This document shows positions 1 through 64,000 of a stretch of 64,000 bases of DNA, piece by piece. The position numbers were made by a program, and so were the translations under genes. The DNA comes from Nemertoderma westbladi (taxonomy: Eukaryota; Animalia; Xenacoelomorpha). The DNA lies in assembly GCA_032718475.1 (NCBI GenBank), contig JAUCBJ010000735.1, forward strand, positions 47,444-111,443, given 5' to 3'. A model generated the notes under the pieces. It saw nothing but the letters and a program-made list of their open reading frames with translations. It was not told where the DNA came from and did not search any database. Position 1 is the first letter of the stretch. Each line of letters starts with the position of its first letter.

Positions 1-1279
1 ACGCTGTATATATAAATAATAACGCCGTTGGACTTCTTAAATAATTTTTAGCGGATAGTGGTAGTGAAGTTAGTGTACTGTCTACACTTTATCCGATATC
101 CGTCCAGTTCCAAACATTGTATTAAAAGCGGCCAACCAAACGCATAAAGCTTCTAGTAGACTGCACTAACAATAGATTAATTCCTCATATTCTCCAGCAA
201 TGATCCAACACAAAACAAAGATACAACCAACCGCAAGTCAAAAGTGAAGCAAATTAATAAACCTGAAATCCAATCAACACCAACACTGTTCGCGCTTTTA
301 GACTTTTAACAGTTTAACCTGTTAATTTATTTGTCTTATGATGTCTGACAGCCCGCACAAAATATGACCTCAGCAGAAGCTATGTTTATTTTCAGTGAAT
401 ACCAACAGTTCCTTTTAGGTGCTGCGCTCTAAATACCACGCAGAGATATGACTTATAGTAATTACAACGGATGGGCATGAGACCACACAGTATTTACATT
501 CTTTAGGAATGTATAATTATTCGCTCGCACTTATGTCACTGAAAATAGTACTGAAACACATTAATTTGCTGACTGTCACCAATTTTAATCACAAGGAGAA
601 ATTTAACTCATGTACATTGGGGACTATGAAACATCATAAACTCATACAAACCACTGTTATTTGAGCTAGGCAATTGTGAATAGTATTCCCTTCCGCTTAA
701 CTCAATAATAAAGAAAACCAAGAGAACTACCGGTTATTCATAAGTATTCTCCAACTATTAGCATTAATCAATATGTTACAAATCACAGTATTATAACAAT
801 ATAAATTACATGGTGTGTGGCATTTAATCATCAGTCTGATGTTGTGCTATGAGAGTTGAGAGAGAGTACGAGATATATTTACTGTGTTTGATAGTTCCCT
901 GACACTCTAGCCACATGGTGTTTTGGGCTAAGTCAGAAATGTCAGAATGAATGATTTCGTCACATTACGGTATACAATACATATGTAAACAAAGAATTCG
1001 CAAAGTGAAAATCGCGCTGATTGGCCGAAATGTAACAAATATAACACAGTTTCTACACATAAGGAAACAGCTGGTAAATTTCGTCATGTTAGTTCTGGAT
1101 TAAGACAGACGCGTAGTTGCATAAGTTTATACTTCCTCCAATACCTTAGAACAATGTTGGCCTTTTTAGAGTAGTTTGTGAATTGCACAAAAACGCTACA
1201 TTTTTGCCGCAAAAGCTTTAACACCAACAATTCGAAGAATAACAGTAGAAAATGAAAAGGTCAACGGTAAGGTTAATGA

Positions 1280-1745
1280 CCTCTTGGACAAATACCCAGA
1301 CATATTTAAACCCGTAAATATTTCCCAACCCATTAAACATGATATAGAACATAATATTCTCACTACTGGACTTCCATCGCATTTTAAAGCAAGGCGACTT
1401 TTTGGCGAACGTTTGGATGAGGTAAAGAAGGTATTTGCTAATTAGGAATCCCAAGGTATTCGCTACCGTGGTGAATCCCCATATGCATCACCATTACATA
1501 TGGTTCCACAACCAAACTCGTAAACGACACCATTTTGCACTTGCGGTGATAACCCCGGTTTAAATGCTCAAACAATTCCAGATAGATATCCTATGCCGAA
1601 TTGAAGCGAAATATTAGGTGCTCTACATGAGTCTACGATATTTTCCAAATTAGATTTACAATCTGCTTAAACTTAAATACCAATAGCAAAAGATGATCAA
1701 CATAAAGCAGCAGTCATTACCCCATTTGGTATGTATATTTTTCGG
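1280..1745 (+). pseudogene. Decayed Ty3/Gypsy reverse transcriptase fragment
   Basis: Manual translation gives KHDIEHNILTTG..KARRL..ESPYASPLHMVP..CGD..LNAQTIPDRYPMP..IFSKLDLQSA..AVITPFGMYIF, the N-terminal half of a Gypsy RT, with several in-frame stops. Confidence 0.85.
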
Positions 1746-2197
1746 ACAAAAATCCCATAGAAAATCTACAACATCTAGACTCCATATTACATTGTTTAAT
1801 GTAAAAAAAACTCAAAAAGACTGTTACTTTTAATTAATAAAGAAAAATCAAGATGCTATTTTAAAATAACTGATGCTCCACATCTTATACGGGGGGTGTG
1901 GTATAATGTGCTGTATTTTGATTGATTATAGTAAAAAGACATTTTATATTACAGTAGAAGATGCAAACACAACTACCGGTACTAAAGTAAGATAATTTTT
2001 ATGTATCTGCTAGTGCTGTAGTGTTAGTAATCTGATTTAAATATTTGTAAGCAGTAAGAATAACTAACTGAAAATTAATTGATCAATAAATTAGCTTGCT
2101 TTTTAGCTGAAACTTTGCAATATTAACTGTCTATCTGTTTAGCACATATTTAGAAAAATATATTGTAAACAATCTTGTAATATTATTATTTTTGCAG

Positions 2198-2447
2198 AGG
2201 GCCATAACACTTGGCAACAATTGATGTGTATTGGCAGCCTGTTTCGGATTGAGCAATACCTAGCAGAGATGCGTATGCTAGTGTATCAGTACTACATGGA
2301 GGGGAACATTGGCCATGACAATTATGTATTCTTCAAACATATTTGGACCTCATATAAGCTGGAAAACACGATGTCAATTATTTATTACCAACCAGTTAAA
2401 CTCTATGTTACGGACCACTTAGAAGTGGACACAGCGGTGTCAGCAGA
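2198..2447 (+). CDS. Host gene exon: putative NIT-like sensor domain of a membrane guanylate cyclase
   Basis: Acceptor ttttgcAG and donor GA|GTAAGT (phase 2). Open frame GHNTWQQLMCIGSLFRIEQYLAEMRMLVYQYYMEG..., phase-compatible with the exon at 53713. The NIT assignment is by-eye resemblance plus gene architecture. Confidence 0.7.
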
Positions 2448-2635
2448 GTAAGTTTTGTTGTGAGCCTGAAATGTTAGCCATGAATCAGTGAGCGGTATTG
2501 GTTGTGTACTGCAGCTACCTGCTTTCGAAACATAGGCCTAGCCCTATTATTTTCAATTTCGAATTTTGCGTATCGATTGTAAAAGCTTTTGCGGAATTAG
2601 CTGGTTATTTTCCCCGCAAAGTACTCTGTATTTGG

Positions 2636-4891
2636 TGTAAGGTCCAGTAGTATACCGCTTACCGGATCCTAGTAACGATGTATCTTACCGTAAGATCTAG
2701 TAATGTATACGGGCTCGTACAGTATCTGACAACAAATCCCAGTCCAGGATATCTAAACAAACAGATACAATACACAAACGACTACTGGCGAGGAACAGAG
2801 CCTAGTGTCTATTCTATGTACGTGAGCGGGTCTAATGCCTACGAAACTAGACAAAAGGATACCTGTCCTCTAACCGGTGAGGCAGATGTACAGTTACAGT
2901 AACAGACCAAACTCACGGGAAAACAATCCCCGCGCAGCGAATCCTAACTATCACTGACAGTCCTAAATACCGTAACTTGCCGCGGTGTGATTTATATGGT
3001 TTATATACGAGCTAGTGGGTTAACAGACCTAGCGTAACAACACTGATTCAGTCCTAAATCAGTCGAAAGAGGGTCGTGCCTAATGTAACAATACTGCTGA
3101 ACAGGAAACAACAGTTTAATAACGAAAATGAAATGCTCTCTCTTGCCGTAACTAAATATCAGATCCTAATTTACAAATACAGATAATTTCTACCTAAAGT
3201 AATATATAGTACGCTATAACTAGTAGAACTCTAAGGGCGAATATGTTTTAGGGCGTGTGTGTGTGGGTGTGTTACAAATAAAACAATTTCATGTATCTCC
3301 TTTCACTAGGTTTTAGTGATTTTCTGACCGAAATGATACCGTGCGCTAGCTACTAAAATAAACTAGTCGCGTTTTGTAGAACTTTATACTCACAAATGAC
3401 GTCAAAGCTCTCTTCTTCCTATCCACAACTCAATGGGCAACCACGGTGTTAGTAACTACACCCGTGATCGGCACTAATACCAGATTCTGGTTGTAAGATA
3501 AGAAATAGGGGTTAATCGCTACCGTACGTTAGCTGATCTGGTATACTAATTTAATTCTAGAACTTTGTTGCCGCGGTAGTTAGCAGCAATACCTATCAGT
3601 ACGTGGCAAGGCGCGGTAGGATATTAATAAAACCTCCCTAGGCCAAGCAGTGTGCCGGTAGCAGAAATACTCCTTGCCTGATCAAATAACTAACTCCAGA
3701 CAGGGGGGGGGGGGGGGGGGTACTAATGTACGTTCTACAAAGCGAACCGGTACCAAACAGTCAGTACTACGAATCACTAAATTATGGAACATATGCTGTC
3801 CGTACCTATGTACTCGCGTACTGACGAATGGCAATAGTTCGCACCTGTGAGAAGTACAGGTTAACCCAGGGGTTCGCAGGACTGACAAAGGGGGGGGGGG
3901 GGGGGGGGGGTTCCTGTCTAAATATAATTATTTGATCCTAAATTTTGCGGCGTCCAGGACGGCGTCACGCTTACCCTGATCTATAGGTCTTACGGCGGGC
4001 AAGGGCGTCGAACAAAGTCTTACCTTTCTCACAAAGCGGGCGCTGCATGGCAAGTTGAGCATTTCGAAGGGCAAAGGGGGTGCGCGGTCAAATCCAAAGT
4101 GGGCGCTAGCGTGTTGTGGACATCTTTCCCCTGCGTTGCTGACGGCCTAACGGTCTAGGCTGCCATCTTCCCGATGTTTGGCTGTCCCAAAGTTGGACCA
4201 AAAGAAAACATGTTCAGGAATTTGCAGTATATTTACAGTTTAGCAAAGGATTTATCAAACAGATTTAACAAAGTTTCAACAAGAAACCAAATAAACTAAT
4301 AACAATGATATAAGAAGATACTAGTGAAGTATAAGGTGTAAGGGTCAAAATGATAAGGTGATAACCGAAGGCAAACCGGCCTTTTTATACTAAATATCGC
4401 ACATGGAAACCAAACAGAATTTTCCACAGCTTCACATTTGAGCAATAAAGTGTTTCGTGCCCTATGATTGGCCCAGCTCATCGTTCAACGCAGTCCGGCC
4501 CTGACACTAAATCTGGGACATGGAATCCTAACAGAATTTTCCATGGCCTCACATTTGAGCAATAAGATATTTTATGCCCCATGATTGGCCTGGCTCATCG
4601 TTCGCTACGTTGTACGCTTCTCATTGGTCCACCAATTAGCACCAAACGAAAATAAATGGCCCCAAAATACAAATTTCCCGACCAGGATTCGAACTTGTAA
4701 CCTATCTGTAATGTAACCAACGCCTTAACCATCTGACCACTACGCCACGAGAGTACCTAGGGGCTTTATGTGTACAAATATAAATAGGCAATATTACATT
4801 ACTGTAACTTAATCAAAATGCGTCGGATTTTCGAAAGTTTTTACGTTAAAGTTAAACTACATATGCTATCTTATAGTGAAATAATTCATCA
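2636..4891 (-). repeat. Element B 3' LTR (2256 bp)
   Basis: About 99% identical by eye to 19839-22070. Preceded on the minus strand by the purine tract ATGGAGCGG (4892-4900). Confidence 0.97.
4680..4746 (-). other. tRNA-like (Pol III A/B box) sequence in the B LTR; second copy at 21858-21925
   Basis: Minus strand reads GTAGTGGTCAGATGGTTAAGGCG...GTTCGAATCC, resembling a tRNA D-arm/A box and T-arm/B box. No convincing acceptor or anticodon stems. Confidence 0.65.
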
Positions 4892-5293
4892 CCGCTCCAT
4901 GAAAACAGTAAGTAAGACTGTTTTCACCAATCGAAATATAAAATGTTTACAAACTACTTATAAATCTACTGGTAGGGCCTAAAATATAAAATATAATCAC
5001 TATCTAATTATTGCATACTTAATATTGCAGATACGGCGTAAATACAATCGATCGTACATACAAATACAAATTTACTAATTAACTTTAGTGCCTAAAATAC
5101 AAAAAAGGCTTTCGGTTATCAAGGTAAGCAAATTAAACAAATCAGAACAAATAAATCAAAACAAATCGAACAAATAATTGTAACTCTTTCAATAAATCTT
5201 TACATATTGTAAATATACATAATAAACTTCCACCAAATTAAATCAGTTCAAATATAATATAAACACAATGCGCTAATAACTTTCAAATGAGTC

Positions 5294-8200
5294 TTAAAGG
5301 GTCCTCCTGACAAGCTTAAAAGTTCGTCCTACTGGTCTGGATATCTTCTCCTGAGCACTAATTGCTAACGGTAGGCTCGCAAGCCTTCCTTTCCATATCT
5401 CGCTCCTCCAAACCCAACATTCAAACATAATGTCCAATATAAATATCCAAATATAATATCCAAATATAATATCCAAATATAATATCCAAATATAATATCC
5501 AAATATAATATCCAAATATAATATCCAAATATAATATCCAAATATAATATCCAAATATAATATCCAAATCGGTAGGCTCGCAAGCCTTCCTTCTTCTCGC
5601 TTCCTATTCCTTCGCTGAGCGGGCTCGTCCACGTCCTCTAGTGCGATTGGGGGTGGTCGAGGTCGAACTGGGCTCGGACTTCGGCGTCGAGTCGTCGGTG
5701 GTTCCAAAACGCTAGGAAAGGGGACGACGGGAGTTTCGCACATCCATTGTGCGCTCAATCCTCTAAATCCTCGTCCGATTCCAACTGTCGGCTTAACATC
5801 GGATCGAGTCTCCATAACGCTAGGAGGAAGTCGAAAGGGTGGGACTGTTCCATCCGCTGACACCTCGCTCTCTGACGTCGTTTGAATCCTAATGGGTTCA
5901 GGCAAAGCGTATCCTGTCCCTCCGCGTGGTTCTCTAGCAAGGGAAACCGTGCCCCGAGTCATCCGGATTTGCGACTTCGATGTCGTCCTCTCGGCGACAT
6001 TTACTATCTTCTTTATCTCTTGTCCGGCCTTCTGGGCTTTGAGTATACGAAATTGCTGATCATCCTGTGGGTGACGCGTCTTCTCTATTAACGGCGTGGC
6101 CTTGAAGCCAGTCTCACGCAAAACGTCGGTCTCGTCTAGAATACACGAGCTTACGCGTTTGTGATAAAATGCGCTCCGGTATGCCCAAGCTATCGAATGC
6201 CAGGCTCCTCGATTCCGCTGTTCAACTCGCAGTTTATCGAATTCTCCGGCGGTAATCTTGTTCACCACAGTTTGAAAGTTCCAAGTATTCTTGTTGTCAG
6301 GGTGCTCTTGTAAGAAATAGTCCCGCTCAACTTTGAATCCACTGTCCAATGGCAATATATCCAATACCTCCAACAATTCATCATACTGAGGCATAGCCGA
6401 TACATATCCTTCCTTTGACATTATGAGAGGGTTTACGGCCCAAAATCCCAAATGTGCTCTCATAGGGAAGCGGCGTCGCTGCGTCGATACATGCTCGTCT
6501 GCTAGATCCTCCCAATGGTCGAATAATTGTCGAACGATTTTAACTGACATGTGCTCATAGGGGATGTCTCTAAGTTGACATTCGGATGCCCTATGGCCCT
6601 TAATATTACAATAAGTACACTGCGCCACGAAATGCCAGCAAGTGTAGAAAGTGTGCGAACGTTGATCCCCGCACCATTTACATACTAAATCCGGTAGAGA
6701 TATGTGCTTCGCTCCGCATTTCTTTGCGTGATGGCCAGTTGCTCCGCATCTGCCACAAATAGTGTTGGCAGGATACCAAACTCGCTCATAGATGAGATCT
6801 CCGATGGGGCGAGCGCTACCGTCCACGTGATAATTCTCATCATCCGGGTCAGTCGGTATGTTCGTCTCCGTAGGTTGTACACAAACCATGGCATCGCTTT
6901 TCTCCAACTCGCGTATCTCAGTTCGCGTCTTCCTCGGAAGGTTCTCCTCTATCTCTATGAGTTGCCGTAACGGTTCGTCTATTAGCGCCAACTCGGTCGG
7001 ATCCACATCGTCGTGATGGGCGGTAGGCTCGCGAGCGTTCCAGGATCCTTCCGGGCGTTCGAATTCCGCGTGGCGTTCCCCGTCGTAGGGTACTAACGTT
7101 AACATCGACGGTCTGTCGACTAGACTTCCCGCGTGAGTGAGATAGACGTCCCTGAAAACGCTAAGTCCCGCTCGCGTGAAAACTTCGCAGTACGCATCGG
7201 TGTTATAAAAGTGTTGGAGAAATCGTTGGAATACATCAGTATGCGTCCTTCCTCCCTCGTAAAAGGTATGTCCTTCGCCAAGACATAACGGGTGTCGATT
7301 TAGGGTTCTGGATACTACATCCGCGATGAAACAAACGTTAACCGAAGATTCTATCGCTAAATAGTATTGCAAGATTATCCGCGGAGGTGAAGTAATCACC
7401 CAATACACGCAACCTCGCCACTTCAACTGTGACTCGAACTCGTTTACGCCGGGGGTATCTCCCTCTCCGTATACGTCCGTGTATTTGCTCCTCTTACTCT
7501 CCTTGTAATCCCAACTGAACATTAGATATGAGATATAACCCGTCCCAGTTTTTAGTGTGTTATACTCCCTAAAATATCCTTGCTCAATAGCCCAAAGCAA
7601 CAATGGTCTAGTATCCACGTATGGCGTAGGCAATCGGTCCTCTTCCGTGGGCATCCCTGCAAAGTCGCTAATAAGGTCATCCCGTACACCGGATCCGATC
7701 TTGACGATGCTCTTATCCAACACAACGTCTCGCACGGCCTTTGGCAACATCCTAGCTTCTATGCTACAAGCCAGGTCCATGGATTTAACTATCCGTTTTA
7801 TCATCGCGTGTCTTTGCGTCGTTCCTTCCGGCATAGGCATCTTCCTATCACTCCTCTGTCGGCTGAAGACATGTAACACGCCATCTGGTGCTCTAATCTG
7901 TATAGTCTTCGAAGTGAGGCTTTGCTGATGGCTTCCTCCTTCATTATCGTAAAACATATAACCATTCTCCTTCAGAGATCGGCTAGTCACGTCCCAATCG
8001 TCGAGTAAATCGTCGGTAGGGTTCCAAATTCTCCCAATCGACTTTTCATCATCGAAACTAATAGGTTTACCGGTCCAATTGGTCGCGATATCGGTGTCGG
8101 TCTCAAACGTTCCAACTCCGATCCATAATCGAATCATCTTCGTCAGATATCCTCGCAAGATACAAGGTGCGATATCCGTCCCCGCGCGATCCACTTCTTT

Positions 8201-8527
8201 AAAGTCCGTAATATGTGGAGGCACGTTGCGTACGATTTTTTGAACTATTACTTTACGCAACTCGGCTGACTCTAACACATCACCGAAGGTAACCGATGGG
8301 AGGAAATCCAGGTTCGAGATGATCTCCGGGTGTTCAACTATAGGGATCTCGTAAGTTGTCTCCTTCCGGGTCGGTATACTAATAGGAAAACTAGTTGGTC
8401 TCGCAACCAGTACTATCGCTCCAGTAGAATGGGGCTGAGGTTCTCGCGTCATCTCGACATGAGGTATCTGTAGTCTCTGCGACAAACGCTGAGCAAAGGT
8501 GATACTATCGAAGAGCTCGGGTGTCAT
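5294..8527 (-). CDS. Element B accessory ORF (1077 aa): WRN/Mut-7/EXD-like DEDDy 3'-5' exonuclease domain plus three CCHC-type zinc knuckles
   Basis: ExoI FYDNEG, TIQIRAPDGVLHVF, LPKAVRDVVLDKSIVKIGSGVRDD (ExoII), YVDTR, ExoIII-like QYYLAIE (~7330-7970). Knuckles CGRCGATGHHAKKC, CKWCGDQRSHTFYTC, CTYCNIKGHRASEC. Confidence 0.8.
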   Translation of the reverse strand: MTPELFDSITFAQRLSQRLQIPHVEMTREPQPHSTGAIVLVARPTSFPISIPTRKETTYEIPIVEHPEIISNLDFLPSVTFGDVLESAELRKVIVQKIVRNVPPHITDFKEVDRAGTDIAPCILRGYLTKMIRLWIGVGTFETDTDIATNWTGKPISFDDEKSIGRIWNPTDDLLDDWDVTSRSLKENGYMFYDNEGGSHQQSLTSKTIQIRAPDGVLHVFSRQRSDRKMPMPEGTTQRHAMIKRIVKSMDLACSIEARMLPKAVRDVVLDKSIVKIGSGVRDDLISDFAGMPTEEDRLPTPYVDTRPLLLWAIEQGYFREYNTLKTGTGYISYLMFSWDYKESKRSKYTDVYGEGDTPGVNEFESQLKWRGCVYWVITSPPRIILQYYLAIESSVNVCFIADVVSRTLNRHPLCLGEGHTFYEGGRTHTDVFQRFLQHFYNTDAYCEVFTRAGLSVFRDVYLTHAGSLVDRPSMLTLVPYDGERHAEFERPEGSWNAREPTAHHDDVDPTELALIDEPLRQLIEIEENLPRKTRTEIRELEKSDAMVCVQPTETNIPTDPDDENYHVDGSARPIGDLIYERVWYPANTICGRCGATGHHAKKCGAKHISLPDLVCKWCGDQRSHTFYTCWHFVAQCTYCNIKGHRASECQLRDIPYEHMSVKIVRQLFDHWEDLADEHVSTQRRRFPMRAHLGFWAVNPLIMSKEGYVSAMPQYDELLEVLDILPLDSGFKVERDYFLQEHPDNKNTWNFQTVVNKITAGEFDKLRVEQRNRGAWHSIAWAYRSAFYHKRVSSCILDETDVLRETGFKATPLIEKTRHPQDDQQFRILKAQKAGQEIKKIVNVAERTTSKSQIRMTRGTVSLAREPRGGTGYALPEPIRIQTTSESEVSADGTVPPFRLPPSVMETRSDVKPTVGIGRGFRGLSAQWMCETPVVPFPSVLEPPTTRRRSPSPVRPRPPPIALEDVDEPAQRRNRKREEGRLASLPIWILYLDIIFGYYIWILYLDIIFGYYIWILYLDIIFGYYIWIFILDIMFECWVWRSEIWKGRLASLPLAISAQEKISRPVGRTFKLVRRTL
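5436..5569. repeat. 15-bp tandem repeat (ATATCCAAATATAAT)~8-9
   Basis: Directly visible; flanked by two copies of the 20-nt hairpin motif. Confidence 0.95.
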
Positions 8528-9323
8528 CTCCTTGGGTTCGGTTTGATCGTGGGATATCCAATAGAATGGTAGGCTCGCGAGCCTTCCGCCGAACTCCTCG
8601 ATCTCGCCTTTCTTCCCGTTTCTCTTGTGTCGACTTATTAGACTCGTCCACTACCATGCTGTAGACGTCTGGTTCGACTAATTTGGGTTCGTAAATAACG
8701 ATCTCACCCGCGTTCGGTCCACTCATTTTAAACGAATGATACGGATTTGTCAAAGGGTATCCGCCTTCTTGGTAACGTAGACTTTGGTGGTGTGAACATC
8801 GCGCTAATATCGGCTCGGGGTTCTCCGAGTTCAACCGCATAGGAATTGCGTTGTCTTGCTCGCGCATACATGCTCCACATTTATAAAACAGTTTGTATAT
8901 GGAGAACGCGTCCTTGGTCTCTGGATCCGCTCCTCGAGCGCGTCTATAAAGATGCATTCCTTCAAATTCGTCTCTAGCTGCGGGTAAGGGTTCATTTACT
9001 GTCAAATATTGCAGCGTATGATACAATCGGCGTATTTCGGTGTCTGGATCCTCGCAAATGTCGCTAGCGTCGCATAACGCATCGTAGGGATATAACGCAT
9101 TGAACTCCGCGCGTAATTCCTCCGTTCTTTTGTTGTATGCGTCCAACCGCTGTCGCGTAACATTCGGGGCCGCCTTGGATTTAGCGAGCTTGGCCGTACT
9201 CCTAGCCATACTCTCCACTCCAAACACACTAAAGTTTTTAGCTCCATAAAGATTGAATGGTGCCTGGTGCTCTTGTTCTTGCGTAAACCCTTGACATAAC
9301 TCTTTATACATCTTCTCCGCCAT
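8505..9323 (-). CDS. Element B accessory ORF (272 aa), putative Zn-binding protein of unknown function
   Basis: ATG-initiated open frame overlapping the start of the next ORF by 23 nt. Has a CxxC...CxxH motif and visible homology to the accessory ORF of C. Confidence 0.8.
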   Translation of the reverse strand: MAEKMYKELCQGFTQEQEHQAPFNLYGAKNFSVFGVESMARSTAKLAKSKAAPNVTRQRLDAYNKRTEELRAEFNALYPYDALCDASDICEDPDTEIRRLYHTLQYLTVNEPLPAARDEFEGMHLYRRARGADPETKDAFSIYKLFYKCGACMREQDNAIPMRLNSENPEPILARCSHHQSLRYQEGGYPLTNPYHSFKMSGPNAGEIVIYEPKLVEPDVYSMVVDESNKSTQEKREERRDRGVRRKAREPTILLDIPRSNRTQGDDTRALR

Positions 9324-10051
9324 CGTATATGAATATATATGTGGTTACATATCGTTACGTTTCTACTAGATGAAGCACAAAATAGAGGTTAGATGTGAGG
9401 TGACTTAGAGTTTGTCGGCTTTTGGCTCAACTCTGCTCTAAACCCCAACCCATTTGCCTAATGATTTCGGGTTCGCGTGATTTTGCACTGGCTCCTAATC
9501 CAAAAAATGTGCCGATAAAAAACGAATTCCGGGTAAACTAGCCTTTTAATTTCACCTTTTAATTTCCCATGCTACATTCCCCAAGAAAATAGTGCAGTCG
9601 AGAATTAATTGGTCTAAATAATAGTAGACACGACTACGTAGAACAAGGCCGATTTTCTTTTCCAAAAAAAAATTTTTCGGTAGGCTCGCAAGCCTTCCAT
9701 CCGCTCTTGTCCTCCCCAATTTTAATTTTTATCTAGCTGTATTCTAGAATTTGCTTTCACTGGAGAATCGTTTTTCTTAAATTTAAATCCAAATAAATGG
9801 ATTTGTCTAATAATTTTTGAAAAATTGTCTCACTTGTGGGTTCCAAGTGGAATTCCATTCCTACTGTACACACAATCCCGCTCCTATGTGATACATAAGG
9901 GTACTACCCTCCATGTTCACGTATAAAGACAATGGAATTCCACTGCTGTCTCTATCTACAGTGAAGAGGATTACAAATGCACGTACAGTAATACAAATAC
10001 AAATAATTAAAATACAGTAGGTCTATGTGGCGGCCAATCAAGGTCCCACAT

Positions 10052-13000
10052 CTATTTACTAATATTGGGTGGAGATTTGTAGTCTCCTGTCTCGTTTCTA
10101 GTCTCTTCAAGGAGTACGAGACGTTGTACAGGCCTATCTACGGTACGTCCGTCGATAGTCCTTACAGTAACTGTCCTCACTACACCAGATGTAGGGTGCG
10201 TGGTCAAAATGACTCCAGTCAACCAAAACCGTCTTTTCAGATTAGCTTCAGCCAATAAAACATGGTCACCACGTCTTAAACATCGGGTATTTAGATACCA
10301 AGAGGTTCTGGTTGAAATAGAGGGCAAATAATATTTCTGCCATATTTCCCAGAATTTATTTGCAAGTAATTGAGTGATTTTCCAAGCCTTGTTGCCGTAT
10401 CCGTCACTATCAACGGGTACCGAAATGGGCAACAATGTCGTTGGCGCCTGCATAAGCAGGTGCGCTGGTGTCAAGGCAAACTGTACGTCGTTATTGTCTG
10501 GGATCAGAGCGATCGGTTTAAGATTGCTTCGATTTCTATTAGTAACGTCGTCAGTTGGTCGTCTGTCAATATGTGTTGCGTCGGTAGGACTTTAGCCATA
10601 GCTGTCTTAATTGAGCCAATCAGCCTTTCCCAAACGCCGCCTCTCCACGGACTGTCAGGAGTGTTGAAATTCCAAACAATACGGTGAGGACGCAGTTCCT
10701 CGGAAATCTGGTTTTGGTCCAACTTTCTCAAAGCTCTGGTTATCTCGTTTCGTGCACCCACAAAGTTTGTCCCTTGGTCGCAGTAAATGGATTTGACCAA
10801 TCCACGTCTAGCGATAAATCGCCGTAAGGCTAGGATAAAGGCATTGGTGGTCAAATCTGTCACTCGCTCTATATGGACAGCTCTGCTGGCCATGCAAGTG
10901 AAGATCAATCCCCAACGTTTTACCTGTACCCTTCCGCGTTTCGCGATTATGGGTCCAAAACAGTCTATCCCTGTCTCAGTGAAAGGGGGTCTAAACGCCT
11001 GTAATCTAGCTAATGGTAGTTCACTCATTTCTTGGTGTCCTATCCTCGCGTGCACCTTCTTACAAATCATACAGTTCCGTGTTACCGAACTCAGTGCCTT
11101 ACTAGGTCTAATCAGTACAAACCTCGAGCGTAAGTGTGATAGACAGTGGTGTCTACCCACGTGTTTGAGTTGTACATGTGCGTCCAGTATCATAGGGCGC
11201 TGTAATTCATGGTGTTGTGGTATGATGATAGGATACCTAAAGTCAAGTGCAAAGTCGATGTTTTGGAGTCTGGACTTGTGACAAAGTAAGCCCCGGTAAA
11301 TAATCGGACTCCAACTCAAAATCGGTGAAGACTTAATCTGTTTACCTTGTTTGATCGCTGTGAACTCTCGTGCGAAATATCGCAATTGATAATGTCGAAT
11401 GATATCAACTTCACAGTGGCCAACTTCCTTTAAGGTAAGTCTTCTAGGAAAGTCGCGTTTGCCTCTGGCATATTGTCTCAATCGTTTGAGCCATGCTAAC
11501 TTGCGGCACGCATCAGTCCATGATCTAGTTAGGTTCACTATCCTGTCAATGTAAGTGTTAGTGACGTCATCAGGTAAGGTGTAGTCGTAGTGTGGATACT
11601 TGTCTGGACTTGGTAGGCCCACGGGCCTTCCGGTAGGTTTGTCTGAGTCCCCAAGTACGTCAATCTTTACGGTCTTACCTTTACCGTCCGCACCTAATGT
11701 GTCGACTGGCAGTAACGGTTTCAACTCTACAGTGTCAGTGTGTTCCTGTGAGCCTGTAAGCTTCCTAACCTTAGTCACACGTTTACCTGTAGGTAGGTCA
11801 AGTACTTTCTTTGAGCGGAGTGTGATCGCTGTGGCCACACCTTTGTCGTCCAAAGAAGTCAAATTCGGTAAGTCTCTAAAGGTCCGCTCCAATGGGTCTT
11901 TTAGTGGAGTATCTAGTAGACAGTCTGGTGAAGCGTCCGGTGAACAGTCTGGCGAGACGTCTGGTGAGACATAGCGCGGAACTTCCAGCGAAATGTCTTG
12001 TCGTCGGTCCCAAAGTCTGTCTGGCGTAACTTCCGTCAGAAAGTCTGGTTCAAAGTCTGGTGGACAGTCTGTCGAGATGTCTGGTGGAAAGTCTGGTGAG
12101 ACGTCCGGTAGACATTCTGTCGAGAGTTCCATCAAACAATCTGGCAAACAATCCGGAGAACAATCTGGTGTTGCTTCTGGTGAATAGTCTGGCGAGTGAT
12201 CTGGTGAACAATCCGGCGAAACGTCTGGTGAAATCTCCCGCGGAACATCCGGCGAAGGATTCGTACAAGCGTCTGGTCGAATGTCTGGTGAGACGTCTGG
12301 CGTAATGTCAGGTCTGGCATCCAGGTCATCAGATTTCGTCCGTCCTTTTTTCCTCTTGACCTTGGCGTTGGCTTTCGCTTTAGACTTGACAACCTTGTCG
12401 ATTTTTATCTCGGCACCCTCTGGTATGGTGTTGGTTGTCGCGTCGAATAACGGTGGCCATTCGTCTGATGGTCGCTGTAGGAAATCGGGTCCTCTAAACC
12501 AAAAGGATTTATTGTCCGGTTTACAAAAGTCAAGCGGTTGCATCCCCCGTGACGCGATGTCAGCTGGGTTCAGCTTCCCTGGACAGTGACGTCAATCTTG
12601 TTTGAGCGACCGGTCAGGTATTTCAGCCCGTCTGTTGGCTACGAAAGTCTTGAACTCAAACGCTTTGTTGTTTATGTACCAAAGTACCAACGTCGCATCC
12701 ATCCAATATGTGACCTTCAAGTTAGCCTCCAGCTCGCATTGAACTAGACTGACAATATCGGTGGATATCGTCCCGGCTTGCAGCTCCCCACGAGGTACAG
12801 TCATATACTTCAATGGCATTGTTCTAGCCCTTGAAGTAACGAGAGATACATCGTAGCTGTCCGATTTCACTTGTCGTCTAAGGTATAAAGTAACCCCCAA
12901 TCCATCCTTGCTAGCGTCACTAAAGCTGTGAAGCTCTAAATCGGCAGGAAAGGTGGTTTGCAAAGGAAAGTATACCCTCGGTATGGTATATTCTTGTAGG

Positions 13001-16000
13001 AACGTCAGTTGGGCTTCCCAGTCCCTCCATCGCTCAGCTAACTTTTCTGGGATGGGATTGTCCCATTCCAGTCCGGCTTGCCAAATGCTGCGGAGTATGA
13101 TCCTGGCATGTAGGATCACTGGACTAATGAAACACAATGGGTCATACAATCGACTCATGGTCGATAAGCAAGTCCTCTTAGTGAGAGGTCTAGTCTGGTC
13201 GTTGGACCTTACACGTACCCTAAAGTTGTCCGTGTTAGGGTCCCAACTAAGTCCTAATACTTTGGTCGTCGGCAGAGGTTCTAGGTCTAAGTCCAAGTCA
13301 CCTCCACTGCGATCCATCGGGTCAAATGAGTTCACCAGCTCGGGTTCGTTGGAAGCGAACTTCGTCAGGTGAAATCCGCCCTCGGCGAGACAATCCTGGA
13401 GTTGGTGTGCTACGGTTGTAGCGCGCTCCAAGGTGTCACAACTCTTGAGGCCGTCATCCACGTAGAAATCTCGTTCCACGGTCCGAACTACTTCTGGGTC
13501 AAATTGGTCTCGTCTGTCTAATGCGGTCTGCTTTAATGCGTACATGGTGCAGTTGGGGCTGTCCCTGGCTCCGAATACTCATACCTGCATTTGGTAAGTT
13601 TCTGGCGGAAGTTGTAAGTTTCCATCCGGATACCAAAGAAACCTCAAGCTGTCCCTGTCCCGCTCCAAAGCCTTAACCTGGTGAAACATGGCCTCTACGT
13701 CACAGGTGAAAGCCACTTTGCGTTGTCTAAAACGCATTAGGACTCCCATGAGGTAATTGTTCATATTCGGCCCGTCCATCAGTTCGCTATTCATAGACAT
13801 CCCTTGGTAAAGCGCGGCGCAGTCATTGACTACACGCACCTTGCCAGGTTTGTCCGGGTGTCGAACAAAATGATGTGGCAGGTAATATGTCTGGTCTGTG
13901 GTTACCTCGGGATTTAACATCCTAATGGCGTATCCCTTTTAGAGATACGTCTGAAGTTGTGCATTGTATTGCATATGGGCCGTCTCGTCTCGCAACAATC
14001 GCTGCCTTATTGATTTGAGTCGCCTCAAAGCAAGCGGGTAATTGTTAACGAGCTTAGGTTGTCCATTGCGCCACAACATACCAACCTCATAGTGGCCATT
14101 CGCGGTCTGGCGAATGGTATCTCTCATAATATTTAATGACCGTTTTTCCTGTTCTGACATAGCGGTCTCGTAACTACCGGGTTCTGCTGAGTCCTGTTCC
14201 AACCATTGAATGGTCCGTTCAGTCAGCAGTCGGTCAAGCGCTGCTTGCACTGCGCCATGGTCCTCGTCCACGTCTTCGTCCGCTGTGGTGGCTAGTGTCA
14301 ATGTGTCTGGTAGGCTCGCAAGCCTTCCGGTGTCACTAGTCGGCGTCGAATCGTCGTGCGGCGGTTTGACAACTTCTTGATCTATCGGTAGGCTCGCAAG
14401 CCTTCCAAGATCAACGACCGGTGTCGAAGCCTGGTGGGTGGGGTCAATGACCTTCGGATTTTTCGGTAGGCTCGCAAGCCTTCCAAAATCCTCGTTCATC
14501 GAGTCATCCATGGCAACAACCCTTTGGTCTTCAGTAGTCAATACAACCTGGTCTACTGCAAGTAGTTGTAAGTCAGAGGTCCGTATGGTCGTGTCCAGAT
14601 CGGTTACGTCAGTATCGGTGGCGTCTGCGTTTGCGACGCAAGTCTGTCGTAGTGCCGTCTGTACAATTGGACCACAGGAGTGTGAAGGAGAATTATCTAT
14701 CGTGTTAGTCAATAAACTACACGTACTCAAAACGTCGTCCTCCTGGTCACTTACCTCTAGTGAACGTATTGGTGCTCTAGTATACCAACCTATGGGAGTT
14801 CTACATGCGTAGGGGTTGCCCGCTGTAATAACAGATGGGCGTGTCTCCCATACCTGATGTAAGTTAAACTGGTCTGTCCCAATTAACATCGCAATGGAAC
14901 GATAATTAACAGGACATTCCGGTATTCCAAGGTGTCGGAAATACTTACGATCTTCCGGTGATTGCTCTGGCACAGGGCCGAGCAAGTTACTAAAGTCCTT
15001 CGTAGCTGCAAAGGTCAAATTTCTTACCGGAAGTAATGAGCGCTCCTCCTTGCTGTGTTCCGCTTTGGAAAGAAGAGTGTCTAAAGTTAGTTTTACTCTC
15101 GTCACAGGGATCGCTCTCTTACCATGCATGCTGCTTACAGTATACTGAGCAGTCTTACCTTGACTCATGTCCGTAACTACGTCGGCTACTTGTTCGTCGA
15201 CATAGCTATGTGATGACGCAGAGTCTAAGATGGCGTATATACGCTTGCTCCCTCGGGTTCCGGTAATCTTTATAGGAATCATGCTAAACCCTTTCAGTTG
15301 GTTCTGTGTGAGGAGCGTTATCGAACGCTGTTCCTCACCTGCATGCACGTAGAAAGTGTCGTCTTCCTCCTCGTTCTCGTCCGATGATCCTGACTGATCC
15401 ATACAGTCTGTATAAAAGGTACGGATCTCGCGCAGCGCATGCTCCTTGTAAAGCGCGTCGCATCTAGCCGCTTTATCTGGATGCTCTCGTCGAAAGCGTC
15501 TGGTCGGAGTATGACTGGTTGTGTGAAGCAACGCGTCATGGTTACGTCCACACAGAGAACATGTATCGTCGCTCGGGCAATCCTTCCGGACGTGTCCTGG
15601 CTTCATACATCTCCAACAGGAATCTAACGATCGAATTTGGAGTCTCCTTTCTTCAATCCCTAACTCCTTAAAAGCGCAACATCCACGAAGTTTATGTCCG
15701 CTGTAGTTTCTGCCGTTCTGTTCGCAGTACGAGAATCCCACAAAGTCCGCTGGCAACTGCTGTCGTGGCTGCGTGGTGCCGATAGGCATCAGAACTTTAG
15801 AAGTCTCAGTAGGGGTGGCGTAAGTAACGGCTTTCGCGTTCGTCGGAAGTGGTTTAGTCCGATTCGGCGCAGATATAGCTATCCCTTCCGCCGCGATATG
15901 GTGATCGGTATAGTTCGATCGAGTCTCGATCACGGCCTCCCGTGAAATCAGTTGATAGACATCGGTGAGTTTTAATAACCCTCCGGCCTCTTCACGCTGG

Positions 16001-18880
16001 TACTCGATGCGTCGCCATTCTCGTCGGAGTCGATGGTGAAGTCGACCGATTATTCGAATGAGAACCGTCGGTGCGTTAGCGTACTCGAGTTGTCCAATGG
16101 ATCGTAAAGTCCCTATAGCGTTCTTGATTTTGTCCGCGAGTCGTAAAAGGTCGATTGGTTTCGAAATGTTGCCTCCTCTGCAGAGGTCTTCGATAATGGA
16201 TTTAGCCATGGCGACGTTACCTCCGTAAATCGAATATAAACGGTCGTACGCCAACTCAAAGGCATCGGGAACACCAATAAAGGTTTCCACTAATCGTTTC
16301 GGCTCACCAGACAGAACTTGGAGCAAGTAATTAAACTTCTCCGTCGAGGTGAAAGCATACTTAGCGATCTGGGACTCTACGTAGTCTACCAGTGTGCGCC
16401 AGTGTTTCGCGTTGCCAGAGAACTTTGGCGGTTGCTGTGCCGGTAATCCGTGTCTAGCCGCGAATTTCGCAATCTCGCTAACTAAGTCCAACTGTCCGCG
16501 TCCCTGTTCGGCGGCGTCGTCCAGTCGCTCCCTTCCGCGCGTTGTTCGTCGGTAGGAATTATTAACGGGATCTTCTTCTCGATGTGTCGGAGTCCGTCTA
16601 GTCTCCTGTTCTCTCCTTGGTGGTCGATGTTGTCTAGGTTGTTCCAACTCCACGCTGGTTCGTGATCGATCCGACGGTTGCGCTTCGAGTCGTTCTTCGA
16701 GTTGAGCTATTCGGTCCGTCATCTCGGTGAACTGTTTGGCGCTGATCGTTTCCGCTGGTTTCAATGTGGGTTTCTGTTGGGGTGTTTCTCGAGGTGGATT
16801 GTCGATGTATGGATTTGTCGACCTCTCCTCTCGTTTGTAATCCTCCGCCGCTCCAGTACGGAATATTTCCCGTTCCGTCGACTCCGAGTCGCTGGATGAG
16901 TCGCTGTCGTCCGGATAAGGTGGCTGGCGGGTTTGTGTCCGGCGTATTATTCTTGGTCTCGTCCGTTGTGGTCCGGGATCTACGGCTCTCCATTGTTCGG
17001 TAGGCTCGCAAGCCTTCCACGAAGTCGTAGGTCTCGTTATGCGTTGTCCGATCCCGTGGGTACTACCCACATCCATCCTCCTCCGTTGTTCGGTAGGCTC
17101 GCAAGCCTTCCACGAAGTCGTAGGTTGCGTCGAACATTGTGTCAACGGTCGAGTGAAATAGTCGGGTTTCGTAGTCGGTCTATAAATAACTGGGTTCGCA
17201 CAGCACGTCACAGGTTTAACTTGTAATGGTTTACTCACCTGTTTAATGGTCATAAACGCAGGTTCCTCTCTTCCTACAAGTAGACTACGACTTACTGTAG
17301 GTGGACTAGTTATGTTACCTGCTAAAATTGGTGATGAAGTCGCCCTAGGTTGCGGTATTTCTGTCACAACAAACCTGTTGCCTTGCGTCGAACGCACAGG
17401 CGTTATTTCCTTAGGTTTCGTAACAAAGACCGGTTTTATCGAAGTCGCGGGTTTGAGCATAGGAATAACTTGGGGAAAACGTTTACAGTAATCCTCGACG
17501 AACTCCTCTCCTCGATCTATCGCTCCCACACTTCCTTCCTCGATTCGCTTCTGTATTCCGCGATATCGAGCTTCCATACGATCCAGGGCAGACAAGTCCT
17601 GTCCAGCTCGCGATCTTATAGATCTATCTCTCGCGTCGAGTTCAAGGTCCGCTTGCGCGTTTGCTGCCTCACGAGATCTACGATTCAATTCGAACTGTAG
17701 TTGCATCTCCCTTTCGCGTCGATCCGCTACTTGTTGTTGTGCCGCTAACTCCGCTTCCTGTATAGCTAAACGAGTGGCTATTTGTCGCGCTTCCAACTTG
17801 GCGCGAGCGTCGGATGCTGCTTTCTTCCGTGCTAATTTGTCGGCTGCCGCCGCTGCGGCTGCTTCTTGCGCTAAATCTTCCTCTAGTCTCCTCATCTCTG
17901 AGGATTCTAATTCTGCTTGCGCCTTGAGTTGCGCAATTTTTGTCTCATCTTCTCTATATTGTTTCTCTCCCTCGATGGCGATCTGTGCCATCTGGTGTTG
18001 CGCTTCTTCCTCGGCGACTTGTTGTCGGCGTGCAACCTCCTGTTGTTGTCGAGTAATCACAGACGCTGTCCTACTAACGTCGCCAACGTCGCTCCGCATG
18101 CTAACGAACGATCTATCCAGAGGTGGATGCTGGTAGGCTCGCGAGCCTTAGTGAGAACTTCCGTCGTCCCTCGCGGTTCGACTTCCGGTTCTTCGATCGG
18201 TACGCCGCATCTACGAAGAAAATTGGTGATCGTTTCCAACCTCCCGTCCAGGCAGTAGAGTTCTTCTTCCTCTTCGGGTTGTAACAACGCGTCCGAAACT
18301 GACTCACCTAGCAGTTGGTCAAACTGCTCCTGTTGAGCCAATCTTATCACCGACTTAAACTGGATAAGGCTTTCTCTCGCACTTACCAACTTGTCTATTA
18401 TCTTTACCTGAGTAAAGTTATCACCACGCAACTCTGCAAGTTCGTGTAAACCTTTAAGTTTATCTACGGAGCTATGCTCCGTAGGATAAGACTTTCTATC
18501 CTTACTTGTAAGGTGTAGAACTCGTATCTCAACATCGGGGCGGTTAACTCGCGTAAAACGCGAAAACCTTCTCCGAGGTTCCGAGTAATCTGGGCCATGT
18601 GTCCTCCTATACTCCTAATAACGTTCTCCTGGCTTCCAGTCGAACTTACCATGTCCGGTTCCCGCGATCTAGTCTGCGGGACGGTAAGGAAATCTTTGAT
18701 TCTGCCGTCGCCACGCGTTGCGGCTTCCGGTATTTCCGTTCGGGGTACCGGCGACGCAAGCGGTGTGACATCGGTGGAATCCCGGGTTCTCCTTCTCGGT
18801 TCGTCTACTGTCGATCTGTCCGGGTCGCACGAGTCATAGTCGGTAGGTGGGTATCTCGTCGAATGGGGTGTGTCACTCAT
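10052..18880 (-). pseudogene. Element B gag-pol polyprotein (BEL/Pao), disabled
   Basis: Gag (PPKFSG..EKFNYL; CWRCMKPGHVRKDC, CSLCGRNHDALLH), protease ILDSASSHSY, RT YLPHH..KVRVV..FYVDD, RNase H FSDAS..PRGEL, integrase H-H-C-C, GIDCFGP, CDQGTNF, GVWERL. In-frame stops at ~13940, ~13580, ~12593; frame changes near 18450, 18080, 10500. Confidence 0.95.
11900..12320 (-). repeat. Degenerate 12-bp coding repeat (xSPD/CPD tetrapeptides) between RNase H and integrase
   Basis: Translation PDITPDVSPDIRPD...SPDCSPDHSPDYSP. Confidence 0.85.
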
Positions 18881-19828
18881 GTCTTATTATATACGTCAAG
18901 TACGGGTAATAAAATGTCAAAGTGTCTGAATGTTGAAGTGTCAAACTTACCTTGTTATATATAGTATATATATACCCTAACCGGTACAAATAAATCAACA
19001 AGTCAGAATGTCGAAATGTCAAAATGTCGAAATGTACAAATGTCAAACTTACCTTGATATATATATATATCATTTATATACCCTAACCGGTACAAATAAA
19101 ACTAACAAAGTATATAATAAAATAAGTAATAATCTAGCCTACCGGCTAAATTTGTACGAATAAATGAGATAACGGTATACGTTACCAAAATATAGATCAA
19201 AAAGTACAAATAATAGGCAAAACAGCAATGTCTAACGGGAAAATAAGTACCAACAACACTACTAATAGACAGTGAAACCCACAAATTTTGAGTACTACTG
19301 TGCTTTTTTAAGTTTAAACGACGCGAGTCGTAAAACTTACGTTCCTTTGATCTTCCAGTCGTACAAATTCCCAAATACAAACCGGACGTGGGTCGTTCCT
19401 TTTTTTCGGCGGCGCGGACGAATTTATTGTCTCCCAAACTTTGCGAAAAGCGGTCTAATCCTCGAAGCGGTCCAGAAATGAGTCCTTGAGTCCTGAAAGG
19501 TCGAAGGTGAGAGTTTTACTTCTACGCTATGAAAAATCTTCCTAGGTACCGATACAAATTGGTCTTTAAACCCTATGTACCTTTTCAAGTACCGAAAGTA
19601 ACACCGCACACACACGGCGTAAAACAAAGTGCTACAAACTAACTGTTAGCTAGTCAAATATTAAATACGAAAGTACTAGCTACCCTAAAAGCCTACTGAA
19701 GCAGGGGACGTTCTAAATTACTAAATTTACTAACCTTAAATTTTAAATATCTCCTACTTTCAATAGCTAACAGATCTAAATAATACTATACACTACGGTA
19801 GAAATACTATATACTAATTTATATAAAA

Positions 19829-19838
19829 TACTTCTCAC
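19829..19838 (-). promoter_or_regulatory. Element B atypical PBS (GTGAGAAGTA), complementary to LTR site 21045-21054
   Basis: Immediately follows the 5' LTR end; no TGG; perfect 10-nt inverted match inside the LTR. Confidence 0.7.
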
Positions 19839-22070
19839 TGTAAGGTCCAGTAGTATACCGCTTACCGGATCCTAGTAACGATGTATCTTACCGTAAGATC
19901 TAGTAATGTATACGGGCTCGTACAGTATCTGACAACAAATCCCAGTCCAGGATATCTAAACAAACAGATACAATACACAAACGACTACTGGCGAGGAACA
20001 GAGCCTAGTGTCTATTCTATGTACGTGAGCGGGTCTAATGCCTACGAAACTAGACAAAAGGATACCTGTCCTCTAACCGGTGAGGCAGATGTACAGTTAC
20101 AGTAACAGACCAAACTCACGGGAAAACAATCCCCGCGCAGCGAATCCTAACTATTACTGACAGTCCTAAATACTGTAACTTGCCGCGGTGTGATTTATAT
20201 GGTTTATATACGAGCTAGTGGGTTAACAGACCTAGCGTAACAACACTGATTCAGTCCTAAATCAGTCGAAAGAGGGTCGTGCCTAATGTAACAATACAGC
20301 TGAACAGGAAACAACAGTTTAATAACGAAAATGAAATGCTCTCTCTTGCCGTAACTAAATATCAGATCCTAATTTACAAATACAGTTAAGTTCTACCTAA
20401 AGTAATATATAGTACGCTATAACTAGTAGAACTATAAGGGCGAATATGTTTTAGGGCGTGTGTGTGTGGGTGTGTTACAAATAAAACAATTTTATGTATC
20501 TCCTTTCACTAGGTTTTAGTGATTTTCTGACCGAAATGATACCGTGCGCTAGCTACTAAAATAAACTAGTCGCGTTTTGTAGAACTTTATACTCACAAAT
20601 GACGTCAAAGCTCTCTCCTTCCTATCCACAACTCAATGGGCAACCACGGTGTTAGTAACTACACCCGTGATCGGCACTAATACCAGATTCTGGTTGTAAG
20701 ATAAGAAATAGGGGTTAATCGCTACCGTACGTTAGCTGATCTGGTATACTAATTTAATTCTAGAACTTTGTTGCCGCGGTAGTTAGCAGCAATACCTATC
20801 AGTACGTGGCAAGGCGTGGTAGGATATTAATAAAACCTCCCTAGGCCAAGCAGTGTGCCGGTAGCAGAAATACTCCTTGCCTGATCAAATAACTAACTCC
20901 AGACAGGGGGGGGGGGGGTACTAATGTACGTTCTACAAAGCGAACCGGTACCAAACAGTCAGTACTACGAATCACTAAATTATGGAACATATGCTGTCCG
21001 TACCTATGTACTCGCGTACTGACGAATGGCAATAGTTCGCACCTGTGAGAAGTACAGGTTAACCCAGGGGTTCGCAGGACTGACAAAGGGGGGGGGGGGG
21101 GGTTCCTGTCTAAATATAATTATTTGATCCTAAATTTTGCGGCGTCCAGGACGGCGTCACGCTTACCTCTTACGGTGGGCAAGGGCGTCGAACAAAGTCT
21201 TACCTTTCTCACAAAGCGGGCGCTGCATGGCAAGTTGAGCATTTCGAAGGGCAAAGGGGGTGTGCGGTCAAATCCAAAGTGGGCGCTAGCATGTTGTGGA
21301 CATCTTTCCCCTGCGTTGCTGACGGCCTAACGGTCTAGGCTGCCATCTTCCCGATGTTTGGCTGTCCCAAAGTTGGACCAAAAGAAAACATGTTCAGGAA
21401 TTTGCAGTATATTTACAGTTTAGCAAAGGATTTATCAAACAGATTTAACAAAGTTTCAACAAGAAACCAAATAAACTAATAACAATGATATAAGAAGATA
21501 CTAGTGAAGTATAAGGTGTAAGGGTCAAAATGATAAGGTGATAACCGAAGGCAAACCGGCCTTTTTATACTAAATATCGCACATGGAGACCAAACAGAAT
21601 TTTCCACAGCTTCACATTTGAGCAATAAAGTGCTTTATGCCCTATGATTGGCCCAGCTCATCGTTCAACGCAATCCGGCCCTTACACTAATCTGGGACAT
21701 GGAATCCTAACAGAATTTTCCATAGCCTCACATTTGAGCAATAAGATATTTTATGCCCCATGATTGGCCTGGCTCATCGTTCGCTACGTTGTACGCTTCT
21801 CATTGGTCCACCAATTTGCACCAAATGAAAATAAATGGCCCCAAAATACAAATTTCCCGACTGGGATTCGAACTCGTAACCTATCTGTAATGTAACCAAC
21901 GCCTTAACCATCTGACCACTACGCCACGAGAGTACATAGGGGCTTTATGTGTACAAATATAAATAGGCAATATTACATTACTGTAACTTAATCAAAATGC
22001 GTCGGATTTTCGAAAGTTTTTACGTTAAAGTTAAACTACAAATGCTATCTTATAGTGAAATAATTCATCA
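19839..22070 (-). repeat. Element B 5' LTR (2232 bp)
   Basis: Direct repeat of 2636-4891. Contains an internal ~120-bp CCAAT-containing duplication (~21590-21785), and a TATA-like TATATTTA (~21112-21119) with Inr-like TCAGT (21079-21083) on the minus strand. Confidence 0.97.
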
Positions 22071-22075
22071 TTTGG

Positions 22076-23184
22076 TTTAACAGACATAAAAAGCCGTTTC
22101 CTTACTGTACCGGTGTTTTAGTGGACATAAAAAGCCATTTCTTCTGTATGTGTACTTTAGCGGACATAACTAGCGATTTTATGTCGCAATACGCTAAAAT
22201 CCTCTTGACACAGTGTAGTTATTATGACGACGGCTAACAGCTGATCTGTACACATGGAGCTTTTCCTTTGTCTCTTTGTTCGGACAACCAATCACAGCGA
22301 TTCTCCTGATATTTGTACAGAAACCTCCAGTAAATCGCGCAATGCATTACTGTTTATGTTTACATTTTTTCCTGATGCCAGAAGACCGGCTTTGGAATCT
22401 CTGTGTTTTCAGGCTTGAGCAAAACATTAGTAGGCTTGATCATAGAACGTATAACCGTTATCAAACAAACAATTCATACCTAATCAAACAAAACAATTAA
22501 AACACCGCATTTTTACTGCTATTTACTGTCGGTTATTAATTATATCAGTTGATGGAATATTATTATATTGGGATAATATCGATCAATAATCAGAAACCCC
22601 AATCTTCTTGATATACTGAAGGTTAGAGAGACCGGTTGCATATAACAATTGCGACTTACATTATATTGGTTTTGGAGTGAATCTAATGCTATTTCATAGG
22701 CACTACATGAGTCAGTGGTTGTTCTCTTTATATGTGACTAAAATTAGTGAAGGTCGGCAGATCGGTGTGCAGCATTGTGCGGTAGTGTGCATGATTGTGA
22801 CTGATAACGAAGCATCTCCTAAAGAATGCGCTTTATACGTGAATCCATAGCCATCCCGTTGTGTCTAGTGTAAGTCATAACTCTGTTTACATATTTAGAG
22901 CGCCACGTCCTAAAGGAACTGTTAATATTTCCCGAAAGTGAAAAATATTGGTCAGAGATTATATATTAACAATCAGTCGAATAATACAGTAGGCCTACAC
23001 CGCAATAAGGTCAAAGCTTCCGAATCCAGTCTCCCGGGTATATCCAGCGGGTGAATGGTCGCGCATAGACTGGCTTCGGCTAATGTAGTGTATCAAATAC
23101 TCGTCATAGGCTAAAGTCGATTTATAATCTAGAAGACATCTAAATTTGGCAGGTTAAACTGCTAAAGGTCTGAAAGTGCGAACA
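22076..23184 (+). repeat. Element A 5' LTR, distal part (proximal 58 bp at 2578-2635)
   Basis: Joining the two parts reproduces 46286-47356, which has a ~96-bp deletion between GTGT microhomologies. Confidence 0.95.
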
Positions 23185-23195
23185 ATAACGGTTAT
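23185..23195 (+). promoter_or_regulatory. Element A atypical PBS (ATAACGGTTAT), complementary to LTR site 22451-22461
   Basis: Abuts the LTR end; no TGG; reverse complement ATAACCGTTAT lies in the LTR. Confidence 0.75.
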
Positions 23196-23466
23196 TGCTT
23201 CTGTATTGCAACGTAGGCAATAAAGCTGAAGTACCGGTCAACCGGTACCTAGTAGGCCTGACTACCTAACCACCCGGACCGGTACTTACAGCAGTACAGG
23301 TACAGCAGTATTATTCGATTTGATAATTATAAACCGGTAGGCCTTAATATTGAATCAGGGAGGGCCCGCCCTGGTTCTTTATTGAGATTTTACTTATTTC
23401 TGTCAGTTTTATTTATTTGTAGGCCAATATTGAGCAGAAGGCGTGTAAGCCTGCTCAGATTGTACA

Positions 23467-24045
23467 GATAATTTGTAGGCTGGACTGTTGTCTGACTGTT
23501 GTTAAGTCTGAAGAGATTGCGGTGTGTGTAGAGTGTATGTCCGATAAATTACTAGTTAGGAACGTAGGGGCTTCCAGTGCTGTGAGGTAAATCCCCTCGA
23601 AAGAATAAGTCGTACTACTCGGTTAGAACGCATACTAACTAACCATTTCGGAGTCTGCATATACTGTAGTTTGTTTAGGCTTGATAGTAGTCTGTCAGCG
23701 TTTGGTCTGTATTTTGTATGTGTAGTCTGTACGGGTAGCGTAATATTTCTTATTTAGATAATTTGTAGGCTGGATTGTTGTCTGGCTGTTGTTAGGTCTG
23801 AAGAGATTGCGGTGTGTGTAGAGTGTATGTCCGATAAAGTACTAGTTAGGAACGTAGGGGCTTCCAGTGCTGTGAGGTAAATCCCCCTGAAAGAATAAGT
23901 CGTACTACTCGGTTAGAATGCATACTAACTAACCATTTCGGAGTCTGCATATACTGTAGTTTGTTTAGGCTTGATAGTAGTCTGCCAGTGTTTGGTCTGT
24001 ATTTTGTTTGAGTAGTCTGTACGCGTAGCATAATATTTATTATTC
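23467..24045 (+). repeat. ~290-bp tandem duplication in the A leader (equivalent in C at ~30016-30590)
   Basis: GATAATTTGTAGGCTGG... starts at 23467 and 23757. Confidence 0.9.
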
Positions 24046-25373
24046 AGAGTTTATGCGATTATTCGCAACATTCATATCCCCAAGTTTATTCCTACAGTAA
24101 TTGTGCTTGTTGTACATACCGTTATAGTTAAAATAACCCCGGTACTACATCAGGGCTGCTTGGCGTAGGTAAAGACTGGTGATTTTGTGCCCCGGTCACT
24201 CCAGCAGATACCGTGGTTCTTTTAGCTGTACAAGTATTTCTAACTGCTGATTATTTGTTGTATAAGTACTTGTACCTAATTTAGGGTTTAGTGTACAATA
24301 CTTTCCGAAGGTAATTAGTGTGTAGGCAGTATATTTGTGTTGTAAAGTGGTTAATAGGCACGTTGGTTCTGGTTGACCGCGGTAATTAACTTCTAGGTAG
24401 GAACACTCCGTGATACATAACGTAGTACTTATAGCGTTACGGCTATAAGTCGTCAGACGGTGGTATTTTTCCTATCTGGATAACGCAGTATATTTACTAC
24501 TGCTTTGTTATTTTCAAATACCGTAGTATCCTGTCTGTTTGTAATAACCAGATATTCTAACCCTTTGTTAGGCTGGTTTGTAGACTTCTTGTAAAATTAC
24601 CCTAAAAATTCGTACGTGTAATTTTTGTGTTTATTTAGAGATTGTAATCTCACCCCGAATTGTACGTAATTTGTAGTATTAAGTAACTTAGGCAAATTAG
24701 AATTATTTGTTTTAGTGTCCAACAAGTAGCACTTCACTGAGAGCATACAGCTTCTGTGCAGTGACTCCTTCCCAGAAATAATAACATTTATTTCAAATAT
24801 TGACAAAACCCATTATAAGGGTATATATATTATAAATCAACTCAAACCGATTTATAAATAGTAGGCCTGTCATACATCAACTAGGTCTTAATATCAGTTG
24901 GACTACTGCTTAAATAACGGTAATAAAGTAAGGTAAAGTAACCAAGTAACCCCTAAAATTCAGAAATTTAATTATTATAAAATAATTGACATACCGGTAT
25001 TTACAATAGGCTTATTATATTTATTTCAATAATTTTAGGCTGAAATTATACCGGTATTCTGTAATTAATTCTAGTCCATAATTATACTTATATATTATAA
25101 GTGTAAGCTGTATACCGGTATTCACGATAGGCCTATTATATATTTATATATATTTGTGCTGAAATTACCTACCGGTATTCTGTGACAAATCTAGTCTGTA
25201 ATAATGCATATATATATACTATAAGCATACCGGTATTCTAATATATTATATATATATCACGTTACACTGAGTAACAGTATCGGTAGTTAATTACTGGGCT
25301 AACAGTTGATACTGAATTACTAAACTTGCTTTAACTGTAATATAGCAGTAGGCATTCAACTGTACAAACAAAC

Positions 25374-28300
25374 ATGTCTGACACAAAGCAAAACCTGTCA
25401 GACAGTCTCTTAGATACAACCATCTGTGACCCAGACAGGAGTGTGGAACGTGTGAGACCGAAGTTCAATTCACCTCCTACTGTAAGAAAGATCATCCCTC
25501 CAGTAGTAGTATCAGACCCTAGGCTAGTCCAACACCGTAGGTCTATCATAGGCACTCGAGCTCAAGTCAAGCGAGACCAAGAAGCAGCGGAACAGCAGCA
25601 ACACTCGAGCCGAGAACTTATTTCTCAGCGGCCCGACAGCTCCAGTAGTGCGGATACTGTAGAGCTGACACCCGAGCGCGGAGCAAAGATGGCAGATGCG
25701 GTTTACTCGGATCCCCTTCTCATCCTTCCTGCAGCCGTACTCACTAGGGTATTGATTGCGGTGGAGGAACACCAGATTGATTGGGCGAGAAGTAAGCGAT
25801 CGACCAAGGATAGTTATGCGGGATACACAAGGGAAGAACTGAAGTCTATTGTCGAGTCGCAATGGAACTTCCCCGGACCCGGACTCCCGTCTGACTTATC
25901 GGAAGCTGCCTGGGAAGACATACACAGGATGGGAGTGACTAAAGAAACCAGCGATCCAGCTGTGTGGAAGAGGTCAGCAGCAGGATACGTACAGGGATTC
26001 TTCAGCTCTATGGAGCGATTAGAGGAACAACTGTTTCGACAACCCCAAGGACCTCAAGAGCAGGGAGAGCTGCTTTATCAAGTTAGAGAAAGAATTCTAA
26101 GAATCCGACTAATCTTATCGGCCTTTGAGGAGGCTTCGAAAAGAAGACAAGACACGTCGTTGCAAGTTGCTGTAAAGACTTGGTTTCAGCGGGTGAGTCT
26201 CAAAGTTCAAGGAACTGCCCCTTGGAAATCTCAGTTGGCTGAGCGCTCAACCCATGGAGAATCAACAGATGCTACCTTTTCCCAAGTGGAAAGTGAAGGG
26301 ACAGCAGAAAAACCGTATAAGAGGGATGCTATTGACATCTATCTGTCAGACTATCAACGATTTGTCGGTGATGAAGAGTTGAGGAGACGGCTGTCTGGAC
26401 TTAGCCCTAATAGTGAAGGAGCCAAGCTTGTGTTGGACGCAATCGATGCGGATATGATAGCTGCGAACCAAGCTAAATTTGATGAAAGCATCCGCATCGC
26501 TAAGGTTCAAGAAGAACAAGTAAAGAAAAAACGTATAGAAGACAGAAAGACAGCAGCAGCGGCAGTGGCAGAGGCAGAAGCGGAAAGAAAGGCAGCAGAA
26601 GTGGAAAAGAAAGCGGCAATGGCAGCGGCAGAGGTGGAAAGAAAGGCGGTAGAAGTGGAAAGAAAAGCGGCAGAGGCAGAAGCGGAAAGAAAAGCGGCCG
26701 AAGTGGAAAGAAAAGCGGCAGTGGCAGCGGCAGAAGCGGAAAGAAAAGCAGCAGATGCAGAAAGAAAAGCGGCAGTGGCAGAAGCAGAACGGAGGGCATC
26801 TGAAGAGACAACCCAACTAGAGTTGGAAAATCTTCAAGAGAGGCAAGACAACTTCAATAAACAGTTAACAGCTAGTAATATGCAGATGATGAATCGATCT
26901 ACTCCCAAAAGACAGGGATATACATCATCTGATGAAGGCGATACCACCGATCCTGAAGGCGGAGGAAATAGATCTCGTCTAAGCAGACGTAGAAGAATGT
27001 CCCACCGTCAGAAATTGCCTGATTTGCCCCCAGCTGTTAGAAGGCAACTAACTAACACAGGCTTAGGTAGTACAGAACCCACAGACCAAATAATTAAAAT
27101 AGAAAGACTCCCTACTATAGTAGATGAGCCTGAAATAATTAGGCCTGTTCTTGAAATCACCCCTTCGGTGATAGAGACACCTGTGCTCCCAGAACCTACC
27201 TCTAAATTCCCTTTGCACAGTACTAAACTACCTGTGCCCCACAAAACAACCCCTGAGACAGTTCCTGTCCTGGACTCCGAGCGAAATATCAATGATTTGT
27301 CGCCCGTTGTCTCTCGTCTACCCGCTACTACGTTGGCGGCTCCCGCTTCGGCGGTCGAGTGGGTGGATGAGGGGCGGCGGGGGATGAATCTCCTGCTCGG
27401 GCAGATGCAGGAGACTGTTCATCAGTTTAAAGGAACAGTAAGGGAAAGTAGGTTAGAGTTGCAAGAAGTGCAGCAGAGTATCGCATTAGAACGCGATAAA
27501 TTAGTAAATACACAAAAGGGTATACCACCACCCCCTGTAACAATGTGTCAACCTGTTAGGTCTGAAGTATTTCATGCGAAAGGTGTGGAGCCTACACGCA
27601 TCTATACTGCTAGTGAAGTGGAAACTCCTATAGTAAACCCTATTAAGGATAATTATAAACCTGTTGACAATGATATTCCATATAGACTTGATAATAATCC
27701 AAGAAATTTATATACCGATAACTCGATATTAAATAACACGAGTCTATAACAGTTTTACTGAAACAGTTTTACGCGTCAAATGGCTAGAACCGAAGCCCGT
27801 CAAGCGGTAAAGGTGGGAGAGATCGTCAAGTTCAATGGAGATGAGATGAAATGGTTACCTTTTAATGAATATTACAAAGATAACATACAGAACTCTGTGC
27901 TATCTAACGGAGAGAAACTTAGATTCCTCATCGAGTGCTTGGAAGGATCTCCCAAGTTAATGGCGTTAAAGTTTATTGGACATCCAGATGGATTAAGACA
28001 AGTTTGGGATACCCTAAACATCAGGTATGGTAAAAGGAATAACATAGCTAGGTATTTGTATGCAAAATTGGTAGCGCCCCGAAAATTCATTAACAGCGGG
28101 ATTATAGAGTTTTCCGATGAGATTCAGGAGATCTGTAGACAATTAGATTGGCTAGGTAAGTCTCATGAATATCAGAGTTCTATGGTTATTGGAGCCGTGG
28201 CCTCTACTTTACCTAAAGGTGGAGTAGGTACACGCTGGGATAAGAAAGTGTTATATATGATGGAACAACAACGACGAGACCCTACCATGGCTGATCTCAT

Positions 28301-28563
28301 GTCATTCTTAGATGGAGAAGTAAAATTACAGCTCCTAAAGCAGTCCAGAGAGAAGACACCGGAAAACAAGGTAAGTGAGAAACCCGTTTCTAGGAGAAAA
28401 GTAACACCAGTGTGTTATACCGACGACGGCGAAAGCCAGGCTTCTCAAGAAGAAGACAGCGGGAAAGACACTGAAAGATCTTATTATGTCAACAAAACGC
28501 CTAAAGACGTAAGTAAATTCAAGTCTCGAACCAATGACAGGAGAGAACAGGTAAGAAAAACTC
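25374..28563 (+). pseudogene. Element A gag, 5' part (disrupted near 27740, interrupted by C)
   Basis: Colinear with the intact ORF of C; KFNGD..EKLRFL BEL gag motif. A small replacement at ~27741-27765 introduces a stop. Confidence 0.9.
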
Positions 28564-29734
28564 TGTAAAAGCTTTTGCATCATTAACCGGTTATTATCCC
28601 TTAAAGTACTCTGTAGTTGGTTTGCCAGGCATAAAAGGGCCGTGTCCTTGCTGTACTGGTGTTTTAGAGGACATAAAAGTCATTTCTTATGTATTTGTAC
28701 TGTATTTGTACTTTAGAGGACATAATCCGCAATCTCGTGACGCGATAAGCTAGATAATCTTGAAAACAGTGTCGCTACCATGACGACGGCTAACAGCTGA
28801 TATTGCCACGTCGACGTTTCTTTGTTTCTTTGTTCTCTCGTTGTTCGGTTGACCAATCAGAGCGTTTGTTGTCTCTGTGTTGGAGGTGTATACAGAGGCT
28901 CAGTAGTTCAGTGTTATGTTTTTGCCCAGAGCCTAAGAACCGGCTTTTGGCACCTCCGTGTTTTCAGTTTTTAGTCTTACACTAGTAGGCTTAATTATAA
29001 GGACATATATCCGTTATCATAACATACCATACCTAATCAAACAACCTGTGCATACTTTTATATTGTTATACTGCTATTTACTGTCAGTTCTTCATAATAT
29101 GGTTGATGAATTATTATATTTGGAATAACGATAAATAACCCCGAAAACCCAATATTCTTGATATACCGAAGGTAGGAGAGAAAGGTTACATATAACGATT
29201 GTGACTTATGTTAAAGTGGTTTGAAGTGAATCTAATGTTATTTGATAGACCCTACATGATTCGGTCCGTGTTCCTTTTATATGTGACTAAAATCAGTGAA
29301 GATCGGCAGATTAGTGTGCAGTATTGTGCAGCATTGTGTATTAGTGAGACTGATAACGAAGCATTTCCTAAAGAATGCGCCATATATGTGAATTGTAACT
29401 AAGCCATATCGTTGTGAGTAGTTTAAGTCATAACTCTGTTTATATAGGTAGAGCGCCACGTCCTAAAGGAACTGTTAATATTCCCCGAAGGTGAATAATA
29501 TTGTCAGAGATTATATAATACTGTCAGTCGAATAATACATTAGGCTTACATAGCAATACGATTAAGCCGTCGAACCCAATCTCCCGGGTATATCCAGCGG
29601 GTGAATGATCGCGCACCGATTGGTTTCGACTAGTGTAGTGAATCAAATACTTGTCAGAGGCTAAAAGTGATTTATTATCTAGAAGACATCCTAATTTGGC
29701 GGGTAAAACTGCCAAAGGTCTGAAAGCGCGAACA

Positions 29735-29745
29735 ATAACGGATAT
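29735..29745 (+). promoter_or_regulatory. Element C atypical PBS (ATAACGGATAT), complementary to LTR site 29007-29017
   Basis: Reverse complement ATATCCGTTAT is present in both C LTRs (29007-29017, 40636-40646). Confidence 0.75.
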
Positions 29746-32024
29746 TGCTTCTGTATTCCAGTAGGCAATAAAGCTGAAGTACCGGCAACCGGTACCCAGT
29801 AGGCCTGACTACCTAACCACCCGGACCGGTACCTACAGCAGTACAGGTACAGCAGTATTATTCGATTTTGATAATTATATACCGGTAGGCCTTAATAATT
29901 AATCAGGGACTGCAGCCCTGGTTTTTTATTGAGATTTTTACTTATTTCTGTCAAGTTTTATTTGTTTGTAGGCCAGTATTGAACAGAAGGCGTGTAAGCC
30001 TGATCAGATTGTACAGACAATTTGTAGGCTGAGCTGTTGTCTGATTGCTGTTAAGTCTGAACGGATTGCAGTGTGTGTAGATCATCTGTCCGATAAAGAA
30101 CGGTTAGGAAGTAGGGGCAGCCAAAGCTGTAAGGTAAACCCCCAACTAAAGAATAAGTCGTACTACTGGGTTAGAACGCATACTACCTAATCATTTCGGA
30201 GTCTGCATGTCCTGTAGTTTATTTAGGCTTGAGAGTAGTCTGCCATCGTTTAGTCTGTACTTTGTTTGTGTAGTCTGTACAGGTAGCGTATAATATTTAT
30301 TTAGATAATTTGTAGGCTGGATAGTTGTCTGGCTGTTATTAGGTCTGAAGGATTGCAGTGTGTGTAGATCACCTGTCCGATAAAGAACGGTTAGGAAGTA
30401 GGGGCAGCCAAAGCTGTAAGGTAAACCCCCATCTAAAGAATAAGTCGTACTACTGGGTTAGAACGCATACTACCTAATCATTTCGGAGTCTGCATGTCCT
30501 GTAGTTTATTTAGGCTTGATAGTAGTCTGTCAGTATTTGGTCTGCATTTTGTTTGAGTAGTTTGTACGCGTAGCGTAATATTTATTATTCAGAGTTTATG
30601 CGATTATTCGCAACATTCATTCCCCAAGTTTGTTCCTACAATAATTGTGTTTGTTATACATACAGCTATAGTTAAACTAACCCCGGTACTACACGGGCTG
30701 CTTGGCGTAGGTAAAGACTGGTGATTTTGTGCACCGGTCACTCCAGCAGATGCCGTGGTTCTTTTAGCTGTTCAAGTATATTTAACTACTGATTATATGT
30801 TGTACAAGTACTCGTACCTAATTTAGGGTTTAGTGTACAGTGCTTTCCGAAAGTAATTAGTGTAGGCATTATATTTGTGTTGTAAAGTGGTTGATAGGCA
30901 CGTTCGATTAGCTCTATTAACTTCTAGGTAGGAACACTCCGTGATACATAACGTAGTACCTATAGCGATACGGCTATAGGTCGTCAGGCGGTGGTATTTT
31001 CCTATCTGGACAGCGCAGTGTATTTACTACTACTTATTATTTTCAAATACCGTAGTACCCTGTCCGTTGTAATAACCAGATTTCTAACCCTTTGTTAGGC
31101 TGGTTTGTAGACTTCTTGTAAAATTACCCTGAAAATTCGTATTTTGTGTTTTGTAAATTTTTGTGTTTATTTAGAGATTGTAATCTCAACCCGAATTGTA
31201 CGTAATTTGTAGTATTAAGTAACTTAAGTAAATTAGCATTATTTGTTTTAGTGTCCTATAAGTAACACTTCACTGAAAGCGCACCGCTTTGTGTAGTGAT
31301 TACTCCCCAGAAATAATAACATTTATTTCAACATTGACAAAACCCATTAAACGGGTATATATATATTATAAATCAACTCAAATGATTTATAAATAGTAGG
31401 CCTGCCATACAACAATTAGGTCTCAATATCAGTTGGACTACTGCTTAAATAACGGCAATAAAGTAAGTTAAGGTAACCAAGTAACCCTTAAAATTCAGAA
31501 ATTCAGTTATTTAAAATAATTGATATACCGGTATTTACAATAGGCTTATTATATTTATTTCTATAAATTTTAGGTTGAAATCATACCGGTATTCTGTAAT
31601 TAATTCTAGTTTGTAATTATACTTATATATATACACTATAAGTGTAAACTGCATACCGGTATTTACGATAGGCCTATTATCTTTATTTCTATAAATTTAG
31701 GCTGAAATTATACCGGTACTTGTAATTAATTCTAGTCCAGAATTATATATACTACAAACTGTAAGCTGTATACCGGTATTCCCGATAGGCCTATTATATA
31801 TTTATATATATTTGTGCTAAAATTATATACCGGTTTCTGTGAAAAACCTAGTCTGTAATAATACTTATATATACAATAAGCATACCGGTATACTAATATA
31901 TTATATATCACGCTACACTGAGTAGCAGTATCGGTAATTAATTACTAGGCTAGCAGTTAAGGCTAAATTACTAGACTTGCTTAGACTGTAATATAGCAGT
32001 AGGCATTCAACTGTGTAAACAAAC

Positions 32025-35000
32025 ATGTCTGATACTAAGCAGAACCTGTCAGACAGTTTATTAGATGTAACTATCTGCGACTCAGATAAGGGTGTAGAAT
32101 CGTCTACACCTAAGTTCAGTTCACCTCCCACTGTGAGGAAGGTCATCCCTCCAGTAGTAATAACAGAACCTAGGCTGGTCCAACATCGTAGGTCTATCAT
32201 AGGCACTCGAGCTCAGGTCAAGCGGGACCAAAAAGCAGCGGAACAGCAACCACCCGCGAGCCAAGAACTTATTTCTCAGCGGCCCGACAGCTCCAGTAGT
32301 GAAGATACTGTAGAACTGACACCCGAGCGCGGAGCAAGGATGACGGATGCGGTTTATTCGGATCCCCTTCTCATCCTTCCTGCAGCCGTACTCACTAGGC
32401 TATTGATCGCGGTGGAAGAACACCAGATCGATTGGGCGAGAAGTAAGCGCTCAACTAAAGATAGTTATGCGGGATACACAAAGGAAGAACTGAAATCTAT
32501 GGTCGAGTCGCAATGGAACTTCCCCGGACCCGGACTCCCGTTTGATTTATCAGAAGCTGCCTGGGAAGACATACACCGGATGGGAGTAGCCAAGGAAACC
32601 ATCGATCCAGCTGTGTGGAAGAGGTCCGCAGCCGGATACGCACAGGGATTCTTCAGCTCTATGGAGCGAGTAGAAAAACAACTGTTACAACAACCTCAAG
32701 GACCTCAAGAGCAGGGACAACTGCTTTATCAAGTTAGAGAAAGAATTCTGCGAATTAGGCTAATATTATCAGCCTTTGAAGAGGCTTCTAAAAGAAGACA
32801 AGACACGTCGTTGCAAGTTGCCGTAAAGACTTGGTTTCAACGGGTGAGTCGCCAGGTTCAAGGAACAGCTCAGTGGAAAGATCAGCTGGAGGAGCGCTCA
32901 ACCCATGGAGAATCAACAGACGCTACTTTTTCCCAAGTGGAAAGTGAAGCGACGGCAGAGAAACCGCATAAGAGGGATGCCATTGACATCTATCTGTCAG
33001 ACTATCAACGTTTTGTAGGAGATGAAGAGTTGAGGAGAAGGTTAGCGGGACTTAGTCCTAATAGTGAAGGAGCCCAGCGTGTGTTGGATGCAATTGATGT
33101 GGATAGGTTAGCGGCGAACCAAGCTAAATTCGATGAACAACTCCGCATCACTAGAGACCAAGAAGAAAAAGTAAGGAAAAAACGTATAGAAGACAGAAAG
33201 ATAGCAGCAGTGGCAGAGGCAGAAAGAAAAGCGACCTTGGCAGCGGCAGCAGCGGCAGCGGCAGAGGCAAAAGCGGCAGCGGTGGCGGAAGCAGAACGGA
33301 GAGCGGCTGAAGAGATCGCCCAACTGGAGTTGGAAAATCTTCAAGAGAAGCAAGACGACTTCAGTAAACAGTTAACAGCTAGTAATATGCAGATGATGAA
33401 TCGATCTACTCCCAAAAGACAGGGTTATACATCATCTGAGGAAGGCGATACCACCGACACTGAAGGCGGAGGAAATCGAGCTTGCCTAAGCAGACGTAAA
33501 AGAACATTCCACCGTCAGAAATTGCCTGATTTGCCTCCAGCTGTTAGAAGGCAACTAAATAACACCAACTTAGCGAGTACAGAACCCACAGAACAAATAA
33601 TTACAATAGAGAGACTCCCTACTATAGTAGATGAGCCTGAAATAATTAGGCCTGTTCCCGAAGCTACCCTTTCGGTCGTAGAGACACCTGTACTCCCTGA
33701 ACCTACCTCTCAATTCCCGTTGCACAGCACTAAGCTACCTGTGCCCAGCAGAACAGCCCATGAGACAGTTCATGCTCTGGACTCCGAGCGGAATATTCAT
33801 GATTTGTCGCCCGTTGTCCCTCGTCCGCCCGCTACAATGTTGGCGGATCCCGTTTCGGCGGTTGATTGGGTGGACGAGAGACGGCGGGGGATGGACATTC
33901 TCCTCGGAAAGATGGAGGAGAATCAAAGGCGCTCCTCCCAACAGGTCCGAGAGTTAGAAGGGACTGTTCAACAGTTAAAGGGAACCGTAAAGGAAAGTAG
34001 GTTAGAGTTGCAGGAAGTGCAGCAAAATATCGCGCTAGAACGCGATAAATTAGTAAATTTACAAAAGGGTATACCACCACCCCTTGTAACAATGTGTCAA
34101 CCTGTTAGGTCTGAAGTATCTCATGCGCAAGGTGTGGAGCCTACACGCATCTATACTGCTAGCGAAGTAGAAACTCCTATAGTGAACCCTATTAAGGGTA
34201 ATTATAGACCTGTTGATAATGATATTCCCTATAGACCGGATCATAATCCGAGAAATTTATATACCGATAACTCGATATTAAATAACACGATGGCCCAAGA
34301 AAGTTTTACGCGTCAAATGGCTAGAACCGAAGCCCGGCAAGCGGTAAAAGTGGGAGAGATCGTCAAGTTCAATGGAGATGAGATGAAATGGTTACCTTTT
34401 AATGAATATTACAAAGATAACATACAGAACTCTGTCCTATCTAATGGAGAGAAACTAAGATTCCTCATCGAGTGCTTGGAAGGATCTCCCAAGTTAATGG
34501 CGTTAAAGTTTATTGGACATCCAGACGGATTAAGACAAGTTTGGGATACACTAAACATCAGGTATGGTAATAGGAATAACATAGCTGGGTATTTGTATGC
34601 AAAGTTGGTAGCGCCCCGAAAGTTTATTAGCAGCGGAATTATAGAGTTTTCCGATGAGATGCAGGAGATCTGTAGACAATTAGATTGGCTAGGTAAGTCT
34701 CATGAGTATCAGAATGCTATGGTTATTAGAGCAGTGGCTTCTACTTTACCGAAGGGTGGAGTAGGTACACGCTGGGATAAGAAAGTGTTATATATGATGG
34801 AACAACAACGACGAGACCCTACCATGGCTGATCTCATGTCATTCTTAGATGGAGAAGTGAAATTACAGCTCCTAAGGCAGTCCAGAGAGAAGACACTGGA
34901 AAACAAGGTAAGTGAGAAACCCGTTTCTAGGAGAAGGGTAATACCAGTGTGTTATACAGACGACAGCAAAAGCCAGACTTCTCAAGGAGAGGATAGCGGG

Positions 35001-36941
35001 AAAGACACTGAAAGATCTTACTATGACAACAAAACGCCTAAAGACCAGGTAAGTAAATTCAAGTCTCGAACCAATGACAGGAGAGAACAGGTAAGAAAAA
35101 CTCCTCCTACGTCTCCCAAGAGAATTCAGGTGAGAAAGCCCGAGGAAAGAACGAACGTGCACCACACAGCACATGTTAAAGTAAGTAACATCAAACCCAA
35201 ATGTGTGCTGTGCGACGGGCCCCACCGCTTGAATATGTGCGATGAATTCTTAAAGAAATCATTAAAAGAGAGACGGGAAGTCATGTGGGATAAGCGGTTG
35301 TGTTATAATTGCCTCAGAAGAGGACACCAACGGCGAACCTGTTACTCCGACGCAAGGTGTGCAAAGTGCGGTGCGAAACATCATATCTTGTTGCACACTG
35401 AATTCGAGCGAAATAGTCCGAGTCAGGTGAGTGATTCCGAACTACATGTCCAATTCAGTGATGTGAACGACACTGATCAATCTGAGATGGAAGGATTCTA
35501 TACGGACGAATTCTCCGACCAAAACGAATCCTGTTACTTAATAAACACCACCGCAGTGTATCGAGCACTCATGTATGAGAAAGACACAGACAGCGACCTC
35601 ACCCTAACTACTTCAGATCAACAACAATCTTGGAAAGCGCCAACTTCAAATGTAGGAATCCGAGAATTTCCTGTAGTCCAGTTACGGGTCCACGGACCTC
35701 AGAAGAGCTATATAGTGAACGCCCTCCTGGACTCCAGCAGCACAGGAACATTCATCGATAAAGAACTAGCCGAAGACATCTTTGCTGGACAACCCAAGTT
35801 CCGAACCAAGCTAAACATGTCAGGGATCATGCAAGTTTGGAAATCTGCTGTGGCTGCTGACTATTATATAGGTGAGTTGTCCACTCCACAGGATAAACTA
35901 GGAGAACACAATATAAGGTCAGTCAAAATGGTGGCAATAAAGAACTTCGCTACCACCCAAGTGGAACCTTATAATTGGGACGAAGATGATCATGCCCAAC
36001 AACTTAACATTCCTAGATTCGACACCGATTATCCTGGAGTACAAATATTAATCGGTCAAAACGCGCATGAGGCGCTGGAGACATTGGAGAAACGACCTGC
36101 TCAACCGCAACCACTTCAGACCTATGCGGTAAGAACTAGAGTAGGTTGGTACCTTACTGGACCTTCCCGAAGAACGCTCAGAGAAAGACTGCTTCAAGAT
36201 CGCGTCTGCCAGGTGAGTGAATGGGAAGATGATACTAGTGAGGGAGACGACCCAACTGAGGGAACACCATACTCCTCAGATAATGACGATATTAGCTCCA
36301 ATGTAGATCAATGGAGATATTGCCCCAAGAAGTTTAATCCAACTGACATCGCTTCCAGAGGAGCAACTCCTCAAGAACTGACAGATACTACAGACCGGTT
36401 AGGTGAACCCGACTTCCTGAGTAAGGAGGATGAATGGCCTCCCCATCTTACTCCGACTGAGATTAGACCAGCCAAGGGAGCGGAGAAAGTCAAACATAAA
36501 ACCCGGACGGGTGGATCGGAGTTATTTGAACCCGGGATAGATCTGTCGGTATTACATATTGCCAGGGACGATGCCGTGGATCTGGACCTCCCCACCGCGA
36601 GTGGATCCTTCATGAAGATCAGAGAGAGCGATTGGAGCTCTGGAACATCAGACGTCTTGCAGGGACTCTCACCTCTCCTGCAGGGAGCGACGGACCACTA
36701 TAGCTCCTGGAATCGGCTTTGTAAGGCCGTCGTGTACCTAGAGCGATGTTTCTATCGTCACTATTCCAGGACGAAGAGGAAACCTGGAATTGTATTCGGG
36801 ATGCAGCGACTCAATCACCCAGTCGGTCGTTTGTGTTTACCGGAAGGGAATGGAGGACTCTCCGGAAACTGTGGAAGGCAAGATTCTCTTCCCACGACCA
36901 CCGCCCTAATCCTTCAAACATCTAGGGACTCCCCAACTTAA
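32025..36941 (+). CDS. Element C intact Gag-protease ORF (1638 aa) with vestigial pol tail
   Basis: Gag with CVLCDGPHRLNMC, CYNCLRRGHQRRTC, CAKCGAKHHILLH; protease LLDSSSTGTFI. Then only QWRYCP..NPTDIASRG, YSSWNRL and PVGRLCL remnants; no YxDD and no DDE core. Confidence 0.92.
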   Translation: MSDTKQNLSDSLLDVTICDSDKGVESSTPKFSSPPTVRKVIPPVVITEPRLVQHRRSIIGTRAQVKRDQKAAEQQPPASQELISQRPDSSSSEDTVELTPERGARMTDAVYSDPLLILPAAVLTRLLIAVEEHQIDWARSKRSTKDSYAGYTKEELKSMVESQWNFPGPGLPFDLSEAAWEDIHRMGVAKETIDPAVWKRSAAGYAQGFFSSMERVEKQLLQQPQGPQEQGQLLYQVRERILRIRLILSAFEEASKRRQDTSLQVAVKTWFQRVSRQVQGTAQWKDQLEERSTHGESTDATFSQVESEATAEKPHKRDAIDIYLSDYQRFVGDEELRRRLAGLSPNSEGAQRVLDAIDVDRLAANQAKFDEQLRITRDQEEKVRKKRIEDRKIAAVAEAERKATLAAAAAAAAEAKAAAVAEAERRAAEEIAQLELENLQEKQDDFSKQLTASNMQMMNRSTPKRQGYTSSEEGDTTDTEGGGNRACLSRRKRTFHRQKLPDLPPAVRRQLNNTNLASTEPTEQIITIERLPTIVDEPEIIRPVPEATLSVVETPVLPEPTSQFPLHSTKLPVPSRTAHETVHALDSERNIHDLSPVVPRPPATMLADPVSAVDWVDERRRGMDILLGKMEENQRRSSQQVRELEGTVQQLKGTVKESRLELQEVQQNIALERDKLVNLQKGIPPPLVTMCQPVRSEVSHAQGVEPTRIYTASEVETPIVNPIKGNYRPVDNDIPYRPDHNPRNLYTDNSILNNTMAQESFTRQMARTEARQAVKVGEIVKFNGDEMKWLPFNEYYKDNIQNSVLSNGEKLRFLIECLEGSPKLMALKFIGHPDGLRQVWDTLNIRYGNRNNIAGYLYAKLVAPRKFISSGIIEFSDEMQEICRQLDWLGKSHEYQNAMVIRAVASTLPKGGVGTRWDKKVLYMMEQQRRDPTMADLMSFLDGEVKLQLLRQSREKTLENKVSEKPVSRRRVIPVCYTDDSKSQTSQGEDSGKDTERSYYDNKTPKDQVSKFKSRTNDRREQVRKTPPTSPKRIQVRKPEERTNVHHTAHVKVSNIKPKCVLCDGPHRLNMCDEFLKKSLKERREVMWDKRLCYNCLRRGHQRRTCYSDARCAKCGAKHHILLHTEFERNSPSQVSDSELHVQFSDVNDTDQSEMEGFYTDEFSDQNESCYLINTTAVYRALMYEKDTDSDLTLTTSDQQQSWKAPTSNVGIREFPVVQLRVHGPQKSYIVNALLDSSSTGTFIDKELAEDIFAGQPKFRTKLNMSGIMQVWKSAVAADYYIGELSTPQDKLGEHNIRSVKMVAIKNFATTQVEPYNWDEDDHAQQLNIPRFDTDYPGVQILIGQNAHEALETLEKRPAQPQPLQTYAVRTRVGWYLTGPSRRTLRERLLQDRVCQVSEWEDDTSEGDDPTEGTPYSSDNDDISSNVDQWRYCPKKFNPTDIASRGATPQELTDTTDRLGEPDFLSKEDEWPPHLTPTEIRPAKGAEKVKHKTRTGGSELFEPGIDLSVLHIARDDAVDLDLPTASGSFMKIRESDWSSGTSDVLQGLSPLLQGATDHYSSWNRLCKAVVYLERCFYRHYSRTKRKPGIVFGMQRLNHPVGRLCLPEGNGGLSGNCGRQDSLPTTTALILQTSRDSPT

Positions 36942-37484
36942 CAACGGCTGGAGTGGGTGTGTGACCATATTATTTTATTTTGTATTTGTTTTATTTTTAT
37001 ATTTATGTATGTATTATTATGTAATTTTATTTTAATCGTTTTATTTAATTTTATTTAGTAGTATGGTTATTTAGTGATTATTTAGTAGATTAGTGCAATA
37101 TATTAGTGTTAATTACGTAATTACTTATATTATATTTAGTGTGACGGTGAGAAACAAGTGTTTTTCTCTTTCCTTACTGTCCGTATTACATTACAAATAC
37201 GTAACTACAGTAAGATGAAATGTCCGTACTTATTAAAGTACAATAAAGCTCCTACTATACTTAAGTATTATTGGTAGGCAGAGTATTAGGAATGCAAAGT
37301 TCAGATCCTCGTGTCTCGGCTAAACCAAGCTCTGGGTAGACCTTGGAAACGACTTGCCTCTTCACACTGACATTGCTTCGTGCGATATTGCTCTCATACC
37401 GTATATTAAATAATACATATAGTAGCGTGATGTCCCTTTAACAGTAGCGTATAACGCAAAATAAATCTGTTAAACCCTTTGACC

Positions 37485-37770
37485 ATCTGCAATTCTAGTC
37501 GATTAAGATATCGCGGCACCCACCGATATACTTGAAAGACAAATTTTAGAATCAGTGGTTAACGTCCCCAGACAAGTTCTGGAATAAATTGGTGCCCATC
37601 TCAAATATTAATTATTTAATATTTGCAAATCTAATAAATCAAAATCTGTAAAATTCAGATCCTTCAACAATTCTAGTCAATTAAGATATCGTAGCATTTA
37701 CCGATATTCTTAAAAGGACAATTTTCATAGAATTAAGGATCTTGTGTCCCCAGACATGTTCTAGACTCAA
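37485..37770 (+). repeat. ~180-bp-period imperfect duplication in the 3' internal region of C (A equivalent ~43765-44030)
   Basis: AATTCTAGTC.ATTAAGATATCG...GTCCCCAGACA.GTTCT occurs twice. Confidence 0.8.
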
Positions 37771-38591
37771 AATATGTCCATTTAATTATCAAATAATAAA
37801 ATTTCAGGGAATAAATTTAAATTCATGCCTTTTAATGAATTTAATAAATTGCCATTTTTACGCAATTTATAACATTCCCAAAATTCCATTAATTAATAGA
37901 TCAAGGGAGCGGAGATTTATCTTATTATGCGTATGAGTGTACGAAAGTCTCCCAAACATGGTCAATAGCCGATAAAATTCATAAAGTCATGTATCAAACA
38001 GGACATTGACTATTAAAGAATTACTATTAAATAACATCCCAGATCTGTATGCATGGGAATTACTCTAATTCTACCGCTAGCTTTGCATAATGTCACCATG
38101 GCAACAACCACGCTAGAATTAGAATTGAGTTAAAAGAACAATAGAAAGCTTGTCCCATTGAATAGCATAGGGAATAAATAGTGCACTGCTAGTATCCAAG
38201 GATACATAATAATACAGTGACATTCTGGAAGGCATTGACTAACGGACAAATGGCCCGAATGTGCGTAGTTGTGACCAGTTGTGTGGTATTTGTGAGTTTA
38301 TAGGTGAATGTTACTGCTAAAGTGTGTTTACAGTAGCTAGTCGCAATCGTGAAAGTAACCTAACTCTCCAAGGAAAACCTGAAGTACATCTAAGCCTTTG
38401 GGACGGACAGTGGAGTGACTTGTGCCGGTTGTCGTTGTCGTTGTGCGGCTACGTCGTTGGCGAAAGTACAGCGGCGACGGCACATCGGCGCTGAGGATCT
38501 CGTACTGTCCGGGGGTTGATTGGGGTAGGCAGCGACGCCCGCTCGCCTAAATATAAACTCATTATAATATGGATAAATTTATATAGCAGAT

Positions 38592-40110
38592 ATGATTGTG
38601 TTGATAGAAGATGATCTTGGTATCAGGGAGCGATATACTCTACCTTTACAAGCGTTTGTTGATAGCTTGATACACGGCGACGCTGGTCCAACTGCTGCGG
38701 AGGACGATGATCGTTATATCGAACCGCCAATGTCCCAAGAGCAGCTCACGCGTGAGTTGGACTATAAGAAATTCACCGCTCGCTATACGCATCGTAATGG
38801 TACGTATGTGGACTTCTTAACTACTGGTCATCCTATCGATTTACACGATACGGACAATGTCGACACCAAAAGGGAAATGGTACGATTGAAATATCCTACC
38901 CAGCGGAGGCGGAACGATAAACCGAGAATGGAACACGAGAATCTATTCGAAACAGACTCGAAAGAGAAGACGTTGAGGAGCCGGATAAACGCAGCGACTT
39001 CAACGATTATCTGGAATTCCTGATAGAAACATATCTCAATATTGTCAGTCAACAAAATCTAGAAACTCGATATCCTCAAGGTATACATCATGACCGCATG
39101 GTAGAACTCAAACGGCTCGACTCCCCTATGATGTATCTTACCGCCGATCGACCGCTACCTGTTGTACCGGATAGCTTCGAACGGATGGAGGAATATTGTA
39201 AGCTGGAGAAAGATCACTCGCGTTTCCCCTACAAGACGTACGTTTTTGGGTATTATTGCGATGAATGCCCAAGACCCAACCAACAAACGGAAAGACATAA
39301 ACATCCGCGGAGACGTTGCTTTAAACACGGTTTTACTCGCTATACTTTCAGGAGTTTCGAGCGAAACTTGTTCAATGTATCACCTACGCTCGTTCGACTC
39401 AGACGATCCTTAAATAAACCAATGATCAGAGTTTCGGAATACTCGATCAGAGCTCCTCATTCCCTAGTGAGACCTCAGACTCTTGATCCTATTAGTATGA
39501 CGGATCCTCCCGAGCTGTACTCACTGCTCAAAGATCTAGTGTTACCTGAACGATTAGTCGGTGGCACCCCAGTTGTGGGTTTCTTAGATATTAGCCCATC
39601 CTATCTAGCCGGATTGGGACGCGGACATTTAATATCGCCGTTTAACCCTTACCATCGTCCCGGCTTGACACGATATAACCTGTCACCAGAGTGGCGGAGA
39701 ACGTTGTACCAAACGAGTTAAACGCTATTCTACAAAGATCAGAAAGGAAACCTACGTTTGTTCAGATAAACGTAAGTTGTAGCAGCAAGTCCAAGCGATA
39801 AACGAATTGTCTTTATCTCAGTTCGATTGTGAAATCCAGAATCTCTAAGAAGATATCGCACTTAGACAACCCCATTCTCTGCGAGAGTTTTTGGATGAAC
39901 GTATCCAGCTACGAGCGGAGGAAAATCAGCTCGAGGAGAAGCATATCGAAACGGCGGATACCCCGACCATAATCCTACACCTTCTGATGCAATCATATTG
40001 CACCCTTCACCCAGGATTTATAGCCCTCCTAGTAAAGTGGCTCCCCCCAAAGAGAAAAGGACTCTTGCTAGCCTCAAAAAACTGCGTAAACGCCGTCTGC
40101 GTAAGAAAGA
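38592..40110 (+). pseudogene. Element C accessory ORF, frameshifted; homologue of the B 272-aa ORF
   Basis: A 1-nt deletion near 38941 (relative to A) separates ORFs 38592-39023 and 39098-39721; stops occur further downstream. Motifs YLTADRPLP, YYCDEC, RCFKH, NPYH. Confidence 0.75.
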
Positions 40111-41368
40111 CTAACTGTTTAGAGTATTCTTATATTTTAGAAACCGTGATTTGTTATATTTTATAGACTTAAATCCCATTTTCTGGGAGCGGTGTAAAAG
40201 CTTTTGCGTCATTAACCGGTTATTTTCCCTTAAAGTACTCTGTAGTTGGTTTGCCAGGCATAAAAGGGCCGTGTCCTTGCTGTACTGGTGTTTTAGAGGA
40301 CATAAATGTCATTTCTTATGTATTTGTACTGTATTTGTACTTTAGAGGACATAATCCGCAATCTCGTGACGCGATAAGCTAGATACTCTTGAAAACAGTG
40401 TCGCTACCATGACGACGGCTAACAGCTGATATTGCCACGTCGACGTTTCTTTGTTTCTTTGTTCTCTCGTTGTTCGGTTGACCAATCAGAGCGTTTGTTG
40501 TCTCTGTGTTGGAGGTGTATACAGAGGCTCAGTAGTTCAGTGTTATGTTTTTGCCCAGAGCCTAAGAACCGGCTTTTGGCACCTCCGTGTTTTCAGTTTT
40601 TAGTCTTACACTAGTAGGCTTAATTATAAGGACATATATCCGTTATCATAACATACCATACCTAATCAAACAACCTGTGCATACTTTTATATTGTTATAC
40701 TGCTATTTACTGTCAGTTCTTCATAATATGGTTGATGAATTATTATATTTGGAATAACGATAAATAACCCCGAAAACCCAATATTCTTGATATACCGAAG
40801 GTAGGAGAGAAAGGTTACATATAACGATTGTGACTTATGTTAAAGTGGTTTGAAGTGAATCTAATGTTATTTGATAGACCCTACATGATTCGGTCCGTGT
40901 TCCTTTTATATGTGACTAAAATCAGTGAAGATCGGCAGATTAGTGTGCAGTATTGTGCAGCATTGTGTATTAGTGAGACTGATAACGAAGCATTTCCTAA
41001 AGAATGCGCCATATATGTGAATTGTAACTAAGCCATATCGTTGTGAGTAGTTTAAGTCATAACTCTGTTTATATAGATAGAGCGCCACGTCCTAAAGGAA
41101 CTGTTAATATTCCCCGAAGGTGAATAATATTGTCAGAGATTATATAATACTGTCAGTCGAATAATACATTAGGCTTACATAGCAATACGATTAAGCCGTC
41201 GAACCCAATCTCCCGGGTATATCCAGCGGGTGAATGATCGCGCACCGATTGGTTTCGACTAGTGTAGTGAATCAAATACTTGTCAGAGGCTAAAAGTGAT
41301 TTATTATCTAGAAGACATCCTAATTTGGCGGGTTAAACTGCCAAAGGTCTGAAAGCGCGAACAAACTC

Positions 41369-43206
41369 CTCCTACGTCTCCTAAGATAATTCAGGTAAGA
41401 AAGCCCGAAGAAAGAACGAGTGTGCACAACGTTATTCAAAATAAGGTAAGTAACATCAAACCGAAATGTGCGCTATGTGACGGGACCCACCGTTTGAATG
41501 TGTGTGATGAATTCCTAAAGAAATCATTAAAGGATAGACGGGAAGTCATGTGGGATAAGCGGTTGTGTTATAATTGCCTCAGACAAGGACACCAACGGCG
41601 AACCTGTTACTCCGACGCAAGGTGTGTGAAGTGCGGCGCAAAACATCATCTCTTGTTGCACACTGAATTCGAACGAAACAGCCCGAGTCAGGTAAGTGAC
41701 TCCGAACTACATGTCCAATTCAGTGATGTGAACGACACTGACCAAAGTTCTGAGATGGAAGGATTCTATACGGATGAATTCTCCGACGAAGATGAATCCT
41801 GTTACATGATAAATACCGCAGTGTATCGAGCACTTACGTATGAAAAAGACACAGACAGCGACCTCACCCTAACTACTTCTGACCGACAACCATCTTGGAA
41901 AGCGCCAACTTCCAATGTAGGAATCCGAGAATTTCCTGTAGTACAGTTAAGGGTCCATGGACCTAAAAGGAGTTATATAGTGAACGCCCTCCTTGACTCC
42001 GGTAGCACAGGAACATTCATCGACAAAGAACTAGCCGAAGAAATCTTTACTGGACAACCCAAGTTCCGAACTAAGTTAAACATGTCAGGAATTATGCAGG
42101 TTTGGAAATCTACAGTAGTAGCGGATTATTAAGTAGGTGCGTTGTCCACCCCCCAGGATGAACTAGGAGAACACAGTATAAGGTCAGTAAAAATGGTGAC
42201 GATAAAGAACTTCGCTACCAGCCAAGTAGAACCTTATAACTGGGATGAGGACGATTCCACCCAGCAACTTAATATACCTAGATTCAACACAGATTACCCT
42301 GGAGTGCAAATACTCATCGGCCAAAATGCGCATGAGGCGCTTGAGACATTGGAGAAACGGCCTGCTCAACCGCAACCACTACAAGCCTATGCGGGAAGAA
42401 CTAGAGTGGGTTGGTACTTTACTGGCCCTTCCCGTAGAACTCTCATGGAAAGATTACCAAAAGAACAGGTATATCAATTAAGTGAATGGGAAGTGGAGAG
42501 CAGTGAAATTGACGACCCAACTGAGGGAACACCATACTCCTCAGATAATGACGATCTTAACTCCAATGTAGATCAATGGAGATATTGCCCCGAGACGATT
42601 AATCTAGCCGACATCGCTTCCAGAGGAGCAACTCATCAGGAACTGACAGATACTCCATACTGGTTAGGTAGACCCGACTTCCTAAGTAAAGAAGATGAAT
42701 GGCCTCCCCATCTTACCACGGCTGAGATTAGACAAGCCAAGGGAGCGGAGAAAGTCAAACCTAAAACCCGGACGAGTAAATCAAGGTTATTTAAACCCGT
42801 GATAGATCTGTCTGTACTACACATTGCCAGGGACGACGCTGTGGATCTAAACTCCCCCACCGCGAACCGATCTGTTGTGGAGATCAGAGAGAGAGACTGG
42901 AGATCTGGAACACCGGACGTCTCGCCGGGACTCTCACCTCTCCTGCCGGGAGCGATGGACCACTATGGATCCTGGAATCGGCTTTGTAAGGCCGTCGTGT
43001 ATTTGAAGCGATGTTTCTATCGTCACTATTCCAGGACGAAGAGGAAACCTGGAATTGTATTCGAGACACAGCAGCTCAATCGCCCAGTTGGTCGTTTATG
43101 TTTACTGGAACGAGACCGAGAACTGTCCGGAAACTATGGAAGGCAAGATACTCTTCCCACGACCACCTCCCTAATCCAACAAACATCTAGGGACTCCCCA
43201 ATGTGA
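41369..43206 (+). pseudogene. Element A gag zinc fingers, protease and vestigial pol tail (3' part)
   Basis: Resumes right after the TSD. LLDSGSTGTFI; in-frame TAA at 42130-42132; same pol deletions as C. Confidence 0.9.
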
Positions 43207-44849
43207 CAGCGTCTGGAGTGGGTGTGTGACTATATTATTTTATATTTGTTTTTATTATTTTATATTTATGTATGTATTATTATGTAATTTTATTATAATC
43301 GTTTTCTTTAATTTTATTTAGTAGAATGTTATTTTAGCGATTATTTAGTAGATTAGTGCAATATATATTCGAGTTTATTACTTAATTACTTATATATTAT
43401 ATATTTAGTGCGACGGCGAGAAATAATTATTTTTCTCTTTCCTTACTGCCCGGCCGTATTACATTAAAAATACGTGACTACAGTAAGATGAAATATCCGT
43501 ACTTATTAAAGTACAATAAAGCTCCTACTATATTCAAGTATTATTGGTAAAGTAGAGTATTAGGAATGCAAAATTCAGATCCTCGTGTCTCGGCTAAACC
43601 AAGCTCTGGGTAGACCTTGGAAACGACTTGCCTCTTCTCACTGACATTGCTTCGTGCGATATTGCTCTCATACCGTATATTAAATAATACATATAGTAGT
43701 GTGATGTCCCTTTAACAGTAGCGTATAATGCAAAATAAATCTGTTAAACCCTTTGACCATCTGCAATTCTAGTCGATTAAGATATCGCGGCACCCACCGA
43801 TATACTTGAAAGACAAAATTCTAGAATCAGTGGTTAACGTCCCCAGACAAGTTCTGGAATAAACTGGTGCCCATCCTAAATATTAACTATTAATATTTAT
43901 AAAATCTGTCAAATTTTCGATCCTTTAAAATTCTAGTCTATTAAGATATCGTAGCACTTACCGATATTCTTAAAAAGACCAATTTCCTAGAATCAAGGAT
44001 CCCAGTCCCCAGACATGTTCTGGAATAAAATTGTGTCTATTTAATATTAAATAATAAAATTTACGGGAATAAATTTAAATTCATATTGTAATGAATTTGA
44101 TAAATTGTCATTTTTATACAATTTATAACATTCCCAAAATTCCATCAATTAATAGATCATGGGAGCGGAGATTCACCTTATTAAGTGTATTAGTGTGCGA
44201 GAATCTCCAATATATAGTCAATAGTCGATAAAATTCATAAAATCATGTATAAAGAGGAATATTGACAATTAAAGAATTACTATTAAATAGCATCCCAAAT
44301 CTGTATGCATGAGAATTACCCTAATTCTACTGCTAGCTTTCCATAATGTCACCATGGCAACAACCACGCTAGAATTAGAAGTGAGTTAAAAGAACAATAA
44401 AGGCTTGCCCCATTGAATAGCATAAGGAATAAATAGCACACTGCTAGTATCCAAAGATACCCAATAATAACGTGACATTCTGGAAGGCACTTGACTAACG
44501 TACAAATGGCCCGAATGTGTGAGGTTTGTGACAGTTGTGTGGAATTTGTGCGTTTATAGGTGAATGTTACTACTAAAGTGTGTTTACAGTAGCGAGTCGC
44601 AATTGTGAAAGTAGCCCTAACTCTCCAGTAAGAACCTGAAGTAAATCTAAGCCTTTGGGACGGACGGTGGAGTGACTCGCGCTGGTTGTTGTGGTCGTTG
44701 TGCAGCTACTACGTTGGCGATTGGCACATCGGCGAAAGTACACCAGCACTGAGGATCTTGCGCTGTCCGGGGGCCGAGAGGGGTAGGCAGCGACGCCCGC
44801 TAGCCTAAATATCAACTCATTATAATATTGATAAACTCATATAGCAGCT

Positions 44850-46208
44850 ATGACTCAGTTGATAGAAGATGATCTTGGTATCAGGGAGAAATATACTCTA
44901 CCGTTGCAAGCATTTGTTGATAGCTTGATACTCAGCGACGCTAGTCCAACTACTACGGAGGACGATGGTCGTTATATCGAACCGCCGATGTCCCAGGAGC
45001 AACTTACGCGTGAATTGGACTATCGAAAATTCACTGCTCGCTATACGCATTGTAATGGTACGTATATGGACTTCTTAACTACTGGCCATCCTATCGATTT
45101 ACACGATACGGACGATATCGACACCGAAAGGGAAATGGTCCTATTTAAATATCATACCCAGTGGAGTCGGAACGATAAATTGAGAATCGAATGCGAAAAT
45201 TCTATTCGAAATCGACTCGAAAGAGAAGACGTTAAAGAACCGGATAAACGCGGTAACTCCAACGTATATTTGGAATTCTTGAGAGAAACATTGTAAAACC
45301 GAATAAATATCACCCGCGTTTCCCCTACAAGACGTGCGTCTTTGGTATTATTGCAATGAATGCCCAAGACCCAACCAACAAACGGAAAGACATAAACATC
45401 CGTAGAGACGTTGCTTTAAACACGGTTTTACTCGCTATATTTACGGGAGTTTCGAGCGAAACTTGTTCGATGTATCACCTACGCTCGCTCGATTCAAACA
45501 ATCCTTAAATAAACCTATGATCAGAGTTCCGGAATACTCGGTCAGACCTCCTCATTCCCTAGTTAGACCTCAGACTCTTGATCCTAATAGTATCACGGAT
45601 CCTCCCGAACTGTACTCACTGTTCAAAGATCTAGTGTTACCCGAACAGTTAGTCGGTGGCACTCCGGTTGTGGGCTCCCTAAATATTCGCCCATCTTACC
45701 TAGTCGGATTGGGACGCGGACATCTAATATCGTCATTCAACCGTATCATCGTCCCTGTTTAACCCGATACAACCTGTCACCGAGGCGGAGGAGAGAGTTG
45801 TACGAAACGCGTTGGACACTATTCGTCAAAAGAGCGGAAAATGAACCTACAATTGTTTAGAGAAACGTAAATTGCAGCAGCAAGTCCAAGCGGTAAACGA
45901 ATTAACTTTATCTCAGTTCGATCAGGAAATTCAGAATCTCTAAGAAGATATCGAACTTGGACGACCCTATTCTCTGCAAGAGTTTTGGACGAACGCATCC
46001 AACGATAAGCGGAGGAAAATCAGCTCGAGGAGAAGCATATCGAAATGGACGAGACATCGACCATAACCTTAAACCTTCAGACGCAATTGTATTGCACCCT
46101 TTACCCAAGGGTTATAGCCCTCCTAGTAAAGTGGCTCGCCCCAAAGAGAAAAGGACTCTTGCTAGCCTCAAAAAACTGCGTAAACGCCGTCCGCACAAGA
46201 AAAACTAA
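44850..46208 (+). pseudogene. Element A accessory ORF, decayed
   Basis: Colinear with 38592-40110, with an internal deletion near 45295 and frameshifts. Confidence 0.75.
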
Positions 46209-46285
46209 CTGTTTAGAGTATTTCTATATTTTAGAAACTGTGATTTTTATATTTTATAGAATTAAATCCCATTTTCTGGGAGCGG

Positions 46286-47356
46286 TGTAAAAGCTTTTGC
46301 GGAATTAGCTGGTTATTTTCCCCGCAAAGTACTCTGTATTTGGTTTAACGGACATAAAAAGCCGTTTCCTTACTGTACCGGTGTTTTAGTGGACATAAAA
46401 AGCCATTTCTTCTGTATGTGTACTTTAGCGGACATAACTAGCAATTTTATGTCGCAATACGCTAAAATCCTCTTGACACAGTGTAGTTACTATGACGACG
46501 GCTAACAGCTGATCTGTACACGTGGAGCTTTTCCTTTGTCTCTTTGTTCGGACAACCAATCACAGCGATTCTCCTGATATTTGTACAGAAACCTCCGGGA
46601 AATCGCGCAATGCATTACTGTTTATGTTTACATTTTTTCCTGATGCCAGAAGACCGGCTTTGGAATCTCTGTGTTTTCAGGCTTTAGCAAAACATTAGTA
46701 GGCTTGATCATAGAACGTATAACCGTTATCAAACAAACAATTCATACCTAATCAAACAAAACAATTAAAACACCGCATTTTTACTGCTATTTACTGTCGG
46801 TTATTAATTATATCAGTTGATGGAATATTATTATATTGGGATAATATCGATCAATAATCAGAAACCCCAATCTTCTTGATATACTGAAGGTTAGAGAGAC
46901 CGGTTACATATAACAATTGCGACTTACATTATATTGGTTTTGGAGTGAATCTAATGCTATTTCATAGGCACTACATGAGTCAGTGGTTGTTCTCTTTATA
47001 TGTGACTAAAATTAGTGAAGGTCGGCAGATCGGTGTCTAGTGTAATTCATAACTCTGTTTACATATTTAGAGCGCCACGTCCTAAAGGAACTGTTAATAT
47101 TTCCCGAAAGTGAATAATATTGGTCAGAGATTATATATTAACAATCAGTCGAATAATACAGTAGGCCTACACCGCAATAAGGTCAAAGCTTCCGAATCCA
47201 GTATCCCGGGTATATCCAGCGGGTGAATGGTCGCGCATAGACTGGCTTCGGCTAATGTAGTGTATCAAATACTCGTCATAGGCTAAAGTCGATTTATAAT
47301 CTAGAAGACATCTAAATTTGGCAGGTTAAACTGCTAAAGGTCTGAAAGCGCGAACA
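46286..47356 (+). repeat. Element A 3' LTR (1071 bp)
   Basis: TGTAAAAGC...GCGAACA, followed by TSD TCGAT. Confidence 0.95.
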
Positions 47357-47504
47357 TCGATAGTGGTTACCATGGCAGCCAGGCTAAATAGATGTTCAAA
47401 TTTTTAAAATAATGATTTAAAGCGATAAGATTAACATTATCATTATTTATGTCTTGGGACCAACCCCTACCCCCACTATATGACTTATTCTGCATCCGAA
47501 TTAC

Positions 47505-48010
47505 ATTGTTCTATTTTTCAGTTTCCATGACAACCGCTAAACAGACGCTTTGATAAAAAATCGTTAATTTAGATGTAGACTTCATGATAAAATTTTCTGA
47601 AAATTGGAATGTGTTATCAAGACCACAAGCTGGAAATTTTTGTAAATTTCCAAAATTAAAATTAAATTAAATTTAAAACATTCCAGAATATATAGTTACC
47701 ATTGTAACTGGAGTTTATTAATGCCTATATCATTCAAGTCTATATTTATAACTCTATTTGTAGCAAAACCCCATTAGATATAAACTTGGGGTTTCTACGA
47801 TTTCGGTTGTTCTATTTCTCAGTTTCCATGACAACCACTGCAAACAGACGTTTTTATAGAAAATCGTTAATTTGTACATAAACTTCAGTACACAATAATA
47901 TTTTCTGAAACGCGGAATGTGTCATTTGAACTGAACCACAATCTGAATCGTTTCTTAAAGCTTAAAAAAATCAATTTGAGAAAACTCTAGTTTCTATGGC
48001 AATAGGAGTT
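47505..48010. repeat. ~300-bp-period imperfect duplication with GTTNCCATGRCAAC motifs (likely old non-coding repeat)
   Basis: TTGTTCTATTT.TCAGTTTCCATGACAACC at ~47506 and ~47807. Confidence 0.6.
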
Positions 48011-49176
48011 GAATAAAGGCAAATAGGCCTACCTCTTAACGAAACTACCAACGAACGAAAGAGTAAAAGTGTGTTTAATTTTCCTTAGCTTCGCATTTCC
48101 TTTAGGGAATGCCTTTCTAGTATAATATAATATATATAAATAAATAAATAATATATTATATAATATATTACATTGCGCATTAGGTATATTTTCCCATAAA
48201 TATATAATACCAACCATTTATTTTTAGTATTTAGGCCAAAATTAGCAAGAAGGTTAATTCAGTTAAAATTATTTAGTGTTGATAAGGAAATTATTGCTTA
48301 TTTGATTTGGAATGCAATGCTATTTTGTTTATATGTACTCAAGGCATTCTCAAGAACTACTCCGTAGGTCTAGAACGCCTTGTATGTACTGTAAGTGTGT
48401 GTATTTTGCTGGTTTTAGATAGTTTTTTTTAGATAGTTTTAGATAGTTTTTTATAATTGAGAAAAATCTTTTTAGAACAATATTGGAAGTGTTGCGTTAA
48501 TAGAGAAAATTTTCAGCAAATATTAGCGAATTTTATGTGACTGAGTGGATTATATTTATGATTAAATATAATTTAATATAATATTAATTGGTAAACCGCC
48601 TGACACACGTACCGGTAAGCCTATGGTTGGTGTTGAGAGAGATAAGAAACATTTATTGATAAATAATATATATATATATAATATACAGTAGGCCTAATAT
48701 ATATGTTCGTATTCGAAAAATAAAGTTTTCTAATAATTGGCATTTTTCGGCACCGATATTTAATAGAGAAGTTGTCTGTATGGATTGGATAGGATAGTAT
48801 AGTGCATCTATATACTGTACTTGGGCGAATTTGGGTTTGATTTAATATTGGTGTGTAAGAAATTACAGACAATTTACGTACCCGTGTTTTGCCAATCAAA
48901 TAATTGATAAATCTCCAAATTCTGGGTATATCGAAAGAATGATCAACTGTGAAGAATATACTGTAATGGCCTTCAGGTTACATTAAACGTACAAAAAATC
49001 CATTAAATATGACCTAGAAAGACAACAGGCCTATAACTTCCTCCTGCAATTGGAAAGCAGTGAACAGGATAGAGTATTACTTACAATGCTAATAGATAAC
49101 CAACATTGTGGGAGACGCATTGTATACTATAGTAACCAAACATATAGTAACCATCTCCTCAGCCATGTAAGTTTCA

Positions 49177-49296
49177 GTGGAAATGCACCTACTTTATACG
49201 TGGAAATGCACCTACTTTATACTGTACGTGGAAATGCACCTACTTTATACGTGGAAATGCACCTACTTTATACGTGGAAATGCACCTACTTTATAC
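49177..49296. repeat. 23-bp tandem repeat (GTGGAAATGCACCTACTTTATAC)~5
   Basis: Directly visible. Confidence 0.92.
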
Positions 49297-49539
49297 AGAT
49301 TCCTTCAAAATTACAAATAAAAATAATCATTCATCGCAACTAAACTACATCAGATTAAGAATTTCAGTACAATTTTTGAGTAATCGAATAAGAACAGTAC
49401 TGTACAGAATATCACGCAAACTACAGTATGTACAGTAGGGGTTACAAAAACAGGTCAAAAATTTAGATACTGTTCAATATTATATATTATTTATTATTAC
49501 GCCAAATACTGGCAAATAGGCGATATGGTCATTAACTAA

Positions 49540-49800
49540 AATTAAATCAAATTCAAATTTACAATAAAAAGATATTATTACTTTAATAAATAAATACACT
49601 GTAAAATTATTTGAAGAGTTAGGACCTTGCCCAGGAACACAAAGGTCGGATATTTGCAGGGCATTCGAGCAGATGGTATAATGTGGCCGCCCCCCCGCAC
49701 AGTGAACATCTGTCTTGCGCCTCATGGTAACTCGAGTTAGTGCAAATCTTATAGTGGATGCCGTTAGTGCTGAAGCGGGAGGTACAGTAGGACAAGAAGA
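49540..49800 (-). mobile_element. Possible 3' end of a non-LTR retroelement (C-terminal CCHC finger)
   Basis: CSLCGGAATLYHLLECP, followed by a stop, an AT-rich UTR and a (TTTGAA)-like tail. Confidence 0.4.
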
Positions 49801-52800
49801 CTTCACCCCTCTGGTTTTCAACCATGCTGCGTTCACCCCTCAGGTGGTTCATCCCTCAGGTGTTCACACATCAAGTGTTCACCCCTCTGGTGTTCACCCC
49901 TCTGGTGTTCGCCCGTCTGGTGTTTACCCCTCTGGTTTTCACCCTTTTGTGTTCACCCCTCTGGTTTTCCCCATCTTGTGTTCACCCCTCAGGTGTTCAT
50001 CCCTCTGGTTTCCACCCGTCTGGTGTTCGCCCCTCTGGTGTTCGCCCTTCTGGGGTTTACCCCTCTGGTTGTCACCCCTCTCGTGTTTACCCGTCTGGTT
50101 TCACCCATCTTGTGTTCACCCCTCAGGTGGTTCAGCCTTCAGGTGTTCAACCATCAAGTGTTCACCCCTCTCTGTGGTCCTCTCTGTTGCAACAGCCAAG
50201 TGTGAGATCCAGCTTCACACTACAGCTGAGCAACAGGTATGAGGCTCTTGCCTCTGAGGCGGCAGATCACTGTGAGGGCTATACTGCCTTTACAGAAGCA
50301 GTTAAGTTAGCAGCTGCAGAAACAGTTCCTGTATACCCTCGAAACAGGAAAAGGGCCCCCTGGACTGACAACAAAATTCAGAAGTGCCGAAATGACCTTC
50401 ATAAGGCGCAGAAAGAGTCCCGACTCAAACAGACTACAGCGGCCAAGAATGCAGTTAAAGCTGCATCTAGGTCCCTGAACAGGCAGTACTCTGTTAATCT
50501 ACAGGAGCTAATAAACCAACAGGTTGATGCCATCAATGATGCTGACGACAGCAGGCATTCATCCCAGGCATGGAAATCGATCAATCTGCTTACTGGGCGG
50601 AAAAGCCAACCAACCACCAAGGTTAAGGCTGAATCACCAGCCGATCGCCTCAATGGTTGGAAAGCCCACTTTGAAAAGCTCCTCAATAATGACAGGGTAT
50701 TGCCTGATAACTTTATAGAAGTAAAAGTGTCTGAGTCTGTACTCCCAGATATTCCCATTGGCGATATCTCCTTTGCAGAAGTGAAGGCTGCTGCAAAGAG
50801 CATTAAGACCAATCGTGCCAGTGGAGTAGATGGTGTTCCTCCTGAGGTCTTTAAAATACCTGAGTGTTTAAAGCTCATCTATCCCATCATAGTAGACATG
50901 TACCGTACAACAAGAGTCCCACAAGAAATGAAAACAAATAAGTTGGTGCCAGTTCCCAAGAAGGGCAACCTAACACTCTATGGTTCTTTTCGGGGAATCT
51001 CATTGATCTCGATTGCTGCAAAACTATACAATAGAATTCTATTAAATCGCATCAGGGATCCCATTGAGAGACTGCTACGTGGAAATCAGAATGGGTTCCG
51101 TAAAGGTCGTGGGACCATGGAGCCCATTTTGGCACTTAGAAGGATAATTGAAGAGTTATCAAAAAAGAAAGACAGGCATCTGGCTGTTATCTTTGTTGAC
51201 TTCTTCAAGGCCTTTGATTCAGTCTCTCGCTCACGTATGTTCAGCATACTTTCATTAAATGGGATTCCTGATGAAATTATTGCAGCAATCAGATCAGTAT
51301 ACGATGGTTCGACAACATTTGTGTCTACTGTTGACGGTGACACAGAACCATTTGAAGTGTTATGGGGCGTCCTCCAAGGAGACACACTTGCACCATTCTT
51401 GTTCATTATTGTGGTTGACTATGTTCTACGCATGTCCTTAGATCATCATAATGATGATGGGGTGATGATAACTCCACCTACTGGCTCCAGAAGTCGAGGA
51501 AATCCTGCCAAGTACCTAACTGATCTAGACTTTGCTGATGACTTAGGAGTACTCTCAGAATCATTAGAGGGAGCCCAGCGGCTCCTCAGCTCATTAGAAC
51601 ATGCTGCTTCTAGTGTTGGTCTTTTTATTAACTCCAGAAAGACCAAAATTCTGACAGTTAACTTTGAAAGTCCTCAGCAAGTCTCTGATCGGATGAGCAT
51701 AAGCTCAAAGGATGGTATGCTTGAGCATGTGGACGACTTCTGTTACCTGGGATCATGGATCCGGAAGTCAGGTGAGGACCTTCGAATACGTAAGGGAAAG
51801 GCATGGGCAGCCTTGAATAGGCTTTCCAGGATTTGGAAGTCACCTAGAATTAATCGGAAACTTAAGGTCCGATTATTTAGAGCAGCAGTAGTTCCAGTAC
51901 TCCTCTACGGGAGTCCATGCTGGGCTCTAACTGCTGAGGACACCAAATCTCTGGATGGCACATTCACAAGAATGCTACGCCGGGTACATTGTGTCAAGTA
52001 CAATGCACACATCTCCAACCAGACACTATATAACATTGGAGGTGTCTCATTGGTTCCCCCAAGCTTGACACTAGAACAAAATCGCCTCCGCTTTGCAGGA
52101 CATTGCTTTCGCCGTGAGGACCAGCCAGTGCATAATCTTGTACTTTGGCAGCCTCATGGAGTAAATAAGCATGGTGGACAGCCCATGACTTTCTTGAGAC
52201 GCATCTTAAAGGACACTGGCCTTAAAGATGCGGATGATCTAGCAAATGTCATGGGTGATAGGGAGTTGTGGCGGTGCAATTTTGTTGACAAGCCGGCACA
52301 GCATTCTTAAAAATGCAGCTGCAATGCAGCATGCCGATCCTAGTAGTTCGCCCCTCTGGTGTTCACCCCTTTGGTATTCACACCTCTGGTGTTCACCCCT
52401 CTGGTGTTCGTCCCTCTGGTGTTGGCCCTCTGATGTTCACCCCTATTATGTTCACCCCTCTGGTATTAACCCCCTCTGGTGTTCACCCCTATGGTGTTCA
52501 CTCCTCCTTGTGTTCACACCCCTGAAGTTCACCACTCTGGTGTTCACCCCTCTGGTGTTCACCCCCCTTGTGTTCACCCCTCTGGTATTTCCCCTGTGGT
52601 GTTTACCCAGCTGGTGTTCACTACTCAGGTGTTCACTCGTCTGGTGTTCACCCCTCATATTTTACCCCCTCTGGTTTTCACCCATCAGGTGTTCATCCAT
52701 CTGGTCTTTACCTCTCTGGTGTTCAAACCTCAGGTGACCACCCTTCTGGTGTTCACCCCCCTGATATTCTCCCCTCTGGTGTCCACCCCTGTTGTGTTAC

Positions 52801-52805
52801 CCTTA
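49800..52805. repeat. 15-bp minisatellite (GGTGTTCACCCCTCT)n, split by a LINE into 49800-50172 and 52346-52805
   Basis: Same degenerate unit on both sides of the LINE. Confidence 0.92.
50173..52345 (+). mobile_element. 5'-truncated RTE-like non-LTR retrotransposon (open RT-containing frame to 52310)
   Basis: RGISLISIAAKLY, NQNGFRKGR, FVDFFKAFDSV, GVLQGDTLAPFLF, LDFADD, FCYLGS, VLLYGS. Endonuclease domain absent. Confidence 0.92.
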
Positions 52806-53712
52806 TTTAATCATACCAACTGTAAAACATAACATTTTAGATCTCTTAAACCCGGTAAATCCGTAAGATAAAGTAGTTCTTGCAGAGGGGGGGGGGGGGG
52901 GGGGGGGGTTCTTATTACTATGGCAGAAATTCACGCTCTGAATCCTGCATGTAGTAGGTTGTGCCTGAAATTTGAATTTCTGAATCCGTCTGTCAAGTGA
53001 ATATTGGTAGGCCCTATGGTCTACGACAGAACTGTATGCTACTGGTTGACACCACACTCAATGTCAATTAAAGCTACCATAGCCTTCTGTATGGTAGACT
53101 CACCCCCCCCCCCCCCCCCCAAAAAAAAAACTGAATTGAGCGAAAGCTGTCGACGCAACACAGCAATATAGTATATTATTTATAGTCCTGACCTCCTTCA
53201 TTACAAATTTGTACTGCAGTATAACTCATCCACTAAATAGTGTAGACCTACTGTACTGTATATGTTTATATAAAATTATATTACGCATTTCTCATAAATT
53301 CACAGTTAACATGGAAGGTGATACCGGAAAAGGAGGAGGTTACCAGGAGAAAAAAAGGAGAGATGGACATACCCCGCAGATAAAGTAAAAAATTATATTA
53401 TTGTTATAGATAAAAAATATAGTGTCACTGTAACCTGCTCCTTTCCCATACTGTAGAATTAAAAAATACAATAGAAAAGGTGAAAAAAAAATATACAAAA
53501 CAGGTTTTTATGGCTAACCCCTCCAACCACCACCTAATTTAACTCATAATATTTTTAACATTTTACTCTAAACATCTTGCACCTGGCTTAATGACATACA
53601 GTACAGAATAATGAACTCAAAAGTCCATGAATGAATATTGAATATTAATCAATTTTAAAACTTTTGTTCATACTTTGTTCAAACTTTTGTTTGATTTCTA
53701 TATCTTTTTTAG

Positions 53713-53877
53713 ATTTTATAAGACCTTAGAAGACGTCAAAGATACTTCTACTGTCGTTAATGCTACAAGGGCTATATATTTCCTTATGGCCTCTAAGAAA
53801 TATAAAATGGCTTACAAATGGGCTCATTTACAAGTTTATAATGACATACGAAGAGATAACGCTTACCAGTACTATAT
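53713..53877 (+). CDS. Host gene exon (pre-transmembrane region)
   Basis: Acceptor ctttttTAG, donor AT|GTTAGT. Phase 2 at both ends matches the neighbouring exons. FYKTLEDVKDTSTVVNATRAIYFLMASKKYKMAYKW... Confidence 0.7.
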
Positions 53878-56800
53878 GTTAGTATCTACTCTATCTGTTT
53901 ACAAGTGGATGTAGTTACAGTAGTTCCGATTTAGGCCTATAATGATTTAGCATACAGTGTGCGGTGGGAAGAGTCCGACTTGCGCCGGCGACTGGACGAA
54001 TCGACGAGGATCTTGCGATCTGGGTTTAGCGGCGGTCCGGATACTGGGATCGCCTGGGGGAAATAGTTGAACGTTGGGCAGACGTGTATCGCCCGGATTA
54101 CGTTCTCTGCGACACGAAAGTGTGAGGCGAATTCGTTGTCGAATTCGTTCCGAAGCTGCGGGAATTCTACTGTTCTACGGGAATAAACTGCAGCGGTCTG
54201 GCGGTCCGGTGACTACGGACAGACGAACGGATACTACTGGGATAAGCAGGTATTTCGATCGAGTTTCTCGTATTCTCGATGTATCGCGGCGGATAGAGAG
54301 TTGGTTTTGTTTGTGTTGGAGATACCGTTAGCTGCATAGCTCCGATCTGTTTATAATTATGTTTTTTTGTTATTGTTATTTATTTATTCTCGGAAATTGA
54401 GGAAGTCGACATTGATGAGTTTAATGAAGCGCTTTATATTGGACATAAAATACCAGGTAGTATTCAAAGAGACCACGATGATACTTATTTTATGAATAAT
54501 ATTCATGGTAATTATTGGAGGACTACAGTCGGGGAGGTTTAGTTATTCCTCCTGATTAGCCGATAGTCTTGTATTTTGTGTTACATTTTTATATTTCTTA
54601 TATAACAGGATGTAACGCCCTTGTCATCTTGTGTCAAACTGAATTTACAGCCGATATTTTTCTATTATTAACAACTGGCTGACTGGGCTCAGCGCTCAGC
54701 TACAGCTAAAGTGTCATCTGATTATTTAAGCAAATGTTGTTCAATTCTATCAAATATATTAAATAATTGGTAAAATCCTGAGCTTATGGTAAAAAAGGCC
54801 AAACTTACAATTTCCAAATACATTGTTCATATTATAAATATATTTTTGATATTTGATTTCCATTTGATAACAGCGGATTACTCTCAAATATAAAACTGTA
54901 ACCTGTTTTATTGTGTTTAATTTATTGTTTTGGTTGGTCAGTAATGGTTGACCGATGCGCCTGTAAATAGCCTCTCGTCAACAAGTCAACCCCACCGACT
55001 AGCGGTACTGGCTGTTTTTGCTGACGGGGCTCTGTCGAACAACGCGTCCCTGATAGCAGTAAAGGGGGTCTCTTTATTGAGAGGCAGTATTATTATTGCC
55101 GCGGAACTGCCCCAACTCATCACCTCTCCCACTCTCGCTCTCTGACGAAAATGAACATAAAATCAACATACACCAACCCACTACCCTACCCCACACCGCG
55201 ACACCCACCCACACCTACGATCTGAAAGATTGTACCCAATACAAAAAAAAACAGGATAAGTTGAATCATACAACTAAAGCGGTAAGCTTGCAAGACGAAT
55301 GCATGATTTACTGAGAATATCGGTCATAATCTCACTTCATGGAATACTGTACATATTGTACAAAACTTTTACTAAATTAATTGCAATGCTCACCTATCAT
55401 TTCGCGAGTGTCAATACATACTCTTACATACTCATGCATGTTAAAAATTAAGGTATAATTGGTACTGTACAAATCTGACAAATACTGGGATTGTAATTCA
55501 ACTAGCATGATATAAACTAACGAACAAATTGGCAATTAATATGGCTGATATTTACTTCTTTTTCATGTATATTTTTCAGAAATATTTCAATTGCATTAAT
55601 TTACATATTTCCAGGCCCTTTCATCCCATTTTACCAAATTTTTTACTTTCAGGGATTTTAATTTCCATGCGGTATAGGGTTCCGCAACTTTTAGTGGCAA
55701 CACTAGAGACATCTAACCCAGGGTAGGGTATTCCTTAAATACCCCCTGTAGGTGTTGGGCTGGGCACCTATGGGTAAGATACAGCATAGCGCACTACCCA
55801 ACTAACAAATTTCCAACTAAATCTTCCACTTTTTTTCTCTAAAACGCTCAAACTACCGTCCCAACTTCAGAAAAACAGAATAAAATTGGATTAGTTAGTA
55901 ATAAATACTATTACTATTTAATAAAGGTTCTATACCTATAATGATAACGCACAATATCTCTACTAAATACCCAACAAAACAATCCATCTAAACACTATTC
56001 CCTACCAATTAACAGATTACCAATACATCTCACTATACCACATCAAAAATCAATGTCACACCACCACTGCCTTTTCATTACATTTATAATGATATCAACA
56101 ACCCAAAGATACCCCATTTGCTATCATCTTATTGATAAAGCGCGATTTTATACCTCTGTTATAAGATAGAATTATGGAGTAATTTATACCCCTGTTATAT
56201 TGAATATTCACCAAGAACAAACCAACAACATCTATGGGAAATTTTTTAAAACGAATAAACATGTCAACTGTTGATTTATGACTCCAGCTAATGGACTATA
56301 ATAAACAAACACCAGTGACTCTCGAATTACAGACCTTCCAACCACCACGCAATGCTCCCATTCCTACAATATTAATGAAACACTCATAACCGACCTTAGG
56401 ATTAGCCTCCCTCCATTCCCCACACGGCGGGCAGCATTATTAGTCCTTCAGAATATGAGTCATCAATATCAAATACTGTCAACCCCTACAGGCAACAGAC
56501 CAACTATCCCACTGACTTATACAAAATGAACCAATAATGACGAGAGCAATATATGAGATAGAGGTTACACATTTAACCTGATAACAACCATTACGATCAG
56601 AGAAAACATGCCTCATATTAACAAACATTCCCACTCCCTATCACTATTCTACTACTAACAGTTAAACAAACACCCCCCCCCCCCCCCCCCTATACTACTA
56701 ACTGTTAATAACCCCCACCCCTCACCCTCTATCACTATGTCTACTACTAACCATTAAATACCCCCCTCCCCATCCTCTATCGCACTACGTCTACTACTAC

Positions 56801-58343
56801 AGTACTAACCGCGTTAAACAACCCCCCCCCCCCCCATCTATCACTACATCTACGTATACTTCTACTACTAACCATTAAACACCCCCCCCCCTCACCCCAC
56901 CACTAGGTCTACTACTAACCACTAACGGGTAGTTGTGCGTGGTAGAACCGCCGTGACTCATCCTCAGAGGATGTGGTGATTGGCAGGTTGACGCCTGTAG
57001 CATTATATATATATATATTGTTTTGGTTAAAATATCGTGCCACGGTAACCTGCTCCTTTCCCTAAATTGAGTAATTAACATTGAGGCGGAATATTAATTC
57101 GCCAAGATGGGATTTGCGTCCAGTCCCCCCCCCCCCCCCCCCCTGTATCTTGAAAATTTCACTAGAAAATACAGTAGAATACATAGCATTTTACTGTTAT
57201 AATTACTGTAAATGAAAAATAATGAATTTATTGTTTATTAAACCGTACTAAGCACGTTGAACTGGAGCTTTAACTATTCCCCATAGTGGCAGACTGGAAC
57301 TGTAAAAGTCTGTCTGTGTGTAGGTTTTCTACCAAATTTCAGATGAATCTGATGGTTGGTTGTTGGTTCTATAATTACAGCTATTTTTACGCTTCTGTTA
57401 ATTCGCCCCCTAGCGGCAGACAGGAACTGTAGGAGTCTGCCTGTGTGTAAAATTTCTAAATTTTTTATAGACGACATGGTGTACCAAGTTTGGTTCCATT
57501 TCAACCATGATTGACCGACTTATTAGCGTTCAAACATTCCTGCCACAAACATAGCCAGAGGCAGCCACAAATAAACAAAAGCTGCAGGAACTCGAGCGAT
57601 CATTAATTAATGAATTAATTATTAAATACTGTTTCAATTAAATTATTTACGAAAATCTACTTATCTTCTTTTAAATATGGACCCCGCATTCGTGGAATAT
57701 ATAATATTTGATAATTCAGCACTCAGCCTACGATAATTTTTCAGGCTAGGTCCTTGTCATGGCCTGTTATTTAGATGGCCTTGTCTCAGACAAAGAGATA
57801 AAAGCCCATGGGGTACAACTGGGAATGGGGCACAGGCTAAGGATTTATTCTGGAATATCCAGCTATCAGATAGACTATCGCCAGTCACCCAGTGCATTAA
57901 AAATTAATTATTTTGTTATATTTATTAATTTTTAACTTATTATATTATTATTAATTTATTTATAAAATTAGAACAACACAAAAAATATATCTAATAAACA
58001 TGCCTAACACTACTGTAGTACAGTAGTAGGCCTAGTACTGTAGAGACCTTAGGCCTACTGTGTCAGTGAATTTATATTTCTCGAAGGTTTATTTGAAATT
58101 AAACGGCAATTATTTGAATTATGATTGCCCTTATGTATATTTTTTGTTTATGAATGCTTTCGGACCCTGAAAGAGCGAAATGAGCCCTCTTTCAGTTTAA
58201 ATGGATTGATTTCAAACCTACTGTAACCTTTTCGATTCCGCTTTCGCATAACTTTCTCTAACTTTCTGTAATTGTCCTCTTTCAGAACTACTGTATCTGA
58301 AAGACTGAAAGTTTCTTAAATATATTACAATAATATTTTCCAG

Positions 58344-58497
58344 ATCGACTCTATACTTTGCTATCGCGATACTTTCCATTGTCGTTACTACTGTTTTGAT
58401 TTCCTTTGTAATCCTATCAGCTGTTAAAACCGTGCAATCGATAAAGGTGGTAGCTAGAAGCTTACTGGAAAAGGGAAAACAATTACAGGAGGAGCAG
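58344..58497 (+). CDS. Host gene exon: transmembrane helix plus start of coiled coil
   Basis: Acceptor ttttcCAG, donor CAG|GTA. STLYFAIAILSIVVTTVLISFVILSAVKTVQSIKVVARSLLEKGKQLQEEQ. Confidence 0.85.
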
Positions 58498-59394
58498 GTA
58501 TATCTATTATTGTGTCAATCATTGAATTTAGCGCTGAAAACTGAAATTAAATTTAATTACTTTAGCTTTAGTTTCAGTTTAAACTATTTGTACTGTAAGT
58601 GTTGTATTTATCAAACATTTTTTTTATGTGTGTGTTTATAAAAAAAATAGTGGAGTGTAGCTAATGGCTGAAAGCCATTGGGCGCTAAATTAACTCTCGC
58701 CTGGTAACTACAGTAACTTATTTAGTATCCACTCCTCCGTCAGTATCAGTACTTAAAAAGGGGGGGAGGGGGGGGGGGGGGGGGGGTTCGGGCTTATTAT
58801 ATCTATAATTTATGTCAGGTAATGCGTCATCATAGGTCCTTTGGTCGTTAGGTCCTGTGACATAATGAGCTTCGACACAGCTGATTAGTAGTATAAAATT
58901 AATCTGTAACATGTGCTGTCAAGTCTCGTTTATTGTTTTGGTTAGAATATTACTTTCTAGACTGAACGAAACGATCGTACTGCACATGTATTTAAGATTT
59001 TTTAATTAGGGAAGAATATTAATTGAATTAACTGATTGATTTCAATGTTTTTGTTCAAACATTTAAAGAATTTCACAAGGGGGGTGGGGGGTTGTTATCA
59101 GGAACCTTAAAAAAGCAACCTGTAAATTACTCTCGAGTCACGGATAAACGGGATGGGGGATTTTGAAAACTTAGGCCTACTTACTTAACATACTTATAGG
59201 CGTACAGGTACAGTAGTACCAACGGCTACCGGTGGTATACTCGGTACAAGGTTTTTGCTTTCTTTCACTTTCATCTCTCTATATCTCTGTCGCATCCCTA
59301 CTGTACACATTAACCCTAACCCTACTGTATTCTCAGATTTCCAGATAAATTATATTTTTGATATTAGCTAGATTTTATTTTATATTTTTTACAG

Positions 59395-59600
59395 GAACGA
59401 GCCAATGCATTATTATCCCAGATGTTGCCAACTTCGGTGGCGAGAAAGCTTAAGAATAAAGAGAGAATAGCTCCCGAGCACTTCGAGAGCGTCACCATCT
59501 ACTTCAGTGATATTGTGGGGTTCACTGATATCTCTTCTCAGAGCACCCCAATACAGATTGTAGATCTACTCAATGCTCTATATATGCTTTTCGATAGCAG
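59395..59600 (+). CDS. Host gene exon: guanylate cyclase signalling helix and start of the catalytic domain
   Basis: [56 protein letters not shown]; canonical splice sites. Confidence 0.95.
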
Positions 59601-59614
59601 GTTGGTTTTCTAAT

Positions 59615-60122
59615 TTGGGTAACACGTGCTCATATTTTGGTATAACAGGTGCTCATATTTTGGTAACAATGTGCTCATATTTTGGTAACAGGTGCGCATA
59701 TTTTGGAAACAATGTGCTCATATTTTAGTAACAATGTGCTCATATTTTGGTAACAGGTGCTCATATATTGGTAACCCTGCTCATATTTTGGTAACAGGTG
59801 CTCATATATTGGTAACAGTTGCTCATATTTTGGTAACAGTTGCTCATATTTTGGTAACAGTTGCTCATATTTTGGTAACAGGTGCTCATATATTGGTAAC
59901 CCTGCTCATATTTTGGTAACAGGTGCTCATATATTGGTAACCCTGCTCATATTTTGGTAACAGGTGCTCATATATTGGTAACAGTTGCTCATATTTTGGT
60001 AACAGTTGCTCATATTTTGGTAACAGTTGCTCATATTTTGGTAACAGGTGCTCATATATTGGTAACCCTGCTCATATTTTGGTAACAGGTGCTCATATAT
60101 TGGTAACCCTGCTCATATTTTT
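59615..60122. repeat. 21-bp minisatellite (TGCTCATATTTTGGTAACAGG)~24
   Basis: Directly visible. Confidence 0.95.
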
Positions 60123-60394
60123 GCAGTTCCCTTAAACTTAATATTTTTAATGTTTGGATCTCATGCCTAACATCCTAAAGTATCTGAAATGAGAAATTGG
60201 AAGCAAATTCCGTTATGTGTGAGCTCATACTTGGAAGTTGAAATTGACGTTACATTTTTTAACATTTCCAAAATCTCTGTGCGAAAATACAGTCATTATA
60301 AATAACATTAATCCTAGTCTGTTTGTTTGCCTGTGTGAGTAATGGTTCAATCTCGGTTGTAGTTAAGAAATAAAAATAAATTATTATAAATAGT

Positions 60395-60427
<33 letters not shown>

Positions 60428-60744
60428 TAACAAATATTCTAAAGTTAAGAAATAAATTAATTTTGGTATACTGGAGAGCAATCAACTTCGTTTGAAAAAA
60501 TAACAAAACGCTATTGCGAATTTCGTAATTCCGTAACGAAACATGACATTTTTTAAAATAGCTTTTAAACTAGTCAACATGTGACATTCAAATTTTAAAT
60601 TATCTTCCCCAAACCGGCAATACGCAATTATTTTCCTTTTGTGGCAATGATAATGATGGCTGATATATAAGTCGAGATATTTGCGTTACGGAATTACAAT
60701 TTCTCGTTACTGAATTACAATTTTCCAACACTGCGTGACGTTAA

Positions 60745-63700
60745 GTCTTGGTGTAGACTGTAGAGTGGTACACAGCGAGGCGTTAGTGTTGGTGTAGAAT
60801 GGTACACTGCGATACGTTGATGTTGGTGTAGACTGGTACACTGCGAGACGTTAGTGTTGGTGTAGACTGGTACACTGCGAGACGTTAGTGTTGGTGTAGA
60901 CTGGTACACTGCGAGACGTTAGTGTTGGTGTAGACTGGTTCACTGCGAGACGTTATTGTTGGTGTAGACTGGTACACTGCAAGTCTTTAGTGTTGGTGTA
61001 GACTGGGAAATTGAGAAACGTTAGTGTTGGTGTAGACTGGTACACTGCGAGACGTTAGTGTTGGTGTAGACTGGTACACTGCGAGACGTTAGTGTTGGTG
61101 TAGACTGGTACACTGCGAGACGTTATTGTTGGTGTAGACTGGTACACTGCAAGTCTTTAGTGTTGGTGTAGACTGGGAAATTGAGAAACGATAGTGTTGG
61201 TGTAGACTGGTACACTGCGAGACGTTAGTGTTGGTGTAGACTGGTACACTGCGAGACGTTAGTGTTGGTGTAGACTGGTACACTGCGAGACGTTATTGTT
61301 GGTGTAGACTGGTACACTGAGAGACGTTATTGTTGGTGTAGACTGGTACACTGAGAGACGTTATTGTTGGTGTAGACTGGTACACTGCAAGTCTTTAGTG
61401 TTGGTGTAGACTGGGAAATTGAGAAACGTTAGTGTTGGTGTAGACTGGTACACTGCGAGACGTTATTGTTGGTGTAGACTGGTACACTGCAAGTCTTTAG
61501 TGTTGGTGTAGACTGGGAAATTGAGAAACGTTAGTGTTGGTGTAGACTGGTACACTGCGAGACGTTTTTGTTGCTGTAGACTGGTACACAGCGAGGCGTT
61601 AGTGTTGGTGTAGACTGGTACACTGCGAGACGTTTGTGTTGGTGTAGAATGGTACACTGCGAGACGTTAATGTTGGTGTAGAGTGGTACACTGCGAGACG
61701 TTAGTGTTGATGTAGACTAGTACAATGCGATACGTTGATGTTGGTGTAGACTGGTACACTGCGAGACGTTAGTGTTGGTGTAGACTGGTACACTGCGAGA
61801 CGTTATTGTTGGTGTAGACTGGTCGTACACTGCAAGTCTTTAGTGTTGGTGTAGACTGGGAAATTGAGAAACGTTAGTGTTGGTGTAGACTGGTAAACTG
61901 CAAGTCTTTAGTGTTGGTGTAGACTGGGAAATTAAGAAACGTTAGTGTTGGTGTAGACTGGTACACTGCGAGACGTTATTGTTGGTGTAGACTGGTACAC
62001 TGCAAGTCTTTAGTGTTGGTGTAGACTGGGAAATTAAGAAACGTTAGTGTTGGTGTAGACTGGTACACTGCTGAGACGTTATTGTTGGTGTAGACTGGGA
62101 AATTAAGAAACGTTAGTGTTGGTGTAGACTGGTACACTGCGAGACGTTATTGTTGGTGTAGACTGGTACACTGCAAGTCTTTAGTGTTGGTGTAGACTGG
62201 GAAATTAAGAAACGTTAGTGTTGGTGTAGACTGGTACACTGCGAGACGTTATTGTTGGTGTAGACTGGTACACTGCAAGTCTTTAGTGTTGGTGTAGACT
62301 GGGAAATTGAGAAACGTTAGTGTTGGTGTAGACTGGTACACTGCGAGACGTTATTGTTGGTGTAGACTGGTACACTGCAAGTCTTTAGTGTTGGTGTAGA
62401 CTGGGAAATTACGAAACGTTAGTGTTGGTGTAGACTGTTACACTGCGAGACGTTATTGATGGTGTAGACTGGGAAATTAAGAAACGTTAGTGTTGGTGTA
62501 GACTGGTACACTGCGAGACGTTAGTGTTGGTGTAGACTGGGAAATTGAGAAACGTTAGTGTTGGTGTAGACTGGTACACAACGAGACTTTAGTGTTGGTG
62601 TAGACTGGTACACTGCAAGTCTTTAGTGTTGGTGTAGACTGGGAAATTAAGAAACGTTAGTGTTGGTGTAGACTGGTACACTGCGAGACGTTATTGTTGG
62701 TGTAGACTGGTACACTGCAAGTCTTTAGTGTTGGTGTAGACTGGGAAGTTGAGAAACGTTAGTGTTGGTGTACACTGGTACACAACGAGACTTCAGTGTT
62801 GGTGTAGACTGGTACACTGCAAGTCTTTAGTGTTGGTGTAGACTGGGAAATTGAGAAACGTTAGTGTTGGTGTAGACTGGTACACTGCGAGACGTTAGTG
62901 TTGGTGTAGACTGGTACACTGCGAGACGTTAGTGTTGGTGTAGACTGGTACACTGCGAGACGTTAGTGTTGGTGTAGACTGGTACACTGCGAGTACGTTA
63001 GTGTTGGTGTCAGACTGGCACACTGCGAGACGTTAGTGTTGGTGTAGACTGGTACACTGCGAGACGTTAGTGTTGGTGTAGACTGGTACACTGCGAGACG
63101 ATTAGTGTTGGTGTAGACTGGTACACTGAGAGACGTTTTAGTGTTGGTGTAGACTGGTACACCGCGAGACGTTAGTGTTGGTGTAGACTGGGACATTGAG
63201 AAACGTTAGTGTTGGTGTAGACTGGTACACTGCGAGACGTTAGTGTTGGTGTAGACTGGTACACTGCGAGACGTTAGTGTTGGTGTAGACTGGTACACTG
63301 CGAGACTTTAGTGTTGGTGTAGACTGGTACACTGCGAGACGTTAGTGTTGGTGTAGACTGGTACACTGAGAGACGTTAGTGTGGTGTAGACTGGTACACT
63401 GCGAGACGTTAGTGTTGGTGTAGACTGGTACACTGCGAGACGTTAGTGTTGGTGTAGACTGGTACACTGCGAGACGTTAGTGTTGGTGTAGACTGGTACA
63501 CTGCGAGACGTTAGTGTTGGTGTAGACTGGTACACTGAGAGACGTTATTGTTGGTGTAGACTGGTACACTGCGAGACGTTAGTGTTGGTGTAGACTGGTA
63601 CACTGCGAGACGTTAGTGTTGGTGTAGACTGGTACACCGCGAGACGTTTAGTGTTGGTGTAGACTGGTACACTGGAGACGTATGTTGGTGTAGATGGTAC

Positions 63701-64000
63701 ACTCGAACTTAGTGTTGGTGTAGACTGGTACACTGCGAGACTTTAGTGTTGGTGTAGACTGGTACACTGCGAGACGTTAGTGTTGGTGTAGACTGGCACA
63801 TTGAGAAACGTTAGTGTTGGTGTAGACTGGTACACTGCGAGACGTTAGTGTTGGTGTAGACTGGTACACTGCGAGACGCTAGTGTTGGTGTAGACTGGGA
63901 AACTGAGAAACATTAGTGTTGGTGTAGACTGGTACACTGCGAGACTACGTTAGTGCTGGTGTAGACTGGTACACTGCGAGACGTTAGTGTTGGTGTAGAC
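60745..64000. repeat. 34-bp satellite (GTTAGTGTTGGTGTAGACTGGTACACTGCGAGAC)n, runs off the window end
   Basis: Period 34, roughly 95 copies, with a few recurrent variants. Confidence 0.97.

Follow-up and report, generated by a model that had tools for sequence, protein, structure and literature searches.

DEDDy-type 3'-5' exonucleases are carried as ORF3 by the Juno and Vesta LTR retrotransposons and by the Terminons of bdelloid rotifers, as described in PMC5408684, and a cellular enzyme of the same broad kind, Trypanosoma brucei RNase D (TbRND), joins a DEDD exonuclease to four CCHC fingers, which hold the RNA that the enzyme trims (PMC7797062). As retroelement cargo, DEDDy domains have so far been a rotifer curiosity, with evidence of neither function nor selection. 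A search of openly accessible papers returned no report of DEDDy cargo in BEL/Pao elements or fused to zinc knuckles, and none of self-priming in BEL/Pao elements. The locus described here, which lies in a stretch of 64,000 nucleotides analysed as a whole (the window), extends the case to the BEL/Pao group.

The host element is a member of the BEL/Pao (Belpaoviridae) LTR retrotransposons (Table 1). This assignment, already made in the original prediction, is borne out by the Pfam domains (Peptidase_A17, E 5e-40; DUF1759, E 4.8e-10; DUF5641, E 3e-19; order PR-RT-RH-IN), by the LTR ends and by a 5-bp target duplication (2631-2635 and 22072-22076). The insertion site is the LTR of another BEL/Pao family, for which an empty site occurs near 46340, and the size of the element falls within the maxima given for the group in PMC3118150 (an element of 22,762 bp and an LTR of 2,427 bp). 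The two LTRs align with 2206 matches, 26 mismatches and 4 gaps, and the 3' LTR is preceded by a short purine-rich tract common to the neighbouring BEL/Pao family. This copy is decayed, its gag-protease region being interrupted near 18150-18600 by frame changes or a stop, and its pol by two stops (13581, 12594) and, near 10500, by a change of frame. An Rfam search of the element gave no match.

Table 1. Features of the element and of its extra ORFs, in window coordinates
Feature	Position	Strand	Remarks
Full-length BEL/Pao LTR retrotransposon	2636..22071	-	19,436 bp; LTR pair, TG...CA ends
5' LTR	19839..22071	-	2233 bp
3' LTR	2636..4891	-	2256 bp
gag-protease region (DUF1759, knuckles)	13939..18880	-	Pfam, ORFs
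pol (RT, Peptidase_A17/RNase H, integrase, DUF5641)	10052..13938	-	Pfam, ORFs
Extra ORF3	8505..9323	-	272 aa; between pol and ORF4
Extra ORF4 (protein P0001)	5294..8527	-	1077 aa; open from ATG
Predicted WRN/EXD-type DEDDy exonuclease domain	7298..8002	-	aa ~176-410; homologues and profiles
Catalytic-position residues	D194 7946-7948; E196 7940-7942; D284 7676-7678; Y389 7361-7363; E393 7349-7351	-	
Three tandem CCHC zinc knuckles	6578..6757	-	aa 591-650; Pfam, motif scan
13-nt tandem repeat, 11.4 copies	5422..5569	.	encodes ORF4 hydrophobic pseudo-tail
Candidate splice acceptor	9366..9392	-	43 nt upstream of ORF3; CTRAY, at least 75% pyrimidine, YAG
Two consensus splice donors in 5' leader	18945..19053 (19053, 18951)	-	candidate subgenomic-mRNA donors
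Non-tRNA primer-binding site (PBS)	19828..19838	-	directly after LTR's CA
LTR stretch complementary to PBS (21045-21055), candidate self-primer	21043..21062	-	inside 3' splice-site-like motif
Two consensus LTR splice donors (last exon bases 21204, 21167)	21161..21204	-	predicted 5' intron ends
Dispersed 20-nt hairpin motif	5370..18151	-	5-bp stem, 4-nt loop, extra 2-bp stem
Hairpin positions	5370, 5571, 7022, 8568, 9679, 11612, 14309, 14387, 14465, 16999, 17092, 18132		

ORF4 is uninterrupted in the sense orientation over its whole predicted length. It had been placed in the env position, and it does lie downstream of pol and before the 3' LTR, but ORF3 intervenes after pol, so that ORF4 is a fourth ORF and the env-like position is held by ORF3. 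Neither Pfam nor a further search found a protein family for ORF3, which weakly matches (E 1e-4) an extra ORF of the neighbouring BEL/Pao family at 38921-39721. ORF4 was also correctly expected to have neither a signal peptide (in N-terminal 19-aa stretches hydropathy peaks at 0.13) nor an env signature (Pfam gives no env family); of the marks of an env glycoprotein, namely signal peptide, conserved TM anchor and viral fusion-protein homology, it shows none. The stop of ORF3 overlaps the start of ORF4 by 23 nt, and the acceptor upstream of ORF3 is the only site of its definition on the sense strand of the element, a laxer scan giving 9 sites. ORF4 could be expressed from a spliced subgenomic RNA by stop-start reinitiation after ORF3; one sequencing run, only guessed to be RNA, covers it patchily and is uninformative on expression. 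An origin of ORF4 from a nested insertion was rejected, since ORF4 has the hairpin motif of the element and the same repeat family covers both. ORF4 may conceivably have been captured from a host gene of the Nibbler/Mut-7/EXD kind, but no host orthologue of it was found.

The N-terminal half of the ORF4 protein (P0001) shows the motifs originally reported, D194-N-E196, KIGSGVRDD at 276-284, VDTR at 304 and Y389-x-x-x-E393. Pfam gives no exonuclease match for P0001, only zf-CCHC at E 0.016, below the cut-off, and the DEDDy assignment consequently rests on homologues and profiles. Among 1.84 billion representatives, the only matches over the full architecture were P0002 (E 5.8e-5) and P0004 (E 6.3e-4), the exonuclease regions of which align to that of P0001 at z 17 and 8, independently of the knuckles. 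D194 and E196 of Exo I and D284 of Exo II are in register with P0002, which carries the full set of D-x-E, D and YxxxD, and E196 and D284 are invariant in all three proteins. P0004 matches PF01612 (DNA_pol_A_exo1) at E 1.1e-5 to 6.2e-5 (1.1e-5 as a domain); as a whole protein it scores 23.3 bits against a cut-off of 23.6, and it is the one family member in three to match. A profile of the three sequences run against 177,635 PDB sequences gave 3 matches, headed by the mouse WRN exonuclease (E 0.34) and with EXD2 in third place (E 1.1), and the top ESM Atlas match of P0001 is a WRN-like exonuclease at 0.91, a match with 157 of 256 features in common, below the 170 typical of same-family matches, on a scale where shuffled proteins score 0.9 in 4-10 of 100 cases. 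The DnaQ-like fold that had been proposed is thus backed by sequence evidence from homologues, PF01612, profile and Atlas, but not by structure prediction: AlphaFold models from one and from three sequences reached pLDDT of only 33.6 and 31.8. Neither Foldseek (0 matches at E 0.001) nor VIA-align (best Z 6.0, with unrelated sheets), run on these models, counts for or against the fold. ORF4 very probably adopts a WRN/EXD-type DEDDy fold. That it is instead an accessory protein under selection but differently folded, with acidic motifs arisen by chance, would fit the want of a direct Pfam or PDB match for P0001 and of a usable model, yet is highly improbable, given that WRN/EXD is where four partly independent lines of evidence converge and that all four motifs occur in order and spacing.

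That the nearest structural neighbour in the profile search is the WRN DNA exonuclease speaks for a DNA substrate. An enzyme acting on cDNA might trim frayed or over-extended 3' ends before integration, for instance those copied from an unremoved self-primer, or might proofread RT, and a role in processing DNA 3' ends has been proposed for the DEDDy domain of the Dada transposase (PMC3706591). However, the WRN match is weak and says nothing on substrate, and single-stranded RNA is the substrate that the three CCHC knuckles suggest; a cDNA exonuclease is quite improbable.

The knuckles were found as predicted, at aa 591 (CX2CX4HX4C), 616 (CX2CX5HX4C) and 637 (CX2CX4HX4C), and a three-knuckle array is also present in P0002 and P0004. 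The layout of predicted exonuclease and three knuckles is conserved in these two remote homologues. A post-knuckle stretch that looked alike by eye in the three proteins was dropped as a domain, with z of only 2.8, 0.2 and 1.1, and so was P0003 as a homologue, being a 160-aa repeat protein that matches aa ~576-632 only. Word-indexed searches gave 0 of 2892 candidates (lengths 592-1885) with region 120-720 of P0001, P0004 alone with P0004, and 0 of 4032 with alignment A1, a search of poor sensitivity that missed the alignment's own members too. No loci for the exonuclease-knuckle family were found in metagenome or viral contigs, and there was no phage match; rotifer Juno, Vesta and Terminon sequences were absent among the homologue matches. 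Single-protein searches of PDB sequences returned weak knuckle matches only, with no exonuclease match for P0001. TbRND (7c42, E 0.26) likewise matches weakly and at the level of the knuckles only; it is a functional analogue of the ORF4 protein rather than an established homologue of the fusion.

The fourth acidic position, in Exo III, is E in P0001, D in P0002 and N in P0004. In P0001 the tyrosine of the YxxxD motif is kept and E393 replaces the aspartate, an exchange that makes a canonical active member less probable and leaves room for a protein that works like one; the D-E-D-YxxxE site may be catalytically active. P0004, which reads S-x-E...YxxxN, looks catalytically dead, and catalysis would therefore not be universal in the family. 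These substitutions are also what a weak or dead RNA-binding adaptor would display, whose fold would cap the 3' end of an RNA while its knuckles read hairpins, to serve the packaging, stability or localisation of the genomic RNA; EXD1 and Maelstrom are described in PMC5408684 as dead DEDD derivatives that retain RNA binding. The element does offer such a target, in the form of its dispersed hairpin motif, of which 11 sense-strand copies were recovered at up to 3 mismatches and none in each of 100 shuffles (12 positions in Table 1), with 0 copies in 22072-64000 of the window. Three copies lie within ORF4 and another closely precedes its ATG, one copy shows a compensatory pair, and the motif appears to be an RNA/DNA-level signal because its copies read in different frames. 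Against an adaptor, three acidic residues and the tyrosine are kept in ORF4, the fourth position is still a carboxylate, P0002 has the full set, and Gag already has knuckles able to read hairpins; we regard it as unlikely.

ORF4 is under strong purifying selection among copies, on which the original prediction had staked its validity. In the nuclease region (7300-8000), 34 of the best-supported 40 among 121 variant places are synonymous and 6 nonsynonymous (pN/pS about 0.07), with no indels among the variants listed. Over the whole of ORF4, in which 28 of another 40 listed variants fall, sites segregating among copies are 10 synonymous to 2 nonsynonymous and sites private to this decayed copy 3 to 13 (p 0.0016). 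Diverged subfamilies match best over the stretches containing Exo I (7890-7971) and Exo III (7323-7383), the ends of these matches being loose. The C-terminal ~100 aa, hydrophobic (hydropathy up to 2.05) and derived from the tandem repeat, are in turn probably not conserved protein, since repeat number varies among copies and an indel of one base also sets copies apart near codon 960 (32%, 69% and 53% of summed depth in three runs). A deletion form that lacks nearly the whole of ORF4 (5733 to 8761) has amplified, as seen in two runs.

Animal members of the WRN/EXD type work in small-RNA pathways, and host-conflict proteins often evolve fast. An anti-silencing factor, which would shield the element RNA by binding or trimming piRNA or siRNA 3' ends or by competing with host Nibbler/Mut-7/EXD1, is suggested by the nearest folds being WRN/EXD-type (PMC5408684 deals with Mut-7, EXD1 and Maelstrom) and by the abundance of the element family (6941 contigs in one sequencing run), and its possible action in trans would fit the amplified deletion form. 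In contrast, purifying selection is strong and the amino-acid sequence shows no sign of changing rapidly, which speaks against it, and nothing links the ORF4 protein to a host partner, so that this role is rather unlikely, if marginally less so than an adaptor.

A candidate substrate within the element itself is offered by its priming signals. The element has no tRNA primer site, its PBS being without a tRNA-type TGG start, and the self-complementarity noted earlier holds: the 11 PBS bases pair with LTR 21045-21055 by 10 Watson-Crick pairs and one G-U, and such a PBS-complementary 10-mer arises in 12 of 2000 LTR shuffles. A predicted LTR intron (161 or 124 nt, from donors 21204 or 21167 to 21043) has this complementary stretch as its 3' end, two bases short of the splice AG, and the stretch lies within a motif composed of branch motif, pyrimidine tract and an AG ending at 21043; AG, branch and upstream donor coincide in 3 of 5000 shuffles in a post-hoc test. 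The best TATA motif, at LTR 503, precedes the PBS complement by ~500 nt, a position that does not fit well with a primer formed of the transcript's first bases as in Tf1. An exon-exon junction was set aside as primer, the PBS complement being already contiguous and without a preceding AG. The same 11-base pairing occurs in the neighbouring BEL/Pao family, two copies of which differ by a matched change on both sides; its primer is not located at a splice acceptor.

The best explanation, which we hold tentatively and somewhat short of an even chance, is that the ORF4 protein is a trimmer of the element's own RNA resembling T. brucei RNase D, most plausibly, or at least possibly, finishing the self-primer. 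ORF4 is an accessory gene predicted to encode a WRN/EXD-type 3'-5' exonuclease fused to three zinc knuckles, and its product would likely bind and trim the 3' end of the element's RNA, the knuckles holding single-stranded RNA as in TbRND and trimming presumably halting at a duplex. Put most specifically, the intron excised from the LTR leader would pair through its 3' tail with the PBS and leave a 2-nt overhang, which would have to be removed before RT could begin exactly at the LTR end. That this intron tail is the self-primer, and that the ORF4 protein shortens it by two terminal bases to make it end at the LTR boundary, is improbable as stated; if true, the priming route would combine host splicing with an element-encoded trimmer. 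Several observations count against primer trimming: the dead-looking site of P0004, the amplification of the ORF4-deletion form, the Tf1 self-primer, made by RNase H alone according to the title of a reference in PMC4600332, and the neighbouring self-priming family, which has no ORF4-like ORF in the 64-kb window and no splice acceptor at its primer, although its copies there are also without RT and integrase.

Tf1 and Tj1 likewise have a PBS directly after the LTR, complementary to LTR-derived RNA of the element, but these are gypsy-type chromoviruses in which the primer is the mRNA 5' end cut by RNase H (PMC4600332), whereas the present element has its complement at a predicted intron end, ~1 kb inside a 2.2-kb LTR, and brings a predicted exonuclease in addition. 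The transposon-borne DEDDy domain of Dada is a full DEDD inserted in the transposase of a DNA transposon (PMC3706591). With WRN exonuclease, EXD2, EXD1 and Mut-7/Nibbler (PF01612), ORF4 shares the Exo I-II-III order and an LP...KxG...D segment, and it differs from them by YxxxE, by inserted segments that follow Exo I and precede Exo III, and by the absence of helicase or other host domains. TbRND similarly places a tandem CCHC array after a DEDD 3'-5' exonuclease; it is a cellular mitochondrial protein with four fingers after a ~28-aa linker (PMC7797062), and ORF4 has three knuckles after ~180 aa. The closest likeness is to the ORF3 of Juno, Vesta and Terminons, also a non-env extra ORF after pol that encodes a DEDDy-type 3'-5' exonuclease with an altered acidic motif and no TM or signal. 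The motif is, however, DEDE here and DEED there, the host is BEL/Pao where PMC5408684 lists Juno, Vesta, TelKA and Mag and names no BEL element, and the present protein is the second of two extra ORFs, ~960-1077 aa long, with three fused CCHC knuckles. The element also contains two candidate substrates, the 12-copy hairpin and a self-primer whose 2-nt overhang is defined, and with them a single purified domain and some short RNAs would be enough to test what DEDDy cargo does. New to such cargo are an array of predicted RNA-binding knuckles, in a layout called very unusual for TbRND, and strong purifying selection, where the rotifer ORF3s for which tests are described in PMC5408684 (env-like, GDSL) looked neutral.

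The predicted exonuclease ORF is carried by an element that belongs to BEL/Pao by its Peptidase_A17, DUF1759 and DUF5641 domains (Pfam), with a size close to the BEL/Pao maxima given in the accessible part of a published account (PMC3118150). Its two LTRs (2233 and 2256 bp) differ by 26 mismatches and 4 gaps, and the presence in the window of the target site without insert, near 46340, indicates that it jumped into an LTR of another family. The window copy is decayed: gag has frame breaks near 18150-18600, and pol is interrupted by two stops (13581, 12594) and, near 10500, by a frame change. Six sequencing runs contain part of the window. The contigs mapped in three DNA runs (6941, 3354 and 188, with a summed depth that is no copy number) are many of them less than 90% alike, which points to a multi-copy family with diverged subfamilies.

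Features of the window (positions in nt)
Feature	Position	Strand	Remarks
BEL/Pao element carrying the exonuclease ORF	2636-22071	-	19,436 bp; LTR pair, TG...CA ends, 5-bp target duplication
Exonuclease ORF	5294-8527	-	1077 aa (P0001)
272-aa ORF	8505-9323	-	no known family; env position
Strict splice acceptor	9366	-	just 5' of the 272-aa ORF
Repeat insert in pol	11900-12170	-	proline/aspartate-rich 12/24-nt repeat of ~150 codons, separating RNase H from integrase
Acceptor-like motifs in 2.2-kb LTR	20690, 21043, 21501	-	
Donor-like motifs in LTR	21167, 21204	-	
Tandem array of second BEL/Pao family	2578-2635 + 22072-47356	+	gag-protease, no RT/integrase
LTRs of second family	28564, 40193, 46286		plus one interrupted by the element
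Extra ORF of second family	38921-39721, 44835-45800	+	
Non-LTR reverse transcriptase ORF	49791-52310	-	839 codons; short tandem repeats on both flanks
Gypsy-type RT-like fragment	1200-1740	+	decayed; recognized by eye
34-nt satellite array	60600-64000		>80 overlapping copies

The long ORF and every motif named for its product, P0001, were found at the locus. The original prediction had placed it in the env position; the 272-aa ORF, however, intervenes between it and pol, its stop overlapping the start of the exonuclease ORF by 23 nt. This smaller ORF is weakly related (E 1e-4) to an extra ORF of the neighboring family, and three of its five listed variants are synonymous. The splice acceptor preceding it is the sole strict one on the element's sense strand; paired with the leader's two consensus donors, it predicts an env-style subgenomic RNA. 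As anticipated, P0001 lacks an env signature: its hydrophobic C-terminus is the product of a 13-nt tandem repeat whose number and frame vary among copies, and is thus not an env anchor.

P0001 alone has no exonuclease match in Pfam or PDB. An exhaustive phmmer search gave three matches, two of them informative, namely the remote homologues P0002 (558 aa) and P0004 (535 aa), both singletons, from ENA contigs of 7460 and 18,621 bp. Both share with P0001 a nuclease-like domain followed by three knuckles, P0004 matches DNA_pol_A_exo1 (Pfam), and pairwise alignments among the nuclease regions of P0001, P0002 and P0004 gave z values against shuffles of 17.4 (P0001 with P0002), 8.2 (P0001 with P0004) and 12.3. 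Among 1169 window frames, an HMM built from P0002 and P0004 only ranks the exonuclease ORF first (E 3.4e-9). The three-sequence profile recovered three PDB matches at E up to 10, all weak, with WRN exonuclease first and EXD2 third. In the ESM Atlas, WRN-like exonucleases were nearest (0.91) to aa 150-470 of P0001, and all 10 best named matches fell in one family or clan, but with just 157 features in common. These comparisons suggest that P0001 very probably has a DnaQ-like exonuclease fold; that it has another fold is most improbable. In the three-sequence alignment the putative catalytic motif reads D-x-E, D, YxxxE in P0001, D-x-E, D, YxxxD in P0002 and S-x-E, D, YxxxN in P0004.

Variation among copies shows purifying selection. 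At 7300-8000, using four runs (two from one sample), 34 of the 40 best-supported of 121 variant places are synonymous (pN/pS about 0.07) and 34 lie at third codon positions; picking places by support may favor old, shared variants. No indel occurs there among the variants listed at 3% share. None of the best-supported 40 changes the predicted catalytic residues D194, E196, D284, Y389 or E393. Over the whole ORF (28 places, among 40 listed of 636 variants), places where nearly all contigs differ from the window copy are 13 nonsynonymous and 3 synonymous, versus 2 and 10, respectively, for places segregating among copies (p 0.0016). The private differences are neutral decay, and selection reaches codon ~900 or beyond. 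Runs X3 and X4 both contain, at notable depth, a deletion form (5733-8761) without almost the whole exonuclease ORF and the end of the 272-aa ORF; its amplification in the two indicates that the exonuclease gene is dispensable in cis.

A 20-nt near-palindrome (hairpin) recurs 12 times in the element's internal region (5370-18151, minus strand), 11 copies being in sense orientation at ≤3 mismatches, and was found neither in 100 shuffles nor in window 22072-64000. Besides non-coding parts, the copies occupy gag, pol and the two extra ORFs, in different reading frames, and one carries a compensatory pair. The hairpin is a candidate packaging or protein-binding signal, and a candidate ligand of the P0001 knuckles or Gag.

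The 11 bases that follow the 5' LTR lack the initial TGG of a tRNA primer site. As predicted, this primer-binding site (PBS) is self-complementary, pairing with LTR 21045-21055 through 10 Watson-Crick pairs and one G-U (equalled in 12 of 2000 shuffles), with four further pairs possible across a 4-nt bulge. The complementary stretch coincides with the pyrimidine tract of an acceptor-like site: a branch motif lies just 5' of it, an AG directly 3', and consensus donors occur at distances of 124 and 161 nt on the upstream side; branch motif, AG and donor co-occurred in 3 of 5000 shuffles with the 11-mer fixed, in a test designed after the pattern was seen. Over 8 bases, the end of the exon preceding donor 21204 is complementary to this same stretch, with which it could form an alternative RNA stem. 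If this predicted LTR intron is excised, its 3' tail would pair with the PBS, overhanging it by two bases, the first mismatched. Integrase needs a defined cDNA end, which is made only when the primer stops exactly at the LTR boundary, so that removal of the overhang would be a task for a 3'-5' trimmer.

The leading, though tentative, reading is that P0001 works by analogy with Trypanosoma brucei RNase D (TbRND) on the element's own RNA, the self-primer being the best candidate substrate; an anti-silencing role and a catalytically dead RNA-binding adaptor are each rather unlikely, and trimming of the cDNA is improbable. The knuckles would hold element RNA while the DEDD domain trims, as the CCHC fingers of TbRND hold the RNA trimmed by its DEDD domain, according to the accessible text (PMC7797062). 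The 11-base PBS of the neighboring family has the same self-complementary arrangement in other letters, and between the copies at 23185 and 29736 both partners of the pairing carry a matched change. Two features of this family count against intron-primer trimming: its PBS complement is not at a splice acceptor, and its copies within the window have no such exonuclease ORF, although these copies also lack RT and integrase. The need for a trimmer is further weakened by Tf1, where RNase H suffices for the self-primer in the available part of the report (PMC4600332).

The predicted exonuclease-knuckle ORF of this BEL/Pao element is real and selected. The literature searched, which left most subscription papers and Repbase outside, described no BEL/Pao element with DEDDy cargo and no exonuclease-knuckle ORF in any retroelement. 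In the accessible portions of the sources, Tf1-type elements are described as self-priming (PMC4600332, PMC3601003), DEDDy ORF3s bearing a DEED motif and without demonstrated function are known in bdelloid rotifer Juno, Vesta and Terminons (PMC5408684, PMC6431247), and Dada transposases contain a DEDDy domain (PMC3706591).

Follow-up and report, generated by a model that had tools for sequence, protein, structure and literature searches.

Our results make it likely that three BEL/Pao elements of Nemertoderma westbladi, here called A, B and C, are self-primed as in Tf1, probably from a segment internal to the LTR rather than from the capped 5' end of the transcript. In each element, the internal sequence opens with the exact reverse complement of a site that both of its own LTRs carry. 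The sequence itself shows this exact pairing, its alignment with the LTR end, a compensated pair that separates A from C and a covarying second partner of the A and C primer site. Few LTR superfamilies are more abundant in animals than BEL/Pao. Its replication has been called 'poorly understood' and its reference description is that of a tRNA-primed element (PMC8742986); no report of BEL/Pao self-priming was found in the literature searched. What appears to be new here is the covarying competing partner in A and C, a predicted stem that encloses the PBS, and the splice-junction matches in relatives.

Three nested elements with BEL/Pao proteins

The three elements lie nested in the window (the whole 64-kb stretch of DNA that was analysed), with B inserted in the 5' LTR of A and C in the gag of A (Table 1). 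They have TG...CA ends, and their LTR ends were set by the LTR pairs, the 5-bp TSDs (TCGAT, AACTC and CCAAA) and a common PPT end, GGAGCGG. An element's two LTRs have diverged by 0.5-1.2%, with 12 substitutions in 1013 aligned nt in A, 26 in 2232 aligned nt in B and 6 in 1171 nt in C.

The pol of B is of the BEL/Pao type (PF05380, E=5e-40, with YVDD upstream and the integrase zinc domain downstream), and every one of its top homologs carries PF05380. The gag domain DUF1759 was matched in all three elements (E=4.5e-12 in A, 4.8e-10 in B and 4.1e-10 in C). An RT/RNase H match is absent from A and C, including the 1640-aa ORF of C, and these two were placed in BEL/Pao by their gag, PPT and ORF similarity to B. 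They form one family, with LTR and leader 77% identical. With the ICTV Belpaoviridae the elements share the DUF1759 gag, Peptidase_A17 and a Pao-type pol in the order PR-RT-RH-IN (in B), paired LTRs, a TSD and a PPT. In that family, however, the PBS is an 18-nt complement of tRNA-Arg or tRNA-Gly, LTRs measure 0.2-1.2 kb and genomes 4.2-10 kb (PMC8742986), whereas a tRNA-type PBS is absent from the elements described here, and B reaches 19.4 kb, with 2.2-kb LTRs and two extra ORFs. The family assignment rests on these predicted proteins; the PBS is the departure from it.

The longer of the extra ORFs of B (1118 aa) looked exonuclease-like by eye. Its reading as a DEDDy exonuclease found no support: Pfam gave weak zinc knuckles only and PDB a single chance match. 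No homologs were found for residues 150-720 and no Atlas match for the ORF, and its structure model had a pLDDT of 33.

Table 1. Positions in the window of the LTRs, coding regions and predicted pairing sites of elements A, B and C.
Feature	Position	Strand	Remarks
A 5' LTR, piece 1 (split by B insertion)	2578-2635	+	TSD TCGAT at 2573-2577
A 5' LTR, piece 2, end ...GAACA	22076-23184	+	
A 3' LTR, 96-nt internal deletion	46286-47356	+	PPT end 46285; TSD 47357-47361
A putative self-primer ATAACCGTTAT	22451-22461	+	3' LTR copy 46719-46729
A PBS position ATAACGGTTAT	23185-23195	+	exact reverse complement of 22451-22461
A mid-LTR competing partner	22802-22840	+	22802-22809 with 22456-22463; 22833-22840 with 22447-22454; deleted in A 3' LTR
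A predicted LTR-leader stem, around LTR end and PBS	22977-23318	+	22977-22987 with 23308-23318
B 3' LTR, 2256 nt	2636-4891	-	
B extra ORFs (two, of 279 and 1118 aa)	5297-9344	-	
B gag-pol, single frame broken by in-frame stops	10507-18147	-	DUF1759, YVDD motif, Peptidase_A17, integrase zinc-binding domain
B 5' LTR, 2232 nt	19839-22070	-	TSD CCAAA at 2631-2635 and 22071-22075
B putative self-primer TACTTCTCAC	21045-21054	-	3' LTR copy 3856-3847
B PBS position GTGAGAAGTA (19838-19829)	19829-19838	-	exact reverse complement of 21054-21045
C 5' LTR	28564-29734	+	TSD AACTC at 28559-28563 and 41364-41368
C 3' LTR	40193-41363	+	
C 1640-aa ORF	32019-36938	+	gag (DUF1759), protease-like region, then integrase-proximal remnant
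C putative self-primer ATATCCGTTAT	29007-29017	+	3' LTR copy 40636-40646
C PBS position ATAACGGATAT	29735-29745	+	exact reverse complement of 29007-29017, compensated vs A
C mid-LTR competing partner	29351-29389	+	29351-29358 with 29012-29019; 29382-29389 with 29003-29010; two compensated pairs vs A
C predicted LTR-leader stem	29528-29865	+	29528-29538 with 29855-29865

Pairing between the PBS and the element's own LTR

In all three elements the match begins at the first base past the terminal CA of the LTR (offset 0), and it extends over 11, 10 and 11 nt in A, B and C, respectively, with a loop of 717-1206 nt between primer and PBS. The original prediction had placed the three primer-PBS pairs at these positions, with a duplex that stops at the terminal CA and no TGG-type PBS; all of this held, TGG being absent from the first 30 internal nt of A, B and C. 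Its statement that A and C differ by a change compensated in both partners, while B uses an unrelated pair, was likewise borne out: one compensated pair separates the A and C duplexes, and each PBS finds its full match only in its own LTR (cross matches of 0-7 nt).

Among dinucleotide shuffles of the LTR, the match was contained in 9 of 20,000 for A, 17 of 20,000 for C and 32 of 20,000 for B. With offsets 0-2 and spliced matches allowed, the counts were 0, 4 and 6 of 1,000, respectively. Because A and C are one family, the number of independent cases is two rather than three, with one compensated change in addition. The PBS of A is a near-palindrome, and only C tells a reverse complement (11/11) from a direct repeat (longest direct prefix 6). 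A spliced extension of the duplex was found neither in A nor in C and amounted to 5 nt in B, and therefore splicing is not needed in the window elements.

A, B and C share with the Tf1/sushi type a PBS of about 11 nt that adjoins the LTR and is complementary to it. In the Tf1/sushi group, supporting RNA structure surrounds the PBS. Tf1 and Tf2 of Schizosaccharomyces pombe, Tj1 of S. japonicus and the Tf1/sushi and Tcn1 groups of Ty3/gypsy chromoviruses are described as lacking a tRNA PBS and as having an 11-nt PBS beside the 5' LTR, complementary to their own LTR RNA (PMC7175516, PMC4600332, PMC5341516). The window elements differ from them in their BEL/Pao rather than chromovirus proteins, in their loop of 717-1206 nt, in the covarying competing partner of A and C, and in the predicted splice-junction form of their relatives. 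Outside the Tf1/sushi group, the available text of PMC6317226 describes self-priming predicted from PBS-LTR complementarity for the TAR lineage, Houba and Osr-1. Yet these are plant Ty1/copia elements, whereas A, B and C would represent a third LTR superfamily, in animals. Fungal GalEa (Ty1/copia) also has a non-tRNA sequence at the PBS position, but its partner is a nearby internal sequence, and in the accessible part of the paper the authors report no U5 complement (PMC5445492); here, in contrast, a covarying partner is located in the LTR.

Relatives and public contigs

Seven loci of BEL relatives in other assemblies were considered, of which three were dropped (L004, no LTR-PBS junction; L008, 1.6 kb; L010, no LTR pair). 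In three of the four loci tested, the PBS matches a predicted splice junction of the LTR, over 11 nt in L005, 11 nt in L006 and 12 nt in L007 (37-41% identity; 2, 0 and 0 of 1,000 shuffles), and L009 failed the preset shuffle test (395 of 1,000). L005 and L006, both from one assembly and with the match at offset +1, differ by compensated changes; in L007 the LTR end is not CA and the match required a wider offset range. In these relatives the putative primer straddles the predicted splice junction, with TATA motifs about 200 nt before it. As for the independent self-priming BEL/Pao lineage that had been proposed, the putative tRNA-independent priming by the element's own LTR RNA is backed by the sequences and would extend to relatives in other assemblies, and its three elements reduce to two cases.

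Public contigs track C through 29018 and then diverge, with a summed depth that drops to 51,133 from 186,525 in X1 and reaches 0 in both X4 and X6. Contigs of runs X4 and X6 agree with C at every base through the site, and two single contigs carry a C-to-T change at primer position 6, which we counted against the proposal. At a loose end in X6, which may be an RNA run, the first 11 internal bases of a sister family differ from C at three positions, a variation unlike that of a site reset by a fixed tRNA. The LTR site predicted beforehand for this fourth family was not seen among the 22 of 60 loose ends listed. A 19-nt family-specific pattern gave two metagenome matches and one viral match, all unrelated short ones, and protein scans found no relatives in viral contigs and none in plasmids.

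Possible priming mechanism and its alternatives

The primer site of A and C has a second, mid-LTR partner that covaries and whose pairing excludes that with the PBS. The alignment of A and C holds only four common Watson-Crick helices of at least 8 bp; three use the primer site, and the remaining one surrounds the PBS. In none of 901 column-block shuffles of this alignment did an 11-bp helix with one compensated pair, or one of 8 bp with two such pairs, arise. The predicted LTR-leader stem of A and C has an invariant 11-bp core, and nothing comparable was established for B. An 8-bp upstream partner of the B site (21213-21206) is within chance expectation, and the accessibility of the B primer and PBS is low (6th and 11th percentile).

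Under self-priming, transcription would begin upstream of the primer site, which would then exchange its mid-LTR partner for the PBS, enclosed by the LTR-leader stem. The duplex would be cut at its 3' end, by the RNase H of RT in analogy with Tf1, to free a 3'-OH beside the terminal CA, from which RT would copy the 717-1206 nt back to the cut, followed by strand transfer. The available text on Tf1 describes an RNase H cut between bases 11 and 12 (PMC7175516, PMC4600332, PMC5341516), a precedent for both cut and primer length (PMC7175516). During plus-strand synthesis the primer would be copied into the new PBS, so that primer mutations would be mirrored automatically. Since A and C have no RT, they would borrow it from an autonomous relative.

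The evidence leans, by a modest degree, towards a primer from within the transcript and not one made of its first 11 bases. The original prediction had put the transcript start at the primer site or within about 30 nt upstream of it, and indirect evidence leans against this. The internal position is favoured because the putative primers of relatives lie at predicted splice junctions, because the best TATA motif of B is 515 nt upstream of its primer site, and because the covarying helix of A and C needs 4 nt upstream of the primer site, though the 3' LTR copy could form this helix.

An element-derived primer might instead act in trans, as a small RNA, an excised intron or a short transcript of the LTR with its 3' end cut or trimmed to the duplex, but we regard this as unlikely. 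Nested folding does not favour the primer-PBS duplex in cis: in a model with no pseudoknots and no protein chaperoning, the predicted pair probability is 0.0 in the natural 0.9-1.4 kb stretch, and forcing the pair costs 11-15 kcal/mol. A separate spliced RNA would also let the intron of the relatives stay unspliced in the 3' LTR copy, as inheritance would require. In B, two bases separate the end of the site from an AG, and two AG/GTAAG motifs are found upstream of it, but no AG follows the site in A or C. Rotifer LTR elements with DEDDy ORFs, described in the accessible part of PMC5408684, would offer a parallel to the ORF of B, yet its exonuclease reading has no Pfam, PDB, homolog or Atlas support. 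Moreover, every PBS fits the LTR of its own element but not that of the sister, even though A-like and C-like copies occur side by side in the same runs. Back-splicing to a circle was also rejected; B has a GT past the LTR end and an AG past the site, and A and C are without both.

It seems rather improbable that the pairing is a regulatory RNA switch (for packaging, dimerisation, translation or polyadenylation) and that another RNA primes. The mutually exclusive partners of the A and C site, of which the mid-LTR one has two compensated pairs, would suit a switch, as would the conserved hairpin of unknown role that the available text on GalEa places at the PBS position (PMC5445492). However, a switch leaves unexplained why the helix starts right after the CA in unrelated sequences (A/C and B, and at +1 in L005 and L006), and why it is purely Watson-Crick and about 11 nt long, like the Tf1 primer. 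Nor is an alternative PBS visible in the first 30 internal nt.

Priming by a host tRNA fragment or small RNA, with an incidental complement in the LTR, is very improbable. Half-tRNA priming is described for Ty1/copia lineages in the accessible part of PMC6317226, but a host primer would reset the PBS every cycle, whereas A, C and the X6 sister family each have a different PBS, and within each element it follows the LTR site of both LTRs, a match improbable by chance. ARAGORN found no tRNA gene in the window, and Rfam gave two sub-threshold chance matches in 19500-30200. A primer tRNA encoded by the element was rejected on these negative results, and also because the tRNA-like stretch in the B LTR has an end other than the primer sequence. 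Chance or an assembly artefact is already largely refuted and has a negligible probability: the leaders do contain some other 10-11 nt LTR complements (out of 3,000 positions, 8 in A, 6 in C and 4 in B, PBS included), but the offset-0 position recurs in two unrelated families, A and C covary, and the X4 and X6 contigs reproduce the site.

If self-priming is confirmed, the definition of BEL/Pao would need revision, and tRNA-free priming would occur in all three main LTR retrotransposon superfamilies. Annotation tools that demand a tRNA PBS would miss or misjudge such elements, and the elements would escape control by PBS-directed tRNA fragments. The natural A/C pair, in which primer, PBS and competing helix have exact coordinates, allows a direct test of the idea. 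More tentatively, and with the balance slightly against it, a broad aquatic BEL/Pao branch may have given up tRNA priming for a regulated internal LTR primer, controlled by a competing helix as on/off switch in A and C and by host splicing in the relatives; self-priming would then have arisen independently a third time among LTR superfamilies. In a quick tree, B groups with aquatic relatives (fish, echinoderm, tunicate, mollusc and crustacean) and one tick sequence, apart from the insect and spider rows.

Three nested BEL/Pao elements

Self-comparison, together with boundary checks, resolved the nesting and boundaries of three LTR elements, A, B and C (see table). All of their LTRs have TG...CA termini, the PPT ends in GGAGCGG in 3/3 elements, and substitutions between paired LTRs amount to 1.18% in A, 0.51% in C and 1.16% in B. 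A, B and C are BEL/Pao elements. DUF1759 is present in each. In B, a single frame interrupted by stops also encodes Peptidase_A17 (E=5e-40), a YVDD motif and an integrase zinc domain. A quick tree of 44 rows (midpoint root, long branch) places B with aquatic relatives, apart from the insect and spider rows (SH-aLRT 99).

No match to RT or RNase H was found in A or C, and an in-frame loss of both is common to the two elements (window 32019-36938 and 41353-43203). Hence, an autonomous partner of this RT-less family must exist elsewhere. The A/C family is seemingly abundant and recently mobile, with C LTRs 0.5% diverged.

Positions of the elements, the primer sites (complementary LTR segments) with the PBS (first internal bases after the 5' LTR), and the helices common to A and C
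Feature	Window position	Strand	Characteristics
Element A	2578-47356	+	TSD TCGAT
Element B	22070 to 2636	-	19,435 nt; TSD CCAAA; inserted in A's 5' LTR
Element C	28564-41363	+	12,800 nt; TSD AACTC; inserted in A's gag
Primer site/PBS of A	22451-22461/23185-23195	+	
Primer site/PBS of B	21054-21045/19838-19829	-	
Primer site/PBS of C	29007-29017/29735-29745	+	
Primer-PBS helix, A/C			11 bp; 1 compensated pair
LTR-leader helix, A/C			11 bp, invariant; surrounds LTR end and PBS; extended by wobbles
Primer region-mid-LTR helices, A/C			two, 8 bp each; one with 2 compensated pairs

Complementarity between LTR and PBS

In line with the original observation, the internal region begins with 11 bases in A and C, and 10 in B, that form an exact reverse complement to one single site of the respective LTR. 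These sites lie 723 (A), 717 (C) and 1206 nt (B) before the LTR end, which agrees with the proposed loop of 0.7-1.2 kb. Such matches were rare in dinucleotide shuffles (9, 17 and 32 of 20,000 for A, C and B), and a wider test with offsets 0-2 and spliced matches yielded 0, 4 and 6 of 1,000. An LTR complement of at least 10 nt was reached at 8, 6 and 4 of 3,000 leader positions in A, C and B; such matches do occur elsewhere, but the offset-0 match was the longest or joint longest in each element. A TGG-type tRNA PBS is indeed missing, with no TGG within the first 30 internal bases of A, B or C. Three self-priming elements had been claimed. The match holds in all three, but A and C belong to one family, which leaves two independent cases plus one compensated pair, the already noted A-versus-C change in the primer-PBS helix.

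Of seven public sequencing runs listed, six contain part of the stretch, none on record as RNA; four were compared, all as contigs. Across C 28935-29110, no substitution at 1% or more was listed within the primer site, and C-to-T at primer position 6 occurred in single contigs of runs X3 and X4. Contigs of X4 and X6 agree with C through 29018 with zero mismatches and then diverge. At this point, one base beyond the primer, summed depth drops in X1 (186,525 to 51,133) and reaches 0 in both X4 and X6. A loose end in X6 shows a sister family with three differences from C in the first 11 internal bases. Its LTR site, predicted beforehand, was absent from the loose ends listed (22 of 60); one two-contig cell shared only the first six bases of the predicted site.

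A profile scan gave seven BEL loci in MAG records; four with an LTR-PBS junction were kept and three dropped. L005 and L006, from one assembly, have an 11-nt match to a predicted GT-AG junction in their own LTR, one base past the terminal CA, and the two loci differ from each other by changes compensated on both sides. L007 has a 12-nt predicted-junction match, although its LTR end is uncertain. Spliced matches appeared in 2, 0 and 0 of 1,000 shuffles for L005, L006 and L007. L009 fell below the preset criterion (395/1,000 shuffles match); by eye, it has an 11-nt predicted-junction match five bases from a possible LTR end. No TGG occurs in the first six internal bases of the four relatives with an LTR-PBS junction. 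In L005/L006, the predicted donor is preceded by TATAAA motifs at a distance of 218-243 nt, and hence their primer would be internal to the transcript.

Past the junction helix, L007 (4679-4698) and L009 (141-156) show an internal loop and then another 4-8 bp to the first internal base, seen post hoc and with uncertain LTR ends. The BEL/Pao elements L004-L007, L009 and L010, several of them nearly full length, come from contigs recorded as bacterial MAGs. Such BEL/Pao loci are likely host-animal contamination.

RNA structure and the proposed priming mechanism

Every Watson-Crick helix of at least 8 bp common to A and C was listed across LTR plus leader (1,358 columns, 77% identical), giving four in total. 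In 901 column-block shuffles, two compensated pairs never occurred in an 8-bp helix, nor one in an 11-bp helix, and no shuffle contained two 11-bp helices. The A/C primer site thus has two mutually exclusive partners, a feature absent from the original prediction, and both the PBS and the mid-LTR partner compensate for the A-versus-C change at primer position 4. Speaking against a simple primer-PBS duplex, in nested folding of the natural stretch, primer-PBS pairing had a probability of 0.0 and forcing it cost 11-15 kcal/mol, owing to competition from the mid-LTR helix and a pseudoknot with the LTR-leader stem. Local openness of primer and PBS was at the 73rd-86th percentile in A/C, and at only the 6th and 11th in B. 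For the B primer site, no competing helix reached significance. The 3' LTR of A has lost both halves of the competing partner through a 96-nt deletion flanked by short direct matches (window 47033-47036).

The feature is real, and pairing, register, covariation and the missing tRNA-type PBS are established by sequence. The elements likely prime themselves in cis from their own LTR RNA. Sequence comparison supports this reading, proposed earlier for BEL/Pao, well; at the RNA level it is a hypothesis. Transcription would run across the primer site, which would swap its mid-LTR partner for the PBS. Cleavage where the duplex ends, possibly by RNase H as in Tf1, would allow strong-stop synthesis across 0.7-1.2 kb, and the primer would be copied into the daughter PBS. 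During LTR reverse transcription, the primer gets copied in plus-strand synthesis. Hence, a self-primer would keep PBS and LTR matched, and with a host primer the PBS would be set anew.

An element-derived primer supplied in trans is unlikely; cross matches of PBS against LTR between elements span 0-7 nt. That the pairing is a regulatory switch, with another primer in use, is quite improbable, although the two alternative partners of the site in A/C speak for it. A host RNA fragment, which would reset the PBS, seems very unlikely to be the primer, and chance is negligible given the shuffles.

In self-priming in cis, the primer would probably be internal to the transcript. Hints at the motif level only are the best TATA motif of B at 21569 (515 nt upstream of the primer site), CCAAT motifs 163 nt (A) and 154 nt (C) upstream, and the covarying A/C helix, which takes in 4 nt upstream of the site. 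The segment holding the TATA motif of B may be a captured repeat.

In Tf1, a Ty3/gypsy element of Schizosaccharomyces pombe, pairing with the PBS involves the first 11 bases, and the RNase H cut falls between bases 11 and 12 (PMC7175516, PMC4600332, PMC5341516). A, B and C would prime alike, but fall outside the Tf1 group. Tcn1 and the plant copia elements TAR, Houba and Osr-1 are likewise predicted to self-prime (PMC6317226). The ICTV profile of BEL/Pao gives an 18-nt PBS for tRNA-Arg/Gly (PMC8742986). The main text of three BEL/Pao surveys (PMC554778, PMC3118150, PMC6238403) mentions neither PBS nor tRNA, and portions of PMC8220671, PMC3286476, PMC3601003, PMC5445492 and PMC5408684 report no BEL/Pao self-priming. 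A full-text literature search found no such report; subscription papers, Repbase Reports and supplements are mostly outside its scope, and a prior mention is possible.

LTR motifs, accessory ORFs and neighbouring repeats

By eye, the B LTR (window 21860-21925, minus strand, and the 3' LTR copy) contains tRNA-like A-box and B-box motifs at 21918 and 21873; after these come three CCAAT motifs and TATAAAAAG (21569). Neither ARAGORN nor Rfam gave a call for the tRNA-like stretch. Summed contig depth in X4 is several-fold higher at 21560-22055 than in the rest of the B LTR, which suggests that this segment is a captured SINE-like repeat. Further along (21205-21043, minus strand) are two donor-like AG/GTAAG motifs, at 21205 and 21168, and a pair of acceptor-like motifs, namely a poly-C tract plus TTTGTCAG at 21087 and the primer site plus AG. 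The LTR may therefore have an intron that overlaps the primer or is immediately upstream of it.

B also has an extra ORF of 1118 aa (5297-8650, minus strand) with weak CCHC knuckles (E=0.0016) and, by eye, an exonuclease-like stretch; no homolog, family or fold was found for it. Cys/His-containing extra ORFs of B (8508-9344, minus strand) and C (38921-39718, plus strand) are weakly similar (tblastn E=9e-5), have no Pfam match, and are a predicted accessory gene common to the lineage.

Elsewhere, the window contains an 839-aa RVT_1 ORF of likely non-LTR type with tandem repeats of 15 bp (49791-52307), a 21-bp array (59613-60121), and a 34-bp satellite of 95 copies (60759-64000) that continues past the window end.
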